From Anaerohalosphaeraceae bacterium (GTDB lineage Bacteria > Planctomycetota > Phycisphaerae > Sedimentisphaerales > Anaerohalosphaeraceae): a DNA stretch of 64,000 bases. Under the pieces are notes generated by a model. That model did not search any database. It saw only the letters and a program-made list of their open reading frames with translations, and was not told the origin of the DNA. The first letter of the stretch is position 1, and every line of letters begins with the position of its first letter. The stretch covers positions 64,001 through 128,000 of the forward strand of contig JBNRMN010000034.1 of NCBI GenBank assembly GCA_050309605.1, given 5' to 3'. Positions 1-64,000 of the stretch are shown here, one piece after another. The position numbers were made by a program, and so were the translations under genes.

Positions 1-1
1 G

Positions 2-463
2 CGCGAACTGACAGCCGATGACAGCGCTCGTGTTCGTGAGTTGGCGGCCTGGAAGAATTCGGTCCGCCACGCCTGGTCGGACCTGGACATTCAAAATGTG
101 GAAGTCCAGACCCGCGACGGCGAAGTTTTTGCTCACTGGAACGGCCGTCATCCTGAGTTGCAGGTGGGTTCGGAAATCAAGGTGAATGCCAAAGTGCGGC
201 TTGGCCGGCTCAATCCCGACGATGTGTCCGTTCAGATTTTCCACGGTGCGGTGGATTCGTCGGGACACATTGAAAATCCACAGATTGCCGAGATGCAGTT
301 TTTGGAAGGCTCGCTGGACGAGACCAAAACCGCCTCGTTTGTCGGTTCCATTCCCTGCCACAGTTCGGGCAAGCATGGTTTTTCACTGCGCGTCTTGCCG
401 CGGCACAAAGATTTGGTCGAACCGTATGAGCACGGGCTGATTTTGTGGGAATCCTCCAATTAG
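2..463 (+). CDS. glgP: C-terminal fragment of an alpha-glucan (glycogen/starch) phosphorylase, truncated by the window start
   Basis: Frame is open from base 2. The sequence 'LAAWK..V...W', 'V.A.V.LG.L.PDDVSVQ..HG' and 'SG.HGFSLRVLPRH.DL' resembles the C-terminal extension of long-form glucan phosphorylases. Confidence 0.75.
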   Translation, partial: RELTADDSARVRELAAWKNSVRHAWSDLDIQNVEVQTRDGEVFAHWNGRHPELQVGSEIKVNAKVRLGRLNPDDVSVQIFHGAVDSSGHIENPQIAEMQFLEGSLDETKTASFVGSIPCHSSGKHGFSLRVLPRHKDLVEPYEHGLILWESSN

Positions 464-533
464 TCGCGAGGGCGCAAGACAGAGAATGGGGTGATGTTTT
501 TCGTTCTCTGTCTTGTGTTCGTCGTGTGCCGGT

Positions 534-1514
534 TCATCGGTTCAGCAGAAACAGATACGCAATATAGCCGCAATAACCGGCAAACAGCAATGCCCCCGCA
601 GGCCGACCGATACGCCGCTGCGTAAAGGCGATCACCGCGAAAATCAGCGAGACTGTCGCCATCAGCCAATAATCTGTTCCTGCCAGCCGACTGCTGATCT
701 CAAACGGCCTGACCAGACCGGCCGTGCCGGGTACCAGCAGGGCGTTAAAGATGTTCGAGCCGACCAGATTGCCGATAGACAGGTCGTCATGCCCTTTTAC
801 GGAGGCAACCAGGCAGGTACTCAACTCCGGCAGCGACGTGCCGACTGCGACGATGGTCAGGCCGATAACCGCCTCCGAGATACCTGCGGCACGTCCCAGC
901 ACCGAGGCGCTGAGCACCGTCAGATGTGCTCCGGCGGCCAGACAGCCCAGCCCCACAGCAAGCAAGATGACCGACAGCAGCAACGATCGAGGAATATGAG
1001 CTGCCGCTTGCTCGATCCGGGTTTCCAGTTCGCTTAAGACCTGGCGGTCGGCCAGTGCCCGAAGACGTTCGGAATGAACCATCAGTGCAAGGATGCCGCA
1101 AAACAAGAAAATCAACATCAAAGACTCAATCCGAGACAGACGGGTATCAAAAAAAACCAGCCACAGGGCCAATGTCGCGGCCAGCATCAAAGGCAGATCG
1201 CGCCGCAGTACGGCCCGTTGGACGACAATCGGACGTATCGCGGCGCATAACCCGGCCACAAGAGCCAGATTGGCGATATTGGAGCCATAGATGTTGCCCA
1301 CGGCGATGTCGCCGGAGCCTGACAGGGCAGCGGCAATGCTGGCGGCGACCTCAGGCGCTGAGGTGCCCATAGCCACAATCGTCAGGCCGATAATCAGCGG
1401 CGTCATTCCCAGCCGTTCAGCCAAAGCAACGGCGCCGTCCACCAGCCAGTCCGCCCCCTTGACGAGGACGGCGATGCCGACCGGCAACAGCACGATGGCC
1501 CAAAACAGCGACAT
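534..1514 (-). CDS. Calcium/sodium antiporter (YrbG/CaCA family)
   Basis: Two alpha repeats, GTSAPE..GNIYGSNIAN and GTSLPE..GNLVGSNIFN; highly hydrophobic. ATG at 1514, with an alternative TTG at 1520. Confidence 0.92.
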   Translation of the reverse strand: MSLFWAIVLLPVGIAVLVKGADWLVDGAVALAERLGMTPLIIGLTIVAMGTSAPEVAASIAAALSGSGDIAVGNIYGSNIANLALVAGLCAAIRPIVVQRAVLRRDLPLMLAATLALWLVFFDTRLSRIESLMLIFLFCGILALMVHSERLRALADRQVLSELETRIEQAAAHIPRSLLLSVILLAVGLGCLAAGAHLTVLSASVLGRAAGISEAVIGLTIVAVGTSLPELSTCLVASVKGHDDLSIGNLVGSNIFNALLVPGTAGLVRPFEISSRLAGTDYWLMATVSLIFAVIAFTQRRIGRPAGALLFAGYCGYIAYLFLLNR

Positions 1515-1531
1515 TGTCAAAACTCCCGATT

Positions 1532-1577
1532 AAAAAAACTCCGACCGTTCGGCCGGTCCGACCGTTCGGCCGGAGTT
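1532..1577 (-). terminator. Intrinsic terminator after fabF, containing a 17-nt tandem duplication
   Basis: Minus strand reads AACTCCGGCCG...CGGTCGGAGTT followed by a U-tract; TCCGACCGTTCGGCCGG is repeated at 1540-1556 and 1557-1573. Confidence 0.7.
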
Positions 1578-1628
1578 CTAAGATGCGTTTAATCCAGAAA
1601 CTGTTGCAATTAAAAACTCTCGGTCGGG

Positions 1629-2873
1629 CTACACCTTTCCGATGACCAGGCTGCAATTGTGGCCGCCAAATCCCAAGGAGTTGCTCAGCACAAAGCGGAC
1701 ATTCGCCGAGCGTGCCTCTTTGGGGACATAATCCATTTTCGGGTCGCAATCCGGAGCGATTTCGTCGAGATTTGCCGTCGGATGGATAATACCCTTTTCC
1801 ACCGTTTTGCAGCAGGCGATCAATTCAATAGCGCCGCTGGCGCCGAGTGTGTGCCCGACACAGCTTTTGGTTGAGTTGACGGCCAGCTTGTAGGCATGGT
1901 CGCCGAAAACATGCTTAATGGCCAAGCACTCGGCGGCGTCGTTCAATTGCGTACTGGTTCCATGGGCATTGACATAATCGATCTTTTCAGGATCCAGTCT
2001 GGCCTGATCCAGGGCAAGCTGCATGGCTTCGGCCGCGCCGGAACCGTCCTCAAGCGGGGCGGTGATATGATAGCCGTCGCCGGTCGCCCCATAACCGAGC
2101 AGCTCGGCGTAAATCTTCGCGCCGCGTTTTTTGGCGTGTTCGTATTCCTCAATAACCAGCACGCCGGCGCCTTCCGAAAGAACAAACCCGTCGCGGTCTT
2201 TGTCAAAGGGTCGCGATGCGCAGGTCGGCTCATCGTTTCGGGTGCTCAGGGACCGCAGGGCGCAGAAGGAAGCCAACCCGATCGGGGTCAGTGCCGCCTC
2301 CGAACCGCCGGTGATACACACATCACTGCGGCCGCTCAGCACATTCCAAAACGCCTCGCCGATGGCGTGACTGGCCGAAGCACAGGCTGTCACCACGCAT
2401 AAGTTCGGTCCTTTCAGCTCGAATTGAATGGAGATACAGCCGCTGGCGGCGTTGCCCATCAGTTTCGGTACGCAAAAAGGCGAGACCTTTCGCGGGCCTT
2501 TTTTCAGCAGTCGAATGTGCTGATCCTCGATTTCCTTGATGCCGCCGATACCCGTACCGATAATCACCCCGATACGTCGGCGGTCTTCTTTGTCGAAGTC
2601 CAATCCGCTGTCCCGGACGGCCTGAATCGCTGAGGCCAGAGCCATCTGCGTAAACCGATCCATCCGCTTGCCTTCGCGCACCCCGGCGTAGTTTTCGATA
2701 TTGAATTGTTTGATTTCACCGCCGATTTTAACCGGATACTGTGCGGTATCAAACGACTCAATCACGGAAATACCGCTGCGGGCCTGACAAAGCCCCTCAA
2801 ACAGCGATTCAGCCGATTCAGCCAGCGGCGTTACACATCCCAGGCCTGTTATAACAACACGACGTTCTGTCAT
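1629..2873 (-). CDS. fabF: Beta-ketoacyl-ACP synthase II
   Basis: RRVVITGLG, TACAS catalytic Cys, NAHGTST, KS.VGH.LGA and NSLGFGGHN motifs; fab operon context. Confidence 0.97.
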   Translation of the reverse strand: MTERRVVITGLGCVTPLAESAESLFEGLCQARSGISVIESFDTAQYPVKIGGEIKQFNIENYAGVREGKRMDRFTQMALASAIQAVRDSGLDFDKEDRRRIGVIIGTGIGGIKEIEDQHIRLLKKGPRKVSPFCVPKLMGNAASGCISIQFELKGPNLCVVTACASASHAIGEAFWNVLSGRSDVCITGGSEAALTPIGLASFCALRSLSTRNDEPTCASRPFDKDRDGFVLSEGAGVLVIEEYEHAKKRGAKIYAELLGYGATGDGYHITAPLEDGSGAAEAMQLALDQARLDPEKIDYVNAHGTSTQLNDAAECLAIKHVFGDHAYKLAVNSTKSCVGHTLGASGAIELIACCKTVEKGIIHPTANLDEIAPDCDPKMDYVPKEARSANVRFVLSNSLGFGGHNCSLVIGKV

Positions 2874-2888
2874 AGCGGTCCTGTGTGA

Positions 2889-3158
2889 TTATTGTTTTTC
2901 CTGCTGGCTTTTGGCAATTTCGACAATGTAGTCGATGGCGGCGCCGACGGTCTGAATCTTCTCGGCCTCTTCGTCCGGAATGCTCATATCAAACTCATCC
3001 TCGAACTCCATGACCAGCTCCACCGTATCCAATGAGTCGGCGTTCAGATCGTTGATGAACGACGTTTCGCGCGTAATCTCGGACTTGTCCACGCCCATTT
3101 GTTCGCTGACGATCTCAATGACTTTTGCCTCAATGGCTTGAACATCTACATCTGCCAC
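2889..3158 (-). CDS. acpP: Acyl carrier protein
   Basis: [14 protein letters not shown] phosphopantetheine motif; acidic protein; GTG start with AGGAG RBS. Confidence 0.97.
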
Positions 3159-3301
3159 TTTTATACTCCTTAAAAACGTATCCAGGTTTCTGTTTTTAAT
3201 CCGTTAAATTCCGCTAAAGTGTGATTTCACACGGGTTTCGGCGGTACTATACAGGCCGATTGAGCCGTTTTCAATCATTTTTTAACAAAAATATTGCCAA
3301 A

Positions 3302-4036
3302 TTACATAGCCATTCCGCCATCGACACAAAGCACCTGACCGGTAATATAGCCGGCTTCATCGGAGGCCAAAAAGGCCACCGCACGGGCTACTTCTTCAGG
3401 GGTGCCAAAGCGTTTGACCGGAATGACCGCCAGAGCGCCTTGTTTGACGGCATCGGGCAGGATCTCCGTCATATCGGTCATAATAAAGCCGGGGGCGATG
3501 CAATTGGCGGTGACGTTCTTTTTGCCGACTTCGCGGGCGATGGATTTGGTCATCCCGATCAATCCGGCCTTGCTGGCGGCGTAGTTGGCCGAGCCGGCCT
3601 GTCCCATTACGCCGGCCACCGAACTGATATTGATGATCCGACCGAATTTCTGCCGTACCATTGAGCGGGCCGCAACGCGCGTGGCGACAAACGCAGCCCT
3701 CAGATTGACGGCGATGACCTTATCAAAGTCGTCATCATCCATCTGAATCATCAGCTTATCGCGGGTAATACCGGCATTATTGACCAAAATACCGATGCCG
3801 CCGTGTTCATCAGCCAGACTGTCGAGTGTCTCGGTCAGTTTGTCGGTGTTTGTAATGTCCACACATCGTGTCAGCACGCTGTGGCCGGCTTCTTTCACAA
3901 TCGTTTCCAGTTCGGCCAATTGCTCGACATTCAAATCCAGCCCGGCCACCGTACGACCCTGCTTGAGCAATTCGAGCACGATGGCCCGCCCAATGCCGCG
4001 TGCGGCTCCGGTTACAACAGCTAAACGTTGCGTCAT
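3302..4036 (-). CDS. fabG: 3-oxoacyl-ACP reductase
   Basis: TGAARGIG, NNAGITRD and YAASK SDR motifs; fab context. Confidence 0.96.
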   Translation of the reverse strand: MTQRLAVVTGAARGIGRAIVLELLKQGRTVAGLDLNVEQLAELETIVKEAGHSVLTRCVDITNTDKLTETLDSLADEHGGIGILVNNAGITRDKLMIQMDDDDFDKVIAVNLRAAFVATRVAARSMVRQKFGRIINISSVAGVMGQAGSANYAASKAGLIGMTKSIAREVGKKNVTANCIAPGFIMTDMTEILPDAVKQGALAVIPVKRFGTPEEVARAVAFLASDEAGYITGQVLCVDGGMAM

Positions 4037-4096
4037 TTTAACCTGTCCTTACTTAAATCCGATTTACCACGTCTATTAGTCTTTTAATAGATCGAT

Positions 4097-5029
4097 TTAC
4101 TTCTGTAATTGCCGCAGCGCATCCCATGTGCTGAGATTAATGATTTTGGCGCGTCGATGAATTCGTTTCATCAGTCCGGTCAGAACGCGCCCCGGCCCGA
4201 TTTCGTAAAAATCCTCAACGCCGTCGGCCAAAAGCCGCTCCATGCACTTATGCCAAAGGATCGGCTGAACGAGCTGGCGAACCAGACCGTCGCGGATGGC
4301 CTCGGCGTCGGTATAATAGTCGGCGTTGATGTTGGCGATGACCTTGGGTTCCGTTGGGGATTGAATGGGGCACTCGGCCAGTGCCTGCTTGAGCTGCTCG
4401 GCGGCCGGCGCCATCATCGAGGTATGAAACGCGCCGGCTACTGCCAGCGGGACAGCCTTCATCGCGCCGTATGACTCGGCACGCTGTTCGGCCCGCCGAC
4501 ACGCCTCGACCGTTCCACTCACGACAATTTGGCCGGGGCAGTTGAAATTGACCGGCTCCAATACTTCGCCCTGTGCCGCGTCCTGGCACAACGCCCGTAC
4601 TTTCTCCTCGTCCAGTCCGAGAATACTGACCATTGAACCGGTTGAGGCGTCCGCGGCGGCCTGCATTGCCCGGCCGCGTTCCTGGACAAGACGCAATGCG
4701 TCCTCAAAGCCCATCAGACCGGCCGCGTACAGGGCAGAATATTCGCCCATGCTCAGGCCGGCGGTTACGTCCGGTTTGAGTTCAGGATGATCCTGCTTAA
4801 GAATCTCCATCATACACGCCGTGACCACGAATATCGCCGGCTGAGAGACCGTGGTCGCGTTCAACTGCTCTTCGGGGCCGTCAAAGCACACCCCGCGCAG
4901 ATCGTAGCCGACAATGTGGTTGGCTTTCTCAAACAGCGCCGCAGCGGCAGGGGACTGCTGAACAAGGTCTTTGCCCATACCGACGACCTGAGCGCCCTGA
5001 CCCGGAAATAAAAATGCAGTTTTCATCAT
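4097..5029 (-). CDS. fabD: Malonyl-CoA:ACP transacylase
   Basis: FPGQGAQ, GLSMGEY (the GHSxG motif carries H->L) and VAGAFHT. Confidence 0.95.
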   Translation of the reverse strand: MMKTAFLFPGQGAQVVGMGKDLVQQSPAAAALFEKANHIVGYDLRGVCFDGPEEQLNATTVSQPAIFVVTACMMEILKQDHPELKPDVTAGLSMGEYSALYAAGLMGFEDALRLVQERGRAMQAAADASTGSMVSILGLDEEKVRALCQDAAQGEVLEPVNFNCPGQIVVSGTVEACRRAEQRAESYGAMKAVPLAVAGAFHTSMMAPAAEQLKQALAECPIQSPTEPKVIANINADYYTDAEAIRDGLVRQLVQPILWHKCMERLLADGVEDFYEIGPGRVLTGLMKRIHRRAKIINLSTWDALRQLQK

Positions 5030-5065
5030 CAATTCAACGATTAAAACTCAAAATGAAGGTTTTGC

Positions 5066-6082
5066 CTACAATTGTATGACGTTCGCGCCCCACGTCAAAC
5101 CGCCGCCGAACGCGACCAGCAGGACGATATCACCTTGCTGGAGTTTGCCGAGACGTCGGCATTCATCCAGCGCGATAGGAATGGAAGCGGCGGACGTGTT
5201 GCCGTATTTGTCAATGTTAATAAAAATCTGTTCATCAGAAAAATTCAGCCGTTTGCCGACGGATTCAATGATGCGGGCGTTCATCTGGTGGGGGATGAAC
5301 ATCTTGATTTGATCGACATTGAGGTCGCATTTTTCAAGGCATTCCTTCACCAGTTCCACAATGCGGCGAACGGCCAATTGATAGATTTCGCGTCCCTGGA
5401 TGTTCATATAGACCATTTTCGGGTCGGCAAGCGGTTTGCTGACGGGATTGCGCGAACCGTAGGCAAGGCAATTCAGCGAGGTCCAGCCCCGTCCGTCTGA
5501 AAAGGAGGTGCTGTACATCAATCCCATCGATCCGGACTCGGCGGCCTTGACGACCACGGCGCCGGCGCCGTCACCGAACAAAATACAGCTTCCGCGGTCG
5601 CTGTAATCGGTAATTCGGCTCAGGGTTTCCGCTCCCATCACCAGTGCGGATTTATATCGTCCGGAACTGATAAATTGCTGTGCGATAGACAGGCCATAGA
5701 CGAACCCGCTGCATGCGGCCGAGAGATCAAACGCCCAGGCGTTGACCGCCCCGATCATTTCCTGTACAAAACAGGCCGTCGCCGGAAAGACCATCTCCGG
5801 CGTGATGGTGGCCGTAATAATCAGCTCGATCTCCGAGGCATCCATCCCCGCATCCGCCAGAGCGTTGCGGGACGCCTCGGCAGCCAACGTGGCGGTGGTG
5901 TCTGTGTCGTCGGCAATATGCCGGACTTTGATGCCGGTGCGCGTGGTAATCCACTCGTCGGAGGTATCCACAAAGGTCGTAAAATCTTCGTTGGTCAGTA
6001 CCTTTTGCGGAACGGACGAGCCGGTGCCCGCGATAATGGCTCGATAGCGTGCCTCCGATTGTAATGTGGGATTATTCACCAT
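5066..6082 (-). CDS. fabH: Beta-ketoacyl-ACP synthase III
   Basis: AACSGF, HQMN, GNTSAAS and FGGGLTWG. Start placed at ATG 6082, overlapping the plsX stop. Confidence 0.95.
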   Translation of the reverse strand: MVNNPTLQSEARYRAIIAGTGSSVPQKVLTNEDFTTFVDTSDEWITTRTGIKVRHIADDTDTTATLAAEASRNALADAGMDASEIELIITATITPEMVFPATACFVQEMIGAVNAWAFDLSAACSGFVYGLSIAQQFISSGRYKSALVMGAETLSRITDYSDRGSCILFGDGAGAVVVKAAESGSMGLMYSTSFSDGRGWTSLNCLAYGSRNPVSKPLADPKMVYMNIQGREIYQLAVRRIVELVKECLEKCDLNVDQIKMFIPHQMNARIIESVGKRLNFSDEQIFINIDKYGNTSAASIPIALDECRRLGKLQQGDIVLLVAFGGGLTWGANVIQL

Positions 6083-7085
6083 TGTTCGACACCGATGTTT
6101 TGGAAATTGCACTGACGATTTGCGTGTTGATTTTTTTATCATAAAACCGTTTGCAGGCGGAGATGGCGTTTTTAATGGTTCGGGCCTTGCTGGAGCCGTG
6201 GCAAATAATCGCCGTTCCGTTGACACCCAGCAGCAGTGCTCCGCCGTATTCATGGTAATCATATTTTTTGAAGATGCTCTTGGCTACAGACTTAAACCAC
6301 AGTGCCAGCAGCTTGTTGCGCGTCATCAACTCGGCCTTGATGGCCTTAAAAACCATATTGGCCATGCCCTCGGACAATTTTAGAATGACATTGCCGACGA
6401 AGCCTTCACAAATCACCACGTCGCACTTGCCCTCGAACAGATCGCGTCCTTCCAGATACCCGATATAATTCAGATTCGGATCGTTTTTCAGCAGCAGCCG
6501 CGTTTTTTTGATCAGGTCGGTTCCTTTGGCGTCTTCTTCGCCGATGTTCATCATTCCGATGCGCGGCGATTCGATGCCGAACATTTCACGTGCATAAACC
6601 CCGGCCATGATGGCATATTGGTACAAATGAATCGGCTTGCAGGCGATGTTGGCGCCGACGTCGCAAATGGTAACCGGCCCGCCATATGTCGGCAACACGA
6701 CGGCGATGCCCGGACGCGATACCCCTTCCAGCGTTCGCATTCGAATCTGACAGGCCGCGACACAAGCGCCGGTATTTCCGGCCGAAAGCACTGCGTCAAC
6801 CTGGCGGTGCGATGCAGCGTGGGCCATGACGGCAATCGAGCTTTTGGGCTTGCGCCGCAGCGATTCAATCGGCGACTCATTCATTCCAATCACATCGGGT
6901 GCCTGGAATATACGAAAGGTGTCCGCCGGCATTTTCAGCGCAATCAATTGGTCGCGGATCACGGATTCGTCGCCGACCAATACGATTTCATCGTCTTGAC
7001 CGAGGACATCCCTGCCCTGCAACGCCCCGGCGATAATTTCGCCGGGAGCATAATCGCCGCCCATAGCATCGATTGCGATGCGCAT
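6072..7085 (-). CDS. plsX: Phosphate acyltransferase
   Basis: IAIDAMGGDYAP, SAGNTGA and GF.GNVILK..EG motifs. Confidence 0.97.
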   Translation of the reverse strand: MRIAIDAMGGDYAPGEIIAGALQGRDVLGQDDEIVLVGDESVIRDQLIALKMPADTFRIFQAPDVIGMNESPIESLRRKPKSSIAVMAHAASHRQVDAVLSAGNTGACVAACQIRMRTLEGVSRPGIAVVLPTYGGPVTICDVGANIACKPIHLYQYAIMAGVYAREMFGIESPRIGMMNIGEEDAKGTDLIKKTRLLLKNDPNLNYIGYLEGRDLFEGKCDVVICEGFVGNVILKLSEGMANMVFKAIKAELMTRNKLLALWFKSVAKSIFKKYDYHEYGGALLLGVNGTAIICHGSSKARTIKNAISACKRFYDKKINTQIVSAISKTSVSNNGE

Positions 7086-7087
7086 CG

Positions 7088-7276
7088 TTAACTTTCGGCC
7101 TCCTCAGCGAACTTCAGCGTAATACTGTCGTTGAGGTATCCGCACTGGCCGCAGGCTGCGTGCGGCAGCTTGGCCGAGCCGCATTGCTTGCACAGTGAAT
7201 AATTGACCGGACGCAGTGCGTGATGAGCACGACGACTGCGCGTCTTGGCGCGACTGAGTTTCTTAACCGGAAGCAT
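7088..7276 (-). CDS. rpmF: 50S ribosomal protein L32
   Basis: Basic N-terminus; CxxC..HAACxxCGY zinc ribbon; directly upstream of plsX. Confidence 0.95.
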   Translation of the reverse strand: MLPVKKLSRAKTRSRRAHHALRPVNYSLCKQCGSAKLPHAACGQCGYLNDSITLKFAEEAES

Positions 7277-7677
7277 AGTTTCTGTTTACTCCACAAATTG
7301 TATAACGCGGTTATTGGTACTGTCCGTTCGTCTTAATGGGTTTATACTCCTTTTTTGCTGTACCGGACGATGTCCCCGGAACGGCCGAAAATCAAAAAAA
7401 GCCCGCCTGGAAGTCCTATTTCTATATCAGACCGGGGGCTTTCCGTAAAGCAAAAACCACATAAAAAAAAGAATCTATAACGTCTCGAACCCCCGCTGTC
7501 AAGACAATAACGCAAAACATTCCACAAAATATGGAATTTATTTGAAAGATTCCGATTGAAAAGCCGTAAGAAATATTGTAGATTACAGACCTTTGGGACT
7601 GAGCCGCGGAGCTGATATGCAGGGTGATGACGCCGAGAAACGGATATATCGGACTTACTGAAGGGATTGTTTGAATT

Positions 7678-8538
7678 ATGGGTCGGCAAGCAAATTTTTC
7701 CGAACTGCGGGATGCCATTCGGCAGGGACAAGCCAAGATCGCACAGGGGCTTAAAACCGGCCAAATGCGTTCGGATCGAGACAAGGCAGGCGCCGGCCGC
7801 GTGCCCCGGCTTGATCCTGCCCACGAGGTGTTGGGCCAAAAGCCGACGTTGACGGGAAAAGCCGCCATTTTTCAGGGGCGAAAGAAACCCCGATTTCGGT
7901 TTTCACTGCCGAAATTGCCGACAATTCGAATTCAGCTGCCGCAGATGTCGCTGCTGCCTATGCGATCTGTCGTGTCCGGTATTGCGGCGGTTCTGGTTGT
8001 GGGGCTTGTGGTTTTTGTGGTGTTTTGGATTGGAAAGGTCCTGGTTGGGTCAGGGACGACGCCCCCGGTCGCTGAGGTCGATCCGGCGGTCCAGCAGCCG
8101 GCCGTTGCGCCGGGGCCTTCTGAGCCGGTTCTGACAGGGCGGCAACCTGCCCCTGTTGAGCGTCAGTCACCGCAAGAAACCGCAGCGGTGCGGACTGAGA
8201 CGGTTCAGCCTACACAAACGCCGGCGGTTTCAACCCCAAGTACCGGCAATAATGTGATCGTGATACAGGGTATTGCGACTGCACGCGAAAATGAACTGCG
8301 CTCTGTGCAGGAATTTTTTGCTCGCCACGGCATTGAGACGGAAATTATCCGAGGCGGCAATAACTACAGTCGTTTGGTGACGAAAGGCCGATTTGAAAAT
8401 CCCAATCGGCCGGGTACCGACGGCTATGAGATGAGAATGAAAATCAGGAATGTCGGGAAACGGTATCCGGCCGAAACCGGTGATACGAAGTTCGGTACCG
8501 AGCCGTTTCAGGATGCGTATGGTCTATTAAGACAGTAA
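7678..8538 (+). CDS. Single-pass membrane protein with a Pro-rich linker and a possible SPOR-like C-terminal domain
   Basis: Basic N-terminus, one hydrophobic TM (about aa 98-124), a P/Q/T-rich stalk and a compact C-terminal domain. SPOR similarity is an inference. Confidence 0.65.
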   Translation: MGRQANFSELRDAIRQGQAKIAQGLKTGQMRSDRDKAGAGRVPRLDPAHEVLGQKPTLTGKAAIFQGRKKPRFRFSLPKLPTIRIQLPQMSLLPMRSVVSGIAAVLVVGLVVFVVFWIGKVLVGSGTTPPVAEVDPAVQQPAVAPGPSEPVLTGRQPAPVERQSPQETAAVRTETVQPTQTPAVSTPSTGNNVIVIQGIATARENELRSVQEFFARHGIETEIIRGGNNYSRLVTKGRFENPNRPGTDGYEMRMKIRNVGKRYPAETGDTKFGTEPFQDAYGLLRQ

Positions 8539-8564
8539 TTTTTTGATATGCAGGAGAGTTGATA

Positions 8565-8726
8565 ATGTCAGTGGATCCTTCGTTAAAAGTGAAAAGTGCG
8601 TTGATGCGCCACCGCAATGTGTTGTCGCGCGAAGAGCGGATCAAAGTTCTCCGGTCGGAAGACCGCTGGAAAGAGGGCGATAAGGTCATGGGACTTCCCA
8701 AGGTCGCCCACCGCAAAATTACGTAA
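8565..8726 (+). CDS. PVC-superphylum small basic protein (53 aa, absent from the ORF track)
   Basis: Manual translation MSVDPSLKVKSALMRHRNVLSREERIKVLRSEDRWKEGDKVMGLPKVAHRKIT; AGGAG RBS; matches the RNVL.R.ERI...W..G....GLPK pattern of the PVC signature protein. Confidence 0.9.
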   Translation: MSVDPSLKVKSALMRHRNVLSREERIKVLRSEDRWKEGDKVMGLPKVAHRKIT

Positions 8727-8848
8727 TCCGGAGTGTGTCGGAGTGCATCGGTGCCGCGCCGTGCGAGACGGTGTTCTCCTGCGGGCGGCATTCTGTTGCG
8801 CCCTGCGGCAGTTGACCCTGAAATTTGCCTTTGTTGTCGAGTGAACGG

Positions 8849-9970
8849 ATGAAGACTTATCTTGCAGAGCGAACGAAGCTGATTGATGCCAGTGGTATCC
8901 GCAAAGTATTTGCCCTGGGCGCGACGCTGAAAGACCCGATTAATTTTTCGATCGGCCAGCCGGAGTTTGATGTGCCTGAGGCGGTCAAAGAGGCGGCCAT
9001 CGGGGCGATTCGCGATGGACAAAACCGCTATTCCCAGACCGCCGGCGAGAATGCCGTGCTTGAGATGCTCCGTCCCCGTGTCAAAGCCGACACGGGCTGG
9101 GATGCGCCGCAGGTGATGTTGACCAACGGCGTCAGCGGGGGGTTGTTGCTGGCGTTTATGGCGCTGATTAATCCCGGCGATGAGGTCATTGTGCCGGATC
9201 CTTATTTCGTGATGTATAAACATCTGGTGCGGATGCTGGGCGGCAAATGTGTGTTTGTGGACTGCTATCCTGATTTTACACTGCCGGTTGAGAAGATCGC
9301 GGCCGCGGTGACGGACAGGACCAAGCTGATTATTCTCAATTCGCCGTCCAATCCGACCGGTCAGGTCTATAGTGAACAGGAGATCAAGGCGGTTGTCAAG
9401 ATTGCCGAGGAACGGGATATTCTCCTGCTCAGCGACGAAATCTACGAGCTGTTCAGCTACGAGCATCCCCATTTATGTATCGGGCGGTATTACGACAAGA
9501 CGCTGCTGCTGAAAGGCTTCGGCAAAAGCTACGGCATGACCGGTTGGCGGATGGGCTATGCGGCCTGTTCGGAGGCGCTCAAGCCGCTGATGGAATCGAT
9601 GCTGATGATTCAGCAATATACGTTTGTCTGTGCGCCGACGCCGTTTCAATTGGCGCTGCCGACGGCGATGGACTACGATATGAGCAGTTATGTGCAGGCG
9701 TATCGAACCAAACGGGATATGCTGTATGACGGGCTGAAAGAGACGTTCACTGTTCACAAGCCCGGCGGGGCGTTTTATATGTTCGCCGAAAAGCCCGAAC
9801 GGTACGCCACGGCGACCGATTTTGTCAAAGATGCCATCGCCCACAATGTGCTGATCATCCCCGGCAACGTCTTCAGTGAGCATGACAGCCATTTCCGGAT
9901 GTGCTATACCACCACCGAAGACAAAATCCGCCAGGGCATTGACATCCTCTGCCGTCTGGCGAAAGGGTAA
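8849..9970 (+). CDS. PLP-dependent class I/II aminotransferase
   Basis: NSPSNPTG, SDEIY and GFGKSYGMTGWRMG (PLP Lys) motifs. Confidence 0.93.
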   Translation: MKTYLAERTKLIDASGIRKVFALGATLKDPINFSIGQPEFDVPEAVKEAAIGAIRDGQNRYSQTAGENAVLEMLRPRVKADTGWDAPQVMLTNGVSGGLLLAFMALINPGDEVIVPDPYFVMYKHLVRMLGGKCVFVDCYPDFTLPVEKIAAAVTDRTKLIILNSPSNPTGQVYSEQEIKAVVKIAEERDILLLSDEIYELFSYEHPHLCIGRYYDKTLLLKGFGKSYGMTGWRMGYAACSEALKPLMESMLMIQQYTFVCAPTPFQLALPTAMDYDMSSYVQAYRTKRDMLYDGLKETFTVHKPGGAFYMFAEKPERYATATDFVKDAIAHNVLIIPGNVFSEHDSHFRMCYTTTEDKIRQGIDILCRLAKG

Positions 9971-10042
9971 AACAGAGGCATTCATTGCCCCTCATCATAG
10001 CCCCCGTGGAATGGAATGGATTGAATGCAACAAGAACATTGT

Positions 10043-10078
10043 CGGCGCGTCTGAAATAAGCGGACGCGCCGTTTTTTT
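10043..10078 (+). terminator. Intrinsic terminator
   Basis: CGGCGCGTCTG-aaataag-CGGACGCGCCG followed by T7. Confidence 0.85.
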
Positions 10079-10115
10079 GTTGTATTATCAGATTTTTGGC
10101 TATACGATTGCTTTT

Positions 10116-11714
10116 ATGGATGGACTGACGGGTTCAATTCGGATGGCTTGGCTGGCGGCTGCGGCGGCAGGAGCGGTGCTGGCGGCGGGGTGGGTTTCAA
10201 GCGGATATGCCGTGTCGGGAAATGGAAGACAGATTGCCGACGCCAACCTGCCGGCGCTGACGTCGTCACCGAAAATCGCCGCCGTGATCGACTGCCATGG
10301 AATGATCGATGAGGGGCTGTATCAGTCCATTGTTCGCCGCAGCGAGGAGGCGATTGCCGCGGGGGCGGACTACCTTTTTTATGATATTCAAACCTACGGC
10401 GGACGGGTTGACAGCGCCGATGAAATCAGCAAGTATCTCATTCACGACGTGAGGCCGATGGCCCATACGGTGGCGTATATCAGCAAAGAGGCCATTTCCG
10501 CCGGCGCTATGGTCAGCGTGTCCTGCAAAGATATTCTAATGCGCAGACATACGACCATCGGCGCCAGTGCCCCGATGTCGATGGGCGGGACACTGGAAGG
10601 GGTCGAGCGTGAAAAGATCGAAAGCTACGTTCGTTCGGTGTTCAGCCGGGCCGCCGAGGCCAACGGCTACCCCGAAGCACTGCTCAAGGCGATGGTCACC
10701 CGACAGCTTGAGGTCTGGCAGGTCAAAAATCGGACCACCGGACAAATGGAATTTTTTGAGACCGAGCACCTGCCGACCGACCCCAATACCTATGATTTGA
10801 AGAACAAGCATCTGATTGTCAAAGATGATGAGATTCTGACGCTGACCGATTCCAAAGCGTATGAGTACGGCATTGCTCGGGCGGTGGTTGAGAATTTGGA
10901 TGAAGCGCTGGCGTTTCTGGCCGAGCGCGACGGGGTGGTTTTTGACCCCAAGGTGCTGTTCTTTAAACCGCTCTGGTCTGAACAAATGGTGCGGTGGATC
11001 AATTCGCCGGCGGTCGTCAGCGTCCTGGTGCTGGGGATTTTGCTGGGGATTTATGTGGAAATGAACACGCCGGGACTGGGGCTGCCGAGTCTGTTGGCGA
11101 TCCTCTGTCTGGTGGTTCTGGTCGGCAGTCGGTATTTGACCGGTATGGCCAACTGGATTGAGATTGCGATTTTGGTGATCGGCATCGTGCTGCTGCTGGT
11201 TGAGTTTTTTATTCTGCCCGGTTTCGGCGTGGCTGGATTTTTGGGTATTACGTGCATTTTGATCGGTTTATTCGGAATGCTCGTACGCACCGCGCCCGGG
11301 GAGATTCCCTGGCCCAAAAATCCGGCGGCCTGGCAGGAGTTTACCGACGGACTGATGGGCATTGCGGTCGGTTTTGCGGCGTTTTTGGTCGCAGTGCTGG
11401 TGTTGTCTCGGTATATGGATCGAATTCCTCTGTTTCGGTCGTTTGTGCTCAGCAGCGCCCTGGACAGGCCCGGCCGCTCAGATGCCGCCGTTGCATCGAA
11501 AGAAAACGCTGCCGTTCCGGCCGCGACTGCGCTTGGGCCGGGACAAATCGGGCGAACGATTTCGGTCTTGCGTCCGGCAGGCAAGGCGCGATTCGACGAC
11601 ACAATCGCCGATGTCGTTACCCGCGGCGAGTTCCTGGGCAAAGATATTTCGGTCACGATACTTGAAATCCGCGGCAACCGAATTGTTGTTGCGGCCGAAC
11701 AGTGGGAAACCTGA
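10116..11714 (+). CDS. Long NfeD: ClpP-class membrane-bound serine protease with TM region and OB-fold
   Basis: TYGG.VD, AISAGA (catalytic Ser), EREKI (Lys), a multi-TM region and a C-terminal LRPAGKARF OB-fold. Start is uncertain (10116 or 10143). Confidence 0.88.
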   Translation: MDGLTGSIRMAWLAAAAAGAVLAAGWVSSGYAVSGNGRQIADANLPALTSSPKIAAVIDCHGMIDEGLYQSIVRRSEEAIAAGADYLFYDIQTYGGRVDSADEISKYLIHDVRPMAHTVAYISKEAISAGAMVSVSCKDILMRRHTTIGASAPMSMGGTLEGVEREKIESYVRSVFSRAAEANGYPEALLKAMVTRQLEVWQVKNRTTGQMEFFETEHLPTDPNTYDLKNKHLIVKDDEILTLTDSKAYEYGIARAVVENLDEALAFLAERDGVVFDPKVLFFKPLWSEQMVRWINSPAVVSVLVLGILLGIYVEMNTPGLGLPSLLAILCLVVLVGSRYLTGMANWIEIAILVIGIVLLLVEFFILPGFGVAGFLGITCILIGLFGMLVRTAPGEIPWPKNPAAWQEFTDGLMGIAVGFAAFLVAVLVLSRYMDRIPLFRSFVLSSALDRPGRSDAAVASKENAAVPAATALGPGQIGRTISVLRPAGKARFDDTIADVVTRGEFLGKDISVTILEIRGNRIVVAAEQWET

Positions 11715-11728
11715 GTCGAGGCGAACGA

Positions 11729-12235
11729 ATGCTCATGGATATTGCCCTGATTGTGTTTGCGTTGTTTTTGTATATCGTCTGTGCCGTACTGACGGTGATG
11801 GAGATCTTTATCCCCAGTTTCGGATTGCTGACGCTGCTGGCAATCGGAACGTTTGTGTGGGGGGCGTCCCTGTTTTTTCAGGTCAGCACGGCGGTCGGCT
11901 GGTTTGGTGTGTTTACGGCGATGGTGGTGATACCCACGTTTTGGGTAATCACCTACAAGCTGTTTCCGAAAACCTCCATCGGACAGGCGATGGTGCTGAA
12001 GAATGTCTCGCGTTCGGCCGGCGATGCCATCGCGGACAAAGATGATCTGGCGCGATTGTCAGGCAAGCGCGGCAGGACGATGGGTCCGCTCAGGCCGGTG
12101 GGGGTTTGCGAGATTGAGGGCAAGCGGGTCATCTGCAGCGCCGAGGTGGGATTTATCCCCAAAGAGACTGAGATTGAAGTCATCCGTGTGGAAGGCAACA
12201 CGATTACCGTGCGAACAAAAGAAACACATATTTAA
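11729..12235 (+). CDS. Short NfeD-family protein (TM plus OB-fold)
   Basis: Hydrophobic N-half with EIFIPSFG; G..G.T..PLRPVG OB-fold. Confidence 0.88.
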   Translation: MLMDIALIVFALFLYIVCAVLTVMEIFIPSFGLLTLLAIGTFVWGASLFFQVSTAVGWFGVFTAMVVIPTFWVITYKLFPKTSIGQAMVLKNVSRSAGDAIADKDDLARLSGKRGRTMGPLRPVGVCEIEGKRVICSAEVGFIPKETEIEVIRVEGNTITVRTKETHI

Positions 12236-12253
12236 TTTCGAAAGGAGTCAACA

Positions 12254-13279
12254 ATGATCGAGGCATTGCTGCTTGCCAATGTTGTCCAGGTCGGCTTTTT
12301 TATCGTGATCGGCCTGATCTTACTGCTCTTTGTGATGCTGGTGATTTTTTACGGGAATTTGTGGCTTCAGGCCCGATTCTCAGGCGCTCCGGTCTCCTTT
12401 GCCGAACTGATCGGGATGTCGCTTCGCAAGGTCAATTCCCGCACGATTGTTGTGAGTCGAATTACCGCGGCCAAGGCGGGTTTGGAGCTGACCACGGCGC
12501 AGCTTGAAAGCCATTATCTTGCCGGCGGACGTGTGCCGAATGTCGTCAGTGCGCTGATTGCCGCCGACCGAGCCAATATCAATCTGTCCTGGCAGGTTGC
12601 CACCGCGATTGATCTTGCCGGACGCGATATTCTCGAAGCGGTGCAAACCAGCGTCAATCCCAAGGTCATCGACTGTCCCGATCCGCGCAAAGGCCGCGAA
12701 ACCGTCGATGCGGTCGCCCAGGACGGCATTCAGCTCAAGGCCAAGGCCCGCGTAACGGTTCGTGCCAATATCGAGCGACTCATCGGCGGAGCAACCGAGG
12801 AGACCATCATCGCGCGTGTCGGTGAGGGAATTGTCACCACCATCGGCAGCGCGGTCAACCACAAAAGCGTGCTGGAAAATCCCGACCGCATTTCACGAGC
12901 GGTGCTCGAAAAAGGCCTGGATGCCGGCACGGCCTTTGAAATCCTGTCCATTGATATCGCGGATGTCGATGTAGGGCAAAATATCGGCGCCCAGCTTCAG
13001 GGAGCACAGGCCGAGGCCGACAAACTTCGCGCCAAGGCCGAGGCGGAAAAACGACGCGCCATGGCCGTCGCGCGCGAACAGGAAATGCGTGCGCTGGTCG
13101 AAGAAAATCGCGCCAAAGTGGTGCTGGCCGAGGCGGAAATCCCGCTGGCCATGGCCGAGGCCTTTCGCAAGGGCAATCTCGGTGTGATGGATTACTATCG
13201 CCTGAAAAATATCAAATCCGATACTGAAATGCGCGAATCCATTGCCAAAGGTGACGCCAAGCCCAAGTCGGAGGACTGA
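12254..13279 (+). CDS. floA: Flotillin-like protein FloA (YqfA)
   Basis: [52 protein letters not shown] and GVMDYY motifs. Confidence 0.96.
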
Positions 13280-13287
13280 TTGTGTCG

Positions 13288-14046
13288 ATGGCAGCCTATA
13301 CAATGCCGCCGGCAAACGGCGATTGGCTGGAGTTGCTTTTCCCCATTGTGCTGATGGTGGTTTACTGGGCTGCGGCGGTGGGCAAGGCATTTATGGCGCG
13401 CGCAAAGCAAAAAGATCAGCAGGCCGAGAGTGCTTCACGATCGGATGTGCCGGAGCGATCAGCGCCGCGGTTTAAGCCGCTTGATCAAGCCGCTCGCTCC
13501 CGTCAACAGACGCCGCCGCAGCGAACGCTGCCGTATGCGCGCACAGCATCCCGAAGTTCCGGTCTGCCCTCGGAGCCGTCCTATGCCGATCAGGAGGCCC
13601 GACGGCGCGCCGATCAGGAACGTCAACAGCAGATCGAACAACGTCGGCTTCGACACATCGAGGCGTTGCGCCGTCAGCAATTGCAGCGAAAACAGTATAT
13701 GCAGCGTCAGCAGCAGATTCAGCAACAAGCGTCACAGTCGGTCAAGGCGGCTCAAACCGTCGGACAGCGGGTCTTGCGGTCGCCGGGCAGTGTGTCCAAG
13801 ACTCCGCAGGAGGCCTTGAGGCAGGCGCGCACCGGAAAACCGGTCGGCGTCGGGGCGGCCGCTGCACGTCCGGCTGCAGGCAAGGAGCCGCCTCAAGTCC
13901 GCCCAGCAATACGGCAAGAGCCAATCGAAGCGGGCGGCTCGTCCGCGGCCGAATTGCGCCGAATGCTGCAAAAACGCGGAAGTTTGCGTACGGCGTTTGT
14001 GCTGAAGGAAATCCTTGATTTGCCGATGGCTTTGCGGGACGGGTAA
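13288..14046 (+). CDS. Hypothetical protein (YqfB-like position: N-terminal TM, low-complexity coiled region)
   Basis: Last gene of the nfeD-floA operon; C-terminal 'LRTAFVLKEILDLPMALR' resembles YqfB-like tails. Confidence 0.65.
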   Translation: MAAYTMPPANGDWLELLFPIVLMVVYWAAAVGKAFMARAKQKDQQAESASRSDVPERSAPRFKPLDQAARSRQQTPPQRTLPYARTASRSSGLPSEPSYADQEARRRADQERQQQIEQRRLRHIEALRRQQLQRKQYMQRQQQIQQQASQSVKAAQTVGQRVLRSPGSVSKTPQEALRQARTGKPVGVGAAAARPAAGKEPPQVRPAIRQEPIEAGGSSAAELRRMLQKRGSLRTAFVLKEILDLPMALRDG

Positions 14047-14109
14047 AACCCTGTTTTACCGCGGATTGACTGCTGCATTCAGTCGATTTGGCGAAATATT
14101 TGCCGGATA

Positions 14110-14892
14110 TTAGTCGTCTGTTTGTCGCCGGGCGGCCAGAATCGCTGCGCCCAGGGCGCCGGTAAACTGTGGCGATTGACAGACCTTGACCGGTTGAGCC
14201 AGGACGGTTTCAAAGGCCTCGCGCATTCCCGAAATCAGCGCTGCGCCGCCGGTAAAATAGACGGGGCTTTGGATCAGGCCGCCGCCCATTGCCGCCAGTC
14301 GGCGTACGATGGCGTTTTGCACGCCGGCGATAATATTTTCGCGCGATTGGCCCTGGGCGAGCAGGCCGACGATCTCGGTCTCGGCAAAAACCACACAAAT
14401 GCTGCTGACGGCTGCGGGGGCATCGCTGCGGCGGGCGTAATCACCCAGCTCATCCAGCGGCACATCCAGCCGGTCGGCGACGACTTCCAGGAATCGCCCG
14501 GTCCCGGCGGCGCAGCGATCGTTCATCACAAAATCCCGCACCTTGCCCCGGCTGTCCAGTCGAATGAGTTTGCTGTCCTGTCCGCCGATGTCGATGACGG
14601 TGGCGACGTCCGGGTGCAGATGGGCGGCGCCGACGGCATGGCAGGTGATTTCGGTGATCGTCGTATCGCTTACATTCACGAGCCTGCGTCCGTAGCCGGT
14701 CGCGGCCACAGCGGCGACGCGACTGCGATTGATCTTTACCTCATTGAGGAGATCATAAAACAGGCGTCGAGCGCGACTCTGCTGATCGGCGCCCTGGTCG
14801 TCCAAGCGGCGGGCCAACACGGTTTGCTGTTGACTGTCCCACAGCACGGCCTTAAGCGTGCGCGAGCCGGCGTCAATGCCTGCGGTAATCAT
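14110..14892 (-). CDS. ATP-dependent [4Fe-4S] activase (HgdC/BcrAD/DCCP-R type ASKHA ATPase)
   Basis: GIDAGSRTLK, ATGYGR, IDIGGQDSK, MNDRCAAGTGRF and SSICVVFAE (two cluster Cys). Confidence 0.94.
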   Translation of the reverse strand: MITAGIDAGSRTLKAVLWDSQQQTVLARRLDDQGADQQSRARRLFYDLLNEVKINRSRVAAVAATGYGRRLVNVSDTTITEITCHAVGAAHLHPDVATVIDIGGQDSKLIRLDSRGKVRDFVMNDRCAAGTGRFLEVVADRLDVPLDELGDYARRSDAPAAVSSICVVFAETEIVGLLAQGQSRENIIAGVQNAIVRRLAAMGGGLIQSPVYFTGGAALISGMREAFETVLAQPVKVCQSPQFTGALGAAILAARRQTDD

Positions 14893-16280
14893 ATTGCTCT
14901 CCTGCTTTTTGCGGTTTCGATTAAGGCTTCCAATCGCGTTGTCAGCGATGATTCATACGGGTCAATCAGCGTGGGAATTTCGATATCCAGAACGGCAAGC
15001 GCGGTGTGGTTTCGAATGCAGTCGGCAATGAGTCTGCCTTCTGTGGCGCAGTGGCTGGCGCCGGGGATGCGGCTGAATACGACCGCCTCGGCGCCGACGG
15101 TATGAATGCTGCGCAGGATACCTCCTGCTCGTCGTTGAGCTGAGCCGGCCATCGGATCGGCCAGGGCGGCTGTGGCCAGGGCGACAAACGGGTCATCGGT
15201 TTCATCGATGGACATTAAAGCGTGCGGGAACATCAGCTCCGTGCCGCAGAGCCGTCCGCCGCACTGTTCCATCAGATTCATTGCATAGACATCTGCCGGC
15301 GGATTGACCCAGAAAACACGTACCGGTTCATTTGAAAGGACGCCGAGGTTGTTTTCGACGCGGCGGTTCACCTCGTTCAGCAGGCCGGTCAGGACGACCT
15401 CGGTCTCGTTCGGATCGGAACAAAAGTGAATCGCCAGCATCTCGGCCAGCATCATCTCCAGCGCCGGCAGGGGACATCGCGGTGCGGAGAACACCCTCAT
15501 TTTCAGGGTTCTCAAAAGCTTCCGGATGCGATTGGTTTGACGGATCGAAGTTCTGAGTTGTTGATGATCAAGCGGCCGGCCCGCAACCTCTGCGAGATAG
15601 TCGGCCACACGCATCAACTCACATCGCACATAATCGATTTGTTGTTCCGATGCCGTCAGGCCGTTGGGTCGAACACGGGCTGTTTGGCCGTTGTGCGGGT
15701 TGCGGTAATGGGGCATTTCCCACCAGAAGATTTCAAATCCGAGGCTTTCCAGCCGTGCCGCGGCGATGGAAAAATCGTCGCAGGTGGCCCCGACACTGCA
15801 CACGAGGGCGTCGGGAATCGGAAAATGCTGTCCGTTGACAAATGCCCCGACCATGGCGCGGACCGGACAAAACGCAGCGTCCAGTCCATATTGGTCGGCC
15901 AGCTCGAACAGGCCGTCTCGCTGCTGTTTGAAGCAGGGAATCCACCAGGCCGCGTCAGGATAAAACGCCGTCAGATTTTCAAAGGCGTATGCAATGACCG
16001 GTATCGTGCCGAGGTCTTTCATTGTGCCGATGATTTTGTTGCCCTGCCGGCGCCACAGCCGCAGGCGGTCTTCTTCGGTCAGTATCAAGTTCCACAAGGC
16101 CAGCGCCGCCGGCGCGTTGTCAAACCGCAGCCGGTCAAGCCGTTTGTCGCCGGCGTTAAAATGACGCTGCAGCGGCCCGCCGTAAAAGCGTTCTTTCAGG
16201 TCGGCCTCGCAAAGCTGTCGGTAGCGCTGCTGCCACTGGTCAAGCGTCAGTTGTGCAGGCGGTACGTTCATCGCTCCCAT
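14889..16280 (-). CDS. 2-hydroxyacyl-CoA dehydratase (HgdAB/BcrBC) family subunit, divergent
   Basis: FCPVRA, GATCDD, GASHC and C-terminal TRLEALIE; overlaps both neighbouring genes. Confidence 0.8.
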   Translation of the reverse strand: MGAMNVPPAQLTLDQWQQRYRQLCEADLKERFYGGPLQRHFNAGDKRLDRLRFDNAPAALALWNLILTEEDRLRLWRRQGNKIIGTMKDLGTIPVIAYAFENLTAFYPDAAWWIPCFKQQRDGLFELADQYGLDAAFCPVRAMVGAFVNGQHFPIPDALVCSVGATCDDFSIAAARLESLGFEIFWWEMPHYRNPHNGQTARVRPNGLTASEQQIDYVRCELMRVADYLAEVAGRPLDHQQLRTSIRQTNRIRKLLRTLKMRVFSAPRCPLPALEMMLAEMLAIHFCSDPNETEVVLTGLLNEVNRRVENNLGVLSNEPVRVFWVNPPADVYAMNLMEQCGGRLCGTELMFPHALMSIDETDDPFVALATAALADPMAGSAQRRAGGILRSIHTVGAEAVVFSRIPGASHCATEGRLIADCIRNHTALAVLDIEIPTLIDPYESSLTTRLEALIETAKSRRAI

Positions 16281-17119
16281 TGCTCCAAAAAAGCGTCCAG
16301 CCGCGACAGCGAAGCTGCTGACAGACGTGCGCAGGAATCGGTTTCAATGCAGATAAGCGGTACGGTAAGTCGCTTGCGCAGATCGAATATCGCCGCCTTC
16401 CAGTAATCACAGAACGGATGCCGGATGACCATCGCGCCAAGAACCCGACGGCGATGGATCGCCTCGCTGAGCCGGTCGAAAAACGGCTCAGCCGGACGCC
16501 GCCAGATCGCAGGCGTTGTCAGATAATGGTCGGCCAGCGCCGCAAGCGGAGGGCTGTTGCCCGCTGTCGGCTCGAAGGGCGTTCGCAGATTTTGCCATGC
16601 CGATTCGGTGCCGTTGAAAACAATCGGCAGACCGCGTGCGGCCGTAAGTTGAGTCAGATCGAAAAAATCGCACTCAAACAACGGCCCGCCGATCACGGCA
16701 AGCCCCTTGTCCTGCGATTCGACGGTTTGGGATGCTGAGTGATTCATTGGATCGGTCAGGAGGGCGGGATTAGTTCGACCGCCGTCCAGCTCGACCAGAC
16801 CGCGTTCCAGCCGTTCAAACTCGTCGCAAAGGATGGTGCGTGCCGTCGGGCTGCCGGTTTTGGGGATGTTCAGCAAAAACGCCGGTTTGTCCGATTGAAG
16901 GGTGTGTCTCTCATACATACGCCTCATCTGGTCGCAGCCGGTGGTAAAAACCGCCGCATCGACCTGTCGGACCGCAGCGGAAAAGGCGTTTGCCCACGCA
17001 CAAAGACCTTCGATCTCGTCGCGTCGTTCCGGCGTTGGTTCGGGACGACAGGGCGTGTGGCCGCAGGCGGTAATCAGCTCAATCGGAACAAACGGACAAC
17101 AATAACCGATTCTTGCCAT
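16268..17119 (-). CDS. Short HgdAB-family subunit
   Basis: IGYCCPFVPIELI, GLC, TTGCDQMRR, FCDYW and SRLDAFLE. Confidence 0.78.
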   Translation of the reverse strand: MARIGYCCPFVPIELITACGHTPCRPEPTPERRDEIEGLCAWANAFSAAVRQVDAAVFTTGCDQMRRMYERHTLQSDKPAFLLNIPKTGSPTARTILCDEFERLERGLVELDGGRTNPALLTDPMNHSASQTVESQDKGLAVIGGPLFECDFFDLTQLTAARGLPIVFNGTESAWQNLRTPFEPTAGNSPPLAALADHYLTTPAIWRRPAEPFFDRLSEAIHRRRVLGAMVIRHPFCDYWKAAIFDLRKRLTVPLICIETDSCARLSAASLSRLDAFLEQWER

Positions 17120-17123
17120 CGTA

Positions 17124-18269
17124 TCAGCCTGTCCTTTCGCGCAGCGTTTCGATGAGCGCTTCGATGCGCACCGACAGCCGGGGCGAATCCGACGGCGCAT
17201 AATCGGTCACGATTTTCAAATAGCCCAGACCTTTGCGCTCGGCCAGTTGACGCACATGATAGGATTCCACATCGTATGTCAGACAACCCTGCCAGACGAG
17301 ATCGATGATGCAGTCGGCGCTGTAGTCCTCGGTCAATTGATCGAGCAGCTCAAGCCGTCGCGTATTCGGCGTCATCACCGAGCAGGGCAGATGGAAATAC
17401 GTCTCGGCAATCGCCTCCAGCGGATCGATGGCCTGTTCCTCTACATCGTCAAGAACGGGTTTGATGCCGGTACAGTTTTCCATACACACCACCCGTGCAC
17501 CGGTGTGTTCGATTAAATCAACAATACGCTCGGCGCCGTGGACAGTCGGCACGCCGGTCAATAACACACGAATGCCGCTGTCGATGGTTGAACCGGCTGT
17601 GTCGGCAGATTCAAGCAATCGCTCATATTCATTCAAATCGTCCTCGATGCCGGAGATGATGCTTTTGAAGTCCAGCAGCCGTCGGCCTGTCCACGGCGGC
17701 CGGGGGCGTTTCATTTGCTCGGCCAGTTGCCGCCGCAATGCGCGTTCGCGATTCATTCGTTTGATGGCGCTGCGCAGCGCGTCGTCCGTGATACGGCACG
17801 ACAGACGGTCTTCGAGTACTGCTTTGAGTTTTCGCACCTCGGCCAGCCAATGCGTTCGGGCATTCGGGTCGTCGGCCTTTTGCGGCAGTTCAAGGATGTG
17901 CATCGGACGTTGCTGTGCCATTAGCTCGAACATTTTCTTCTTGCCGTCGCAGGTGGTCTCAGCCACGATCAAATCGGCCATAGCCAGAAAGGGGTTGCTG
18001 TCGGTGATGTGGTAGCCATAGGTGGATTTAATCAGGGGGCACAGGCCGGCGGGCAGGTCCTGTTCGGCCGGGGCAATTGTTTCCAGCGACCCGCCGCACA
18101 GACACACCGGCACACCGCCGGCGGCAAGAATCAGTTCGCGCGGTGTGTATTCGCACATAATCCCGACGATGGGACGACCCTGGGATTGGGCGGCTGTCGC
18201 AAAGGCGTAACAGTGTTGAATCATTTGATCGAAGCGGCATTGTATCTGCGGGTTTTGGTTCTGTGTCAT
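17124..18269 (-). CDS. Double-cubane cluster protein (DCCP)-like anaerobic reductase, HgdAB family
   Basis: CEYTP.ELI.AAG..PV.LC, LP..LCPLIKS.YG, ETTCDGKKKMFE, ENCTG.K, CSVMTPN, QGC.TY..E and TDY..SD...L..RIEA. The Cys pattern fits the DCCP subfamily. Confidence 0.85.
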   Translation of the reverse strand: MTQNQNPQIQCRFDQMIQHCYAFATAAQSQGRPIVGIMCEYTPRELILAAGGVPVCLCGGSLETIAPAEQDLPAGLCPLIKSTYGYHITDSNPFLAMADLIVAETTCDGKKKMFELMAQQRPMHILELPQKADDPNARTHWLAEVRKLKAVLEDRLSCRITDDALRSAIKRMNRERALRRQLAEQMKRPRPPWTGRRLLDFKSIISGIEDDLNEYERLLESADTAGSTIDSGIRVLLTGVPTVHGAERIVDLIEHTGARVVCMENCTGIKPVLDDVEEQAIDPLEAIAETYFHLPCSVMTPNTRRLELLDQLTEDYSADCIIDLVWQGCLTYDVESYHVRQLAERKGLGYLKIVTDYAPSDSPRLSVRIEALIETLRERTG

Positions 18270-18308
18270 TTGAATGTTCCTCTGACGATCAGGGGCTCAA
18301 ATCGATTC

Positions 18309-19124
18309 TTATGCGGTTTTTACCGCGACGAACAAAGCCTGGATGATTTTGCCCTCGCGGGCCAGTTTTTCCATGGCGGCCATCTCTTTGCCGATGGTGT
18401 TGAGCAGGGTCTGGTCAAAGCCGATAATTTTCAGGGCGTCATACGTAAGCTGCGTACCGACCATTTTTTGATAGAGTTCCACATGGTCGGCAAAGCGGCC
18501 GGTGTCTTCCAGGTGCTTGACGGTGCAGCCGCTTTGTTCAAGCAGAGCGGCGTATCCGCTGCGGCTCTGAAGGTTGGGGAATTTCATAAACGCCAGTGTC
18601 CGCTGCAATTCCTCGGCGGTCATCGGCACATCGCCGAGCACCCAGTCGGTAAAGGCAATCGTACCGCCGGGGCGGACGATGCGGCAGGCCTCGGCAATCA
18701 TCGTGTCTTTGTCTTCCACATAGCACCAGGCGTCCTCGCCCCAGACGAAATCGGCGCTGGCAGCGGCAAGTCCGCTATTGCAGACATCGGCCAGGACAAA
18801 CTGAATCTTATCGTCAGAATGTTCTTCCTGGCAACGTTTTTTACCCAGTTCGACCATCGCTGCTGTGGCATCAACGCCGGTCATGGCGGCGACGCCGCAG
18901 AACCGCACGAGGAAGCGCATCCCTGCGCCGCTGCAGCAGCAGAAATCCACGCCTTTGGTACCGGGCTGAATTGCGGCCTTCTTGGCCAGATCCATCGACG
19001 AGGTCAATCCGCCGATATGAATCTGCTCGCCCATGAGCAATTCCCAGAGTTTGCCTTCGGGGCCGCTATAAACCGTTTGAACCGCTGCCAGCGGACTGTT
19101 TGATTGTTGTGCTGTTTGCTTCAT
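18309..19124 (-). CDS. Class I SAM-dependent methyltransferase (sarcosine/sterol MTase-like fold)
   Basis: GEQIHIGG, motif I variant VDFCCCSGAG, GVDAT, ADV and RIVRPGG.IAFTDW. Confidence 0.9.
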   Translation of the reverse strand: MKQTAQQSNSPLAAVQTVYSGPEGKLWELLMGEQIHIGGLTSSMDLAKKAAIQPGTKGVDFCCCSGAGMRFLVRFCGVAAMTGVDATAAMVELGKKRCQEEHSDDKIQFVLADVCNSGLAAASADFVWGEDAWCYVEDKDTMIAEACRIVRPGGTIAFTDWVLGDVPMTAEELQRTLAFMKFPNLQSRSGYAALLEQSGCTVKHLEDTGRFADHVELYQKMVGTQLTYDALKIIGFDQTLLNTIGKEMAAMEKLAREGKIIQALFVAVKTA

Positions 19125-19140
19125 TGTGTAATCCGTTGAT

Positions 19141-19174
19141 AAAAAAAGCGGGCCGAAACTGTTTTTCGACCCGC
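19141..19174 (-). terminator. Intrinsic terminator between the small Sec ORF and the methyltransferase
   Basis: Minus strand GCGGGUCGAAA-AACAG-UUUCGGCCCGC followed by U7 (11-bp stem). Confidence 0.8.
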
Positions 19175-19203
19175 CGATACTTGCTCTGTTGTGTGAGGAC
19201 TGC

Positions 19204-19464
19204 TTATCGCGTCAACTCCTCAATCGAATACCATCGGTTTTCCTGGTGGACGGTAAACGGTCCGGAATCGATGTCGATTTCGATGCGGAACCGCCTGCGG
19301 AAGTCCTCTGGCACTCGCCACGAGTACCGGCAGGTGCTGCCTCACCCATACTCCATAGAGCCGGTGCGCAGGAAACCGCCGTCTTCAAGCCGAGCTGTTT
19401 CGAAGTTTGTATAGAAAAACGAATAGCCAGGAGATTGCGAATGTTTTTTTTCGATTCCCGTCAT
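19204..19464 (-). CDS. Putative small soluble selenoprotein, 86 aa, U41-x3-C45 (absent from the ORF track)
   Basis: MTGIEKKHSQSPGYSFFYTNFETARLEDGGFLRTGSMEYG-U-GSTCRYSWRVPEDFRRRFRIEIDIDSGPFTVHQENRWYSIEELTR*. TGA at 19344-19342; the frame stays open to TAA 19204; SECIS-like hairpin; divergent from selAB. Confidence 0.78.
19310..19328 (-). promoter_or_regulatory. Bacterial SECIS-like hairpin
   Basis: GGUACUCG-UGG-CGAGUGCC, 13 nt after the UGA; G-containing apical loop. Confidence 0.75.
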
Positions 19465-19636
19465 GACTCCGATTCCAATGTGTCCGTCAATTCTTTAAAG
19501 ACGTTTGCCGTACGACGGTGTTACGAAGATTTTTGTTATTTTTTACCGTTTTAACAGAAAAAAAGCAAGCGGATTCAACGACATTTTTGTATTGTACAAA
19601 AAAAGCACAAAATGTCTTGAATTTAAGTGTCTTGGC

Positions 19637-19664
19637 TTGCTTTTTGGGCGGATCGGCGTACAAT
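19637..19664 (+). promoter_or_regulatory. Candidate sigma70 promoter for selAB
   Basis: TTGCTT-N16-TACAAT, about 46 nt upstream of the selA ATG, in an AT-rich divergent region. Confidence 0.45.
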
Positions 19665-19710
19665 AACATCGCAGGCAGGGACTGATTGATCGGACTACGA
19701 AAGGCGGCTT

Positions 19711-21111
19711 ATGGAAGCACAGATTCAGGCGCAGCTTCGGCAGATTCCTTCGGTGGATGCGGTGTTATCGCAGATTCAGGCACATCCGGCGGCCCGGCGT
19801 GTGGGTGCGGCGATGCGGACGCAACTGGTGCGCGAGGTGATTGAGACAATCCGCCGGCAGGTGCGGGACGGGACATTTTCAGCCGATGCCGATATGGCCG
19901 GGGCGGTGCGGGACCGGATCGAGCGGCGACTGGAAGCGGTGGCGGGGGTGTTTTATCGACGGGTGGTCAATGCGGCCGGGATCATTCTGCACACCGGACT
20001 GGGACGGGCGCCGCTGGCGGGTGAGGTCCTGGAGCAGATCAGCTGGCAGTTGGGCGGGTATTCGCTGTTGCAGGTGGATGTCGAGGCGGGCAAGCGGTCC
20101 TCGCGAGATGGACGGATTGAAGACTTGCTCAAACTGCTGACCGGCGCCGAAGCGGCGACCGTGGTGAATAATAACGCCGCGGCCACGGCGCTGGTGCTGA
20201 ACACCATTGCCGCAGGCAAAGAGGTCATCGTGTCGCGCGGACAGCTCGTCGAGATCGGCGGGGCGTTTCGCCTGCCGGACGTGATGGCCTTTAGCGGGGC
20301 CAGGCTGGTCGAGGTGGGTACCACCAACAAGACGCACCTGCGGGATTATGAGAATGCGATTACCGAAAACACCGCCGCGATTTTGCGGGTGCATCCGAGC
20401 AATTATAAGATTACGGGTTTTACGAGCGAAGTGCCGCTGGAGGAGATGGTCAAGCTGGCCCACGCCAACGGCCTTTTGCTGTTTGATGATGTCGGGGCCG
20501 GGTCGCTGATTGATTTTTCGCGATTTGGATTTGAAAAAGAGCCGACGTTGATGGAATCGGTCGCCGCCGGGGCCGATGTGATTACCTCCAGCGGCGACAA
20601 ACTCATCGGGGCCTCTCAGGCGGGGATCGTCCTTGGCCGTGCCGAAATCATCCAGAAGGTGCGCAAAAATCAATTTGCGCGGATCGTGCGGGTCGATAAG
20701 TTTACGCTGGCGGCGTTGGAGGCGACGCTGAAATTGTTTCTGGATGAGGCGGCGGTGTTGGAAAAGGTGCCCGCCTTGCGGCTGATGCTGCGTTCGGCGG
20801 AGGAGATTCAGCGGCAGGCCGAGCGCATCTGCGAACGGGTGCAGAGGGCCTGCCCTGATGCGTGCGTCTCACTGCTGCCGGGCCAGTCGCAAATCGGAAG
20901 CGGCTCACTGCCCGGACAAAACCTGCCGACGACCCTGGTGGCAATTGCGTCGCCGCATCAATCCGCTGCGGCACTGGCCGACACGCTGCGGGGCGCTGCG
21001 ACGCCGGTCTTTACGCGCATCGGCGATGATCGTGTGCTGATTGACCCGCGCACGCTGCTGGACGGCGATGAGGCGATTTTGATTGAGACGCTGGTTGAAA
21101 TTCTGCATTAA
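19711..21111 (+). CDS. selA: L-seryl-tRNA(Sec) selenium transferase
   Basis: VVNA.G.ILHT.LGRAPL, VNNNAAA, SRGQLVEIGG.FR.PDVM, EVGTTN.TH and SGDKL.G (PLP Lys). Confidence 0.97.
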   Translation: MEAQIQAQLRQIPSVDAVLSQIQAHPAARRVGAAMRTQLVREVIETIRRQVRDGTFSADADMAGAVRDRIERRLEAVAGVFYRRVVNAAGIILHTGLGRAPLAGEVLEQISWQLGGYSLLQVDVEAGKRSSRDGRIEDLLKLLTGAEAATVVNNNAAATALVLNTIAAGKEVIVSRGQLVEIGGAFRLPDVMAFSGARLVEVGTTNKTHLRDYENAITENTAAILRVHPSNYKITGFTSEVPLEEMVKLAHANGLLLFDDVGAGSLIDFSRFGFEKEPTLMESVAAGADVITSSGDKLIGASQAGIVLGRAEIIQKVRKNQFARIVRVDKFTLAALEATLKLFLDEAAVLEKVPALRLMLRSAEEIQRQAERICERVQRACPDACVSLLPGQSQIGSGSLPGQNLPTTLVAIASPHQSAAALADTLRGAATPVFTRIGDDRVLIDPRTLLDGDEAILIETLVEILH

Positions 21112-21148
21112 AACAAACCATGAAGATCGTTTCAAGACATTATGCTCC

Positions 21149-21176
21149 GAACTAAGAACTACGAACTAAAAACTCC
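21149..21176 (+). repeat. Four imperfect heptamer repeats (GAACTAA GAACTAC GAACTAA AAACTCC)
   Basis: Read directly in the selA-selB spacer. Confidence 0.6.
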
Positions 21177-21181
21177 GAATT

Positions 21182-23089
21182 ATGACCCAAATCAACATCA
21201 CTCTCGGCACCGCCGGGCATATTGACCACGGCAAGACGGCGTTGATCCGCTTGCTGACCGGCTGTGAGACCGACCGGCTCAAGGTCGAAAAACAGCGTGG
21301 CATGAGCATTGAGCTGGGCTTTGCCCCGTGTCTGCTGGGGGATAGGGAGGTGGGGATCGTCGATGTCCCCGGACACGAACATTTCATCAAGACGATGGTC
21401 GCCGGCGCCGCGGGCATTGACGGAGTGCTGTTTGTCGTGGCCGCCGATGACGGGATTATGCCTCAGACGCGCGAGCATCTGGAGATTTTGACCCTGCTGG
21501 GCGTGCGGCACGGCCTGACCGTCCTGACCAAGATCGATCGTGTTTCGGAGGAGCGCGTCGAGGCAGCGATCGATGAACTCCGAACGTTTTTGTGCGGCAC
21601 GTTTTTGCATGATGCCCCGATTTGCCCGATGTCCAGCATCACCGGGCAGGGATTCGACGGATTCTATACGGCGTTGAAAGATGTGGTCGCTTCCATATGC
21701 CCCAAAAGCATTGACGGGGTGTTTCGTCTGCCGGTGGAACGGGCGTTTTCGGTCAAGGGCTTCGGCACAGTGCTCAGCGGCATCCCCGCCGCCGGTTCGG
21801 CACAGATCGGCCAGGAAGTCGTCCTGCTGCCGAGCGGACAAACCGGACGCATCAAGGCGATACAGGTTTACGGCAAGCCGTCCGAATACGTGCGAAGCGG
21901 CCAGTGTGCGGCGCTGAATATCCCGCAGATGGATTATCGTACTATCCGACGGGGCGACGTGTTGACGGTAGAGGGGTATTTTTCTCCGACGCAGTGGTTT
22001 TTGTGTGCCGCCGCGGTGCTGCCCGGTCAGTCGCTGCCTGTTAAAAACGGTGCTGAGATGAGGTTCCACACCGGCACGGCGGATGTTGCGGCCAATGTTT
22101 ATCGTGTTGAGCGAGACGAGTACTTTGCCGACGGCGACTTCCTGCTTCAGATTCGTGCGCATACGCCGCTTGTGGCCGCCCCCGGCGACCGGTTTATCCT
22201 GCGGTCGCTGTCGCCGATGCGTACCGTCGGCGGGGGGCGCATCCTTCAGGCGATGTCATCGCGTCTTCGGTATGCTCACGGGCGGGGGCCGGCCTATGCC
22301 AAAGCACTGGCCGAGGCGCAGCGGAATGAAACGGCATTTGTCGCTTTTGCGGTGGAATCGGCGGCGTCCGGCGTCGCACGGCTTGATGATCTCACGTCGT
22401 TTACCAAGCAGAAGCCTGAGCGGGTGCGGCGGCTGCTGGCGGATTTGCTGCAGACACAAACCGTTGTCGCTTTGTCCGGCGATGTGTATATCCACGCCCG
22501 AAAACTGTCGGTGATGTGCCGGCACATCACCGAAACGCTTGAGCAGTTTCACGCCGACCATCCCGAACGGCCGGGCATGGATGCGGAAGCTTTAGCCGAG
22601 CGGCTTGAACTGGGCAAAGGCGTTTTTGATGCCCTGCTGGAAGTTGCCCTGAAACAAGGGACGGTCGTGCGGCGTCTGGATCGGCTGGCACTGCCGTCGC
22701 ACACCGAAACCTGCAATCCGGCTCTGGCAAAACGGCTCCGGCAAATCGAAACAGCGTTCCTGAAAAACCTGTTTGCTCCTCCCGGCCTCAATGAACTGAC
22801 GGCCGAGTCCGGCCTGACCCCATCACAAATCCGGGAGGCCATTACGATTTTGATCGAACAGAAAAAACTATTTTATGTGGACCGAACGATGGTATTCCAC
22901 GCCGAGGCCGTAAAGCAGGCCAAACGCCGTATTGCCGAGCATATTCAGGGCCAAGGGCGGGGCCGTCTGGAAAGCGTCGCATTCAAATACTTGATTGATA
23001 CGACCCGAAAATACGCCATTCCGCTGCTGGATTATATGGACAAAATCGGCTTTACCCGTCGGGTCGGCAATACACGTTACTTGAAATAA
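21182..23089 (+). CDS. selB: Selenocysteine-specific elongation factor
   Basis: GTAGHIDHGKT, RGMSIELGF, DVPGHEHF and TKID; C-terminal winged helix TRKYAIPLLDY (SECIS binding). Confidence 0.97.
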   Translation: MTQINITLGTAGHIDHGKTALIRLLTGCETDRLKVEKQRGMSIELGFAPCLLGDREVGIVDVPGHEHFIKTMVAGAAGIDGVLFVVAADDGIMPQTREHLEILTLLGVRHGLTVLTKIDRVSEERVEAAIDELRTFLCGTFLHDAPICPMSSITGQGFDGFYTALKDVVASICPKSIDGVFRLPVERAFSVKGFGTVLSGIPAAGSAQIGQEVVLLPSGQTGRIKAIQVYGKPSEYVRSGQCAALNIPQMDYRTIRRGDVLTVEGYFSPTQWFLCAAAVLPGQSLPVKNGAEMRFHTGTADVAANVYRVERDEYFADGDFLLQIRAHTPLVAAPGDRFILRSLSPMRTVGGGRILQAMSSRLRYAHGRGPAYAKALAEAQRNETAFVAFAVESAASGVARLDDLTSFTKQKPERVRRLLADLLQTQTVVALSGDVYIHARKLSVMCRHITETLEQFHADHPERPGMDAEALAERLELGKGVFDALLEVALKQGTVVRRLDRLALPSHTETCNPALAKRLRQIETAFLKNLFAPPGLNELTAESGLTPSQIREAITILIEQKKLFYVDRTMVFHAEAVKQAKRRIAEHIQGQGRGRLESVAFKYLIDTTRKYAIPLLDYMDKIGFTRRVGNTRYLK

Positions 23090-23141
23090 GTCTGCTTGAA
23101 TCCATCGGCAAAAAAGGATATATTGGTCAAGAGAGGTGTTT

Positions 23142-23402
23142 ATGCGATACGGTGCAATTTCTGCCAAACTGTTGGCGCTGGGGGTGGGCAGTTTCGTCGT
23201 GCTGGTGGTTCTTCAGCCGGGGTGAGGCAATCCCTTTGGAGTGCTTGGAGCACTCCTGATGATGGTTAGTATGCCGCTGGCGCTGGTCTTCGGCGTTATC
23301 GGCGTGTTTCTGGACAAACCCCGCTGGCCGGCGATCATTGCCGCGCTGATTGCATTGCTCTTGCTGTTGCCGGTCGTGATGAACCTGGCCGGCTGGTGCT
23401 AA
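23142..23402 (+). CDS. Putative small three-TM membrane selenoprotein, 86 aa, U28 and C-terminal C86 (absent from the ORF track)
   Basis: GAGGTG RBS. MRYGAISAKLLALGVGSFVVLVVLQPG-U-GNPFGVLGALLMMVSMPLALVFGVIGVFLDKPRWPAIIAALIALLLLLPVVMNLAGWC*. TGA at 23223-23225; membrane-protein composition continues across the UGA; SECIS-like hairpin; immediately after selB. Confidence 0.8.
23238..23256 (+). promoter_or_regulatory. Bacterial SECIS-like hairpin
   Basis: GGAGUGCU-UGG-AGCACUCC, a perfect 8-bp stem 12 nt after the UGA. Confidence 0.78.
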
Positions 23403-23404
23403 GG

Positions 23405-25996
23405 TCAACGGCTTTCAAAGGTGCGCCCGCCGGAGCCGACCGATTCAATGACCCACCAGCCGTCCGATTGGACGGCCTCAGTCGGTTTGCCGTTCATCAG
23501 CACGGCCGGGCGGTCGCTGTGCTGAACGGGCAGATATACCTCTGCGGTCATATTGGCCGGCAGGGTGATGTCCAGTTCAAAGGTCCCCGCCGTATCGCGA
23601 AAGGCCGCCTCGATAGTCCCCCGAATCGTCGGAAGCCTGAGCTGTGCCCATTCCAGCCCGCCGGTTTGCGGACGGATGCGAATGCGACCGTAACCGGCCT
23701 CGATCGGTTCAATGCCGAACAGTCGGCGGGGGATGATATTGAGCGGGGCACTGGCCCATGGGTGGGCATAGCTCATATTGGGCTTGCCGGACGGATCCCA
23801 TGACTCAGTGGTGATAGTCGCGCCGAGGTGATGGATCATATGATGCCAGGAATGTTTCTCGGTCGAGGTCATCAGTGCCAGCGCCGCATCACCGCGGTCG
23901 GCGTTATACAGCGCATCGAGCAGGTATTGCGCCCCATACACGCTGCAAACCATTCCTTTCTCGATCAGAAACTGAGCCACTAACTTTTTGCGTTCCGGCG
24001 GCGTGACCGTCAGCGCCAGCGGAAAGAAGTTCGCATGAGCAGCGCTGTGGGCGCTGTCGCGTCCGTCGCGATAGATACCGGATTGTGCATCGAACAGATG
24101 GGTGTTTATTGCATTTTTGACCTGCTCGGCTGCGGCGGCGTAACGAGTTGGGTCGTTGGTTTTATCCAATACGCCGGCGATGCGGCTGAGCAGCTCCACG
24201 GCCTTATAATGAAAGGCATTCGTTACGGTGTTGATCGGCGTAAATTCATAGCCGTCGCGATAATACGCCGGCCAATCCACCAGCACGCGGTCGTTGTCGC
24301 TGTCGTGTTTTTCGACCAGTCCCTGTTCATTGACAAAATCGCACAGCGTTTTGGTCGTCAGGATATCATAGTGTCGGCGAATGGATTTTGCGTCGCCGGT
24401 GGCCATATAATCGGCCCAGGCCATCAGCAGGCAGGTTTGCTTGTACTCGGTCGGCCAGGTCGGGCGATGATACAGGTATTCGTTGGTATAACGGGCAAAC
24501 GCATATTCACGATCCGCCGCGTAATGGGAGAGCATATTGATGTAGGCGTCGCCCTCATACGGGCCGCGCTCGCGTGTCGGACAGTCCTGATACAGGTCGA
24601 TGTTGGTCGCCTTGATGCTGTAATGGCATAAGTCCCAGACTTCATTCAGGATGGTACTGGAACTGTCAAAGGCCGCCGCGTCCTGATCAAACGGATACTC
24701 AAGCGTCACAGTGCTCAGCACGAAGTCATCCGTCGGCAGGTTCAGCAGCTCGCCGTAGCGAAACCCGCGATAGCCGAAGTTCTCGATCACTTGCAGCCCG
24801 TCGCGCAGCGTCCATTTCTCGGCATAGGTAACGCCCGTGCGGGCTTGGTGACGAACGGTCTTATCGCCGTCCAGCTCTTCGCCGAGGCGTACTTCGATCT
24901 GTCGTCCGTTCGTGCCTTCAATGGACAGACGCACACACCCGACAATCTCCCTACCAAAATCAAAGAAATAATGCCCTTCGCTTTTTTTGTGCATCAGGAC
25001 GGGCTTGACCTCTTCCATTTGCACATTGCGAATCGGCTGAGCAACCAGTCGCTCGGCATAATGCGGTACGGTGCGCACCGAACGCCAGCCGCTGTCGTCA
25101 AAGTCGGTCCTCAGCCAGCCGTGCGGTTCATTGCGGGCGTCGATATGTTCCGGGCCGGCCTCGTAATACCAAAAAAACTTCGGCCCCATATTATAATAAG
25201 GATCGGCGTTGATCCCCCGCCACGTATCGTCTGTGCCGAATGTGCCGACGGCGTCGTCTTTGTAGAAGACTTTGATCTCGGCGATAAAATCTTTGGCGCG
25301 ACCATTGGAAAAACAGATGGCCCCCAGCACATGACTCGTTCCGGCGGTCAAATGCTCAGTGATATCGAAAACGTTGTAGGGCACCTTGCCGTCGTAGCCT
25401 CGCGCCGGCCCAATGCCGATGGGTGTGTCGTTGACATAGAATTTGAAGACATACTGGCGCGACGGATGGGTATCGCGCCCGCTGACAAATGCGAACGCCT
25501 TCTCGATGGGTTTGTCAGGCAGTTCTATCGTATCGCGCAGGAACACATATTTATTTTCTGCCGCTGCCCAGATCGGACGGGCGGACCAGGTGTCTTTCAG
25601 TGCCGTGACGAACAATTGCGGCTCGGCATACGGCCCCGGCTGGTTTCTGTTGTTCCAGGTCCGAACCGTCCACCGGTACATCCGCCCGGGTTGCAGTTCC
25701 GGCCCGGCATACGGCACGGCAATCGACCGCGGCGAAGCGACTTTGCCGGAATCCCACACCAGCGTCCGCTTGCTGCTGAGGCCGGTATAGACCTGAATCT
25801 GATAAGCCGTCTGCACGGCGTCAGGCTGCGGGTCGTTGACAATCCAGGAAAACGCCGGCGTAAAATCCTCAATTCCCAGCGGCTCGGGGTTTAAGTCACA
25901 CAGCAAACCCGTCGGTTGTTGCGGCGGTCTGGCACACCCGCAGGCCGCCAACAGCGTACCGGCCAAGAGAACCTTACAGCAGTGTCTTAAGTTCAT
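23405..25996 (-). CDS. Alpha-L-rhamnosidase (GH78), probable lipoprotein
   Basis: P.FSW..Q.AYQI..WDSGKV, DFG.E..G, YRGFRY, DCPTRER..Y.GD, ATITTESW and SYAHPW; lipobox LAAC. Start is 25996 or 26008. Confidence 0.92.
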   Translation of the reverse strand: MNLRHCCKVLLAGTLLAACGCARPPQQPTGLLCDLNPEPLGIEDFTPAFSWIVNDPQPDAVQTAYQIQVYTGLSSKRTLVWDSGKVASPRSIAVPYAGPELQPGRMYRWTVRTWNNRNQPGPYAEPQLFVTALKDTWSARPIWAAAENKYVFLRDTIELPDKPIEKAFAFVSGRDTHPSRQYVFKFYVNDTPIGIGPARGYDGKVPYNVFDITEHLTAGTSHVLGAICFSNGRAKDFIAEIKVFYKDDAVGTFGTDDTWRGINADPYYNMGPKFFWYYEAGPEHIDARNEPHGWLRTDFDDSGWRSVRTVPHYAERLVAQPIRNVQMEEVKPVLMHKKSEGHYFFDFGREIVGCVRLSIEGTNGRQIEVRLGEELDGDKTVRHQARTGVTYAEKWTLRDGLQVIENFGYRGFRYGELLNLPTDDFVLSTVTLEYPFDQDAAAFDSSSTILNEVWDLCHYSIKATNIDLYQDCPTRERGPYEGDAYINMLSHYAADREYAFARYTNEYLYHRPTWPTEYKQTCLLMAWADYMATGDAKSIRRHYDILTTKTLCDFVNEQGLVEKHDSDNDRVLVDWPAYYRDGYEFTPINTVTNAFHYKAVELLSRIAGVLDKTNDPTRYAAAAEQVKNAINTHLFDAQSGIYRDGRDSAHSAAHANFFPLALTVTPPERKKLVAQFLIEKGMVCSVYGAQYLLDALYNADRGDAALALMTSTEKHSWHHMIHHLGATITTESWDPSGKPNMSYAHPWASAPLNIIPRRLFGIEPIEAGYGRIRIRPQTGGLEWAQLRLPTIRGTIEAAFRDTAGTFELDITLPANMTAEVYLPVQHSDRPAVLMNGKPTEAVQSDGWWVIESVGSGGRTFESR

Positions 25997-26406
25997 AAAA
26001 AACCTCATTGTACATCTTTAATCGTAAGTCTTGATTGCTTTCAGAGTATAACGCAAAAATCCTGTGGTGTCCAATGACTCGCACGCACCGCCGGTTCTTT
26101 TCAAAAAGTCCAAACGGATACCGCCGATACCGCGTCAGCCGGACTGGGAGGTGGAATCTGATTATGGGACGATGTTAAAAAAGTTTTGTTGCACAGCGGC
26201 CCCAAAGGGCTTGTGGATGGATCTTTTATCGGAAGTAAGTTGGCTTATGTCTTTTTTATACAGCAACTTGTATATTTTTTCGAAAAGTGTATCACGGTTG
26301 TTGATATGTTTAAGTTAGCCCGAAGACCGGTTTGACCGATACAACGGCGTAACGTAATTTTTACGAAGGGAAAGGTCTCGCAAGCGTGTCTTGAAAGTCG
26401 ATAACA

Positions 26407-27765
26407 ATGAGCCGAATGAACTGGACAATTCTGGCATTGATGCTGATGATCCCCGGTGCAGTGGGTCTGGGGTGGGGGACGATGCAAAATCGCCAAGCCG
26501 CCCGGCGGATCGTTCAAGCCGCCGGGACGATTGAGCAGGCCCCTTCAGCCGACGAATATCTTGCTATGTATGCCCAGTGGTCACAGCTGTCGCCTGCGGA
26601 GAAAGCTGAAAACCCTTGGGGGCAGGGTCCATACGGCGGAGCCGACATACAAAAGCGGCTGCGAGAACATCAGCAGCCGCGTCTTGAGGCGGATTTGCCC
26701 GATCTTGACGCGGGACTGAAGACATACCCGCCCCAGCTTGCCGATGTGTTATACGGTCCGGGCTGGGAGCAGCGGCTGGCCGATTTCCAGCGCGCGCGTG
26801 AAATACGCAATCTGGTGACGACCGCATCAGGGATTTTGTTGTTTGCGGGGGGGTTGCTGTTTTGCGGCGGACTGGTCCGATATGCGGTCGTACGAGTTCT
26901 GTATAAAGAGCAAACCGAGCAGATGTCAGAGGAAATCCAGGCATTTGAGGATACCGAGATGAACAATAAGGGCGTCAAAGAACCCGCCGGCAAGGGGTCG
27001 GATCGTCCATCCGCTTCGGCCATGGCGCAAACGCCGGACGCTCCGGTCAAACCCGCCGTGAAGTCCGCTGATAGCTGCGGCTATTTTGAATCCACGGAGA
27101 ACCATCAAAAACAGGCCGTGAAGTCCGCTATGTCCACACCGATGCCTGCTGCCCAACCTTCGGGCGACTTCGCGGCGTCGGTGTCTCTGGTTGATTCGTC
27201 TTCGGCGCCGCAGAGCCGGTCGTATTTTGGCTGGGAAATGGATACCCAGGAAGAGGATCCGGCGATCTCGACGCTGATGACGACACACCCCGTTACTCAT
27301 GAACTGACGGAGTTGACCGAAGAAGTCTCGGCCATTCGTCAATACGCCGCCGCTCAGCAGGATCAAATCCGTAAGTTCCAGGATGGGTATGACTGGATGA
27401 TCATCCGTCGGTTTTGTATGCGGATCATTCGCTGTATTGACAATCTGGACGACCGGCTGGCCAAACTTGACCCGGAAGAACAAACCCTGCAAGGCTGTCT
27501 GGAAGACATTCGGGATGAATTGATTTTTGCGCTGGAGTCCAGCGGTGTTGAGCAGTTCAGTCCCGATGTGAAGACGCCTTTCAAAGGGCTTGAAAAATAC
27601 GTCGAGGCAGTGCATCAGCGGGTTCCTGTTTCGAATGCGGATTGGGCGGGAACCATTGCCGAGATTGTTCGCCCCGGCTATCAATATCTGATCAACGATG
27701 ACGAGGTAAAAATTGTGCGTTGTGCACAGGTCAAACTGTACGACGCAGCGGAAACTGAAGCATAA
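26407..27765 (+). CDS. Membrane-anchored GrpE-like nucleotide exchange factor
   Basis: C-terminal coiled coil, 'IDNLDDRL', 'LESSGVEQF.P' and 'I.EIVRPGY...VR.AQVKL' (GrpE head); two N-terminal hydrophobic segments; upstream of Hsp70. Confidence 0.75.
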   Translation: MSRMNWTILALMLMIPGAVGLGWGTMQNRQAARRIVQAAGTIEQAPSADEYLAMYAQWSQLSPAEKAENPWGQGPYGGADIQKRLREHQQPRLEADLPDLDAGLKTYPPQLADVLYGPGWEQRLADFQRAREIRNLVTTASGILLFAGGLLFCGGLVRYAVVRVLYKEQTEQMSEEIQAFEDTEMNNKGVKEPAGKGSDRPSASAMAQTPDAPVKPAVKSADSCGYFESTENHQKQAVKSAMSTPMPAAQPSGDFAASVSLVDSSSAPQSRSYFGWEMDTQEEDPAISTLMTTHPVTHELTELTEEVSAIRQYAAAQQDQIRKFQDGYDWMIIRRFCMRIIRCIDNLDDRLAKLDPEEQTLQGCLEDIRDELIFALESSGVEQFSPDVKTPFKGLEKYVEAVHQRVPVSNADWAGTIAEIVRPGYQYLINDDEVKIVRCAQVKLYDAAETEA

Positions 27766-27776
27766 AGGAAACAGCC

Positions 27777-29327
27777 ATGGGAACGATTGCAGGAATCGAC
27801 TTGGGAACAACATTTTCAGCATTGGCCCGATTGAATGAGATCGGTCGGCCGCAGATTGTCCCCAACAGTGAAGGCGAGCGCATTACGCCCTCGGCGGTGT
27901 ATTTTGATGACGAAGAGGCCGGCGCCATTCGTGTCGGTCTGGAAGCGTTGAATTGCCGTCAGCTCAATCCTGAACGCACTGTTCGTTGGGTCAAGCGGTA
28001 TATGGGCGATTCGAACTGGAAAAAGAGCATCGACGGGCGCGAGTGGACGCCTCAGGAAATTTCCAGTCTGATTCTCAAGAAACTTTGTCAGGACGGCGCA
28101 ATTGAAAACGGTCCGATTCAGGATGTGGTAATTTCCGTGCCTGCGCATTTTGACGAGGTACGTCGCAAGGCCACCATGGACGCCGGAACGCTGGCCGGGC
28201 TGAATGTGATCGGCATTGTCAATGAGCCGGTGGCCGCAGCGCTCTATTACGCCACCACGCAGACTGTCAACGGGCGCGTGCTGGTCTATGACCTCGGCGG
28301 CGGGACCTTTGACGTGACCGTTCTCGATATTGACGGGCGGGATATGAATATTGTGTGCAGTCAGGGCGACCATGCCCTGGGCGGCGTGGATTTTGACCGC
28401 AAGCTGCTGGAGGTGTTCGAGCAGTTATACCGGGAGGAATACCATACCGACTTGATTCAGTCCGAGCAGGATCGCGCGCGGTATGAAGATGAAGCCGAAG
28501 ATGTGAAAAAGACACTGTCGCGGCGTCCGACGGCCCGCCGCATTTTGTACGGACCGGCCGGCAGCCTGCGGATTGAAATCACCCGCGAACAGTTCGAAAA
28601 AGCCATTGAGCCGCTTATTTCACGAACCGAGATTTTGATTGAAGTGGCGTTGGAAGAGGCCAAATCCAAGGTCGGCCAGATCAATCAGGTGCTGTTGGTC
28701 GGCGGCAGTACGCGGATGCCCGTGGTGCACAAACGGCTGACTGAAAAATTCGGCTTTGCCCCGGAAAATGCCGTCAATGTCGATGAATGTGTCGCGCTGG
28801 GAGCGGCCATTCATGCGGGACTGACGCTGCTGCGCGATGAGCCGAGCAAGGTTTCGGCGGGAATAACGGCGGGGCTGCGCGATGTCAAACTCAAAGATGT
28901 CTGCAATCACAGTTACGGAACGATTTGTGCCCCGATGGACGAAGAAACCGGACGTCCGACCATTCGCAACACGATTCTTTTGAAAAAGAACACGCCGCTG
29001 CCCTGTGAGGCGACGCAGACGTTTTATACCATGGCCGAAGGCCAAACCGAGCTTCAGATCATTGTTACGCAGGGCGAAGATGAGGACCCTGAATTTGTCA
29101 ATCGGATTGCGACGGAAATCTTCGAACTGCCGCCGGATCGACCGGCCAATCGCCCGATTCGCGTGCGGTACAGTTATGATGTCAACCAGCGGATGCACTG
29201 TACCTTTCTGGATGAAGATTCCGGTCGGTCTCTTGAGGTCGAATTTTGCGTCGGCGAGAAAGGACGAATGAAGCGGGCCAATGTGGAACAGACCGCCGAA
29301 GAATTGAATACCTATAAGGTGCAGTAA
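27777..29327 (+). CDS. Hsp70-family protein (non-canonical DnaK paralog lacking the lid)
   Basis: GIDLGTT, VISVPAHF, NEPVAAA, DLGGGTFD and VGGSTRMP; ends shortly after SBD-beta (516 aa). Confidence 0.93.
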   Translation: MGTIAGIDLGTTFSALARLNEIGRPQIVPNSEGERITPSAVYFDDEEAGAIRVGLEALNCRQLNPERTVRWVKRYMGDSNWKKSIDGREWTPQEISSLILKKLCQDGAIENGPIQDVVISVPAHFDEVRRKATMDAGTLAGLNVIGIVNEPVAAALYYATTQTVNGRVLVYDLGGGTFDVTVLDIDGRDMNIVCSQGDHALGGVDFDRKLLEVFEQLYREEYHTDLIQSEQDRARYEDEAEDVKKTLSRRPTARRILYGPAGSLRIEITREQFEKAIEPLISRTEILIEVALEEAKSKVGQINQVLLVGGSTRMPVVHKRLTEKFGFAPENAVNVDECVALGAAIHAGLTLLRDEPSKVSAGITAGLRDVKLKDVCNHSYGTICAPMDEETGRPTIRNTILLKKNTPLPCEATQTFYTMAEGQTELQIIVTQGEDEDPEFVNRIATEIFELPPDRPANRPIRVRYSYDVNQRMHCTFLDEDSGRSLEVEFCVGEKGRMKRANVEQTAEELNTYKVQ

Positions 29328-29374
29328 CAATTGATTGTTGGTAAATTGACTGAGATCAAAAAGGACAAGGCGTT

Positions 29375-30520
29375 ATGACAGTGGAATGGGTAGGCAGGCA
29401 GATGACGTTGGCGGGGCGGCTCGGCTCTGCTGCGCTGCGCAGGCTCATCCGTTGCCGCTGGCCTTCGCTGCCCGGAACACGTTTCCACTGTCGGGCGGAA
29501 CAGATTATTGATGAGTCCTGTCCGCCGTATGAAGATCGCTTTTTATGTGTTCAGGTTTTTGGGCGTTTTGTTGTGCCGCGTGAGCGTTCGGAGACGGACG
29601 TCTGTGTTGAGTTGCTGGATATAACCGACGGCGCCGGTCAGGCGGAACAGGTTCTGTCGGCTGCGCCTCAGTGGCAGCGCCCCGATTCACCGGTGTTTTA
29701 TTACCGAGCGCATTACGGCGCCGTCGCAGGCAAGCGGTTTGTGCTTTCAAAACCGATCACCATTGCAAAAATCCCGCTGCACCTGCTTCGCTTTGCCCGA
29801 CGCGGACGCCGAAAAATTCAGGTGTTGGCGGGCATGATCGATCGTGAAAAAGGGCAGATTCTTGCGCGGGCCGATACCTGCATGGAATATGTCGCGTGCG
29901 GAGAAGGATACGCCGAGATTCAGGAACGACGGGAAGCGGTATTGCGGGCCTGCGTGGAGCTTGCCTGCGCGGTGGCGACTGATGAGCCGTTTATCCCATC
30001 CGTTGCCGAAGTCATCGGTGACTGGATCGCGGATAAAACGCGGCGTTTTACGCCTCGAAGCGATTTACTCGAACCGCTGAGCCGCCTTGAAGCGTCCAAA
30101 GGAACATTCGATACCGCCGGGGCGTGTGAGGGTATCCTTGCTTGGGGACAAAAAGCCGATACCATCGAGGCGATGGATCTTGCCCTTCAGGTTGCCGCGC
30201 TGTATGCGTCGCCGTCCGCCCGACAGGAACAGTTGCTTTGGGAGCTGTCCGACGGTCTGGAGCTTTCACAGGAACGATTCATCGCGCTGTGCCAGAAACA
30301 GCTGCTGACGGACAATTGTTCGATTGAGCGATGGCGGCTTCTGTTGGGAGTTCGCCGGGAACTGGCTCCTGAACAATTGCGGCGACTGATCAATGAAGAA
30401 TATCGCAAGTGGAACGCCCGTATCACACACGCCGATCCGCGGATACGTCACCAGGCCGATATCATTCTCTCTATCATTGCTGACGTTCGCAGCCGACAGC
30501 AGGCGGTTTCCTGTTCATAA
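29375..30520 (+). CDS. Hypothetical protein with TerB/DjlA-like helical region and degenerate J-like C-terminus
   Basis: C-terminal 'LLGV..E...EQLRR....EYRKWN' resembles J-domain helices I-II but has no HPD; third gene after grpE-hsp70. Confidence 0.55.
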   Translation: MTVEWVGRQMTLAGRLGSAALRRLIRCRWPSLPGTRFHCRAEQIIDESCPPYEDRFLCVQVFGRFVVPRERSETDVCVELLDITDGAGQAEQVLSAAPQWQRPDSPVFYYRAHYGAVAGKRFVLSKPITIAKIPLHLLRFARRGRRKIQVLAGMIDREKGQILARADTCMEYVACGEGYAEIQERREAVLRACVELACAVATDEPFIPSVAEVIGDWIADKTRRFTPRSDLLEPLSRLEASKGTFDTAGACEGILAWGQKADTIEAMDLALQVAALYASPSARQEQLLWELSDGLELSQERFIALCQKQLLTDNCSIERWRLLLGVRRELAPEQLRRLINEEYRKWNARITHADPRIRHQADIILSIIADVRSRQQAVSCS

Positions 30521-30568
30521 CGCGACTGTCACTATTCATCTGATTGCCTTCTGTTTTTTTAACATGGC

Positions 30569-32617
30569 CTATTCGGCCCTGCGTTTTGCACATTGCGTTT
30601 GATGGATTTGACTGCATAGATCGCAGAGCTGATCGACCGCAAGCGTCAATTCCTGCAAAGACGATCCGCCCTCTCGAAGAGAACCCAGCATCGCGTCTGC
30701 TTTTTCGGTCAATGTGCTCTGGCCGGTGGTTTGACCGATCTCAGAGAACAATTCGGCAAATCGTGCCAGCAGTTCCATATCCGAATGCATCAAGACCTCA
30801 CGAGCGCCGTTTGCCAGCTCCGGCAGTTGCTTGAGCAGTGATTCGACACAAGCCATATCCTGTTCCGATAGCTCCGAGTCTTCAAGAGCAGGGCGGGCGG
30901 GACTTGTTTGTTCAGGAAGGTAATGGCTGATGACGGTATAAAGCTGATCGCGCGACAGCGGACGACTGATGCATTCATCAAACCCCATCTGTTGCCACGG
31001 GTCAGCCGGTTCGCCGTCCCGGTCCGAGACGAGGATGAGAGGAATTTCAGGCCATTGATTCCGAATCGTATGCACCAGCGTTTTGACGTGCTCAAATCCC
31101 AGTCCCTCATCCAGAAAAATCAGATCAAAATTCTGTTCATCGAGACATTCAAGCACCTGTTCGGCTGTTCCGGCAAGCTGGACGTCCAGTCCGAACCGGC
31201 GCATCATCAGTGCCAGGGTCAACTGACTTGGGAAGGCTTGTTCCGCCAGCAGAATATGTCCGCAGGCGGCGTCGGCATCCTCGTCTCGCCGCATCGGCCG
31301 CAGGCCCAGTGAGGCCGGGCCGTGATCAGCGGTCTTGGGCACAAACAGCGGCAGCGTCAGCGAAAACGTCGATCCTTGATCGGCTTGACTGACCAGGCGA
31401 ACATCGCCGCCGAGCAGTCCGGCCAGCCGGCGCGTGATCGCAAGCCCCAGCCCCGTTCCGCCGTATTGTCGGCACGTGGCAATATCCGCCTGTGCAAACG
31501 ACTTGAAGATGATGTCCTGTTTGTCCGGCGGAATGCCGATGCCCGTGTCTTCCACATCAAAGCGAACGCAGGGCTGTCCGGCACGATTGTCCGACCGAAC
31601 GCGCAGGGCGATATGTCCTGTGTCGGTGAATTTGATCGCGTTGCCGATCAGGTTGATCAAACATTGTTTCAGTCGCGTCGGGTCGGTAAAAAATGTCTTC
31701 GGCAAACAGTCATCCACCTGGATGATAAAGTCCAGCCCCTTTTTCCTCGCCTGCGTTTCCATCATCACGCGGATTTCCTGAACAAGCTCTGCGACAGTGC
31801 AGGAGATCACTTCGATTTTCAGTTTGCCGGCCTCGATCCGCGAAAAATCCAGAATATCGTTGATCAAATCAAGCAGTCCTTTGGCGGCCTGATGAATGGT
31901 TATAACATACTCCTGCTGTTCTTCGTCCAGCGTGGTGTCCATTAAAATTTCGGTAAAGCCAATGATTGAATTCATTGGCGTGCGAATGTCGTGGCTGGAA
32001 CTGGCCAGCAGTTCGCTTTTGGCCTGATTGGAGCGAGTTGCCTTTTCCGCCAGCAGACGCGCCTGTTCGGTGGCGGCCTTAAGATGACGATTGGTTTGCT
32101 CAAGCTGGGATTTGGCTTTGAGCAGATCATCTTCAGCGCGTTTCTTGTCCGTGATGTCTATCGCAAATACCATCACCCCGGTAATGCGTCCGTTTTCATC
32201 CCGCAGAGGAATACGATCCACCAGTGCCCAGCGTTTCAAGCCGTTGTAGGCGGTAAATGAACGCAATTGTCCCAGCAGCGGTCGTCCGGTTTCCATGACC
32301 TCAAGATCCTGCTGCAAGGCCCGTTCGGCGCCATCGGGAAACAGGTCATAGTAGTTTTTACCCACCAGACTGCGGATGCTCATACCCACCGAGTCGGCGG
32401 CACACTGGTTTACCTTTAGAATCCGACCGGAACGATCGCGATACCAGATCATCGCCGGCACCGAATCGAAAATGGCCAGATATTCCCGACGTGTTTTCTT
32501 GAGCTTCTGGATAAGCTGCTGTTTGCCTTCAAGCGACTGTTTGAGAGTTTCCTGTGTGTCGCTCAACGCTTGCTGCAATGTCTTGTCCGTCGTTGTTTCA
32601 GAGTGTTTCACCCGCAT
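30569..32617 (-). CDS. PAS-domain hybrid sensor histidine kinase
   Basis: PAS/PAC, SHDIRTPMN H-box, NLIGNAIKFT, DTGIGI, GTGLGL and a C-terminal receiver-like domain. Confidence 0.93.
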   Translation of the reverse strand: MRVKHSETTTDKTLQQALSDTQETLKQSLEGKQQLIQKLKKTRREYLAIFDSVPAMIWYRDRSGRILKVNQCAADSVGMSIRSLVGKNYYDLFPDGAERALQQDLEVMETGRPLLGQLRSFTAYNGLKRWALVDRIPLRDENGRITGVMVFAIDITDKKRAEDDLLKAKSQLEQTNRHLKAATEQARLLAEKATRSNQAKSELLASSSHDIRTPMNSIIGFTEILMDTTLDEEQQEYVITIHQAAKGLLDLINDILDFSRIEAGKLKIEVISCTVAELVQEIRVMMETQARKKGLDFIIQVDDCLPKTFFTDPTRLKQCLINLIGNAIKFTDTGHIALRVRSDNRAGQPCVRFDVEDTGIGIPPDKQDIIFKSFAQADIATCRQYGGTGLGLAITRRLAGLLGGDVRLVSQADQGSTFSLTLPLFVPKTADHGPASLGLRPMRRDEDADAACGHILLAEQAFPSQLTLALMMRRFGLDVQLAGTAEQVLECLDEQNFDLIFLDEGLGFEHVKTLVHTIRNQWPEIPLILVSDRDGEPADPWQQMGFDECISRPLSRDQLYTVISHYLPEQTSPARPALEDSELSEQDMACVESLLKQLPELANGAREVLMHSDMELLARFAELFSEIGQTTGQSTLTEKADAMLGSLREGGSSLQELTLAVDQLCDLCSQIHQTQCAKRRAE

Positions 32618-32924
32618 ATTCCCTCAGCATCAATTGTTGCCGGGCCGCACAAGGCGGCGTTTTAATTATTGTCTGTCCTGAACAAGTACAAAAAGGAGCG
32701 ATTCAGGGATTGAATCGCCCCATTCTGCATATACATAATCTGTACACTTTTTGAAAGGAGACTGCATTATTCCTAAACAATCAAGCAGGCGGCGCTTTGC
32801 GCGGCGCCTTGGTTACATTGTTCTGTGTATATTATCGGGAAGGATCGCGGCGGACATTAGTGGGAATTTTACCCAATTTAGCAGGAAAGATTACCCATCA
32901 AGCGGGAATGGCTAACATATCGCC

Positions 32925-33572
32925 TCAGGGGGTTGTCAAGCCTTCACGCATCGCATATTTTGTTAACCCGGCCACATTACGGATGCCCAGTTTTTCCATA
33001 ATATGCTCGCGATGCGAATCGACGGTTTTGGGGCTGAGATGGAGAATTTTTGCGATTTCTTTGGTCGTATGTCCCTCGGCTACCAATTGAAGGACTTCAC
33101 GCTCACGGCTGCTCAAACCGTCGCTTTCGACCGCTTTTGGATTAGTGAGCATATTAATATAGTCGGAGAAAACGACTTTAGAGATTTGTCGGCATAAAAA
33201 TACTTGTCCCTGGAGCATTGTGACAATGCCTTCTTTCAGTTCGGAAAAGGCCGATTCCTTGAGCATATATCCGCTGGCGCCGGCTTTGATCATTTTGGCT
33301 ACAATCGTGCCGTCGGAGTGGGTGGACAAGGCCATTATTTTGAGAGCGGGCCGCTGCGTCTTCATTTGGCGCGTGGCCTCGATGCCGTTGAGATTCGGCA
33401 TTCCAATGTCCATAATGACCACATCCGGGTCCAGTTGTTCCACAAGCTCAACTGCTGCGCGACCGTTGGCGGCCTGGCCGACGACTTCAATATCTTCACA
33501 TTTACGAAGCAGTGCGCACATCCCTTCACGCATGATTTCGTGATCATCAACCAGTATCACACGTACTGCCAT
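32925..33572 (-). CDS. NarL/LuxR-family response regulator
   Basis: LVDDH, MDIGMP and LK; HTH LSSREREVL..TKEIA..L.LSPKTV. Confidence 0.95.
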   Translation of the reverse strand: MAVRVILVDDHEIMREGMCALLRKCEDIEVVGQAANGRAAVELVEQLDPDVVIMDIGMPNLNGIEATRQMKTQRPALKIMALSTHSDGTIVAKMIKAGASGYMLKESAFSELKEGIVTMLQGQVFLCRQISKVVFSDYINMLTNPKAVESDGLSSREREVLQLVAEGHTTKEIAKILHLSPKTVDSHREHIMEKLGIRNVAGLTKYAMREGLTTP

Positions 33573-33872
33573 AGGTCTTCCCTCAAAGAATCGTTTCAGG
33601 ATTCTGTTCGTATTCCAATCTAACGAATCGGCTTGGTGTTTTCAAATCAAATTAAGGATTTGATATAGTAGTTCTATAGATATATGTCATTTCGTGACAA
33701 TTATCCGAGATTTTTCAGATTTTTTCCTGCAACAGCCCTGTTCTTCTTGTGGCAAGAGGAACACAAAAGGGGATAATAACTATGCTGACAAAGCACTATC
33801 CAGTGAATCACAAATCGGATAACACGGCGATCGAATCTTTGCAACATATTCATTAATAAAGACTTATGAGAC

Positions 33873-33947
33873 TCGGAGAGACAGGATTTGAACCTGCGAC
33901 CTCTGCGTCCCGAACGCAGCGCTCTAGCCAAGCTGAGCTACTCTCCG
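33873..33947 (-). tRNA. tRNA-Pro (anticodon CGG); CCA not encoded
   Basis: CGGAGAG-TAGCTCAGCTTGGCTAGAGCG-CTGCG-TTCGGGA-CGCAG-AGGTC-GCAGG-TTCAAAT-CCTGT-CTCTCCG-A cloverleaf. Confidence 0.97.
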
Positions 33948-34001
33948 CCAATGAAAAATGAAACTATACATAAAAAAAACAAAAATGCAAGCCGCAACAT
34001 G

Positions 34002-36365
34002 CTACAAAACGTAAATTGGGTCAATATCAGGCTGAATGCGGACGGCCGGACGAATTGGCGGCTGACGGCGCAACTGCTCAAAAAGCCGCTCGAAGGCCGT
34101 CGGCGTGGGAGATTGCAGGATAATCTGCATCCGATGTTGCTGCTGAATCCGTTCGATGGGGGCGGGCATTGGGCCGCGGCGTTTGATTTCAAGTCCAAGG
34201 CTGTCTACAAAATGGTCAATTCGCAGCCGCATTTGCTCTGCTGCGGCGGTGAGGCGGTCGTATTTGGTATCCCGAATCTGAATTATCGCCAATCTCCAGT
34301 ACGGCGGCAGCGAGCAGGTTTGTCTGTGCTTTAATTCTTTTTCTACAAAGGCTTTATAATCGTTTTGCAGAGCCAGTTGAATGGCCGGCTGCTGGGGCAA
34401 AAACGTTTGAACGATAACCGTGCCGGGTTTTTCGCTGCGTCCGGCCCGACCGGCCACCTGACTGATGAGCTGAAACGTACGTTCATTGGCCCGAAAATCC
34501 GGCAGTGAAAGGGCCGTATCGGCACTGATGATGCCGACCAGGGTAACATTGGGGAAATGCAGCCCTTTGGCCAGTATTTGTGTACCCGCCAGAATATCGA
34601 TGCCGCCTTGCGCAAATTCACGTAAAATTTGATAATAATCCTGCCCGGCCATGGCATCGCTGTCGATTCGCCGGATACGGGCGTCAGGGAGTTTGGCGGC
34701 GACTTCTTCTTCCAGTCGCTGCGAACCGAGGCCGATCATAATCATCCGCGTATTGCACAGCGGACAGCTTTGCGGCACAAGCGTCTTGGCCAGACAGTAA
34801 TGGCAAATGGCATAGCCGCCGAGAATGTGTTTGCCCAGACTTGTTTCGCTGAGCTTGTCCAGTTTGGGGCGTTTGTGAAATGTCAGTGTCACATCACAGT
34901 TGCGGCAATGCAGACTGTGCCGGCAGGACGGACAAAACACATAGTTGCTGTACCCGCGTCGATTCAGCAGCAAAATAGCCTGTTCTTTTCGCTCCAGCAC
35001 GCCGCTGAGTCGGTTGACCAGCTCCGGACTGAGCAATTGGACGCCTTTGTGCCCAGCATCGCTGAAGGCCGCGGCCATATTGACCAGACGCATCTCCGGC
35101 ATCGGCAAATCACAGACCCGACGGGGCAGTTCGATGAGCGTGTAATGTTTTTTGGTTCGGCTGTTGTACAGACTTTCCAGCGACGGTGTTGCCGAACCGA
35201 GCACGCAGTGTGCCCCGGCAAGATGTGCCCGCTTGATGGCGACGTCGCGGCCATGATAACGCGGCGCGGTGTCCTGCTTGTAGCTGGGTTCATGTTCTTC
35301 ATCGACCACAACCAATCCCAAGCGCGAGAGCGGGGCAAAAATTGCCGAACGAGCGCCGATGACCACATCGGCCTGCCCGTTGCGGATGGTTTGCCAGTGA
35401 GCGTTACGCTGCGGGGCGGTTTGCTGCGAGTGCAGAATCGCCAGGCGTTCAAAACGGGTATGAAACCGCTGGACGGTCTGCGCGGTCAAGGCAATTTCCG
35501 GCAGCAGGACAATAGCCTGTCTGCCGAGGGCCAGGCACGCTTCAATCGCGCGAATATAGACCTCGGTCTTGCCGCTTCCGGTAACGCCGTGCAGCAAGGT
35601 AACGCCGAAAGCGCCGCTGTTGATTTGGCGGGTGATATGTGCCAGTGCGGTTTGCTGATCGTTGTTGAGGACAACCGGCCCGCTGTCAAGCGACAGGCCG
35701 TTGGGGATCGACGGCAGCGTCTGTAAGACCGCCCGTCGCGTGATGACCGCCAGTCCTTTTCGGACAAGCTGCTTGAGAGGGGCGTCGGTGCAATCGGCCT
35801 CTGCAAGCAGAGTTTCTTTCTCAAGAGCGGTTTCGGGGCTGTCGGCGTTGGCTTGGCGCAGGAGATTGACCAGTGCTTTTTGTTGGGCGCTGGACAACGC
35901 GGCGTTTTCATCGAATGTCCTTGACAATGAGACAAACATGCGTGTCCGAACGCCGGCGTTGTGCTTGACCGCGGCCGGCACCATGGCCGCAAAGACCTGA
36001 CCCAACGGACAGACATAATAGCGGCTGATCCATTGCGCCAATTCAAACAACTCGCCGGCAATCAGCGGCTGATCGTCAATAATACGCTTGATGGATTTAA
36101 GCCGAATGCGGCGCTGGGAGGTCTTTGCGTCCGGCTTGGGCGATGTTTCCACCACGAACGCCTGATGCAGTTTGTTGCTTTTGCCGAAAGGCACCTGCAC
36201 ACGCTGTCCCGATTCGACCTGCCCCAGATGCTCCGGCAGGCGATAATCAAACAGCGCATCGGCCCCCGTCTCCAGGGCGACCCGTACCACCGGCCCGTTG
36301 TCTTGCGGCATCGGCTGCGGTTCATCCATTCCGGCGAATAAATTGTCTTGTGCTTCATTTTTCAC
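34002..36365 (-). CDS. priA: Primosomal protein N'
   Basis: GVTGSGKT, DEEH, GSATPS, LNRRGY, four CxxC pairs and QVAGRAGR. Start is uncertain (GTG 36365). Confidence 0.96.
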   Translation of the reverse strand: MKNEAQDNLFAGMDEPQPMPQDNGPVVRVALETGADALFDYRLPEHLGQVESGQRVQVPFGKSNKLHQAFVVETSPKPDAKTSQRRIRLKSIKRIIDDQPLIAGELFELAQWISRYYVCPLGQVFAAMVPAAVKHNAGVRTRMFVSLSRTFDENAALSSAQQKALVNLLRQANADSPETALEKETLLAEADCTDAPLKQLVRKGLAVITRRAVLQTLPSIPNGLSLDSGPVVLNNDQQTALAHITRQINSGAFGVTLLHGVTGSGKTEVYIRAIEACLALGRQAIVLLPEIALTAQTVQRFHTRFERLAILHSQQTAPQRNAHWQTIRNGQADVVIGARSAIFAPLSRLGLVVVDEEHEPSYKQDTAPRYHGRDVAIKRAHLAGAHCVLGSATPSLESLYNSRTKKHYTLIELPRRVCDLPMPEMRLVNMAAAFSDAGHKGVQLLSPELVNRLSGVLERKEQAILLLNRRGYSNYVFCPSCRHSLHCRNCDVTLTFHKRPKLDKLSETSLGKHILGGYAICHYCLAKTLVPQSCPLCNTRMIMIGLGSQRLEEEVAAKLPDARIRRIDSDAMAGQDYYQILREFAQGGIDILAGTQILAKGLHFPNVTLVGIISADTALSLPDFRANERTFQLISQVAGRAGRSEKPGTVIVQTFLPQQPAIQLALQNDYKAFVEKELKHRQTCSLPPYWRLAIIQIRDTKYDRLTAAAEQMRLRIDHFVDSLGLEIKRRGPMPAPIERIQQQHRMQIILQSPTPTAFERLFEQLRRQPPIRPAVRIQPDIDPIYVL

Positions 36366-36447
36366 GCGGGCTATTGTACCGCTTGAAACGGTATTCGAGA
36401 AGTGAAAAAGCATGTCGGGTGGCTGGCCTGCTGAAAGGCTGAGGATA

Positions 36448-37131
36448 TTATTCGTCGTGCAAGTCGAATTTGTAGCCGAAATTCCTCACGGTCAGAAGGT
36501 ATTGAGGGTTATGCGGATCCGGTTCGATCTTGTTGCGCAGGGTCGTGATGCAGCGATCCACGCTGCGGGGCGTGACAAAGCAATTATACCCCCACACGTG
36601 GTTAAGCAGGGTGTCCCGCGTCATCGCCCGGCCGGGGTGTTCGGCCAGACAGCACAGCAGGCGGTACTCCTTGGGCGTCAGCTTGACCGGCTCGCCGTCG
36701 CGGCTCAGGGTGCAGGCGGCGGTGTCCAGCGTACAGCGGTCGAAAGTAAAGATGGTTTTTCGACCTTCGCGCTTGCGCCGCAAAAAGGCGTTGGCGCGGG
36801 CCAGCAGTTCCTTGATACTGAACGGCTTAGAGACGTAGTCGTCGGCGCCGAGGTTCAGCCCCAGCACGACGTCGGATTCTTCGCCCTTGGCCGTGAGCAT
36901 GATGATGGGCATATCGAGCTTTTCGGCCCGCACCAGCCGGCAGATCTCATAACCATTGACCTTCGGCAGCATAATATCCAGCACGATAAGGTCAGGCGTC
37001 GCCTCCAGCGCCGCGGCCAGCCCTTTCTCCCCGTCGTCAGCCGTCAGGACGGTAAAACCCCGCTGTTCGAAGTTATCCTTCAACCCCCGCAGCATCGACG
37101 GGTCATCTTCAATGATTAGAATCGTTTCCAT
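36448..37131 (-). CDS. OmpR/PhoB-family response regulator
   Basis: IEDD, LDIMLP, GADDYVSKPF and a winged helix TVRNFGYKF. Confidence 0.95.
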   Translation of the reverse strand: METILIIEDDPSMLRGLKDNFEQRGFTVLTADDGEKGLAAALEATPDLIVLDIMLPKVNGYEICRLVRAEKLDMPIIMLTAKGEESDVVLGLNLGADDYVSKPFSIKELLARANAFLRRKREGRKTIFTFDRCTLDTAACTLSRDGEPVKLTPKEYRLLCCLAEHPGRAMTRDTLLNHVWGYNCFVTPRSVDRCITTLRNKIEPDPHNPQYLLTVRNFGYKFDLHDE

Positions 37132-37158
37132 TATTCTTTCTCTTCATGTGCTTCAGGG

Positions 37159-39150
37159 TTAAATCGCCGGTACAAACACTGTAAATACGCTTCCTTTGCC
37201 GGGTTTGCTGTCCACCGTGATCGTCGCGTTGTGGGCGTCGAGGATGTATTTGACGATGGACAGGCCCAGGCCGCAGCCCTCGGCCCGGCGGGCCAGGCTG
37301 GTGTCGGCCTGATAGAACTTGTCGAAAATTCGCCTTATCTGCCGCCGGGTCATGCCGATGCCATTATCCGTGACCGAAAAGCACACGCCGCCGTCCTGCT
37401 CAAAGACCCGCAGGGCGATTTCCTTATCGTCGCCGGAGTATTTGCAGGCGTTGTCCAGCAGGTTGACCAGCACCGTGACCATCGCATCCTTATCAACCCT
37501 TACAGACGGCAGGGGGGCGTCGGCCGTTACGGAAAATCGGCACTTTTTTTCCTGAAATTTCGTCTGCACGGCCTCGGCGGCGGCCTGGGCGATGGCGACG
37601 GGGTCAACCGCTTGCATTTCGAAGACCTGTTTGCCGCGTTCCATCCGGGAAAACGTCAGGAAGCTGTCAATCATCCGGCTGAGGCGGTGGTTCTCGCGGC
37701 AGATAAGCTCCAGATATTCGCGGTTCTGTTGTTGGTCGGTGCAGCCGCCGTCCAGCAGGGTATCGACCAGCAGCCGCATCGACGATAGGGGGGTCTTGAG
37801 TTCGTGCGTGACTGTCGCGATGAAATTGTTTTTGAGGGCATTGAGCCGAATCTGCCGCCCGACGGCCCGAATCGCCACGATCCCGGCCAGCAGCATCAAG
37901 GCCGCCACCAGCACCCCCGTCCATGTATAAATCGCGGCCTGACGCTCGGCGGCGGCGAAAAACGGATCGTCGCTGTCAAAATACAACGCCAGCGACCAGC
38001 CGGGCGAAAAATCGTCAAGGGCGATCGTTACGAACGGATCGGCTTGTCCCGGCGGCGTGCCGTAGATCAGCCGTCCTTGGTTGTCAACCATTACCAGCAC
38101 TGTGCCGCGAATCGGAAAATCGGCCAGTACCGGCTCAAACGACGATGCAAAAGTATCCTGTGTTTTTAGAAAGAAAAGCTCATAGTCTTGGGCAGAAACA
38201 CGCAGGCAGTACAACGGCGGTTCTGTCGGTATGGCGTACCACATTCCGGCGACACGTTGTTTGAAGGCCGGCCGGGCGTCGAGAAAGTCAGTTGCCGTCA
38301 TCGCCAGCGACTCGATGCGGATCGTTTTTCTGAGCCATGCGATCGGTGCGCCCAGACTTTTATGGAGGTTGTCATAATCGCTGATGGTTTCGGCGACCGT
38401 GAGTATTTTACCCAGCGCCCAAACTGTCGTTGCGGAAGGATAGCGTTCCGACGCCCTGTACCACGCCTCAAGGTCATCGAGCAGCCCTTTTCCGGGATAG
38501 ATGTTCCAATGTGCCGCCAACACTTCATATTCCATCACTCGCAGCATCGCAATCTGTTCGGGAGACCATTTCTCGCGATGTGTGTACAATACGGTGTTAA
38601 ATAAGGGACTCATCGCATGAATCTGACCCAGTTTTTCCAGGCATCGCAGTTGTCCGGCATAAGCGGCAAACAACTGTTCGGACGGCAGATCGCTTTCGGC
38701 AAGCTGCTGATAGACGGCCAATGCCTCTGTGAAATTCCCCGCCCGCTCGAATGCAAATGCCGATACGAACGGCTCGTAATACGACACAGCCGTTTTTGTT
38801 TCAGGCACAGGAAATACCGCTTGACCGTCCTGATCATAGATGACCACACTGTCGGCATCCTGCCGGATGACTTGTGCCCCGACGATACGCATCGCCTGGA
38901 TATTCCCATGGGTTCCGGCTCGCCGATAGTCCCTTGTGTGAGCAGCGGTGGCCTTGACGAGGTCTTGCTGCAGGTCTTGGACGGCTTCGCTGCAGATATC
39001 CAGCAGTTTTTGCCGCACGGCCAGCCGCTCGTTCCTGACTGCCTGGGTCATAAACCAAAGCAAACACACGGTGGGCAGTATCACCGCCGTCGCCAGCAGC
39101 AGCACGACCGGCCGCAGTGAATCCGAATTGGATTGATGTTTCAAATTCAT
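37159..39150 (-). CDS. Membrane sensor histidine kinase with a large periplasmic domain
   Basis: Two TMs, THELKTPL, NLLDNACKYS, DNGIG and G.GLGL. Confidence 0.93.
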   Translation of the reverse strand: MNLKHQSNSDSLRPVVLLLATAVILPTVCLLWFMTQAVRNERLAVRQKLLDICSEAVQDLQQDLVKATAAHTRDYRRAGTHGNIQAMRIVGAQVIRQDADSVVIYDQDGQAVFPVPETKTAVSYYEPFVSAFAFERAGNFTEALAVYQQLAESDLPSEQLFAAYAGQLRCLEKLGQIHAMSPLFNTVLYTHREKWSPEQIAMLRVMEYEVLAAHWNIYPGKGLLDDLEAWYRASERYPSATTVWALGKILTVAETISDYDNLHKSLGAPIAWLRKTIRIESLAMTATDFLDARPAFKQRVAGMWYAIPTEPPLYCLRVSAQDYELFFLKTQDTFASSFEPVLADFPIRGTVLVMVDNQGRLIYGTPPGQADPFVTIALDDFSPGWSLALYFDSDDPFFAAAERQAAIYTWTGVLVAALMLLAGIVAIRAVGRQIRLNALKNNFIATVTHELKTPLSSMRLLVDTLLDGGCTDQQQNREYLELICRENHRLSRMIDSFLTFSRMERGKQVFEMQAVDPVAIAQAAAEAVQTKFQEKKCRFSVTADAPLPSVRVDKDAMVTVLVNLLDNACKYSGDDKEIALRVFEQDGGVCFSVTDNGIGMTRRQIRRIFDKFYQADTSLARRAEGCGLGLSIVKYILDAHNATITVDSKPGKGSVFTVFVPAI

Positions 39151-39158
39151 TTTTTAAC

Positions 39159-39500
39159 TACGAAGAACACGAAGCACACGAAGTTTTTAATTTTCAGTTA
39201 TACTCATCGGCATAGTCCCGAAGGGACGCTATACAAAAGCCGAGCCGCGCAAGCGGCCGGATAGCAATACATATGCGGCCTCGCATTATCGGGCAGCTTG
39301 CGCTGCCGCGCTTTTGTTCTTAATCGGCAATAGAGTCCCGACGGGACGCTATACAATGGCCGGCGGTTTCGCTGCGCTTCACTGCCGGCTATTATAGCAC
39401 GTTCCGCCGTGGCTTGACAGCAGCTATATTGTTTGTCTGACTCTTCGGGCGAACACATAGGTTCGTTCCTACGCGATCGAATCCCCGGCCTTTCAGGCCG
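39159..39500. repeat. Cluster of short repeats and REP-like palindromes
   Basis: 9-mer (C/T)ACGAAG(A/C)A repeated about three times at 39159-39183; ATCGGCA..AGTCCCGA(A/C)GGGACGCTATACAA at 39206-39236 and 39323-39356; GGGCGAAC..GTTCG..CCTAC at 39447-39472; CCGGCCTTTCAGGCCGG near 39485-39501. Confidence 0.7.
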
Positions 39501-39513
39501 GTGAAATTGCATT

Positions 39514-41688
39514 TCATTGTTCCATTTCCGCCAGCGATTTTCTTGCCTTTTCCAGTCCGTCTTTGGCGTCCTGATTGTTCGGCTCGGCCCTGAGCCACAT
39601 TTGGTAATAGCGAATCGCATTTTGATAATCCCGACGCTCCATATAGACCTGCGTCAGGCCGCTCAGCGACGCTGTGGCGCCGGGTTGTGCGGCGACGGCC
39701 TTTTCCCACCAGCCAATCGCCTCGTCTTTGTTATCCTGACCGTGGGCAATCCAACCCAGTCCGTTCAGCGCCGCCGAATTCTTCGGGTTCAGTGAAACAC
39801 ACCTTTCAAATGAAAGTTTGGCGTTGGCGCGTTTGCCCTGATTGAGCTGCGCCCAGCCCAATCCCTGATACGCTCCATCACTGGTCGGATCGGCGGCGGC
39901 CGCTTCTTCAAACATCTTTTCCGCTTCGGCCAGCTTCCGCGCCTGCCATAGCGCCCAGCCTTCGGCGATTAAATCTTCGGCGCGCAGTTTATCCGGTTTA
40001 GACGGTTTTGCGGCAACGCTGTCCAGTTCGGTCAACTTTGTCAGCATCGTGATGGCCGCCTGGGCGTTTTGTTTGACAAGATCCTCTTTATCCTGCAGTG
40101 CCTGTTCCAGTACGGGCAGGGCTTTCGAATCGCCGAGCAGTCCGAGGGCATACGCCGCGCAGCGGCGGGCGTAGGCGTCTTCATCGTGCAGGGTCATCCT
40201 GGCAATCGCGTCATACGCATCGGAAACCTTGCTGCCGCCCAGGGTGATGGCGGCCATGCCGCGGGTGAAATTTTCCGGATGGCCGCACAGTTCCAGAAGG
40301 CCTTGTTCGGCTGCCGAGATGTCCGAAAACTCACCCTTCCAAAGAATGTAAATCGCCGACCGCCGAACGGTTGGCGATGCTTCGTCCAAGTAGGCGCTGA
40401 CCGCTGCGGTTACGGCCTCATCCGGAAGACCCTTAAGCGAGTCGAGCGATGTCTTTACCCTCGGATCGGTCTCGGCACACGTCGAAATCGTCAAAACGGC
40501 TTTTTCTACAACCGCTTTCAGTTTTTCATCACTGTAAAGATAGACCCCGTTTTCATCAATTCCGAAAGACAGTTCCACCGGGCCAAGCACATCGGCAAGC
40601 GCCTGGGCGGCGGGTTTGCCGGCAATGCGCAGCGGTGCGATATACCGGGTTCGCTGCGGATGGGCCAACTGGGCGGATTTGTCCCACTGATACGGCACGC
40701 CGGCCTCCTCGGCAATGGCAATCGCCGCATATTGAACCGTCAGCCGGTCGCCGTCAGGGCTTTGGGCCACATTGACCGTGATGGGTTGTTTGAGTTTCTG
40801 TCGATACGCTTCTGCTGTGTATTCAGGCGATGCAATTTGTATTAGTGCTACTTCTACTTCATCAAACCATACCGTTCCCGGCCCGTACATTTGCAGACCG
40901 ATGACAATGGTCTTTGTTTTTTCCGGGATATCGACCGTGCCCGCATACTTTTTCCAATCGTGGTCGGCAGGAGGGTCGCCCGGGTTTTTCGCTCCGATAT
41001 AGGCTGCCCATTGGTGCTTGATCCATTCGTCGTTATCATCCAGAAACAGCACATCCAAAACAGCCTTATAGGCCTGTTGGGCTCGCACTTTGGCGGAAAA
41101 TTCGATTTGGCCGGTATCGCCGACGTACTCAATCCTTCGCGTCCATTGGGCTATCGGGAAATAGCGTTCCGCCGTTTTCCTGAAGCCAAGGCTGGCTTTT
41201 CCGTCGCTGGCGACATGTTTGTCCCAGATATACTCCACGCCGTCGATGAACGCGCCTTTCTGCCAGCCGTCGGGTGCGCCATTGCCTTTTTCAAAACTGT
41301 CCTGCACGATGATGTGCCGAATCAATTCCGTTGTGTCCGGAGCAATGGCCTCAAGCTCTTTGGCGGCCCGCTCGGCCAGCGTTTTTTGAGAGGGAAACTC
41401 GTTGACGACTTTTTGGTAGTACTCGGCGGCCTTGGCGGTGTCGCCTTTTTTCTGGTAGCAGACGGCCAGTTGGAAGGCGGCGCGAGCCGCCAGCCGCTCG
41501 ACTTGGGCCGCCTCGGTCATCACTTGGCCGTACAGTTCGATGGCTTTGTCGAGATCGCCGGCGGTCTGTTCCTGATACTGGGCCTCCTGCAACAGGGTCA
41601 TCAGTTCTCTGGTCGGCCGGGGTGATTGAGCTAAACAGACCGCTGAAACAATCAGCAGCCCCACGATGAGCTGTTTTGTCTTTTCCAC
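39514..41688 (-). CDS. Exported multidomain protein (TPR, carbohydrate-binding-like beta domain, HEAT repeats, TPR)
   Basis: Signal peptide; TPR-like YQKVVNEFP; 'SFEKG..PDGW...G.VWFDEV' CBM-like segment; HEAT 'VRRSAI', 'RRCAAYALG'; C-terminal TPRs. GTG start with AGGAG RBS. Confidence 0.75.
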   Translation of the reverse strand: MEKTKQLIVGLLIVSAVCLAQSPRPTRELMTLLQEAQYQEQTAGDLDKAIELYGQVMTEAAQVERLAARAAFQLAVCYQKKGDTAKAAEYYQKVVNEFPSQKTLAERAAKELEAIAPDTTELIRHIIVQDSFEKGNGAPDGWQKGAFIDGVEYIWDKHVASDGKASLGFRKTAERYFPIAQWTRRIEYVGDTGQIEFSAKVRAQQAYKAVLDVLFLDDNDEWIKHQWAAYIGAKNPGDPPADHDWKKYAGTVDIPEKTKTIVIGLQMYGPGTVWFDEVEVALIQIASPEYTAEAYRQKLKQPITVNVAQSPDGDRLTVQYAAIAIAEEAGVPYQWDKSAQLAHPQRTRYIAPLRIAGKPAAQALADVLGPVELSFGIDENGVYLYSDEKLKAVVEKAVLTISTCAETDPRVKTSLDSLKGLPDEAVTAAVSAYLDEASPTVRRSAIYILWKGEFSDISAAEQGLLELCGHPENFTRGMAAITLGGSKVSDAYDAIARMTLHDEDAYARRCAAYALGLLGDSKALPVLEQALQDKEDLVKQNAQAAITMLTKLTELDSVAAKPSKPDKLRAEDLIAEGWALWQARKLAEAEKMFEEAAAADPTSDGAYQGLGWAQLNQGKRANAKLSFERCVSLNPKNSAALNGLGWIAHGQDNKDEAIGWWEKAVAAQPGATASLSGLTQVYMERRDYQNAIRYYQMWLRAEPNNQDAKDGLEKARKSLAEMEQ

Positions 41689-41828
41689 GATACGTCTCCT
41701 TTCGCACACTTAAGTAACAAAAACGGTTGATACTGAACAGCAAAATACCGCCTGTTTGTTACCGTTGTGTTACCAATTTGTCCTTTTTTGTGGAAATTTT
41801 CTTTTTTTATTCCGGCCCGGCAGCGAAT

Positions 41829-44800
41829 TCAGCCGCGAAAGAGTTTACGCAGCAGGGCCAGCAGGGTGGGCGGTTCGAAATAGTTTTTCTCCAGGCGCAG
41901 GTGGACGGTGCGGGCATCGGGGATGCGGACGGTGCCCGGCCAGCGGGCGAACAGGTCGGTTGCGTCGGCGCCGTCGGCAAAGGTGAAGATCACGTCCGGT
42001 TTTTGTACGATGATGCTCTGGATATTCCATCGGCTGGCCAGCAGACGAATGCGGGCCAGTTCAAGCGTCAGCGTCACCTGATCAGGCGCCGGACCGAACA
42101 GGTCGCGCAGCTCACGATTGAGCTGATCGATATCCTGGGGCCGCGGCGCCGTGGCCAGGCGGCGATACACTTCCATTCGCTGGCGGTCGGAGTGGATGTA
42201 ACGCTTGGGAATATAGGCGGCAAAGCCCGGATCAATGAGGGTCTGCGGCTCTTGTTCAATCGGTTCATTTTTCAGTCGCTTGACCGCCTCGCTCAGCAGC
42301 TTGCAATACAGCTCATAGCCGACGGTGTTGATATGGCCGGATTGTTCGGCGCCGAGGATGTTGCCCGCTCCGCGAATCTCCAGATCGCGCAGGGCAATGC
42401 GAAAACCGGCGCCAAGCTGGGAATATTCTTCAATCGCCTTAAGCCGTTTGCCCGCCACCGGCGAAACCGATCGCGCTTGCGGCAGCAGCAGCCAGGCATA
42501 GGCTCGATGCTTGTAGCGCCCCACACGGCCGCGAAGCTGATGCAGTTGGGCCAGCCCCATCCGGTCGGCCTCGCAGATGATGATGGTGTTGGCGTTGGGG
42601 ATGTCGATGCCCGATTCGATTATCGTCGAACAGACCAGCACATCGGTGTCGCCGGTCACAAAGCGAATCATGGCGTCTTCCAGTTCATGCTTGGGCATTT
42701 GTCCGTGCGCGACATCGATGCGAATGCGCGGGTCGCCAACGATTTCACGCAGCTTCCAGGCGGCTTGTTCGATGGTCTGGACACGATTATGCAGATAGAA
42801 CACCTGTCCGTCGCGGGCGGCCTCGGTAAGAATCGCCTTGCGGATAACATCCGGATCAAAACGGCAGACCCGCGTCATGACGCTGCGGCGATCCAAAGGC
42901 GGCGTCGAAAGCGAGCTGATATCGCGCAGCCCGATCAGCGACATATGCAGCGTGCGCGGGATGGGCGTGGCCGTCAGCGTCAGGATATCGACATTGACGC
43001 GAAAGCGTTTGAGCCGTTCTTTATGTTCAACGCCGAAACGCTGCTCTTCATCGATAATCAGCAGTCCCAAATCTTTCAATCCCACATCATCGCTGAGCAG
43101 GCGATGTGTTCCGATGAGAATATCAACTCGTCCCTGGCGTGCGGCTTCCAAAATCATCTGTGTCTCTTTGGGCGTGGTAAAGCGGTTGAGCACTTCCACA
43201 CAAACCGGAAAATCGGCGAACCGCTGACGAAAGGTCCGTCCGTGCTGGACGCTGAGTACCGTCGTCGGCACAAGAATGGCAACTTGCTTGCCGGCCTGTA
43301 CCGCCTTGAAGGCCGCCCGCATTGCCAGTTCCGTCTTGCCGTAACCCACATCGCCGCACAGGAGCCGATCCATGGGTTTATCGGAAGCCATATCGCGTTT
43401 GATGTCCGCGGCGGCGGTGATCTGATCAGACGTTTCCTGATAGAGAAATGATTCTTCAAACTCCTTTTGCCAGAGCGTGTCCGGCCCATAGTTAAATCCG
43501 CCGAGCTTGTCGCGTTTGGCCTGTGTGGCCAGCAGTTCGGCCGCCAGTTCTTCAACGCCCTGAGCGACCATTTGTTTTTGGCGTTCCCAGCGTTTGCCGC
43601 CGATTTTGCTCAGCGGCGGTCGCCTTGGCCCGGAGCCGATATATTTCTGCACGAGATGGATGTTGGACACCGGCACGTGAATCTGTATCTTGTCGGCGTA
43701 TTCGAGCGTCAGATACTCGGCCTTCGAATCGCCCTTGTCCATCGTTTTCATTCCGATGAATTTGCCGATGCCGTGCGTGATGTGTACGACGTAGTCGCCG
43801 CGCTGCAGATCCAGCACGTTGTCCACGGGCGAAACGCTGCTGATCCGCCGGACGCGACGCCGCACGGAAACCTGCCCGAACAATTCGTGATGGGTAATCA
43901 ACGCGGTGTTCAGCGATGTGATGATGAACCCCTGCCGGACAAACCCTCTTTTCAGATGCAGGGTGTCGGGGAGGTTGCCGTGTTCTCGCAAAATTTCGCG
44001 GACGCGCTGCATTTCGGCCTGATTTTCACAGTACAACAGCACGGTATGGTCCTGGGCAAAGGTCAGCAGTTCATCCAGCAGGGCGTGTCGATCCTTCCAC
44101 ACCGCGCCGGCCTTGTGCTCAAACTGTTGGGCGCTGGTCACGCCCAGATGGATATCGCAGTCGGCGCCGGTCGAAAACCGGCTGACCTCTAATCGAGCGA
44201 ATTGATCGGCGGTCTGATAGATGGCTGAGAACGGATACAGCCCCCGCGGATCATCCAGCCGATGCAAAAAGACATCCGACACCTCAGCCGCTTCAACGGG
44301 TTCCTCGAAGAACAGAATCGTATCCGGCGGCAGCAGATTCAGCATCAGTTCCGTTCCTTCCGGCTCCAGACGGGGCCGAGGAGCGACGACGGCCACCTGC
44401 CGAATGTTTCGGGCCGAACGCTGCGTATCCAGATCAATGATGCGCAGACTTTCAATCTGATCGCCGAAAAATTCGATTCGCACCGGCTCCGGCTCAGTCA
44501 GTCCCGGCGTGTCAAGATCATCGTCAGTCGAGGCGGCCACGGGCGAAAAGATATCAATGATCCCGCCGCGATGGGCGTACTGGCCCGGCATATCCACGCT
44601 GTCAGTTCGCTCAAAGCCCTGGTCGTTCAGCCAGGCAGCGACCCGTTCCGGCTCAATGGACTGGCCGACGGCCAATTCGAGCGTTTGTTGATGGAGCATT
44701 TCGACGCGGGGAATCGGCTGGTTCAGCGCCTGGATGCAAGTCGAGAGCATAAACGGCTCCGTTCGTCCGGTCCGGCGCATGGTATCGAGCCACATGGCCA

Positions 44801-45125
44801 GTCGAAGCCGCTGGGCGCCGATCTCATCGGTTGCATCGGACGGTTCATTTTCCCCTTCCCAGACTGGAAACGTCGGTACAAGCCCGCCGGCAAAGACCTG
44901 CAGATCGTCGGCGACATTATCTGCGTCGTCAATGTGCGGACTGATGTATAAGATCGGCCGATTCAGCGTGTGGCCAAGGTGTGCCGCCAGCAGGGGCGCA
45001 TACGATCCCCACGTCCCGTCGGCTTTAACAGCGGGTCGGCGGTCGCTTTTGGCAGTCAATCGCTCAAGGATCGACCGCACCGCGGCATCCTGCTCCAGGC
45101 AAATCGTTGCGTTGTGTTTGTCCAT
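41829..45125 (-). CDS. mfd: Transcription-repair coupling factor
   Basis: GDYVVH..HGIG, MDRLLCGDVGYGKTE, DEEQRFGV, ATPIPRTL, QLRGRVGR and DLEIRGAGN. Confidence 0.97.
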   Translation of the reverse strand: MDKHNATICLEQDAAVRSILERLTAKSDRRPAVKADGTWGSYAPLLAAHLGHTLNRPILYISPHIDDADNVADDLQVFAGGLVPTFPVWEGENEPSDATDEIGAQRLRLAMWLDTMRRTGRTEPFMLSTCIQALNQPIPRVEMLHQQTLELAVGQSIEPERVAAWLNDQGFERTDSVDMPGQYAHRGGIIDIFSPVAASTDDDLDTPGLTEPEPVRIEFFGDQIESLRIIDLDTQRSARNIRQVAVVAPRPRLEPEGTELMLNLLPPDTILFFEEPVEAAEVSDVFLHRLDDPRGLYPFSAIYQTADQFARLEVSRFSTGADCDIHLGVTSAQQFEHKAGAVWKDRHALLDELLTFAQDHTVLLYCENQAEMQRVREILREHGNLPDTLHLKRGFVRQGFIITSLNTALITHHELFGQVSVRRRVRRISSVSPVDNVLDLQRGDYVVHITHGIGKFIGMKTMDKGDSKAEYLTLEYADKIQIHVPVSNIHLVQKYIGSGPRRPPLSKIGGKRWERQKQMVAQGVEELAAELLATQAKRDKLGGFNYGPDTLWQKEFEESFLYQETSDQITAAADIKRDMASDKPMDRLLCGDVGYGKTELAMRAAFKAVQAGKQVAILVPTTVLSVQHGRTFRQRFADFPVCVEVLNRFTTPKETQMILEAARQGRVDILIGTHRLLSDDVGLKDLGLLIIDEEQRFGVEHKERLKRFRVNVDILTLTATPIPRTLHMSLIGLRDISSLSTPPLDRRSVMTRVCRFDPDVIRKAILTEAARDGQVFYLHNRVQTIEQAAWKLREIVGDPRIRIDVAHGQMPKHELEDAMIRFVTGDTDVLVCSTIIESGIDIPNANTIIICEADRMGLAQLHQLRGRVGRYKHRAYAWLLLPQARSVSPVAGKRLKAIEEYSQLGAGFRIALRDLEIRGAGNILGAEQSGHINTVGYELYCKLLSEAVKRLKNEPIEQEPQTLIDPGFAAYIPKRYIHSDRQRMEVYRRLATAPRPQDIDQLNRELRDLFGPAPDQVTLTLELARIRLLASRWNIQSIIVQKPDVIFTFADGADATDLFARWPGTVRIPDARTVHLRLEKNYFEPPTLLALLRKLFRG

Positions 45126-45273
45126 TAAAACAACAAGGATAATTCATCAGGCAAAGATATTCAAGAGGGCGACACGGCAAGAACAGTCTCAGGACAAGTT
45201 CTGTCTGAATAAATACAAATCGGTCGTCAGAAATCCGGAAAAGGAGTCGTGCATCAAGGTGTTAGTCTCTCTG

Positions 45274-46431
45274 CTATCGCCGCACAAATAAATTGCCTGC
45301 AAGCTGTTTGACCAATCCTTTTAACTGTAAGCTGACCGTCGCGGCATAAATTGTCCCGGCCGGCAGATCGGTTCGAGCGATCAGTTCTTCCAGATGCAGC
45401 GGACGGCCGTCAAAACACGCATAGACTTGACGTTCCGGATCACTGAGATTCAAATCGGATACATCAAACAGTGTTTTTTGTGCTTTTTTTTCTGCGATTT
45501 CAGCAGTCTGGACGGCGTGTTTTTTCAAATCCTGACCGATACAGCCCAGTGCGTCCATTAACTCCTCGATGCTATCTATCAGCCGCGCACCCTGTTTAAT
45601 CAATTTGTGCGAACCGGCACAAGATGGATTGTCAATCAGTCCGGGAACGGCCATCACTTCGCGATTATTGTCCAATGAGGCCTGCGCTGTAATCAGCGCT
45701 CCGCTGCTCAGGCCGGCTTCGACCACCAGTGTGCCCATGGCCAGCCCGGCGATAATGCGATTTCGTCCGGGAAAATTCTCTGACAGCGGCTCATAGGTCA
45801 GCGGCAATTCGCTGATGATGGCCCCGTTTTCGGCGATTTGCTCAAACAACGGCTTGTTTTCCGGAGGAAAGACGTGTGCCAATCCGCACCCTTGCACGAC
45901 GATCGTGCGTCCTTTGGCCGACAGCGCGCCGCGGTGGGCGGCCGAATCAATCCCGCGAGCGCCGCCGCTGACCACCGTAAAGCCGGTACCGGCCAAAAAA
46001 TGGGCAAACCGATTCGCCTGTTCCAGCCCGTATTGACTGCACCGCCGCGAGCCGACCACTGCCACGGCCAGACCGTCCTGACGCTGAACGGTTCCTTTGA
46101 CATACAGCACCGGCGGGGGGTCGTAGATTTGCCGCAGCGCCGCCGGATACCGCGGGTCGTCCAGACACATCAGCCACACGCCGTGTTTCGCGGCCAGATC
46201 CAGTTCCTTGGCCGTGTCAAACTGATCCCGCGAGCGCACGATGCGCTCGGCGGTTTTTTCACCGATGCCGTCCACTTTGGTCAGTTGTCGGACCGATGCG
46301 CCGAGTACGGCCTCGATTGAACCGAGTGTCTCGACCAGTTTGCGAAAGTTAACCGGGCCGACGCCGTCTGCGCGAATCAGCGAAAGCCATTTTTCGATGT
46401 CCGGTGAATGAGTTTGAGTCTGCAACGCCAT
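45274..46431 (-). CDS. dprA: DNA-processing protein DprA
   Basis: YP..L..I.DPP.VLY, VGSR, SGGARGID..AH, FPGRNRIIAG and SGALITA. Confidence 0.96.
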   Translation of the reverse strand: MALQTQTHSPDIEKWLSLIRADGVGPVNFRKLVETLGSIEAVLGASVRQLTKVDGIGEKTAERIVRSRDQFDTAKELDLAAKHGVWLMCLDDPRYPAALRQIYDPPPVLYVKGTVQRQDGLAVAVVGSRRCSQYGLEQANRFAHFLAGTGFTVVSGGARGIDSAAHRGALSAKGRTIVVQGCGLAHVFPPENKPLFEQIAENGAIISELPLTYEPLSENFPGRNRIIAGLAMGTLVVEAGLSSGALITAQASLDNNREVMAVPGLIDNPSCAGSHKLIKQGARLIDSIEELMDALGCIGQDLKKHAVQTAEIAEKKAQKTLFDVSDLNLSDPERQVYACFDGRPLHLEELIARTDLPAGTIYAATVSLQLKGLVKQLAGNLFVRR

Positions 46432-46590
46432 ATCCCCTTCATTTCAGGTCTTCAATTTCCCGAAAATGTATCGGTTTGACCCATTCCTGTCAATCCCAAA
46501 AATCAGTCGAACAAGAGGTTTTCTTTTGGCGTGGTCTCAAGTATGATAGAGTCTGTCGGGTATGGCGGCGATTGAAAAGGGCATGCAGCG

Positions 46591-46965
46591 ATGAAACAGA
46601 TTCGACAACGATTTGCGACAAACTGGGTTGGTTTTTGGGAAGATTGGAAGGTCTTGATGTTTGTGTTTTTCGTCGCATTGCTGGCCGATGCGGTCAGTAC
46701 GATGCATTTTATGCGATATGAAGGTGTCGAGGCCGAAATGCATCCCATCGTCAACCTGGTTTCCCGTTGGGTCGGACCGGTGTGGGGGCCGCTGATCGGG
46801 GCGCTGTCCAAAGCGGCGGCCGGCGTTATTGCCGCGGTCTATTTTCGACGGATTGCCGGATTTATCTTCGGGCTGAGCAGTCTCATCTCCGTCTGGGCGG
46901 CATGGTTTAACCTGTGGGGCTATCGCATGTATGAGCCGAATATTTATGTCTGGTGGCCGTTTTGA
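46591..46965 (+). CDS. Small membrane protein (DUF5658-like)
   Basis: Hydrophobic, with the D..ST.......E.(N/H)P pattern. Confidence 0.6.
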   Translation: MKQIRQRFATNWVGFWEDWKVLMFVFFVALLADAVSTMHFMRYEGVEAEMHPIVNLVSRWVGPVWGPLIGALSKAAAGVIAAVYFRRIAGFIFGLSSLISVWAAWFNLWGYRMYEPNIYVWWPF

Positions 46966-47056
46966 CGGCGGCTGATCAAGCCCTTTGCCGCAGCGCTGAG
47001 AATGCAGCAGATAGTCGTTTTTGGAGGTCGAAATATAATAATTGTGCTGACTGAAC

Positions 47057-47896
47057 GTGAGTGTTCCATTATTGAAGAACAAAGAACAACTTTCCATTCT
47101 GTTTGAAAACGATGATATTATCGTGATCAATAAGCCCACAGGCGTGTCGGTAACCGCTGATCGCACCGGTGCGGCCGATGTGCTGCAACTATTAAATGCT
47201 CAGCTTCAGCCGTCCGAACCGATTCGGCTGGTACATCGTCTTGATAAAGAGACATCCGGGGTGATGCTGCTGGCCAGACATCGCGACGCCCAAAGCCGCT
47301 ATTCGCGGTTGTTCGCCAAGCGGCTTGTCCGTAAACTGTATCTGGCGATTGTCAACGGTCCGGTCATTTCCGCGTTCGGTTCCATCAAAGATCCCATCGC
47401 CCGCAGCCGTCGCAATCCGCGTGCGATGCACATTCATCCGCGGCTGGGCAAGCCCGCCCATACCCTTTGGCGCCGACTGGCCGATTTCGGCGGCCCGACG
47501 CTTGTTGCCGCCCAGCCGATTACAGGTCGAACGCATCAAATCCGCATCCACTTTGCCCATCGCGGAATGCCGCTGACGATTGACCCGATGTATGGTCAGA
47601 CGGCTCCGCTGATGCTCTCGGCCTATAAACCAGGCTACCGCGGCAAATCGGGCCGTCCCGAATCGCCTTTAATTGACCGTCTGACGCTGCACGCCTACCA
47701 ACTGGCGGTTCCCATCGGCGAAGACGAGGACGCTGCTTCTCAGGTCTTGGTCGCGCTGCCCGACAAAAAATTTCTGGCCGCCGTCAAGATGCTGGCCAAA
47801 CACACCGGCTCGGCCGGCCGCGACGCGGCCTTTGATGACCCCCGTGATCTGGATCATATCCTTGCCGGTCGGCCTCTGGATTTCCTTGATCGGTGA
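47057..47896 (+). CDS. RluA-family RNA pseudouridine synthase
   Basis: NKP.G, VHRLDKETSG, TGRTHQIRIH and RL.LHA. Confidence 0.93.
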   Translation: MSVPLLKNKEQLSILFENDDIIVINKPTGVSVTADRTGAADVLQLLNAQLQPSEPIRLVHRLDKETSGVMLLARHRDAQSRYSRLFAKRLVRKLYLAIVNGPVISAFGSIKDPIARSRRNPRAMHIHPRLGKPAHTLWRRLADFGGPTLVAAQPITGRTHQIRIHFAHRGMPLTIDPMYGQTAPLMLSAYKPGYRGKSGRPESPLIDRLTLHAYQLAVPIGEDEDAASQVLVALPDKKFLAAVKMLAKHTGSAGRDAAFDDPRDLDHILAGRPLDFLDR

Positions 47897-47949
47897 GAGG
47901 GGCACTTTTATCCTTTGTTCTTTGTCTGTTTTTGTTATAATCATGGACG

Positions 47950-48669
47950 ATGCGACTGAAATTTATTACCTGCAAGGTGCTCCAGAAAGAGGCCTATTGG
48001 TGCGCGTCCCGGAGTGCCCATATCGTTGATGTTGTGCTGATGCCGCAGGGTTTGCACAACACGCCGGACGTGTTGCGCCGTGAGGTGCAGTGTGAATTGA
48101 ACCGTTCCGCCGACCTCTCAGGTCAACCCTATGACGCCATGCTGCTGGGGTACGGCCTGTGCAGCAACGGGGTGGCGGGCTTAACCGCGTCCATTCGAAC
48201 GGTTGTGCCTCGCGGTCATGACTGTATTACGCTGCTGCTCGGCTCCAGAGAACGCTACCAGACGTATTTTGACAGTCATCGCGGTGTCTATTGGTACAGC
48301 TCCGGCTGGATCGAAACCGGCACGATGCCCGGCAAAGAACGCTGCGAGCGGCTGCTGGCCGAATACACCGACAAATACGGCCCGGACAACGCCCGCTACC
48401 TGATGGAGGCCGAGCAGACGTGGATGAAGGAATACAACTGGGCGACCTACATTGATTGGCATCTGCCCGGCAGCGACGAGCAGAAGGCCTATACCCGACG
48501 CTGTGCGGATTATCTGGGGTGGCGGTTTGATGTGATCCAAGGCGATTCGGATTTGATGCAGCGGCTGGTGGACGGCCGATGGGACGAGCGGGATTTTCTC
48601 ATTGTGGCTCCCGGACAAACCCTCATAGACGACCTGACAAGCGCCTGTCTGATGCGGGCACAAAAGTAA
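47950..48669 (+). CDS. DUF1638-family Cys-containing protein
   Basis: I.C.V, GLHN.P..L, LLGYGLCSNG and HDCITLLLGS pattern. Confidence 0.8.
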   Translation: MRLKFITCKVLQKEAYWCASRSAHIVDVVLMPQGLHNTPDVLRREVQCELNRSADLSGQPYDAMLLGYGLCSNGVAGLTASIRTVVPRGHDCITLLLGSRERYQTYFDSHRGVYWYSSGWIETGTMPGKERCERLLAEYTDKYGPDNARYLMEAEQTWMKEYNWATYIDWHLPGSDEQKAYTRRCADYLGWRFDVIQGDSDLMQRLVDGRWDERDFLIVAPGQTLIDDLTSACLMRAQK

Positions 48670-49640
48670 TGAATATGAATTCTCCGTATGCGACAACCCT
48701 TCCGGTGATGATTCTGCTGACGGCGGCAGGGACGGTGCTGCTGTTTGAGGGGTATGTGCTGGGGCGATGGCTGTGGCTGACATTTCATCGCAAAACAAAG
48801 CCGCCCATACGGCGTTTCCATGTGCTGATCCATAGCCTCGTCCTGACGGGGCTGATGTGCGTGCTTTACGCGGTGCTGATCGAACCCTATTGGCCGCAAG
48901 TTACCGTTGTTCGGCTGGAAACGTCCAAGCTGCAAAATACCGTTCTGCGCATTGTGCAGATTTCCGATTTACACTGCGATGCCAAACCGCGGCTCGAGCC
49001 GCGCCTGCCGGAACTGGTCAACGGGCTGGATCCTGATCTGATTGTCTTTACCGGCGATGCGGTCAATTCGCGTGACGGTCTTGAATTGTTTCAAAAGACG
49101 CTGGCCGCGATGACCGCGCCGCTGGGCAAATTCGCCGTACGCGGCAACTGGGATTACCGTATCACGGCCGATCTGTTTGACGGGACCGGCTTTGAGCCGC
49201 TGCCGCTGAAGGCCCTACGGCTGGAAAAGGACGGCGAGGCGGTGATGGTGTGCGGGATTGACTATCACTTCGGCCGTGTCAGTCAACAAGCGCTCGGTCA
49301 GCTTGATTCGGATACGTGGAATGTCCTGCTTTATCACAGCCCCGACCTGATTGATTATCTTGATAATCAGCCGGTCGATTTGTTTTTGTCCGGCCATACG
49401 CATGGCGGACAGGTGGCCTTGCCGTTTTACGGCGCGCTGGTGACAATGAGCCGTCATGGTAAGACCTATGAAGCGGGACGTTATACCGTCGGCGATATCA
49501 CACTTTACGTCAATCGGGGAATTGGAATGTGCGGCATTGGCCCGCGCGTTCGATTCTGCGCCCGTCCGGAGATTACCCTCTTTGAAATTTATCCGGCTGA
49601 CACTATGCCGTCTGAAACGGATGATCCCTTACATAAGTGA
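48669..49640 (+). CDS. Membrane-anchored metallophosphoesterase (YkuE/YaeI-like)
   Basis: SDLH, TGD, GNWD, H.P, SGHTHGGQ and VNRGIG; TAATG overlap with the upstream gene. Confidence 0.9.
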   Translation: MNMNSPYATTLPVMILLTAAGTVLLFEGYVLGRWLWLTFHRKTKPPIRRFHVLIHSLVLTGLMCVLYAVLIEPYWPQVTVVRLETSKLQNTVLRIVQISDLHCDAKPRLEPRLPELVNGLDPDLIVFTGDAVNSRDGLELFQKTLAAMTAPLGKFAVRGNWDYRITADLFDGTGFEPLPLKALRLEKDGEAVMVCGIDYHFGRVSQQALGQLDSDTWNVLLYHSPDLIDYLDNQPVDLFLSGHTHGGQVALPFYGALVTMSRHGKTYEAGRYTVGDITLYVNRGIGMCGIGPRVRFCARPEITLFEIYPADTMPSETDDPLHK

Positions 49641-50206
49641 GTATGTTTGAACTGCTGACTATTTCCGGCATTGGTATCGGCCTGGCGATGGATGCGTTTG
49701 CGGTGTCGATTGTCTGCGGGGCGGTCTTTCGCCGGCTGGGTGTTCTGCACGCGCTGCGAATGGCCTTGTTCTTCGGTGCCTTTCAATCGCTGATGCCGCT
49801 GTTGGGATTTTTCGCCGGCAGGGCCTTCGAAGGCGTCGTTGGTGTGTATGATCATTGGGCTGCTTTTGTGCTGCTGGCCCTTGTCGGCGGGAAAATGATT
49901 TACGAAGGATTCAAGATTGAAGAAGTCGAAAAAAAGCCCGCCGATCCGTCCAGCCTGTTGGCCCTGTTGGTCTTGAGCATTGCCACAAGCATCGACGCCC
50001 TGGCCGTCGGTGTAACCCTGTCGCTGCTGACGCATTCCATTGGGCTGGCCGTGAGCCTGATCGGTCTGATTACCTTTATCCTGTCCTATGCAGGTTACGT
50101 CATCGGCAAGCGGGCCGGCCATTTTTTTGAGAACAAAATTGAAATTATCGGCGGCCTGATTCTGATTCTCATCGGGTGTAAAATTCTGCTTGAGCATCTC
50201 TTTTGA
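49637..50206 (+). CDS. mntP: Manganese efflux pump
   Basis: GLAMDAFAVS, DHW.AF.LL and ATSIDALAVG. Confidence 0.92.
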   Translation: MSMFELLTISGIGIGLAMDAFAVSIVCGAVFRRLGVLHALRMALFFGAFQSLMPLLGFFAGRAFEGVVGVYDHWAAFVLLALVGGKMIYEGFKIEEVEKKPADPSSLLALLVLSIATSIDALAVGVTLSLLTHSIGLAVSLIGLITFILSYAGYVIGKRAGHFFENKIEIIGGLILILIGCKILLEHLF

Positions 50207-50326
50207 CGATAACGTCTTTCCGCAAATCACTTCTTTCTTGTCGAAAATATGCTTGTTTGCGGCCTGGTTGTGTGTTATAAGGCCTTCTTTACGCCGGTTG
50301 TTCACCTTTTCACAGGAGATTTCGCT

Positions 50327-51589
50327 ATGCAGTCAGCCATTGAGAAAAGCGATTTAGAAGTTTTTGATATTATTTGCCGCGAACAAGAGCGTCAGGCCGC
50401 CTCTTTGCGGATGATTCCGTCTGAAAATTATGTTTCCCAAGCGGTGATGGCAGCTACGGGAAGCTGTCTGACCAATAAATACGCTGAAGGCTATCCCGGC
50501 AAACGCTATTACGAGGGACAGGAATATACCGACCGCATCGAGAATCTGGCCCGTCAGCGGGCGATGGCCTTGTTCGGGGCCGAAGGCGCCAACGTCCAGC
50601 CGCATTCCGGTTCCCCGGCCAATCTGGCGACCTACTGCGCATTGGCCGAACCCGGCTCGACGATCATGGGGCTGGCGCTGCCGCACGGCGGTCACCTGAC
50701 ACACGGCTGGAAGGTCAGTTTTACCGGAAAGTTCTTCAATTCCGTTCAGTATGAACTGGACCCCAAGACCGGCCGGCTTGACTACAACAAAATTGCCGAT
50801 TTAGCCAAAATACATAAACCCAAAATCCTCATTTCCGGCGCCAGCGCCTATCCGCGGGCGATTGATTTTACGGCGTTTCAGGAAATCGCCAGGTCCGTTG
50901 GGGCCTGTCACGTCTGTGATATGGCCCACATCGCCGGACTGGTCGCCGGCAAGGTCCATATGAGTCCTGTGCCGTATGCCGATGTGGTAACGACGACGAC
51001 GCACAAGACCCTTCGCGGGCCGCGCGGCGGAATGATTTTGTTCCGGAAGGAACACGAAGCGGCCATTAACAAGGCCGTCTTTCCCGGAATGCAGGGCGGG
51101 CCGCATATGCATACGATTTCAGCACTGGCCGTGGCGCTGGGCGAGGCCGCCACGCCGGACTTTGAGGCCTATGCCAAACAGGTCGTCGCCAACGCCAAAC
51201 GGCTGGCTGATAAACTGATGAATTTCGGCTTTCAATTGGTTTCCGGCGGCACGGACAACCATTTGATGCTGATTGATCTGCGCAACAAGGGACTGACCGG
51301 CAAACCGCTGGCCAAGGCGCTGGATCGGGCCGGTATTGTCTGCAATTATAATTCGGTACCGGGGGATACTGCCGGTCCGTTCAATCCCAGCGGCCTGCGG
51401 CTGGGAACACCGGCGCTGACTACGCGGGGAATGAAAGAAGAGCAGATGGATCAGGTCGCCGAGTGGATCAATACCGTCGCCGACAACATCGATAACGAAG
51501 AAGTCATCGCCAAAGTCGGCCGCGCGGTCAAAGATGTGTGCACTCAATTTCCCGTGCCGGAACTGTTTGTCAAACGAGCGAATCAGTAA
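50327..51589 (+). CDS. glyA: Serine hydroxymethyltransferase
   Basis: SENY, NKYAEGYPGKRYY, GGHLTHG, TTTHKTLRGPRGG and SGLRLGTPA; AGGAG RBS. Confidence 0.97.
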   Translation: MQSAIEKSDLEVFDIICREQERQAASLRMIPSENYVSQAVMAATGSCLTNKYAEGYPGKRYYEGQEYTDRIENLARQRAMALFGAEGANVQPHSGSPANLATYCALAEPGSTIMGLALPHGGHLTHGWKVSFTGKFFNSVQYELDPKTGRLDYNKIADLAKIHKPKILISGASAYPRAIDFTAFQEIARSVGACHVCDMAHIAGLVAGKVHMSPVPYADVVTTTTHKTLRGPRGGMILFRKEHEAAINKAVFPGMQGGPHMHTISALAVALGEAATPDFEAYAKQVVANAKRLADKLMNFGFQLVSGGTDNHLMLIDLRNKGLTGKPLAKALDRAGIVCNYNSVPGDTAGPFNPSGLRLGTPALTTRGMKEEQMDQVAEWINTVADNIDNEEVIAKVGRAVKDVCTQFPVPELFVKRANQ

Positions 51590-51616
51590 GCATGCCGTAG
51601 CGTAAAAAATATCCAG

Positions 51617-51649
51617 CCCTGTCCTCGACACAAAGGACAGGGTTTTTTT
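51617..51649 (+). terminator. Intrinsic terminator after glyA
   Basis: CCCTGTCCT-N8-AGGACAGGG followed by T7. Confidence 0.85.
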
Positions 51650-51667
51650 ATCAATTCCCAGCCGTTT

Positions 51668-51931
51668 TTATGGGTGGGGGTTTTGTCTATGCAGCCGTAT
51701 GGCATTGAGCTCTCGCTCAATCGGCCATTCGCAGAATGCCAGGATCAGCAGTGCAATGAAATTGGCAATGGGAATGAACATCAGCAGCCCCATGGCCCAG
51801 TGGAATCCGGCTTTGGAAAAAATTTTGCAATAAATGGCCACAAACAAGAGGACGATGGCCAAGACAACAACAATACCGAAACAGCCGCCCAGCAACTGGA
51901 CGGTTTGCGGAATATGAGGTGCAGTATGCAT
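51668..51931 (-). CDS. Small membrane protein
   Basis: Hydrophobic, with KIFSKAG..W..L..IP..N......AF..WP; AGGAG RBS. Confidence 0.7.
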   Translation of the reverse strand: MHTAPHIPQTVQLLGGCFGIVVVLAIVLLFVAIYCKIFSKAGFHWAMGLLMFIPIANFIALLILAFCEWPIERELNAIRLHRQNPHP

Positions 51932-52074
51932 TTCGCTCTCCTTGTCCTTAAAACAGGTTGATCTTTTCCACGGCGACTCGATTCATACGATCAGACGCCG
52001 CCAACACAGAAGTGTTGCAGGTCTTTTTTCGATTCAGCATGATGCTGTTGCAGCGGGCGGTATGGTGTGAGCAG

Positions 52075-52257
52075 TCAATTCCGATTTGTTGTTTCCGGCA
52101 GTCGGCTCAGCAGCACGTCCACCTTGATCGACAGCGCAAATAACCCCAAACCCACACAGACCGCACCGATCAAAAAATGCTGCAAAGCCGCCAGAATCGG
52201 CCCGCACAACAGTAAAAACGGCATCAGATATCCCAACCACTGGCCAAACGTTCGCAT
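52075..52257 (-). CDS. Small two-TM hypothetical protein
   Basis: 60 aa, hydrophobic, GGGAG RBS. Confidence 0.5.
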   Translation of the reverse strand: MRTFGQWLGYLMPFLLLCGPILAALQHFLIGAVCVGLGLFALSIKVDVLLSRLPETTNRN

Positions 52258-52398
52258 GAGATACTCCCAAAATTAGACTGTCTTCGATGTAAACCCGGTT
52301 TGAGAAATTGTATTGCTTCCATGCAGGAATACATATATCCCGCCGCCCAAAAGAAAGATGGGCAAAACGCACAACAAAAAGAGTTTTTTAATAGCCAC

Positions 52399-53595
52399 TT
52401 AAGTCTCCAGCGTTTTTCCGTCGAGGATGTGCCAGGGCAGGCCGTAACGGTTCAGGTCTTCCATGAAGGGGTCGGGGTCAAATTGCTCCATGTTAAAGAC
52501 GCCTTTGCCGCGCCATTTGCCTTCGAGCATCATCTTGGCGCCGATCATCGCCGGCACGCCCGTCGTGTAGGAGACTGCCTGTGCCTTGACTTCTTGATAG
52601 CATTCGGCGTGGTCGCAGACATTGTAAATCATCATTTGCTTGCGCTGTCCGTCTTTGAGGCCGTCAAAGATCACGCCGATACACGTCTTACCCTTATAAT
52701 TAACGCCCAGCGAGCCGGGATCGGGCAGCAGGGCCTTGAGGAACTTGATCGGCACGATCTTGTGTCCTTCAAACTCCACCTCGTCGATCCGCGTCATTCC
52801 CACATTCTGTAAGACGCGCAGGTGCGTCAGATACTCGTCGCCGAAAGTCATCCAGAAACGGATGCGCTTTAGCCCCTTGATGTGTTTGACCAGCGATTCC
52901 AGTTCCTCATGATACAGCACATACGACGCCCGCGGCCCGACCTGGGGATAGTCAATCTCCTTGCGAAGGCTCATCGGTTCGATCTCGACCCATTGACCGT
53001 CCTGCCAGTAGCGGCCTTTTTGAGTGATCTCGCGAATATTGATTTCCGGATTGAAATTGGTCGCAAATGGATGGCCGTGCTCGCCGGCGTTGCAATCCAC
53101 GATGTCGATGGTGTGAATCTCGTCGTAGGAATGCTTCTGTGCGTATGCGCAGAACACATTCGTCACGCCCGGATCGAACCCGCTGCCCAGCAGGGCCATA
53201 ATCCCCTCGGCTTTATAGCGGTCATGGTAGGCCCACTGCCATTTGTATTCGAATTTCGCCTCGTCCGGCGGTTCATAGTTGGCCGTGTCCAGATAATCTG
53301 TGCCCGTTTCAAGACAGGCGTCCATAATTGGCAAATCCTGATAGGGCAGGGCGACATTGATGACCAGGTCGGGGTTGTGTTTGTCAATCAGTTCAACCAA
53401 TTGTCGCACATTGTCGGCATCGACCTGCGCGGTCTGCACGGGGCGAGAACTGTTTGCGGCGATGGCGTCGCATTTAGACTTCGTTCGACTGGCCAGGATG
53501 ATTTCTGAAAAGACCTCCGGCACCTGGGCACATTTCTGCACGACCACGTTGCCGACGCCGCCGGCTCCGATTATCAAGACTTTTTTACTCATCAT
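52399..53595 (-). CDS. Saccharopine dehydrogenase family, carboxy(nor)spermidine dehydrogenase type
   Basis: IIGAGGVG, VALPYQDL.IMDACL, DTANYEP, GFDPG.TNVF, FATNFNPEINIRE and SYTTGVPAMIGA. Confidence 0.92.
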   Translation of the reverse strand: MMSKKVLIIGAGGVGNVVVQKCAQVPEVFSEIILASRTKSKCDAIAANSSRPVQTAQVDADNVRQLVELIDKHNPDLVINVALPYQDLPIMDACLETGTDYLDTANYEPPDEAKFEYKWQWAYHDRYKAEGIMALLGSGFDPGVTNVFCAYAQKHSYDEIHTIDIVDCNAGEHGHPFATNFNPEINIREITQKGRYWQDGQWVEIEPMSLRKEIDYPQVGPRASYVLYHEELESLVKHIKGLKRIRFWMTFGDEYLTHLRVLQNVGMTRIDEVEFEGHKIVPIKFLKALLPDPGSLGVNYKGKTCIGVIFDGLKDGQRKQMMIYNVCDHAECYQEVKAQAVSYTTGVPAMIGAKMMLEGKWRGKGVFNMEQFDPDPFMEDLNRYGLPWHILDGKTLET

Positions 53596-53816
53596 AGACT
53601 CCCCAATTCAGATACAAACTCACTCTATAAGTTGACAAATAAACCATTTCGATTTATTGTACACCCAAACCGCCTCCAATAAAACCCTTTTTGGGCGGTG
53701 TCCGCTGAGATGCCCAATACCGCACCATATAAGGCTGTCGAGGCAATCGATTGTCGATTGACGCATAGCATAAATAACGACTTGCATTTTTTGGCGGTTG
53801 GTCTATAATGGGACAA

Positions 53817-53920
53817 CTGTGACAGGGGAGCGGCGGATTTTGCCCCGTTCGCTGAGAGTTCGCGATGTGCGAGTACCCTTTGAACCTGATCCGGCTAATA
53901 CCGGCGAAGGGAGGCACAAG
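53817..53920 (+). ncRNA. TPP riboswitch
   Basis: GGGGAG..GCTGAGA..ACCCTTTGAACCTGATCCGGCTAATACCGGCGAAGGGA consensus, upstream of thiS. Confidence 0.95.
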
Positions 53921-53946
53921 AACAAGATAAATAAGATTTGTTTTTT

Positions 53947-53974
53947 AGCCTTCGCCGTCGGCGGAGGCTTTTTT
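53947..53974 (+). terminator. Terminator in the TPP riboswitch expression platform
   Basis: AGCCTTCGCC-GTC-GGCGGAGGCT followed by T's; its 5' arm CCTTCGCCG is complementary to aptamer CGGCGAAGG. Confidence 0.85.
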
Positions 53975-53994
53975 ATTGGATGGTTTGGGAAACA

Positions 53995-54210
53995 ATGACA
54001 GTACGACTGAAAATCAACGGCACCGATAAGCTGTATGAACCGGCCACGATGCCCGAGACGCTGGCGGATTTGCTGGCGACGATGAAGATTGATCAGGCGA
54101 CAGTGGTGGCCGAGATTGACGGCGCTATCGTGCCGCGGGATCAGTTCGCCGCGACCCGTTTGGCCGATGGAATGGTCCTTGAGCTGGTGCGATTCGTGCC
54201 GGGAGGATAA
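53995..54210 (+). CDS. thiS: Sulfur carrier ThiS
   Basis: Ubiquitin-like, C-terminal FVPGG. Confidence 0.93.
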
Positions 54211-54212
54211 CT

Positions 54213-54989
54213 TTGACGGATACACTTCAATTTGCAGATCATACGTTTGATTCACGGCTGCTGGTTGGTACGGGAAAGTTTGCGTCCAATACCCTGATGG
54301 CTGAGGCCATCGCCGCATCCGGGACGCAGATCGTAACGGTTGCCCTGCGGCGGGTGGATATCGAAAACGAAAACGACAATATGCTTTCTGCGATTGACCG
54401 CACGAAGTATCTGTTGTTGCCCAATACCTCCGGCGCGCGGGATGCGGCCGAGGCGGTGCGGCTGGCGCGGCTGGCACGCGCGGCCAGCGGCATTCACTGG
54501 GTCAAGCTGGAAGTGACGCCCGACCCGTATTATCTGCTGCCCGACGGTGAAGAGACGCTCAAGGCCGCTGAAACGCTGGTCAAAGACGGCTTTGTGGTGC
54601 TGCCGTATATGAACGCCGATCCGATTCTGGCCAAGAAATTGCAGGACGTCGGCTGCGCGACGGTGATGCCGTTGGCCAGTCCTATCGGTTCCAATCAGGG
54701 GCTTAAGATGCGGTCTTCCATCGAAATCATCATTGAACAGGCGACCGTGCCGGTGGTCGTCGATGCCGGATTGGGCGCACCCTCACATGCGGCTGAGGCC
54801 ATGGAAATGGGCGCTGATGCCGTGCTGGTCAATACCGCGATTGCGACGGCCGAAAATCCCGTTGCGATGGCGACCGCCTTCAAGCTGGCCGTTCAGGCCG
54901 GGCGACTGGCCTATTGTGCCGGTCTGGCGGCATCAAGCACACAAGCCAGTGCCTCCAGTCCGCTGACGGGATTTTTGCGAAACGAATAA
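54213..54989 (+). CDS. thiG: Thiazole synthase
   Basis: [30 protein letters not shown] and VDAG.G.PSHA. Confidence 0.97.
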
Positions 54990-55101
54990 CAGGCCCGAAA
55001 GGCAGAAAGTAATTAGCCGGAGACATAAGGCTCCACGAAGAGATCGTAAAGAAATAAAATGAGTGATTGTCTCTGTTCGGGGTATTTTGTGTTTTAATAA
55101 A

Positions 55102-56274
55102 ATGGATCAACACTACGACATACTTTCGATTCTCGCCGACAAGCACTTGGACAAAGACCGTTGCCGGTGGATCGACGTAATTAACGGCGTGTCTGCTGCG
55201 CAAGTCGAGCAGGCACTGGCGCAGCCGCCCGGCCGTTACCGTTTTGAGCGGATGCTGACCCTCCTGTCGCCGGCAGCGCGAGCGTATCTGGAGCCGATGG
55301 CGCAACAAGCGCAGCGGCTGACGATTCAGCGGTTCGGGCGGACGATTCAGCTTTATGCGCCGCTGTATGTGTCCAACGTCTGCGTCAATAGCTGCCGCTA
55401 TTGCGGCTACAATCGCCAAACCGATGTCAAGCGCACCCGGCTGACCATTGAGCAGGCCCTGGCCGATGCGCACGTGATTGCCGGCGAAGGCTTTCGTCAT
55501 GTGCTGCTGGTCAGCGGCGAAGACCGCCAGTTCATCACCCTGGAGTATCTGACCGAGCTGGCCGATAAACTGAGGCAATATTTCTCCTCGATCTCCATTG
55601 AAATCTACCCGCTCAGCCGCGACGAATACGCCGCGTTATTTGCCGCCGGCATCGACGGTGTGGCGCTCTACCAGGAAACCTACGACCGCGCTATCTATGC
55701 CGATTATCACATCGCCGGCCCCAAACGCGACTACGACAATCGACTCACTGCGCCCGACCGTTTTGCCGCCGCGGGGATGCGGCAGCTTGGGCTGGGGGTG
55801 CTGCTGGGGCTGGCCGACTGGCGGCTTGACACGCTGGCGATGGCCGAGCACGCGGCCTATCTGATGAAACGTTACTGGAAAAGCCGGATTGATTTTTCGT
55901 TTCCACGCATTCGCCCGGCGGTCAATGTGATGCATCGATGGCCGTATGCCGTCTCGGATGAAGACCTTGTGCAAATGATGCTGGCGCTGCGATTGTGCTT
56001 TGCCGATACGGGGATTGTGCTCAGTACGCGCGAATCGGCTTCTTTTCGCGACCGGATGATGAACATCTGCGTGACGCGCGTCAGCGCCGGCTCCAAGACC
56101 AACCCCGGCGGCTATGCCAGTGAAAAAGATGCTGTCGAACAATTTACCATCGCCGACGACCGCAGCCCCGCCCAGATCGCCGTCGTCATCGCCCAACACG
56201 GCCTGGAACCCGTCTGGAAAGACTGGGACGCAGGATTCATTGACGATGAATTAGAAACCCCAAAAGACGGTTAA
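55102..56274 (+). CDS. thiH: 2-iminoacetate synthase (radical SAM tyrosine lyase)
   Basis: YAPLY.SN.CxxxCxYC, YQETY, LSTRE, SAGSKTNPGGY and PVWKDWD. Confidence 0.95.
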   Translation: MDQHYDILSILADKHLDKDRCRWIDVINGVSAAQVEQALAQPPGRYRFERMLTLLSPAARAYLEPMAQQAQRLTIQRFGRTIQLYAPLYVSNVCVNSCRYCGYNRQTDVKRTRLTIEQALADAHVIAGEGFRHVLLVSGEDRQFITLEYLTELADKLRQYFSSISIEIYPLSRDEYAALFAAGIDGVALYQETYDRAIYADYHIAGPKRDYDNRLTAPDRFAAAGMRQLGLGVLLGLADWRLDTLAMAEHAAYLMKRYWKSRIDFSFPRIRPAVNVMHRWPYAVSDEDLVQMMLALRLCFADTGIVLSTRESASFRDRMMNICVTRVSAGSKTNPGGYASEKDAVEQFTIADDRSPAQIAVVIAQHGLEPVWKDWDAGFIDDELETPKDG

Positions 56275-56336
56275 TATGGGAATATAAGAGTTGATACTTT
56301 GAAGTGAAATAGTATGATGATAAAGAGTGCTTGATT

Positions 56337-57157
56337 AAGGTTGTCCCCATGCGCTGGACAGAAACACCTTTGCGTTAAGGTGGAACTGTTCACACAGGTC
56401 ACGGTTAGCCGGTTCTGGGCGAAGGATCCCGGAAGGCGACCGAGACCAGAGCCGAGGTGTCGGCGGACCGCCCGCCATCTGTCTTTATTGTATCAACATC
56501 ACTGCCGTTTGCAATACCATAAACCGGTCGCCGGCATCTTGCGTTCCAGCGACCGGTGGCGGCGGCGTTCATTGTAAAACGCAAAATAGTGCCCCAGGCC
56601 CAACCTGGCCTTGGTGGGGGTCGGATAGTCCCGAATATACACTTCCTCATACTTGACTGTCCGCCAGAGACGCTCAACCATAATGTTATCAAACGCACAC
56701 CCTACGCCATCCATGCTGATGGCAATGCCGTGTTGCTTCAGCGGTCTTGTAAACGCCTTGGACGTAAACTGGCTGCATTTGGTCGGTGTTGAATATATCG
56801 GGCCGCCGGCCTGTCGCCAACGCCCGCTGGTGGGCTTCTACGCAATGAAATTTAGCTTGTTAAGCTACCAGACGCTTGAGACGGCTGTTTTCTTTTTCCA
56901 GTACCCGCAAGCGACGCACTTCCGGCACGGCCATCTGGCCGAACTGCTTCTTCCAGCGATACCACGTCTGCTCCGAAACCCCGTATGCCTTGCAGACCTG
57001 GGCAACCGTCTGTTCGGACTGCTCGGCCTGACGCAGCATCCCGACAATCTGCTCTTCCGTAAACCATTTCTTTTTCATGCGATTTCTCCTGTAATTCTGG
57101 ATTCATTTACAGGGAAACCCTAACATTGTCAATGGCCTAAAAATAGGGGGATGGGCC
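56337..57157 (-). mobile_element. Degenerate IS3-family remnant(s)
   Basis: OrfA-like 56860-57078 (FTEEQI...VC...GVS..T.Y.WK..FG.M...E.RRL..LE.EN.RLK). Frameshifted integrase C-terminus at about 56499-56810 (PDIFNTDQ / SQFTS / DNIMVERLWRTVKYE / YN.RR.H.SL). Most of OrfB is deleted; IR-like ends near 56340 and 57155. Confidence 0.85.
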
Positions 57158-57178
57158 ATAAGGGTTTGGACCTATTTT

Positions 57179-58156
57179 TCAAGGCGTCGTTGAATTCGGC
57201 GATGGGGGCGATTGTGCGGGTGTGTCGTGGGAACGGTAATGGCCGGATGTTACCGTAATCAGTTTTTTTGATAATAAAAATTGAATATATTTGACCACTT
57301 CGTTTCGGTGTAGTCCCAGGCCGTTTTCGATATCCTCAATGGTGCAGGGACGTCGTGTCAAAAGCGTCAAGATGTCTTCTTGCTGCGACGCGCTTTCATA
57401 GTGTTCACTTACAGCCCTGTAATCTGCGATCGCCTCAGAGTTCTCGAAAAGCCGCAACGCAATCTGCTCCAATTGAGTAACAGGGACCGGCTCGGCAAAA
57501 TGTTCCGCCGGTGGGCGCGTGACAGTGTTGATCTGCACCTTGTCCGGCTGTATCAATGCAATAGCCGATTTGAGATTCTCGATTTCCTTGTCCGTTGTGG
57601 ACAGCCCGGCCGTCAGAAAGACTTCCAGCCAATATGGGCCGTGATAATCTTTCCGAAAAGCAATCAAGCCCTTGAGCATTTTTTCAAATGGTATTGCGGC
57701 ATGCGGCCTGTTGATATAGCGAAACAAAGTATCGCTGCCGGCGTCCAGAGAAGGGATCACCAAATCGGCACGTTTGAGCGACTCCCTGACCTCCGGCATC
57801 CACAACAGCGAGCCGTTGGTTAATACGGCAATTGGAATGTTCGTGATTTGTTTGATGTGGTCAATCAGTTCACCGCATCGGGAATACAAGGCCGGTTCAC
57901 CCGATCCGGAAAGTGTAATGTAGTCCGGCCGCAACGATAATTTATTCTCCAACTGGCGCAGGAGGACATCCATCGGATGCCATTCTTTCCGTTCGATGGT
58001 CTTGTTTGTTGTGCGGCCTAATTGACAGTAGATACAATCATAACTGCATGTCTTAAAGGGGACAAGATCAATGCCCAGCGACCGCCTCAATCGGCGCGAT
58101 GGAACCGGGCCAAAAATGTATTGTTTGTTCGTAGTGTTCACTGTGTCTGATCTCAT
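57179..58156 (-). CDS. Radical SAM protein (COG0731 / TYW1-like bacterial family)
   Basis: [35 protein letters not shown] and PSLDA; C-terminal RRP HTH. Confidence 0.9.
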
Positions 58157-58503
58157 TTTTTGGTGGTTTCCGTCCTGATGTCCAATTGGATATCCAGCGG
58201 ATTGTACTTGCTCATCATACCGGCCTTTCCGATCAGTTTTAAATGTATCTGGGGTTGCCCGTTTCGGTCTGTGAAGCGTTTGATACGAGTACTGTACCGA
58301 TAATGGACAACCATACTGTTCAGTTCATCCTGGAGCCGTACTAAAAGACGATCAACGTCAAGTCTGTTGTACTTTTTGAATATTCCTTTGAACGTAAATG
58401 TTCTGTCTTCAAACTCGTGAATGCAGCAAATCGCGGAGTTGATTCCTTCGCATTCGATTTCGATGACGTCTTTTCGCTTTTTGATCAAATCAATCAATCG
58501 CAT
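58153..58503 (-). CDS. Hypothetical protein
   Basis: 116-aa ORF overlapping both neighbours (TGATG and ATGA junctions). Confidence 0.6.
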   Translation of the reverse strand: MRLIDLIKKRKDVIEIECEGINSAICCIHEFEDRTFTFKGIFKKYNRLDVDRLLVRLQDELNSMVVHYRYSTRIKRFTDRNGQPQIHLKLIGKAGMMSKYNPLDIQLDIRTETTKK

Positions 58504-59057
58504 CAGTCATCCAATAGAAACATGGCAATGGCGACAACCGTTGTCCACAGTCCTTTTTTTCCTCTTGCGGTTTGTGTGATATTCGATGTTCGAATAATCA
58601 GGCCGCTGGTTTTATAGACCTGCTCTTTTTCAGACCAAGCCTTGTCGGGATCCACTTCCAGCCCCAGCGTGGTTCCCAGCATATCGGCGGCTAAATCCTC
58701 GGCCATGTCCGCCGCCTGCTGCCGGTTCATTCCGTGGCCGTGTACCTCGCTGATATAGCCCCATTGGCCGCGATCTTTAGGGACGGCGATTCCGACGGAT
58801 GCGGCGATGAGGCGGCCGTGTTCGTGACTATCCGTCCGTGCCATCACGCAATAAGAAATCCGGCCGGGCGTCATCTGTTTTAGACCCTCGCCACGGCTGA
58901 TCATCGCGCAGTGCGGCGGCAGGATGGACGAGACTTGCACCAGGTTCTGCTGGGCGACGCCCGCCTGACGCAGGGCTTCTTCAAAAGACTTTAACTGGTA
59001 TTTGTGCCGCCCGACGCCGCGGGTCAAAAAGACTTTGTGAGGAACAAACGATTGCAT
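58503..59057 (-). CDS. pdaD: Pyruvoyl-dependent arginine decarboxylase
   Basis: VP.KVFLT.GVG.H...L.SFE.ALR.AG....NLV.VSSILPP (Ser-Ser self-cleavage site), GYISE.H and WTTV. Confidence 0.9.
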   Translation of the reverse strand: MQSFVPHKVFLTRGVGRHKYQLKSFEEALRQAGVAQQNLVQVSSILPPHCAMISRGEGLKQMTPGRISYCVMARTDSHEHGRLIAASVGIAVPKDRGQWGYISEVHGHGMNRQQAADMAEDLAADMLGTTLGLEVDPDKAWSEKEQVYKTSGLIIRTSNITQTARGKKGLWTTVVAIAMFLLDD

Positions 59058-59088
59058 CAAAGTCTCCGGTAGAATGCCGTATTGGATT

Positions 59089-59931
59089 TTATAAACACAA
59101 CCGTGAACCTGCCCCGAAGAACAAACAACGGTCGTTAAAGGTGTCTTTAAGCTGCCGCATTGCCGACGAACCGGTGCAATGCAGCGGCGCAATGTATTGA
59201 ATGTCATATCGTTGAAACGCACGAATCGTTTCGTTTATGCGATTTGAATCGGCATGAACAAGGTGCATTCCGCCGATGACCGCATAGAAGGCCTGTGCGT
59301 CTGTCCATTGCCGGATTGCATCGAGGATATTGACCACGCCGGAGTGGGCACAGCCCAGAACCACCACCAGTCCCTTCTCGGATTCAAAATACAACGACTG
59401 ATCATCGGTCAGATCGTCCGGGCAGGTACACCCGGCGTCCCTGTAAAAATGCCCGCCAGTATCTTCAAACGGGGTATGGCGCGGCACCGGACCGGTCAGC
59501 ACAATACGATCACCTATTTCCGTCCGACCATTCACAAACACAACGCCGCCGGCAAGATCTTTTTCGGCCACCGCCAATTGCCCGTCGCGGGATATGCCAA
59601 TGGATCGGCATGCACCGCTTTTGAGGCTGTATTTCGGTTCCATCGCCTTTGGGTGCAGATAGACAGCAGCGTCCGGCGCCGATTGAACAGCCCTGGCCAG
59701 TCCGCCGGTGTGGTCGTAATGGCCGTGGCTCAGCGCCATGACGTCGGCGGTACGGACATCCACGCCCAGCCACTCGGCATTGTCAAACAGCCTGTCGCTT
59801 TGTCCGGTATCCCACAAAATACGCTTGTCGCCGACCTCGATCCACATCGACAGGCCGTGTTCGGTCTGCAGGGACGAGTCGGCAGCGTTGTTATCCATCA
59901 GAATCGTTATGCGTGCCGGTTTATTCATCAT
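59089..59931 (-). CDS. MBL-fold metallo-hydrolase (COG1237)
   Basis: EHGLS, DTGQ, LSHGHYDHTGG, GCAHSG, GG.HL and HCTG. Confidence 0.92.
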   Translation of the reverse strand: MMNKPARITILMDNNAADSSLQTEHGLSMWIEVGDKRILWDTGQSDRLFDNAEWLGVDVRTADVMALSHGHYDHTGGLARAVQSAPDAAVYLHPKAMEPKYSLKSGACRSIGISRDGQLAVAEKDLAGGVVFVNGRTEIGDRIVLTGPVPRHTPFEDTGGHFYRDAGCTCPDDLTDDQSLYFESEKGLVVVLGCAHSGVVNILDAIRQWTDAQAFYAVIGGMHLVHADSNRINETIRAFQRYDIQYIAPLHCTGSSAMRQLKDTFNDRCLFFGAGSRLCL

Positions 59932-60373
59932 TTCTCGGTCGGCGTTGTGCCAATTGAGGTTGGTCATAAAACTTGCCCTTGGCGGTCGCCTTGACCTGTC
60001 CATCCTGAACAATGTCGGCCTCCAGGAGATACAGCGGAGCGGCGTTTCGCACCAGCCGGGCATTGACGGTCGCTTGTCTATCGATATAGATCGGATGCCG
60101 AAATCGCGTGGTCATCTCGACCGTCACCGCTGCCTGTCCTCGCGCGAAAAGGCAATTGCCCATCGCGCCGTCCAGAATCGTCGCAATGATGCCGCCATGT
60201 AGGATCCCCGGATACCCCTCACAGGCCCTATCACATTCAAAACGGGCGAACACGCCGCCATTTCCAGTCTCAAACTCCAGATGCAGCCCTTTATCATTCA
60301 GCAGGCTGCACGCGACACAATACGGATGAGCCTGCTTTTGAATACGGCAATATTCATTTTCCAGCGTATGCAT
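59921..60373 (-). CDS. PaaI-family thioesterase with N-terminal CxxC
   Basis: CVAC...N..GL, GYPGILHGG..ATILD hotdog motif. Confidence 0.88.
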   Translation of the reverse strand: MHTLENEYCRIQKQAHPYCVACSLLNDKGLHLEFETGNGGVFARFECDRACEGYPGILHGGIIATILDGAMGNCLFARGQAAVTVEMTTRFRHPIYIDRQATVNARLVRNAAPLYLLEADIVQDGQVKATAKGKFYDQPQLAQRRPRNDE

Positions 60374-60489
60374 TATGCGTGATGACCTTTCCGGGCACCG
60401 GTGTGAACATAATTCAAGATCGCCTCCTGAATCGCCGACATGGAACGGATTGAAAATGCCTCAATCGCTTTGTCGGAAGAAAACATCAT
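60373..60489 (-). CDS. Putative 38-aa small protein (absent from the ORF track)
   Basis: MMFSSDKAIEAFSIRSMSAIQEAILNYVHTGARKGHHA*; GAGG RBS; TAATG overlap with the thioesterase start. Confidence 0.45.
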   Translation of the reverse strand: MMFSSDKAIEAFSIRSMSAIQEAILNYVHTGARKGHHA

Positions 60490-60510
60490 TGTACCTCGGC
60501 AGTATTCGTT

Positions 60511-61710
60511 TTAATGGTCGCAGATATTGACGCCGGCCTGAAGCGCTTGATTATGATAGGCCGTCACCAGGTTTTCGGGCGTATCGACCGGCGCACCGAC
60601 GATAACGTCAATGTCATTTTGCACGAACAACTGCTGGGCACGCTGCCCCATCCCGCCGGCCAGAATGACATTAACGCCCTGTTCATGCAGCCACCTGGGC
60701 AGCACGCCCGGCTCATGGGGCGGCGGGGCCATATCCGTGCGACCGATGATCGTACCGTTGTCGGTATCAATTACGGCAAACAGATCGCAATGACCAAAAT
60801 GCGGACACAGTTTTCCGTCAGACAGGGGAATTGCAAATCGCATCGTCGCATGTCCTTTCAAATCGGTTTTCGTGTTCGGTTTTTCAAGTTCCAGGATGGG
60901 CCGGACAACCTCGGCAAAACAGCCGGCGGTCTTACTGTCTTGATAGACTTTGACATAGGGATTGCCCGAATCGCAGGCGTCCACGATCTGCGGATCGAGC
61001 GGGATACGGCCCAGGAAGGAAACGTTCATTTCCAACGCCATATTCTCGCCGCCGCCGGATTTGAATAGATCCATGTGTTCTCCACATGTCGGGCAGGCAA
61101 ACCCGCTCATATTTTCAATTACGCCCAGGATCGGCAGGTTCAGTTGACGGCAAAATGAAATACACTTCCGCACGTCCGTGACCGCGACCTCCTGCGGCGT
61201 TGTGACAATGACCGCGCCGTCGGCGTCGCCGATCAATTGAGCCACTGACAGCGGTTCGTCGCCTGTGCCGGGCGGGGCGTCCACAATCAAAAAATCCAGA
61301 TCGGACCATTCGACGTCTTTGAGAAACTGTTTGATCATTTGATACTTCATCGGCCCGCGCCAGATCACGGGGCTGTCCGGATCGGGCAGGAGAAAACCCA
61401 CCGACATTGCCGAGAGGTTATCCATCACCGCGATCGGCTTGATGGCCTCGGCCAGGCTGACGGGTTTTTGACCTTCCAGTTTGAGAATCTTGGGCACGCT
61501 CGGCCCATGAATATCCACATCCAGAAGCCCGACCTTCCTGCCCGCCAGCGCCAGCGAAACCGCCAGATTGACCGCGACGGTGCTTTTGCCGACGCCGCCT
61601 TTACCGGACAGGACAAGAATCTTATGCTTGATACGGCTCATCCGATGACGAACCTGAAGCCGCTCCTGGTCAACCTGAACATCTTTTTGTCCTTCAGAAT
61701 ACCGCGTCAT
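60511..61710 (-). CDS. Mrp/ApbC Fe-S carrier ATPase fused to a NifB/NifX domain (MrpORP-like)
   Basis: SGKGGVGKST, WRGP, DAPPGTGDE and ENMS..CPTC; C-terminal HFGHC..F, P.H.PG, GGMG.RA and N.CDH. Confidence 0.92.
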   Translation of the reverse strand: MTRYSEGQKDVQVDQERLQVRHRMSRIKHKILVLSGKGGVGKSTVAVNLAVSLALAGRKVGLLDVDIHGPSVPKILKLEGQKPVSLAEAIKPIAVMDNLSAMSVGFLLPDPDSPVIWRGPMKYQMIKQFLKDVEWSDLDFLIVDAPPGTGDEPLSVAQLIGDADGAVIVTTPQEVAVTDVRKCISFCRQLNLPILGVIENMSGFACPTCGEHMDLFKSGGGENMALEMNVSFLGRIPLDPQIVDACDSGNPYVKVYQDSKTAGCFAEVVRPILELEKPNTKTDLKGHATMRFAIPLSDGKLCPHFGHCDLFAVIDTDNGTIIGRTDMAPPPHEPGVLPRWLHEQGVNVILAGGMGQRAQQLFVQNDIDVIVGAPVDTPENLVTAYHNQALQAGVNICDH

Positions 61711-61748
61711 AGTGGTTTCCTTAATCAATCGTAAGTATGCTTTTTTAT

Positions 61749-62639
61749 TCAGCCTGCGGCATACACGACCTGCCGCCAGAGGGTTTTAATCTTATCGGCA
61801 ATCTCACCGCCGGTATATTCGATGAGGGTTGCTTTCATAATCTGGGCTTTGGTAAACGCATCGTCATACGGCAGTTGGCCGATCATGGTCAACCCTTGTG
61901 TTTGAGCCTGTTCGGCAATCTGATTGCTCATCTGCGGGTTGATGTCCGCCTTGTTGATGCAGACCAGTGTCTTGATGCCGAAGTTTCGGGTCAACTGCCC
62001 GACACGCTCCAAATCGTGCAGCCCCGACAGCGTCGGTTCGGTGACAATCAGCACCACATCGGCGCCGGTGATTGACGCAATGACCGGACAGCCGATACCC
62101 GGCGAGCCGTCCACAATCAAAAGGCGTTTATGCTGTTCTTCAGCGATGTGTTTGGCTTCTCTGCGAATCAGTGTTACCAGCTTGCCGCTGTTTTCCTGTG
62201 CGATGCCCAGTCGGGCGTGAACCATCGGGCCGAAGCGCGTCTCGGAAACAAACCACTGCCCGTTGATCGCCGGTTCAAAGGCAATCGCGCCAACAGGGCA
62301 AAATTCCACGCACACCTTACACCCTTCACAGGCAATCGGATCGACGCGATAGGTCTTGCCGGCAACGTCATTACCCGGCCCGTCCAGCGTAATCGCGTCA
62401 AACCGGCACAGCGCCGCGCACTTGCCGCAGCCGGTGCATTTGTGCGGGTCAATGGCAGCCAGCCTGCCGCCGGAAAAATCGGATTGGCGGGCGATCTTGG
62501 GGTCTATCACCAAATGCAAATCCGCCGCGTCCACATCGCAGTCGGCCAGCACGGCGTCTTGGGCCAGCGACCCAAACGCTGCGGTAAGACTGGTCTTGCC
62601 CGTACCGCCCTTGCCGCTGATAATGACTATTTCTTTCAC
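61749..62639 (-). CDS. MinD-type P-loop ATPase with inserted 2x[4Fe-4S] ferredoxin (COG1149)
   Basis: SGKGGTGKT, DCDVDAADL, CTGCGKC..C, CEGC.VC...CP, SGKLV, PGIGCPVI and VTEPT.SG.HDL. Confidence 0.93.
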   Translation of the reverse strand: MKEIVIISGKGGTGKTSLTAAFGSLAQDAVLADCDVDAADLHLVIDPKIARQSDFSGGRLAAIDPHKCTGCGKCAALCRFDAITLDGPGNDVAGKTYRVDPIACEGCKVCVEFCPVGAIAFEPAINGQWFVSETRFGPMVHARLGIAQENSGKLVTLIRREAKHIAEEQHKRLLIVDGSPGIGCPVIASITGADVVLIVTEPTLSGLHDLERVGQLTRNFGIKTLVCINKADINPQMSNQIAEQAQTQGLTMIGQLPYDDAFTKAQIMKATLIEYTGGEIADKIKTLWRQVVYAAG

Positions 62640-62659
62640 TTAATTATCCTCATCGTCTG

Positions 62660-63019
62660 TTAAAACGTAATGATCTTATCTGCTTGGATAACCCACTGTG
62701 CCAAATCGGACATTGTGGCTTCTTCGGCGTCTTGGTAATAAGGTTCTCCCTTATGGATGCCGCAACGAGCTTTGCAGGTTCCGCAGACCTTAACCCGTAC
62801 TCCCTGAGCGATCAAGTCCTTTAACATCTGAACCAGGTCAAAATAGTCTCCAGGGGGCTTTGTCGTCTCGCGCGCCAAATCCACCGAATCATTCATCAAA
62901 AATATTTGAACACGGCTATTGGTCTTAATCAAATGCTCAGCAAGGCGAAGTCCGTTCCATGTCACATCGGTGCCGTCATAAGGAGTTCTGTTAAATACAA
63001 GAAGGATGTTTTTTGCCAT
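62660..63019 (-). CDS. DsrE/YchN-family sulfur relay protein
   Basis: PY.....WN.LRLA, FLMNDSV, VCGTC..RCG and M..LA.W...ADK..TF. Confidence 0.85.
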   Translation of the reverse strand: MAKNILLVFNRTPYDGTDVTWNGLRLAEHLIKTNSRVQIFLMNDSVDLARETTKPPGDYFDLVQMLKDLIAQGVRVKVCGTCKARCGIHKGEPYYQDAEEATMSDLAQWVIQADKIITF

Positions 63020-63389
63020 GGGATTTACCTTTTTTGTTTTCCGGTTCAAAAAATTTGTCACGCCACCACAAAAAATGACCCCAGGCGTTATCCAGCTTAT
63101 ATCTTTCATTTTCTTCAAATCCGGACCACGATGCAATTTCTTGGGTCAGTTGTTCGCACGGCGTGCCGAATGCCAGCAATTCATACGCACACTTAATCAG
63201 CACAAATCGTTTGTTGGCCTCCGGCGTATTACCGTTATGATCCGGATGATAACGACTGGCCGCCTTTCGATAGGCCTTTTTCAGTTCTTCGAGACCGGCC
63301 CACTCTTTGACCTCAAGCAGTTTTGATGCGACATTGCGCGCTTCGCAATCCTGCGTTATTTTGATCATAAAATCAGGGTCATGCTTCAT
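62991..63389 (-). CDS. J-domain protein
   Basis: LKKAYRK.A..YHPDHN......F..I..AYE.L. Confidence 0.88.
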   Translation of the reverse strand: MKHDPDFMIKITQDCEARNVASKLLEVKEWAGLEELKKAYRKAASRYHPDHNGNTPEANKRFVLIKCAYELLAFGTPCEQLTQEIASWSGFEENERYKLDNAWGHFLWWRDKFFEPENKKGKSHGKKHPSCI

Positions 63390-63429
63390 CGTTAATCATC
63401 CCTTTGTGTCATAAAATGGCTCAAAAGGT

Positions 63430-63999
63430 TTATACTGTTTGGCGGCTTGTTTTGTTTTTAGAATGAGTTGACAAAACGGCCATTGAATCGAAGAGATGAA
63501 TAAATTTTTTCCGATAGTCTGTCATTACGTTGACCATCATGTCGCCGCGCGAGTAGGCCTCGGCAATCCGACGGTCATTGGGGATTTCCAGCAGCACGGC
63601 AATACTTTCATTTCGACAGTATTTTACAATGCTGTCATCGCCGATATCGCAGCGATTGATCGCAACGGCGAATGGAATGCTCAACTGCCGTGCCATTCCG
63701 ACGGCCAGTTCAAGATCATTAAGGCCAAACGGCGTCGGCTCGGTGACCAGCAGGACAAAATCGCAGTCTTTGACCGCTTCAATCACAGGACATGATGTGC
63801 CGGGCGGCGCATCGAGAAGGACAATTCCGCGATCGCGTATGCCCTTTTTCAGATGCCGAATGACCGCCGGGCTTTGGATGGCGCCAATGTCCAATACACC
63901 CTGCCCGACTGCGATGCCATCGGATACGCCGTATTGCACAACACCAATCTTGCGCGGCACTTCCCGGATCGCCCCCGTCGGGCAGACCGCTATGCAGCC
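63430..63999 (-). CDS. Second COG1149 MinD-type ATPase, 5'-truncated by the window end
   Basis: C.AVCP.GAI, DAPPGTSCPV and LVTEPTPFGLNDL. Confidence 0.9.
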   Translation of the reverse strand, partial: GCIAVCPTGAIREVPRKIGVVQYGVSDGIAVGQGVLDIGAIQSPAVIRHLKKGIRDRGIVLLDAPPGTSCPVIEAVKDCDFVLLVTEPTPFGLNDLELAVGMARQLSIPFAVAINRCDIGDDSIVKYCRNESIAVLLEIPNDRRIAEAYSRGDMMVNVMTDYRKKFIHLFDSMAVLSTHSKNKTSRQTV

Positions 64000-64000
64000 G

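Follow-up and report, generated by a model that had tools for sequence, protein, structure and literature searches.

A proposed selenium-utilisation island in a Phycisphaerae anaerobe, with two very probable, uncatalogued selenoprotein genes and a conserved double-cubane/HgdAB-like operon

Gene content of the island

We analysed a window of 64,000 nucleotides (the whole stretch of DNA introduced above), in which we interpret positions 14110..23402 as the central part of a selenium-utilisation island, carried by an anaerobe of the Phycisphaerae. Every gene listed in an earlier sequence-only reading of this DNA is present, and the features are arranged as follows.

14110..14892, minus strand: ATP-dependent electron-transfer activase of HgdC/DCCP-R type, 260 aa (BcrAD_BadFG, TIGR00241)
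14889..16280, minus strand: long divergent HGD-D family protein, 463 aa (Pfam HGD-D, 1.1e-31)
16268..17200, minus strand: short divergent HGD-D family protein, 310-aa ORF (Pfam HGD-D, 2e-25)
17124..18269, minus strand: double-cubane cluster protein (DCCP), 381 aa (NF040772; match to solved DCCP)
18309..19124, minus strand: Cys-rich class I SAM methyltransferase, 271 aa (Pfam Methyltransf_11/25)
19147..19175, minus strand: intrinsic-terminator-like hairpin of 12 bp with a T7 tail, 3' of ORF A
19204..19464, minus strand: small selenoprotein ORF A ('SecA-short'), 86 aa plus stop (coding 19207-19464, stop 19204-19206)
19310..19328, minus strand: SECIS hairpin of ORF A, GGUACUCG-UGG-CGAGUGCC (covariation)
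19342..19344, minus strand: Sec-UGA of ORF A, codon 41 (TGA conservation)
19591..19618, minus strand: sigma-70-like promoter match 5' of ORF A, 9/12 positions (weak evidence)
19711..21111, plus strand: selA, selenocysteine synthase (Pfam SelA, 1.2e-140; TIGR00474 above cut-off)
21182..23089, plus strand: selB, Sec-specific elongation factor (Pfam GTP_EFTU, SelB-wing_2, SelB-wing_3, Beta-barrel_SelB)
23142..23402, plus strand: small membrane selenoprotein ORF B ('SecB'), 86 aa plus stop
23223-23225, plus strand: in-frame TGA of ORF B, codon 28
23238..23256, plus strand: SECIS hairpin of ORF B, GGAGUGCU-UGG-AGCACUCC (covariation)

The last four leftward genes, previously described as abutting or overlapping, are indeed joined by overlaps of 4 nt and 13 nt, with a gap of 4 nt if the short HGD-D protein begins at M28 (17119), its likely start, which gives 283 aa. 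The same description had placed ORF A in one leftward unit with the methyltransferase and reductase genes. This holds for the latter genes, but ORF A is separated from them by the terminator-like hairpin, which is conserved in the sister species G002; in this genome, ORF A is therefore probably transcribed separately. In the sister species, an additional gene separates the terminator from the methyltransferase. The promoter match upstream of ORF A was the one site found, versus 0.6 expected. The genome holds the full set of selA, selB, selD and tRNA-Sec, the last two on another contig (G000:C64), and formate dehydrogenase alpha (TIGR01591) was not found in any part of the 99.7%-complete genome.

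Selenoprotein genes on both sides of selA and selB

The two small ORFs interrupted by TGA very probably encode real selenoproteins, and selA and selB are thereby flanked on both sides by genuine, uncatalogued selenoprotein genes. Within 80 other loci, TGA occupies the same codon of ORF A in 60/61 related stretches; it is kept in 71 of 74 matches from 151 genomes of the class, and all 29 matches identified in 12 of 41 related genomes hold an internal TGA. For ORF B, a single TGA is present in each of the seven strong matches (7/7), while three weak matches (E 6.5e-4 to 1.9e-3) are without it. Conservation extends across the UGA in both ORFs, in line with the hidden selenoproteins proposed in the sequence-only reading.

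Each ORF additionally contains a hairpin with an 8-bp stem and a UGG loop, of which the stem co-varies. Paired cells make up 95.7% of the ORF A hairpin (52 sequences) and 91.7% of the ORF B hairpin (9 sequences), and in each 5/8 pairs change on both sides. The observed values for ORF A were reached by 0/500 shuffles, as were the paired share or covariation score for ORF B, and slid-partner controls left 24-61% of cells paired, versus 92-96% for the proposed SECIS structures. The distance from UGA to apical loop, counted on the alignments, is 21 nt in ORF A and 20 nt in ORF B; these distances and the UGG loops match the bSECIS rule quoted in PMC13188914. The ORF A hairpin doubles as coding sequence for the motif RYSWRVP.

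Homologues with Cys at the Sec position, whose existence had been left to be checked, were identified in the ORF A family (5/17 database proteins; P0021, P0024, P0025, P0029 and P0033), and two Cys forms of this family are fused to a Redoxin/AhpC-TSA domain. The ORF B family, on the other hand, yielded no Cys form among the homologues seen, only a Leu paralogue. The small proteins also lack an existing family annotation: ORF A and six full-length Sec-domain relatives had no family match in Pfam-A or NCBIfam r20, and ORF B gave chance-level matches only in the same collections. A weak MG2 match was below threshold (17.7-20.6 bits, cut-off 32.8).

It is extremely improbable that the TGAs are instead ordinary stops or pseudogene lesions, and that there are no selenoproteins at the locus. 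Such a reading might draw on the length of ORF A, which is shorter than its family, and on its two non-consensus residues; it is opposed by the use, in dozens of genomes, of TGA and never TAA or TAG at one aligned codon, by sequence conservation on either side of the TGA, by the co-varying hairpins, and by the proximity of the small ORFs to selA and selB.

ORF A corresponds to the second half of a widespread Ig-like beta-sandwich domain, of which it is a truncated version; the selenocysteine of this domain is within the loop U-G-G-T-C and forms a U-x3-C pair. Most relatives have the domain as the C-terminal part of membrane-anchored or exported proteins. An N-terminal hydrophobic segment is present in 21/21 aligned ORF A homologues, and the structure model of a 216-aa member (pLDDT 93) has a TM helix at residues 3-24 followed by two beta-sandwiches, such that the Sec domain is most likely outward-facing, away from cytoplasmic enzymes. 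The small selenoprotein had been called soluble, which is true of the copy in the window, as this has no anchor, but not of the family, which is normally membrane-anchored; ORF A appears soluble because it is a shortened form. This copy has Ser43 and Arg57 at positions where at least 90% of the family has Gly, and differs from its relatives mostly by non-synonymous changes; judged from these features, the gene may be in decay or may have taken on another function.

An improbable alternative is that ORF A is, in this genus, mainly a selenium-sensing leader or structured RNA, and no longer mainly a protein gene. The Sec-UGA, the SECIS, an alternative pairing and the terminator would then act in sequence, coupling the supply of Sec-tRNA to downstream expression, a scheme that is compatible with our main explanation of the island (see below). 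In support, the similarity to G002 starts exactly at the ATG of M37 (19354-19356), four codons before the UGA, and continues to the terminator at ~90% nt identity, versus 74-81% in the neighbouring genes; non-synonymous changes affect 8/11 altered codons between ORF A and G002; and the 225-nt RNA (fold z = -4.1) is predicted to pair the 3' SECIS arm with a sequence further downstream that nearly repeats the 5' arm. However, the comparison comprises two species plus strain contigs, in which G002-like states were found; gene decay or a tract of recent recombination fits the pattern too; and the minimum-free-energy fold has a frequency of just 0.006 in the ensemble.

ORF B encodes a membrane protein with three predicted helices, in which the Sec (U28) occupies the first loop and a Cys stands at the C-terminus; its structure model is of low confidence (pLDDT 65).

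A conserved five-gene operon that accompanies selenium genes

The methyltransferase, the DCCP, two divergent HgdAB-like Fe-S proteins and one activase form a conserved five-gene operon. The activase matches Pfam BcrAD_BadFG (183.8 bits, 6e-54) and NCBIfam TIGR00241 (251.4 bits, cut-off 125.4). Three genes away, the DCCP, to which this activase supplies the HgdC/BcrAD-family partner ATPase, scores 406.5 bits against NF040772 (above the cut-off of 350) and matches the solved DCCP 6ENO/7YYL (E 1e-54). Its seven cysteines (C39, C58, C77, C107, C262 or C266, C296 and C329) are kept in 59-61 of 61 homologues, with C262 in 36/61. Their spacing is close to canonical, but the exact regular expression of the published seven-Cys motif CX19CX18-19CX29CX166-170CX32-34CX32C, quoted by Haft and Gwadz (bioRxiv 10.1101/2022.07.06.499078), is unmatched: X18 stands in place of X19 as the first spacer, and ~X154-158 in place of X166-170 as the long one.

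The 463-aa HGD-D protein, a probable Fe-S subunit, shares C116, C138, C167, C287, C345 and C411 with 74-77 of 77 homologues and C161 with 75/77, and reached the cut-off of no NCBIfam family. The short HGD-D protein shares three Cys with 62-64 of 64 homologues. Against the HadB, HadC, BcrC and BzdN equivalogs, both proteins scored at best 11.8-15.9 bits (cut-offs 421-750), and their sole family match is to the broad Pfam HGD-D. In the methyltransferase, 57-58 of 58 homologues retain C62-C63-C64, C134 and C200. Its best NCBIfam match, the DVU_1556 family, was rejected (NF045667, 58.5 bits, cut-off 155), as was ArsM (NF008823, 39.3 bits, cut-off 263). In the curated-family search, neither the methyltransferase nor either of the divergent HGD-D proteins was covered by a family.

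We identified 369 relatives of the long HGD-D protein in species-representative genomes. Within 80 related loci, we found the short HGD-D protein in 78, the activase in 76, the DCCP in 70, the methyltransferase in 61, selD in 57 and selA in 36. The synteny proposed for examination in the sequence-only reading, of methyltransferase, DCCP, HgdAB and activase genes, is therefore conserved, and the five-gene set is found together with selA, selB and selD in different genera, families and phyla. On the same strand and within 2.5 kb, selD lies 3' of the activase in 39/53 loci with enough flank; selA is upstream of the operon in 24/34 loci; and either gene is present in 18 of the 20 loci with 6 kb of flank on both sides. 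In 5/5 genomes checked, the operon-side selD is the sole copy, and the operon-associated selD of relatives is fused to an AhpD-like domain.

Within the class sample, selA occurs in 15/16 genomes with the long HGD-D protein, versus 53/151 overall, although such co-occurrence counts overstate the support because related genomes are non-independent. No match to this protein was found in 38 of the 53 selA-positive genomes, and the operon is therefore no general requirement for Sec synthesis. The combination had not been recognised as a described pathway, but it is not wholly undescribed, as double-cubane proteins have already been linked to selenium in print: 955/970 high-scoring double-cubane proteins are in SelD-containing assemblies, according to Haft and Gwadz (bioRxiv 10.1101/2022.07.06.499078). 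An ATP-driven Fe-S reductase operon accompanies selenium genes in hundreds of uncultured anaerobes, and the locus offers a testable lead on selenium handling in these organisms.

Possible roles of the operon, and known systems

From its sequence context, the reductase likely has a role in handling selenium. We propose that the activase would spend ATP to drive low-potential electrons into the Fe-S proteins, which would turn refractory selenium species into the selenide required by SelD; the substrate might be Se(0), in elemental form or bound to protein, or else an organoselenium compound. The Cys-rich methyltransferase might work on the same selenium pool, by overflow methylation or through a methylated intermediate, and the two outward-facing selenoproteins would be redox or chalcogen-binding clients of the Sec machinery, as opposed to substrates of the cytoplasmic enzymes. 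We give this scheme, taken whole, an even chance of being correct. The substrate assigned to the reductase is drawn from gene neighbourhood alone. The selD of this very genome is on another contig, and selenide production needs no SAM methyltransferase; both points speak against the scheme, in which the role of the methyltransferase is the weakest link.

A larger version, which we regard as doubtful, would make the island a complete, undescribed route of selenium acquisition. At the cell surface, selenium from the environment would be captured or reduced by the outward-facing Sec/Cys proteins, namely the Ig-like U-x3-C domain and the small membrane protein; the ATP-driven double-cubane/HgdAB-like complex would be the long-sought maker of SelD's selenide from elemental or organic selenium, and the methyltransferase would control the pool. 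If true, this would provide the first physiological substrate for double-cubane proteins.

We considered other roles for the operon. The reductase might act on a non-selenium substrate and itself need selenium, for example as a selenium-bridged [8Fe-9S] analogue built via SelD selenophosphate, which would explain why the operon travels with selD. Haft and Gwadz (bioRxiv 10.1101/2022.07.06.499078) list this as a formal possibility, selD is within the same operon in most loci, and the operon is confined to Sec/SelD-positive genomes in our sample. We nevertheless consider it unlikely, as no sequence feature hints at a selenium ligand, the matched DCCP structures are named merely as dehydratase family proteins, no paper that we consulted reports selenium in the cluster, and the methyltransferase is left unexplained. 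Quite unlikely, too, is an unrelated low-potential reductase or dehydratase, acting on a small molecule or CoA ester, with a selenium link that reflects shared regulation or hitch-hiking. The physiological substrates of DCCPs are unknown (Haft and Gwadz, bioRxiv 10.1101/2022.07.06.499078), both selD and selA are missing from 2/20 fully flanked loci, and selD has moved away in this genome. Against this, the order of operon and selD with divergent selA/selB recurs at 50-60% protein identity, in records labelled Phycisphaerae, Pirellulales, Planctomycetaceae, Verrucomicrobiota and others, which would be hard to keep without selection.

The sequence-only reading had instead cast the small selenoprotein as a carrier (methyl or redox) or as a peptide substrate, with its Sec methylated by the methyltransferase and then processed by the reductase. 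The Sec-domain gene is immediately 5' of the methyltransferase on the same strand in many loci, and the copy in this genus is without a membrane anchor, as such a model would allow. We now hold it to be very improbable: the family members are anchored or exported, with a Sec domain that most likely faces outwards; 16/32 Sec-domain genomes are without a long HGD-D match (E <= 1e-30), one of them (G057) being 99% complete; and in this genus a conserved terminator follows ORF A, with the extra gene of the sister species between it and the methyltransferase.

The island has partial counterparts in known systems. The DCCP/DCCP-R pair of Carboxydothermus hydrogenoformans (PDB 6ENO, 7YYL) is similar in its NF040772 match, seven conserved Cys and HgdC-type ATPase, but here two extra, very divergent HGD-D proteins and a Cys-rich methyltransferase are always present, and usually selD, and two Cys spacers depart from the DCCP motif. 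The HgdAB/HadBC 2-hydroxyacyl-CoA dehydratases and the class I benzoyl-CoA reductases BcrBC/BzdNO share the Pfam HGD-D fold family, and probably the activation by an HgdC-type ATPase. The short HGD-D subunit keeps three Cys, the number expected for one [4Fe-4S] cluster. In contrast, the HGD-D scores in the window are far under the HadB, HadC, BcrC and BzdN cut-offs, and the operon is without CoA-ligase or CoA-transferase genes.

For the Sec domain, an analogy may be drawn with nDsbD, a periplasmic Ig-fold redox domain that partners thioredoxin-like proteins. Both would present a redox-active pair on a loop of an outward Ig-like domain, and some Sec-domain relatives are fused to TlpA/Redoxin or polytopic membrane domains. 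However, the pair here is Sec-x3-Cys, and neither sequence nor Foldseek comparisons gave a match to DsbD.

The selenocysteine-assisted organometallic (SAO) locus, together with the DCCP-SelD correlation of Haft and Gwadz, likewise links double-cubane proteins to selenium traits, with overlooked selenoproteins, truncated in databases, nearby. The selenoproteins differ, being an Ig-like U-x3-C and a three-helix membrane protein here and CU-motif MerB-like or ABC-transporter proteins there; so does the lineage, Planctomycetota as opposed to Firmicutes, spirochetes or Deltaproteobacteria, and none of the eight scanned window proteins matched a Sao family. Finally, the in-ORF SECIS genes of the fdhF paradigm, with the bSECIS model summarised in PMC13188914, have the same loop 20-21 nt past the UGA and G/U in the first two loop positions, and selA, selB, selC and selD are all in this genome; what sets both families here apart is the 8-bp stem with a UGG triloop, and, in the ORF A family, a hairpin that encodes RYSWRVP.

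Gene layout and UGA codons of the island

The island consists of five closely packed genes on the minus strand (the reductase operon), and of two small ORFs that flank selA and selB.

Genes of the selenium island (the first five lie within 14110-19124)
minus strand: HgdC-type activase (BcrAD_BadFG; TIGR00241 at 251 bits)
minus strand: divergent HGD-D protein of 463 aa (long HGD-D protein)
minus strand: divergent HGD-D protein of 310 aa (short HGD-D protein), its start probably M28 (position 17119), giving 283 aa
minus strand: bona fide double-cubane cluster protein, DCCP (NF040772 at 406.5 bits against a cut-off of 350; match to the solved DCCP 6ENO/7YYL, E 1e-54)
minus strand: class I SAM methyltransferase
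19204-19464, minus strand: ORF A, upstream of the methyltransferase, 86 codons with one in-frame TGA
plus strand: selA and selB, divergent from ORF A
23142-23402, plus strand: ORF B, directly 3' of selB, 86 codons with one in-frame TGA

A GH78 rhamnosidase borders the island on the right, and an ORF without family match, followed by flotillin/NfeD genes, on the left; these last (two NfeD-like genes and a FloA flotillin gene, 9876-13279) form a separate unit that appears unrelated to the island. On contigs from three other studies, we noted a 7-nt insertion (GAACTAA) at 21148 in the selA-selB spacer. Within selA, the same contigs differ densely over 20574-20694, suggesting recombination among strains.

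ORF A belongs to a family defined by an Ig-like domain (the Sec domain) with the motif [F/L]-x-Y-G-U-G-[G/F/S]-[T/V/A/I]-C-R-Y-S-W-R-V-P. A six-frame search identified ORF A matches in 12 of 41 related genomes, with TGA in all 29 matches. In other species, among the 80 best operon loci, tblastn found TGA at the aligned codon in 60 of 61 matches, with Arg in the remaining one and Cys in none. Of 151 genomes sampled from within the class, 32 had the Sec domain according to the domain profile, with one TGA in 71 of 74 matches.

The UGA of ORF A is followed, starting thirteen nt downstream, by a SECIS hairpin of 8 bp with a UGG loop, GGUACUCG-UGG-CGAGUGCC. Across 52 of 66 distinct stretches (14 were left out by hand, eleven as near-duplicates and three for a 3-nt insertion), 95.7% of cells were paired and five of the eight pairs had changed on both sides; none of 500 shuffles reached the observed values, and pairing with slid partners gave 24-57%. 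The stem (19310-19328, minus strand, and in L046-L125 of the related loci) doubles as the coding sequence of R-Y-S-W-R-V-P, so that peptide motif and RNA element constrain each other. The peptide variants SLSWREP, RRSWRAP and RYLWQVP correspond to compensatory changes in the stem.

For ORF B, each of seven matches at E <= 6e-10 contained one TGA, and three weak matches without TGA are probably spurious. Its SECIS likewise has 8 bp and a UGG loop, with 91.7% of cells paired and five of the eight pairs changed on both sides in nine sequences. The protein has three predicted helices, positioned from a structure model of low confidence (pLDDT 65) that was used for this purpose only; its first loop contains Sec as part of the motif (Q/R/K)-P-G-U-G-N-P. 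Of the eight sequences that reach the C-terminus, seven have a Cys within the last two residues, the ninth sequence being cut by a contig end, and by the positive-inside rule both Sec and this Cys would face outwards. A tandem ORF B paralogue with Leu for Sec (RPGLGNP) was seen beside a Sec-containing copy at L113:1201-1470 (minus strand).

From these sequence patterns, Sec decoding is very probable for both the ORF A and ORF B families. The sequence-only reading had noted two small TGA-containing ORFs beside the operon and selA and selB; that observation stands, and chance does not account for it.

The Sec-domain family and its truncated copy in the window

Full-length relatives of ORF A are mostly 180-220 aa or 450-1000 aa long, with a hydrophobic segment at the N-terminus and the Sec motif about 40 residues before the C-terminus. 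AlphaFold modelled a 216-aa member with high confidence (pLDDT 93, pTM 0.83) as a predicted TM helix at residues 3-24 followed by two Ig-like beta-sandwiches, with Sec in a loop of the second. Foldseek returned for this model generic tandem Ig/MG-domain matches only (TM-scores 0.2-0.33), without functional information, and no Pfam or NCBIfam model matched the family, the only trace being a sub-threshold MG2 match. Two further Sec-domain genes were identified in this genome, both on contig C2.

Further Sec-domain genes of this genome
G000:C2:24807-27695 (L013:6808-9696): exported Sec-domain protein of 962 aa with LamG and a C-terminal anchor
G000:C2:30321-31472 (L013:12322-13473): Sec-domain protein of 384 aa, the Sec domain preceding a polytopic membrane region

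Among 1.84 billion representative proteins, the domain profile gave 120 matches at E <= 0.001. In 17 of these proteins the Sec position was occupied by Cys (5), Gly (5), Trp (2), Arg (1) or other residues (4); two of the five Cys forms carry a Redoxin/AhpC-TSA domain at the C-terminus, and the Gly and Trp forms (P0007, P0009, P0013, P0018, P0020, P0023 and P0034) look like TGA read under codes 25 or 4. Public protein sets store members of the two selenoprotein families as fragments, and such fragmented or W/G-bearing entries are a warning for annotation. Taken together, the architecture, the AlphaFold model, the database relatives and the C2 copies suggest that the ORF A family is an outward-facing Sec-x3-Cys redox or chalcogen/metal-binding module.

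In the window's copy the anchor is missing, as is the first half of the beta-sandwich. Its similarity to the sister species (G002) starts exactly at an ATG four codons 5' of the UGA and ends at a conserved terminator; over this stretch nucleotide identity is ~90%, compared with 74-81% for ORF B and six genes nearby, and by hand count on the alignment 8 of the 11 changed codons are non-synonymous. Among the differences listed for contigs from three other studies, nine fall in ORF A (19211-19338), several of them, by codon arithmetic, bringing positions 43 and 57 back to the Gly of the family consensus, and none falls in the N-terminal 40 codons (37 less-supported ones apart). The 225-nt RNA of the region folds unusually strongly (z = -4.1), with one pairing that competes with the SECIS stem. 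The window's copy may equally be a decaying truncated copy, a recombination tract or a Sec-dependent leader. In contigs of run X16, which bears a transcriptomic label and is flagged as probably DNA, ORF A had no cover and ORF B some.

Association of the operon with selenium genes

The gene arrangement of the window is kept in close relatives. An alignment search with one genome per species identified 369 relatives of the 463-aa protein, and the best 80 of these 369 loci belonged predominantly to Planctomycetota, some others bearing the labels Verrucomicrobiota, Omnitrophota and Sumerlaeota; the title of one related record (L093), 'Anaerohalosphaeraceae bacterium U12dextr', is that of an isolate and not of a MAG. 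By tblastn, 78 of these 80 loci have the short HGD-D protein, 76 the activase, 70 DCCP and 61 the methyltransferase; 57 have selD, 38 the Sec domain, 36 selA and 32 selB. Contig ends truncate many of the loci. Among those with sufficient flank, selD lay 3' of the activase, on the same strand and within 2.5 kb, in 39 of 53, selA lay upstream in 24 of 34, and one or other was present in 18 of the 20 loci having 6 kb on both sides. The sole selD of the genome adjoins the operon in all five genomes checked.

In the genome studied here, selD (G000:C64:22084-23775; L126:8084-9775) is followed by tRNA-Sec on contig C64. It is fused to a C-terminal CMD/AhpD-like domain, as in all six loci inspected (G000:C64, L093, L120, L086, L072 and L059). 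A NapH-like Fer4_5 membrane iron-sulfur protein often lies near selD (L093:14174-15052, L086:14494-15396, L120:19852-20706), and none was seen in the examined part of the window. Between the Sec-domain gene and the methyltransferase, G002 (L024 ~8200-9150) and L093 (6211-7155) encode a ~300-aa signal-peptide protein, with DUF3034 in L093, that is missing from the window.

Of the 151 genomes in the class sample, 16 have the long HGD-D protein and 53 have selA; selA accompanies the long HGD-D protein in 15 of those 16, the exception being a 90% complete genome. The Sec domain occurred in 14 of the 16 operon genomes and in 16 genomes without the operon, where its genes still adjoin selA, indicating a tie between the Sec domain and the Sec machinery, with the operon as an extra confined to selenium users. 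A search of this organism for formate dehydrogenase alpha gave none, and the two selenoprotein families may thus be the main reason for keeping the Sec machinery. When the genome was scanned crudely for a TGA with a perfect hairpin after it, 161 candidates emerged, the four known sites among them; the rest resembled out-of-frame noise by eye, and the scan does not amount to an inventory.

DCCP retains seven Cys at near-canonical spacing, the long HGD-D protein another seven (in 74-77 of 77 homologues) and the short one three. In the methyltransferase, C134, C200 and an unusual C-C-C within the SAM-binding motif are kept in 57-58 of 58 homologues. The methyltransferase scored below the cut-offs of ArsM and the DVU_1556 family; a PDB sequence search returned generic class I enzymes only, for example phosphoethanolamine N-methyltransferases, and a protein atlas search generic methyltransferase clusters only.

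Candidate roles and comparison with described systems

Activases of this type use ATP hydrolysis to drive electrons of low potential into Fe-S proteins of the HGD-D type. The reduction of Se(0) to selenide would need very low-potential electrons. Subunit contacts of the operon proteins are taken from family knowledge only. From the genomic context, the substrate of the reductase may be a selenium species whose reduction would feed SelD, and the Cys-rich methyltransferase would act on that same selenium pool; we see about an even chance that this reading is right. Its main rivals are that the reductase carries a selenium-containing cluster, and that the operon and the selenium genes are merely co-regulated. 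The sequence-only reading had instead proposed that the small selenoprotein is methylated by the methyltransferase and then reductively processed. Its outline of a selenium-linked system holds, but this specific mechanism does not: topology, phyletic pattern and the terminator make the small protein unlikely as a substrate.

The ORF A and ORF B families extend the prokaryotic selenoproteome. Literature searches on double-cubane proteins with selenium and on planctomycete selenoproteins turned up no account of the five-gene operon or of either selenoprotein family, and the passages searched of a 2026 selenoproteome review (PMC13188914) contained no matching family. Two questions meet in the island, the cellular role of double-cubane cluster proteins and the supply of selenide to SelD in anaerobes, and a conserved operon beside the genome's only selD offers concrete genes for deletion or purification. 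The interest of the island lies in two new selenoprotein families and a conserved selD-linked reductase operon, which makes the double-cubane role testable.

Among described systems, passages of Haft and Gwadz (bioRxiv 10.1101/2022.07.06.499078), who built NF040772, state that the physiologically relevant substrates of DCCP are in general not known, and report a correlation between DCCP and SelD that these passages leave unexplained. DCCP is described in a passage of PMC10418091 as 'provisionally linked' to selenium, and a table in Lin et al. 2015 (PMC5322559) lists dehydratase-subunit and activase genes within the selenium island of Slackia.

Follow-up and report, generated by a model that had tools for sequence, protein, structure and literature searches.

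In the 64,000-nucleotide stretch of an Anaerohalosphaeraceae bacterium genome analysed here (hereafter the window), a short frame broken by an in-frame TGA lies divergent from selA. The initial annotation had taken this frame for a stand-alone soluble selenoprotein with a novel fold, and the question is whether the TGA and the hairpin behind it serve such a protein or something else. The parts of the frame are:

19204..19464, minus strand: read-through frame of 86 codons, a 5'-truncated copy of a Sec module that corresponds to the C-terminal part of the domain
19342..19344, minus strand: in-frame TGA, the predicted Sec codon (codon 41)
19354..19356, minus strand: internal ATG (Met37), four codons 5' of the UGA
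19297..19353, minus strand: UGA-SECIS unit, matched by covariance model R1 with 69.2 bits
19310..19328, minus strand: apical hairpin of the SECIS, 8 bp with a UGG apex, beginning 13 nt past the UGA

The frame itself was as first described. It runs on the minus strand for 86 codons with the TGA at codon 41, ends 45 codons later at a TAA (19206-19204), and has a Cys at codon 45, four residues past the Sec, in a U-G-S-T-C motif. ORF calling with table 11 divided it into products of 40 aa (19342..19464) and 36 aa (19204..19314), as expected from the claim that standard callers would leave fragments of 45 aa or less. Translation could start at either codon 1 (19464) or Met37, and the M-E-Y-G-U arrangement at Met37 is also present in genus g18. 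Residues 1-40 have no hydrophobic segment, as judged by eye and not by a predictor. The antisense frames opposite the window frame are likewise open.

A sequencing error at the TGA had been named as one way in which the proposal could fail. Contigs from public runs were compared with the window over 19050-19750, and those designated X4, X8 and X9, which come from three independent metagenome studies and represent a strain about 97% identical to the window, showed no difference at 19342-19344. As contigs from all three studies read the same TGA, a sequencing error is ruled out. Run X10 contributed one piece spanning the TGA, with no other letters there, and the same-genus genome G002 has a TGA at the same place.

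In the geometry used by bSECISearch-type methods, a bacterial SECIS hairpin lies close 3' of the UGA and carries a G in its apical loop. The window hairpin, GGUACUCG-UGG-CGAGUGCC at 19328-19310, forms all eight pairs (one of them G-U) and begins 13 nt past the UGA, so the 8-bp hairpin with a G in the loop was recovered as reported. The folding check suggested for it gave a divided answer. Folded as a single sequence, the putative SECIS (71 nt) was not distinctive, with z = -1.12 and 25 of 200 shuffles folding equally well, and support for it therefore rests on comparative data, in which the helix does covary. Across a gap-free alignment of 40 distinct related copies, the 8-pair helix was paired in 92.5% of cells and five of its eight pairs showed two-sided changes (35 cells). 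The observed pairing and covariation values were not reached in any of 500 shuffles, and in controls with the partner slid by 1-3 columns only 22-55% of cells paired. Certain changes in the stem swap the encoded amino acids yet keep the base pairs.

A covariance model of the UGA-SECIS unit returned one match in the window (69.2 bits, E 5.6e-14) and exactly three elements in the whole 3.4-Mb genome, namely the window frame and two full-length paralogs on contig C2. The genome encodes Sec machinery in the form of selA, selB, selD (374.7 bits) and a tRNA-Sec (74.4 bits). An Rfam search of 18900-19800 gave no match at E ≤ 1. The features tested for a bacterial SelB-dependent gene were found here: an in-frame UGA, SECIS geometry, Sec machinery, and homologs with TGA or Cys. 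Separately, a crude genome-wide census of single-TGA frames followed by a hairpin listed 10 candidates, one of which was a known C2 paralog.

From these sequence comparisons, the UGA and hairpin of the window very probably form a real Sec-recoding unit within a truncated member of a family. That there is no gene at all, with the TGA an ordinary stop or the DNA noncoding and the open frame and hairpin there by chance, is highly improbable: the undistinguished single-sequence fold (z = -1.12) and the open antisense frames would suit it, but it is contradicted by the covariation, by the covariance-model match at E 5.6e-14, by homology on both flanks of the TGA at up to 77% identity, and by the finding of just three such elements per 3.4 Mb, the other two inside long family genes.

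We sought relatives of the frame with a six-frame search that used the read-through product as query. Of 61 related genomes, 18 gave matches at E < 1e-3, 49 in all and every one with an in-frame TGA, and the TGA stood at the Sec column in all 42 distinct copies extracted with a pattern that allowed Cys as well. The core of the module, EYG-U-GG(T/V)C-(R/S)(Y/L)SWR(V/E)P, is conserved on either flank of the Sec. Homologs conserved only upstream of the TGA, or with TAA, TAG or non-Cys residues at its position, had been named as grounds for doubt; instead, both flanks are conserved, relatives keep TGA, and Cys is the commonest substitute, as detailed below. The window copy shares the invariant or near-invariant columns of the family, which are Sec or Cys, a Cys at +4, and then S-W-R-x-P.

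Frames that bear the module are about 220, 390-520 or 930-990 aa long. The longer family proteins open with an N-terminal segment that resembles a signal or transmembrane segment by eye, and one paralog in the window's own genome also has F5/8-type-C and LamG domains. The frame had been called unannotated, and indeed no Pfam or NCBIfam model covers the module; public records name its relatives just "hypothetical protein" (Phycisphaerales, Anaerohalosphaera). Word-index protein searching was weak for this family, with a near-length search finding 2 fragments and a longer-length search 7 proteins, and an exhaustive profile search gave the better census: 294 matches at E ≤ 1e-3 among 1.84 billion representative proteins. 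Among stored proteins, 47 of 139 module matches are cut off, at one end or the other, exactly at the Sec column, a signature of gene callers halting at TGA. The remaining 92 matches span the column, where Cys is the commonest residue (26), mostly with a second Cys at +4; Gly (11), Trp (5), Arg, Ser, Leu and others also occur, and the Gly and Trp may represent TGA translated under other codes. In one Cys-form an AhpC-TSA/Redoxin domain is fused to the module, an arrangement consistent with thiol/selenol redox chemistry.

For the module, AF2 predicts a small beta-sandwich (pLDDT 75.6) and places the Sec in a long loop. A Foldseek search of the PDB with this model gave no match at E ≤ 0.001, and a wide VIA search reached at best Z 5.3, to generic Ig-like, macroglobulin, FN3 or CopC-type sandwiches. 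As the fold searches yield only generic sandwiches, no specific fold relative can be named. To this extent the original remark that no known fold was recognised holds, while the structure prediction proposed at the time gives an all-beta Ig-like sandwich for the module, of which the window copy has only part. A thioredoxin-fold UxxC/CxxU protein was also considered and rejected on the UxxxC spacing, which we agree is unlike the thioredoxin-type UxxC, the lack of a thioredoxin-type Pfam match, and the all-beta Ig-like model.

Literature text searches with the motif strings returned only unrelated nucleotide text. Neither the motif nor "UxxxC" appears in the text of a 2026 review, of deep-Sep, of a 2022 review (PMC9312934) or of the GOS paper (PMC2398784), and a literature search combining Phycisphaerae and selenocysteine gave no paper on both among the matches listed. 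The module family is thus apparently undescribed as judged by Pfam, NCBIfam, Rfam and literature text; it may be among the 111 families catalogued in BSepDB under an uninformative name. That the module constitutes a new selenoprotein family is credible.

The window copy departs from this family in ways that bear on whether it makes a protein. The N-terminal part of the domain that the family conserves (G..GE.Y...NG...P.F.I and the strands that precede it) is missing from it, save at most for a diverged remnant of one or two of these strands, and neither a signal peptide nor a transmembrane anchor was seen by eye. Against its syntenic ortholog in G002, only codons ~33-86 could be aligned and the N-terminal 32 residues could not; in DNA, the alignment begins about 12 nt 5' of Met37, and from there to the stop 139 of 159 positions are identical (87%). 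AF2 modelled the 86-aa product as a moderately confident partial sandwich (pLDDT 73.6) with a terminal helix and strands at residues 13-19, 30-36 and 58-64. Residues ~12-36 may on this model be a diverged remnant of two more strands, which still leaves the domain partial.

The pattern of substitution in the block conserved between G000 and G002 gives pN/pS 0.74 (Nd 14.5, Sd 5.5; about 20 substitutions), and third positions are 83% identical there vs 56% in selA. Together these values indicate that what is held in the block is nucleotide sequence and not protein. Past the UGA, seven codons of the window differ from those of the sister strain, six non-synonymously (S43G, R57G, D64S, T71A, N76E and T85M, window to sister strain) and one synonymously. 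The family consensus, U-G-G-T-C and F-x-G-x-F, is present in the sister-strain contigs and in G002, which makes the Ser of the window's U-G-S-T-C a strain variant; it also weakens the lower stem of the SECIS (-24.5 vs -26.4 kcal/mol in the sister strain). Codons 1-40 show no difference between strains in 120 positions vs 19 in 374 in the flanks (Fisher p = 0.006), an invariance that would fit coding constraint and counts against the leader reading developed below. RNAalifold of the window, the sister strain and G002 left 28 of 41 variable columns unpaired, a figure that carries no weight as the structure was derived from the same three sequences. The initial claim of a stand-alone soluble selenoprotein with a novel fold was therefore not borne out: the frame is a 5'-truncated copy of a module from exported proteins, and no purifying selection on it was found.

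The setting of the frame suggests another role. Its neighbours in the window are:

19711-21111, plus strand: selA, divergent from the frame
21182-23089, plus strand: selB
19591..19618, minus strand: sigma-70-like promoter match (9/12), weak and the sole one upstream
19140..19175, minus strand: intrinsic terminator, 12-pair stem with 7 G-C pairs and a T7 tail, kept in G002
18309..19124, minus strand: class-I SAM methyltransferase, the first gene past the terminator
17124-18269, 16268-17200 and 14889-16280, minus strand: three HGD-D family genes
14110-14892, minus strand: BcrAD/BadFG-type ATPase

The terminator begins about 28 nt past the TAA of the frame, and its stem ends 23 nt before the ATG of the methyltransferase. 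One sigma-70-like site was found upstream vs 0.8 expected by chance. Both the module and the methyltransferase follow the Sec trait among relatives. selA is present in 16 of the 61 and the module in 15 of these 16 (G019 being the exception), while the three module-positive genomes without selA are only 76-83% complete. The methyltransferase has orthologs in 13 of the 61, comprising 12 selA-positive genomes and G024, which is incomplete and module-positive.

Twelve loci share the order selA, divergent Sec-ORF, intrinsic terminator and next gene. Their terminators have stems of 12-14 bp and tails of T6-T9, and the next gene, either the methyltransferase or a DUF3034-like gene ahead of it, starts about 12-55 nt past the terminator where its start could be placed. 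In four genomes (G012, G026, G036 and G059) the slot holds a full-length Sec-ORF of 216-229 aa, and in eight (G000, G002, G016, G023, G033, G039, G040 and G046) a short one; G023 has full-length genes in addition to its short form. The methyltransferase locus of G024, on a 4 kb contig, lacks the UGA-SECIS unit.

The short forms, which span five genera in three families, all retain the TGA, preceded at 4-21 codons by an in-frame ATG. Seven of the eight have 7-8 of the 8 hairpin pairs in register, with a compensatory change from A-U to G-C in G016, and seven retain the Cys at +4. G039 has lost one nucleotide between TGA and hairpin, which shifts the frame and brings the hairpin, intact in sequence, one base closer. 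The sequence behind the hairpin is family-like in g1, diverged in g26 and g18, and unrelated in G016 and G039, and short forms of differing lineages have in common only the ATG, UGA, hairpin and terminator. These forms were picked up through their resemblance to the core, which is also the part that would be most readily recognised in a decayed copy.

Sister genomes could be compared in three pairs (g1, g18 and g26), and in these the conservation of the UGA-SECIS unit equals or exceeds that of the neighbouring protein genes. In the g1 pair, identity is 100% over positions -12 to -1, 93% in the SECIS, 80% in the tail and 84% in the terminator vs 28-31% just upstream, and selA is 78% identical overall and 56% at third codon positions. 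The leader of the g18 pair is 92-100% identical vs 83% for the next gene, and that of the g26 pair 79-92% vs 77.5% for the methyltransferase. Selection appears to act on an RNA-level unit of start codon, UGA, SECIS and terminator, and not on a folded protein.

The most likely reading of the window copy is that of a Sec-recoding leader ORF that has been retained, in preference to a stand-alone selenoprotein. In its full form, that the frame is a translated leader ORF, truncated from an exported-module gene and kept for the methyltransferase/HGD-D/activase operon, we put this reading forward tentatively. The conserved slot, the retention of the short forms at the RNA level and the lack of purifying selection on the peptide count for it, and all 12 loci have the layout of an attenuator, with a short ORF containing a regulatory codon, an intrinsic terminator and structural genes. 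A further step, that the truncated selenoprotein gene was co-opted as a Sec-decoding leader that reports the availability of Sec-tRNA and SelB to an operon of the selenium trait, is possible but doubtful. Under such a mechanism, ribosomes would initiate at the ATG a few codons 5' of the UGA. With Sec-tRNA(Sec)-SelB present, the UGA would be decoded and translation-transcription coupling would persist through the leader, whereas under selenium scarcity translation would end at the UGA and the uncoupled transcript would be truncated. Expression of the Sec-linked downstream operon would then track the selenium supply.

Several observations count against a leader role. No antiterminator pairing was evident in MFE folds of the 12 leaders, and in all 12 the terminator forms alone, so that passage of the polymerase even when Sec is decoded is hard to explain. 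Between the ORF stop and the terminator stem there are 26-45 nt, too great a distance for a terminating ribosome to mask the stem. The terminator may simply belong to the full-length gene, as such a gene occupies the slot in four genomes. Tails in g1 and g26 are still in-frame and recognisably module-like, the G024 methyltransferase locus has no unit, and the match to an operon promoter is weak; the promoter of the operon could possibly lie inside the ORF or overlap the terminator.

The same tails are among the grounds for reading the frame as a small cytoplasmic selenoprotein or selenopeptide, of 86 aa or of 50 aa from Met37, with a UxxxC redox or metal pair and perhaps a partner of the downstream methyltransferase and HGD-D enzymes. 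The frame is open on both flanks of a validated UGA/SECIS, codons 1-40 are identical between strains, the sister strain and G002 preserve the consensus G-G-T-C and F-x-G-x-F, the Cys at +4 survives in seven of eight short forms, AF2 builds three strands and a terminal helix at pLDDT 73.6, and the Redoxin-fused Cys-form supports redox chemistry of the motif. We nevertheless consider such a protein unlikely. Unlike the full-length relatives examined, the frame has no signal or transmembrane segment, the N-terminal part of the domain is missing and the first 32 residues cannot be aligned with G002, and neither pN/pS (0.74) nor the six non-synonymous changes vs one synonymous between strains speaks for protein-level constraint. 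Tails are unrelated across lineages, and in G039 the frame is shifted right after the UGA with the hairpin intact. Moreover, the SECIS nucleotides themselves encode the peptide core, so conservation of the core cannot be credited to the protein.

If neither leader nor protein, the copy could be a non-functional remnant of a selA-adjacent module gene that lost its 5' part, with the UGA, SECIS and the gene's own terminator decaying. It is clearly truncated, the window has changes at family-conserved sites (G to S beside the Sec, G to R in F-x-G-x-F), its SECIS lower stem is weaker than that of the sister strain, tail decay is graded across lineages, the G039 copy scores just 28.5 bits, and the sample is biased towards the core as the part most easily detected. 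Simple decay is nonetheless improbable in view of the conservation described above: the unit matches or beats neighbouring genes next to DNA just upstream that cannot be aligned, third positions in the block (83%) exceed those of selA (56%), and the short forms in five genera of three families all keep the TGA and in-frame ATG, with 7-8 of 8 hairpin pairs (allowing the 1-nt shift in G039) and the compensatory change in G016.

The parent family and the leader reading differ in what they would mean. An exported Sec/Cys UxxxC module with its own SECIS, in proteins that have N-terminal signal/TM segments and lectin-type domains, would enlarge the selenoprotein catalogue by a predicted exported type. 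A molybdopterin-type formate dehydrogenase was not found in the window's genome by one query, and with the module tracking selA, the family may be a major reason why this Phycisphaerae-like clade keeps its Sec machinery. Judging from the window copy and the seven other short forms, a UGA-SECIS unit can apparently survive the loss of its protein and stay on as a cis element in the leader of an operon. They also urge caution in annotation, as a validated UGA and SECIS alone do not define a functional selenoprotein. If real, a co-opted leader would be a naturally occurring attenuator that uses stop-codon recoding to sense an amino acid. Selenium sensing, if it occurs, would make the unit a simple, portable and naturally evolved Sec-dependent switch, and would make the matching of selenium-linked metabolism to Sec-decoding capacity directly testable.

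Several known systems resemble parts of this locus. The UGSC-containing selenoprotein family, described in the GOS paper as UxxC proteins with a probable thioredoxin fold (PMC2398784) and listed also in PMC9312934, is like the window module in having no Pfam domain, a Cys close to U-G-S and a redox role that is presumed. In contrast, the window module has UxxxC spacing, a predicted all-beta Ig-like sandwich and the family consensus U-G-G-T-C. Like the trp-type leader-peptide transcription attenuators, as outlined in PMC3892789, the 12 loci combine a short ORF containing a rare or regulatory codon with an intrinsic terminator and structural genes that have no obvious promoter of their own. They differ from such attenuators in that no mutually exclusive antiterminator was found at the 12 leaders and in the distance of 26-45 nt from ORF stop to stem.

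In E. coli, the selAB mRNA reportedly carries in its 5' leader a SECIS-like element that binds SelB and represses selA translation, work attributed to Thanbichler and Boeck in 2002. The window unit is likewise a SECIS-type hairpin beside selAB, its regulatory use being putative. However, the E. coli element is said to lie on the selAB transcript and to have no decoded UGA, while the window unit is on the strand opposite selA, has an in-frame UGA and a start codon, and faces another operon.

The closest parallel for the proposed mechanism is fdhF(Sec) of Treponema primitia, in which selenium limitation uncouples translation from transcription and truncates the transcript near the UGA/SECIS (Matson et al., mBio 2013, PMC3892789). 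There a Sec-UGA and its SECIS act as a checkpoint, and the mechanism proposed for the window unit is the same. The T. primitia UGA/SECIS belongs to a full-length enzyme gene, whose own 3' part it controls. The window unit, by contrast, is a short truncated ORF followed by a canonical intrinsic terminator, and would act as a leader for other genes.

Beyond the intrinsic terminator that follows the 86-codon frame, the window carries an operon on the same strand:
14110-19124, minus strand: a SAM methyltransferase, three HGD-D paralogs and a BcrAD/BadFG-type ATPase

An ortholog of the methyltransferase was found in 13 of the 61 related genomes searched, and every one of these 13 was positive for either selA or the module, the domain family to which the frame belongs. 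Because the methyltransferase orthologs are confined to such relatives, their distribution suggests that the 14110-19124 operon is part of the selenium trait. With the queries used here, none of selA, the module and the methyltransferase was found in G001 (95% complete) or G003 (99% complete), two genomes from the same genus as the window. As judged from gene content, the selenium-linked set thus seems to have been gained or lost as one whole inside a single genus.

In five relatives (G002, G023, G026, G033 and G059), the terminator and the methyltransferase gene are separated by a DUF3034-like gene whose product has a signal peptide; the window has no such gene at this position:
L004:698-1393: DUF3034-like gene of G002
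L084, L085, L086 and L087: further loci of the DUF3034-like gene

Across the first 40 codons of the frame (19345-19464), the window matches the sister strain seen in three studies at every position (0/120 differing), versus 19/374 differing in the flanks (p = 0.006). This region could not be aligned with that of same-genus G002. Because there is complementarity between the codons directly 5' of the UGA (GAG UAU GG; 19345-19353, minus strand) and the SECIS hairpin's 5' arm (19321-19328), an alternative hairpin that holds the UGA inside its loop is possible. This alternative was the MFE choice for the leaders of both the window genome (G000) and G002, and in the same folds the 3' arm of the SECIS pairs with UGGUAUUCG farther downstream.

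On a 2.5 kb contig of G024 (C404), the module copy at locus L011 is short, with a start 13 codons before the UGA, and a longer frame occupies the same position at locus L010 of G034, a member of the same genus. The short copy is either a real truncation or an artefact of assembly, with sequences joined at the conserved core. Four giant proteins of 3,000-6,500 aa (P0002, P0003, P0010 and P0015) match positions ~50-85 only of the module profile, and the matching stretches are repeated, up to 12 times. The matches may reflect low sequence complexity, or else a repeat with kinship to the module's second half.

G000 itself encodes two full-length family members, both on contig C2 (loci L002, ~25926, and L003, ~30594). 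One has a frame of ~950-990 aa, with a central Sec module and, C-terminal to it, F5/8-type-C and LamG domains. In the second (~390 aa) the module lies near the N-terminus and many hydrophobic segments come after it. A search of the whole G000 genome with PF00384 retrieved no molybdopterin oxidoreductase of the formate dehydrogenase alpha type, and a crude whole-genome count of hairpin-bearing frames interrupted by a single TGA yielded only 10 candidates. Judging by these searches, the selenoproteome of G000 may be small and dominated by the module family.

Follow-up and report, generated by a model that had tools for sequence, protein, structure and literature searches.

The window, by which is meant the whole stretch of 64,000 nucleotides that was analysed, contains a selenocysteine gene cluster, the features of which are collected in Table 1. 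The selA and selB genes are separated by 70 nucleotides, and 52 nucleotides beyond the end of selB, with all three genes on the same strand, a small orf opens at an ATG codon, passes through one in-frame TGA codon and closes at a TAA codon (23400-23402) with Cys86 as its final residue; a convergent alpha-L-rhamnosidase gene ends at 23405. The preliminary description had put this orf directly after selB and had given it a ribosome-binding site, a TGA at codon 28, a terminal cysteine and a perfect 8-bp hairpin 12 nucleotides after the UGA, and all of these coordinates were confirmed. Downstream of the TGA, ATG codons occur in frame at 23259 and 23262.

Table 1. Features of the selA-selB cluster and the small orf behind it (positions within the window)
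Feature	Position	Strand	Evidence or remarks
selA (L-seryl-tRNA(Sec) selenium transferase)	19711..21111	+	first gene of the cluster; Pfam PF03841, E 1.2e-140
selB (selenocysteine-specific elongation factor)	21182..23089	+	Pfam GTP_EFTU and SelB winged-helix domains; TIGR00475 323.6 bits, above cut-off
Weak sigma-70-like match TTGAAT-17-TATATT	23096..23124	+	in the gap between selB and the orf; consensus match only, status uncertain
Shine-Dalgarno-like AGAGAGG	23130..23136	+	5 nt upstream of the ATG
Predicted 86-residue three-helix membrane selenoprotein coding sequence	23142..23402	+	translation; homologues; codon-position variation; AlphaFold2
UGA codon 28 (putative Sec) in loop motif Q-P-G-U-G-N-P	23223..23225	+	single alignment column among homologues
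SECIS-type hairpin, 8-bp stem, UGG loop	23238..23256	+	arms 23238-23245 with 23249-23256; loop 23246-23248

A permissively defined ribosome-binding-site-like motif is also present upstream of 44 of the 66 homologues that carry the UGA in the same alignment column (the Sec forms, defined below). The sigma-70-like site in the gap behind selB agrees with the consensus at nine of twelve positions, and three such sites occur in 4.7 kb against 2.2 expected; a consensus match of this kind is weak and does not amount to evidence of a promoter. Contigs of three other studies contain the same stretch of DNA, and all of them keep the TGA; within the orf they show a single substitution (23174 G>A), a silent change of TTG to TTA. 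A one-nucleotide insertion behind 23360 occurs on contig X4, which has a low depth of 4.8. No RNA run was among those listed for the stretch; the one labelled transcriptomic covers it only in part and is probably DNA.

The selenocysteine machinery of the genome is complete, with selA and selB in the window and the tRNA-Sec and selD genes together on contig C64. No molybdopterin-type formate dehydrogenase and no Rdx (SelW-like) gene was found in this genome, and the selD, AhpC/TSA peroxiredoxin and Thioredoxin_3 genes of the genome contain no in-frame stop. The window has a second uncatalogued TGA-containing orf, divergent from selA, with many TGA-bearing relatives in every selB-positive relative.

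Conservation of the UGA codon and of the flanking coding sequence

When 61 related genomes were searched in six frames through stop codons, 14 matches at E < 1e-3 were obtained, with identities from 99% down to 27% and exactly one TGA in each. A 41-row profile applied to 401 genomes of the same order found a homologue in 111 genomes, with a TGA in 142 of 148 among the matches listed. In a phylum-wide sample, also of 401 genomes, ten genomes gave a match; the TGA is inside eight of the ten matches and a short way ahead of the matching segment in a ninth, and the last is spurious. A DNA pattern scan of named genome records yielded at least 23 true members among the 121 sites listed, which are mostly chance matches and do not constitute a census; by the titles of the records, these members belong to Anaerohalosphaeraceae, Sedimentisphaerales, Phycisphaerae, Planctomycetota, 'Pirellulales' and, in one case, Anaerolineales. 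One member has the same protein as a relative of the window's genome from its own family, in keeping with a most likely origin of the window in Sedimentisphaerales of the Anaerohalosphaeraceae type. The gene is also present in the record of an Anaerohalosphaeraceae isolate (locus L058).

Altogether 71 distinct genes were cut out, 67 of which contain a TGA, and in 66 of these (the Sec forms) the TGA occupies one alignment column; because it is kept across homologues, the TGA of the window is not a nonsense mutation. The loop motif of the cut-out genes is [QRKE]-P-G-U-G-[NSD]-P, the commonest forms being RPGUGNP (18), QPGUGNP (12) and KPGUGNP (7), and the residues G-N-P that follow Sec are conserved at 90%, 71% and 97%, respectively. 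Forty of the 66 family genes also end on TGA, which is therefore an ordinary stop codon in these genomes.

The coding character of the sequence was assessed from pairwise differences at the three codon positions among the 59 Sec forms that have the TGA at codon 28. Differences at positions 1, 2 and 3 are 0.42, 0.33 and 0.65 before the UGA (codons 2-27), 0.25, 0.15 and 0.46 in the spacer immediately after it (codons 29-32), 0.31, 0.32 and 0.38 across the hairpin (codons 33-39) and 0.47, 0.29 and 0.64 in codons 40-60. As judged by this pattern of substitution, protein is encoded on both flanks of the TGA in a single frame, and the flattening of the pattern across the hairpin is as expected if an RNA structure also constrains the sequence there. 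The preliminary description had raised independent translation from the ATG codons at 23259 and 23262 as a possibility; only 27 Sec forms have an ATG in frame among the 21 codons that follow the UGA, and the other 39 do not, so initiation at these sites is not a conserved feature.

Predicted topology and conserved residues

AlphaFold2, given a 41-row alignment, predicts helices at residues 3-24, 31-57 and 61-85 with a mean pLDDT of 78.8, in agreement with the three transmembrane helices first proposed and with the position of the TGA in the loop after the first of them. A Foldseek search of this model against the PDB returned no match at E <= 0.001, the best rows being designed helical bundles. 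Among 57 proteins, lysine and arginine residues average 1.86 per protein at the N-terminus and 2.46 in the second loop, against 0.54 in the Sec loop and 0.51 at the C-terminus, from which we infer a topology with the N-terminus in, the first loop out, the second loop in and the C-terminus out. By the positive-inside rule, this distribution would turn the Sec loop and the C-terminus outward and place U28 and C86 on the same outer face, as the preliminary description had also predicted.

Outside the Sec motif, the strongest conservation is found around the predicted cytoplasmic loop, at G51, G54, D58 and K61. Among the 59 in-register Sec forms, G54 is present in 93% and D58 in 90%, and D58 is invariant in alignments A1 and A2. 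The most conserved segment of the protein, G-x-x-G-x-x-x-D-x-[RK]-K-x-L-A between helices 2 and 3, is predicted to face the cytoplasm.

The preliminary description had gone on to suggest that U28 and C86 form a selenenyl-sulfide or metal-binding pair, which would make the protein a real selenoprotein with this pair on the outer face as its functional core. What stands of the suggestion is that the two residues are predicted on the same side of the membrane by the charge counts and the three-helix model, and that a cysteine lies within the last one to three residues in ten of the 13 closest homologues. As the core of the family's function it is unlikely: a cysteine is found in the last six residues of only 32 of the 66 Sec forms, a number that rises only to 37 when the last 12 are considered, so the pair cannot be the mechanism of the family as a whole. 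By these counts, the C-terminal cysteine is common in the window's own clade and not family-wide.

A lipobox has the motif [LVI][ASTVI][GAS]-C after a signal peptide. A lipobox in which Sec takes the place of the lipidated cysteine (L-Q-P-G-U) was considered and rejected because [QRKE]-P-G precedes Sec in 57 of the 66 Sec forms, putting a polar or charged residue at position -3 and proline at position -2.

The hairpin, the link to selB and forms without selenocysteine

The hairpin of the window consists of the arms GGAGTGCT and AGCACTCC, which form eight perfect pairs around the loop TGG; the stem begins 12 nucleotides and the loop 20 nucleotides after the UGA. By itself, the hairpin folds at -12.9 kcal/mol. 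A 56-nucleotide stretch has a folding energy of -17.3 kcal/mol (z = -0.99), no better than that of 32 of 200 shuffled sequences; the fold of the single sequence is not beyond chance, and the case for the hairpin is comparative. An Rfam scan of positions 19000-27000 at E <= 10 returned no more than three hits, all to models of miRNAs and sRNAs and all attributable to chance.

For the comparison, 38 distinct sequences from six nucleotides before to 45 nucleotides after the TGA were aligned without gaps; 20 of the 38 came from a search in which the TGA, part of the motif and a TTGGA loop were prescribed and the stems left free. In the eight-pair helix, 93.4% of cells can pair, compared with 70.0 +/- 1.7% in shuffled alignments, none of 500 of which reaches the observed value, and sliding the 3′ arm by one to three columns reduces pairing to 39-56%. 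Cells changed on both sides number 65, compared with 17.1 in the shuffles, and compensatory change is present at all eight stem pairs, as illustrated by GGAGTGC/GCACTCC, GCAACAC/GTGTTGC, GTATCGC/GCGATAC and ACAACCC/GGGTTGT. Over the 66 Sec forms, the seven inner pairs are all formed in 39 and six of the seven are formed in 17, and the loop is TTGGA in 49, TTGCA in seven and TTGTA in six. The hairpin of the window satisfies all four constraints of the bSECIS consensus given in section 5 of PMC13188914, by virtue of its 8-bp stem, its UGG loop with G as the second base followed by another G, its distance of 20 nucleotides and its folding energy. Three other TGA-containing orfs of the same genome have UGA-GGC followed by a stem of 7-8 bp with a UGG loop at 21 nucleotides.

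The presence of the gene tracks that of selB, scored as a match to TIGR00475 above its cut-off. Among the 401 genomes of the order sample, 92 have both the orf and selB, 19 the orf only, 19 selB only and 271 neither, and among the 61 relatives the corresponding numbers are 12, one, three and 45; because related genomes are not independent, these tables overstate the significance of the association. The 19 genomes of the order sample with the orf only are mostly fragmented assemblies with completeness of 73-94%, and in several of them the orf is at a contig end, where selB would be. Of the 92 genomes with both, 64 have the orf immediately behind selB, on its strand and with a start 1.8-2.4 kb beyond the selB start; in three more it is within 5 kb, and the remaining 25 have it elsewhere or on a different contig. 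Of the 111 genomes that have the gene, 31 contain at least two copies, which are often arranged in tandem. Downstream, no conserved partner was seen; the neighbours there are lineage-specific (a BlaI/BlaR1-like pair, MatE, PNP_UDP_1, MlaD and glycosidases), and the only conserved linkage of the gene is to selB. In Sedimentisphaerales-type Phycisphaerae (Planctomycetota), the gene is usually a conserved third gene of the selA-selB cluster. The single column of the TGA in 66 of 67 genes, the covariation of the hairpin and the co-occurrence with selB together bear out the original reading of the orf as a selenoprotein gene.

It is very unlikely that the UGA is instead a true stop, flanked by frames that encode separate short peptides or have no joint function as a protein, and that the hairpin, closing the selAB transcript at its 3′ end, is a SECIS-like site to which SelB binds for autoregulation or titration. 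Such an arrangement would accord with the element ending the selA-selB cluster in 64 of 92 genomes, with the weak promoter-like site between selB and the orf, and with the regulating SECIS-like, SelB-binding element of the Escherichia coli selAB operon, but it would not account for the coding-like variation of the four codons directly after the UGA, for the conserved G-N-P, for the position of the family's most conserved residues (G54 and D58) after the UGA or for the 39 Sec forms that have no internal ATG, and the gene is away from selB in 25 of the 92 genomes and multicopy in 31 of the 111.

Proteins in the databases seem at first to offer another explanation. When 1.84 billion representatives were searched with a profile, 114 proteins scored at E <= 0.001, approximately 70 of which are C-terminal fragments that start after the TGA, because gene callers cut Sec forms at this codon. 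Several of the 44 full-length representatives that were read have tryptophan at the Sec position together with C-x(1,2)-W near the C-terminus. One of them, P0002, is letter for letter the translation of the gene at locus L155 under table 4, including a second tryptophan at the real stop, so its tryptophan is the gene caller's choice of code; P0004, P0012, P0015 and P0031 share its C-x(1,2)-W feature, and read-through tails are present in three of the four. Most of the database 'Trp' proteins are TGA forms translated under table 4. Since gene callers either cut at the TGA or use table 4, the family is invisible in annotation.

Entries with tryptophan or glycine at the position might be taken to mean that the UGA is read through without selenocysteine, whether because TGA stands for Trp or Gly in an alternative code or through suppression by near-cognate tRNAs, but the origin of P0002 and the shared pattern of the four similar entries speak against this, as do the family genes that end on TGA, the co-occurrence with selB and the covarying hairpin with the geometry of a SECIS; this explanation is scarcely credible. 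Weaker still, to the point of being negligible, is the idea that the orf is a pseudogene or a chance frame, either a small membrane protein gene hit by a nonsense mutation or the complement of a real antisense gene: the opposite strand of the window has an open frame of 93 codons and paralogues with no TGA exist, but the TGA stands in the same column across two bacterial families at identities down to approximately 27%, the antisense frame is open in only ten of 66 homologues, and codon-position variation fits the plus frame.

The preliminary description had regarded homologues with tryptophan or another residue at codon 28 as a sign of simple nonsense mutation. Leucine and tryptophan forms do exist, but genes with no TGA are only four of the 71 distinct members (two Leu TTA, one Trp TGG, one Phe TTC), and their hairpins are degraded. 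The two leucine forms and the tryptophan form are in tandem with a Sec form directly after selB, and in them five of seven hairpin pairs are formed, compared with a mode of seven of seven; TTA and TGG are each one base away from TGA. The divergent phenylalanine form stands alone, with none of the seven pairs. We read all of these as derived copies that probably lost Sec and the SECIS together, and the TTA and TGG paralogues with decaying hairpins may be a natural example of the joint loss of a Sec codon and its SECIS.

Cysteine homologues, for which a search had been recommended, are scarce. None of the 71 distinct genomic members has cysteine at the Sec position, and in only two of the 44 full-length representatives (P0086 and P0092) is a cysteine aligned with Sec when the alignment is anchored on G-x-P. 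Selenoprotein families are usually marked by many such homologues, and the scarcity of Sec/Cys pairing here is the main weakness of the case for a selenoprotein. Other representatives have Leu, Arg, Gly, Glu, Val or Ala at the position, so the selenol is not indispensable for every member, which suggests that it is an addition to a scaffold able to work without Sec. One of the cysteine-form representatives carries a C-terminal DUF922 fusion, which is noted as a lead only.

Possible function and comparison with known families

The orf is very probably a real gene, in which UGA-28 is decoded as selenocysteine by the organism's own SelB and tRNA(Sec) under the direction of a SECIS within the coding sequence, and which encodes an 86-residue protein that spans the membrane with three helices and represents a new family. 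Translation of the selAB cluster would run on into the gene, or the gene would be expressed from the weak promoter-like site in front of it; hairpin-bound SelB would bring Sec-tRNA(Sec) to UGA-28; and the product would insert with its N-terminus inside, presenting on the outer surface of the cytoplasmic membrane a tight G-U-G turn with a proline on each side.

As to function, it may be guessed, with less than even confidence, that the protein anchors a selenol in the membrane, forms Se-S or Se-Se adducts with it on the outer side and so takes part in thiol or chalcogen exchange, possibly in the capture of selenium or its hand-over to the Sec pathway, together with which the gene is inherited. 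A plainer alternative, almost as likely, is that it is an ordinary client selenoprotein kept beside its decoding machinery. A more specific proposal, and an improbable one, is that the protein is an accessory part of the selenocysteine machinery, its outer selenol capturing selenium and passing it inward, or its full-length product signalling, by its amount relative to the product ended at the UGA, how much selenium is available; such a role would explain the upkeep of the gene as third in the selAB cluster across two bacterial families. Section 4 of PMC13188914 states that prokaryotes have no identified high-affinity transport system specific for selenium. The fixed place of the gene behind selB provides a testable link between a membrane protein and the use of selenium, and the small protein, together with the second TGA-containing domain family, may sustain the selenocysteine trait in these anaerobic planctomycetes.

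The family appears to be new in the sources that were consulted. No Pfam family matches at E <= 0.01, and four members scanned against NCBIfam release 20 at E <= 10 gave only hits far below threshold to unrelated transporter models. No entry fits the motif or the architecture in Table 1 of a 2026 inventory (PMC13188914), which compiles Haft & Tolstoy 2025 and covers 119 families and subfamilies; the membrane selenoproteins of that inventory (MerT-like, YeeE/YedE, SaoP and SO_0444) are other families. A listing of the family in the supplements of the deep-Sep and BSepDB papers is possible. A full-text search of the literature for selenoproteins encoded behind selB in Planctomycetota found none reported.

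The archetype of a selenoprotein gene with a SECIS inside its orf is E. coli fdhF. Canonical bacterial selenoprotein genes have an in-frame UGA and a stem-loop within the coding sequence and need selA, selB, selC and selD, all of which are present here. The predicted product differs from canonical selenoproteins in its very small size and three-helix membrane architecture and in lacking both a thioredoxin-like fold and a UxxC or CxxU motif; in addition, its cysteine homologues are rare, its paralogues without Sec have leucine or tryptophan, and its gene is within the selAB cluster.

MerT, a protein of about three helices, passes a soft metal along by way of thiols. The MerT-like selenoprotein ('putative mercuric transport protein', PF02411, motif C/SxxU; PMC13188914 Table 1) is, like the protein predicted here, a small integral membrane selenoprotein. 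In contrast, the present family has no Pfam match, a P-G-U-G-N-P loop in place of C/SxxU and no cytoplasmic cysteine pair; no mer genes were seen among the neighbours that were scanned.

YeeE/YedE proteins are linked to the transport of sulfur and selenium compounds. Their selenoprotein form (PF04143, motif GUxSG; PMC13188914 Table 1) is likewise a membrane protein with Sec next to glycine in a short motif. YeeE/YedE proteins are large transporters with many helices, whereas the predicted protein has 86 residues, three helices and no Pfam match.

The SECIS-like element of E. coli selAB is bound by SelB at the 5′ end of the transcript, where it represses translation with no decoded UGA. Both it and the hairpin described here would be SelB-recognised hairpins on a selAB transcript; in contrast to the E. 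coli element, the present one is at the 3′ end and follows an in-frame UGA inside a conserved coding sequence. Decoding itself is of the standard kind, and what is new is the family and the place that it takes in the selAB cluster.

A second candidate selenoprotein family beside selA

The window holds a second TGA-bearing open reading frame, divergent from selA, that is a candidate selenoprotein gene with putative transcription signals of its own (see table). Its predicted product of 86 residues carries the motif E-Y-G-U-G-S-T-C...S-W-R-V-P; the TGA is followed by an 8-bp stem whose UGG loop begins 21 nt past it. No NCBIfam model matched the product. Among 61 related genomes the frame is matched in 18, including all 15 that are selB-positive, and the TGA is kept in 49 of the 49 matches listed. 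Numerous copies of this type in the relatives sit no more than a few kb from selB.

The same domain (G-U-G-G-x-C...SWR), with identical SECIS geometry, occurs in the products of two larger TGA-containing frames of the genome holding the window (G000). One is a protein of 963 residues with a Laminin_G_3 domain, and the other, of 385 residues, combines a multi-helix membrane part with a signal-like N-terminus; neither matched a selenoprotein model of Pfam or NCBIfam.

Locations of the features discussed
Feature	Location	Strand	Remarks
Second candidate selenoprotein gene	window 19207-19464	-	in-frame TGA 19342-19344; divergent from selA
Promoter-like site of this gene	window 19618-19591	-	own site, putative
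Terminator-like site of this gene	window 19175-19147	-	own site, putative
Two larger TGA-containing ORFs	805-3693 and 6319-7473, locus L032 (G000 contig C2)		TGAs at 25974 and 30624 in contig coordinates
BlaI-like/BlaR1-like pair behind the small gene	L039, L043, L072, L156-L160, L162, L172	same as small gene

Paralogues, database translations and surroundings of the small gene

Directly after selB in three loci, L183 (G721:C106), L184 (G569:C5) and L188 (G625:C8), a Sec form of the small gene stands in tandem with a non-Sec paralogue, in which the Sec-position codon, TTA for Leu or TGG for Trp, differs from TGA by a single base and the hairpin is weakened. Five family members in public protein collections (P0002, P0004, P0012, P0015 and P0031) have been translated with TGA as Trp, with read-through of the true TGA stop among these translations; P0002 is the table-4 translation of the TGA-bearing small gene of locus L155.

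Within one branch of the order the small gene is followed on its own strand by two genes, one for a BlaI-like repressor and one for a membrane protease of BlaR1-like (Peptidase_M56) type; this arrangement may be lineage-specific synteny. In one contig from another study's run (X4, depth 4.8), a T is inserted behind window position 23360; the insertion would frameshift the final 14 codons of the small gene and may be an assembly error.

Selenocysteine machinery and selenoproteome

The Sec machinery is complete in the whole genome G000; on contig C64, tRNA-Sec follows selD at a distance of about 600 nt. Neither a molybdopterin-type (FdhA-like) gene nor an Rdx (SelW-like) gene was found across G000, and its selD, AhpC/TSA peroxiredoxin and Thioredoxin_3 genes contain no in-frame stop. 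Uncatalogued families may make up most of the selenoproteome of this lineage.
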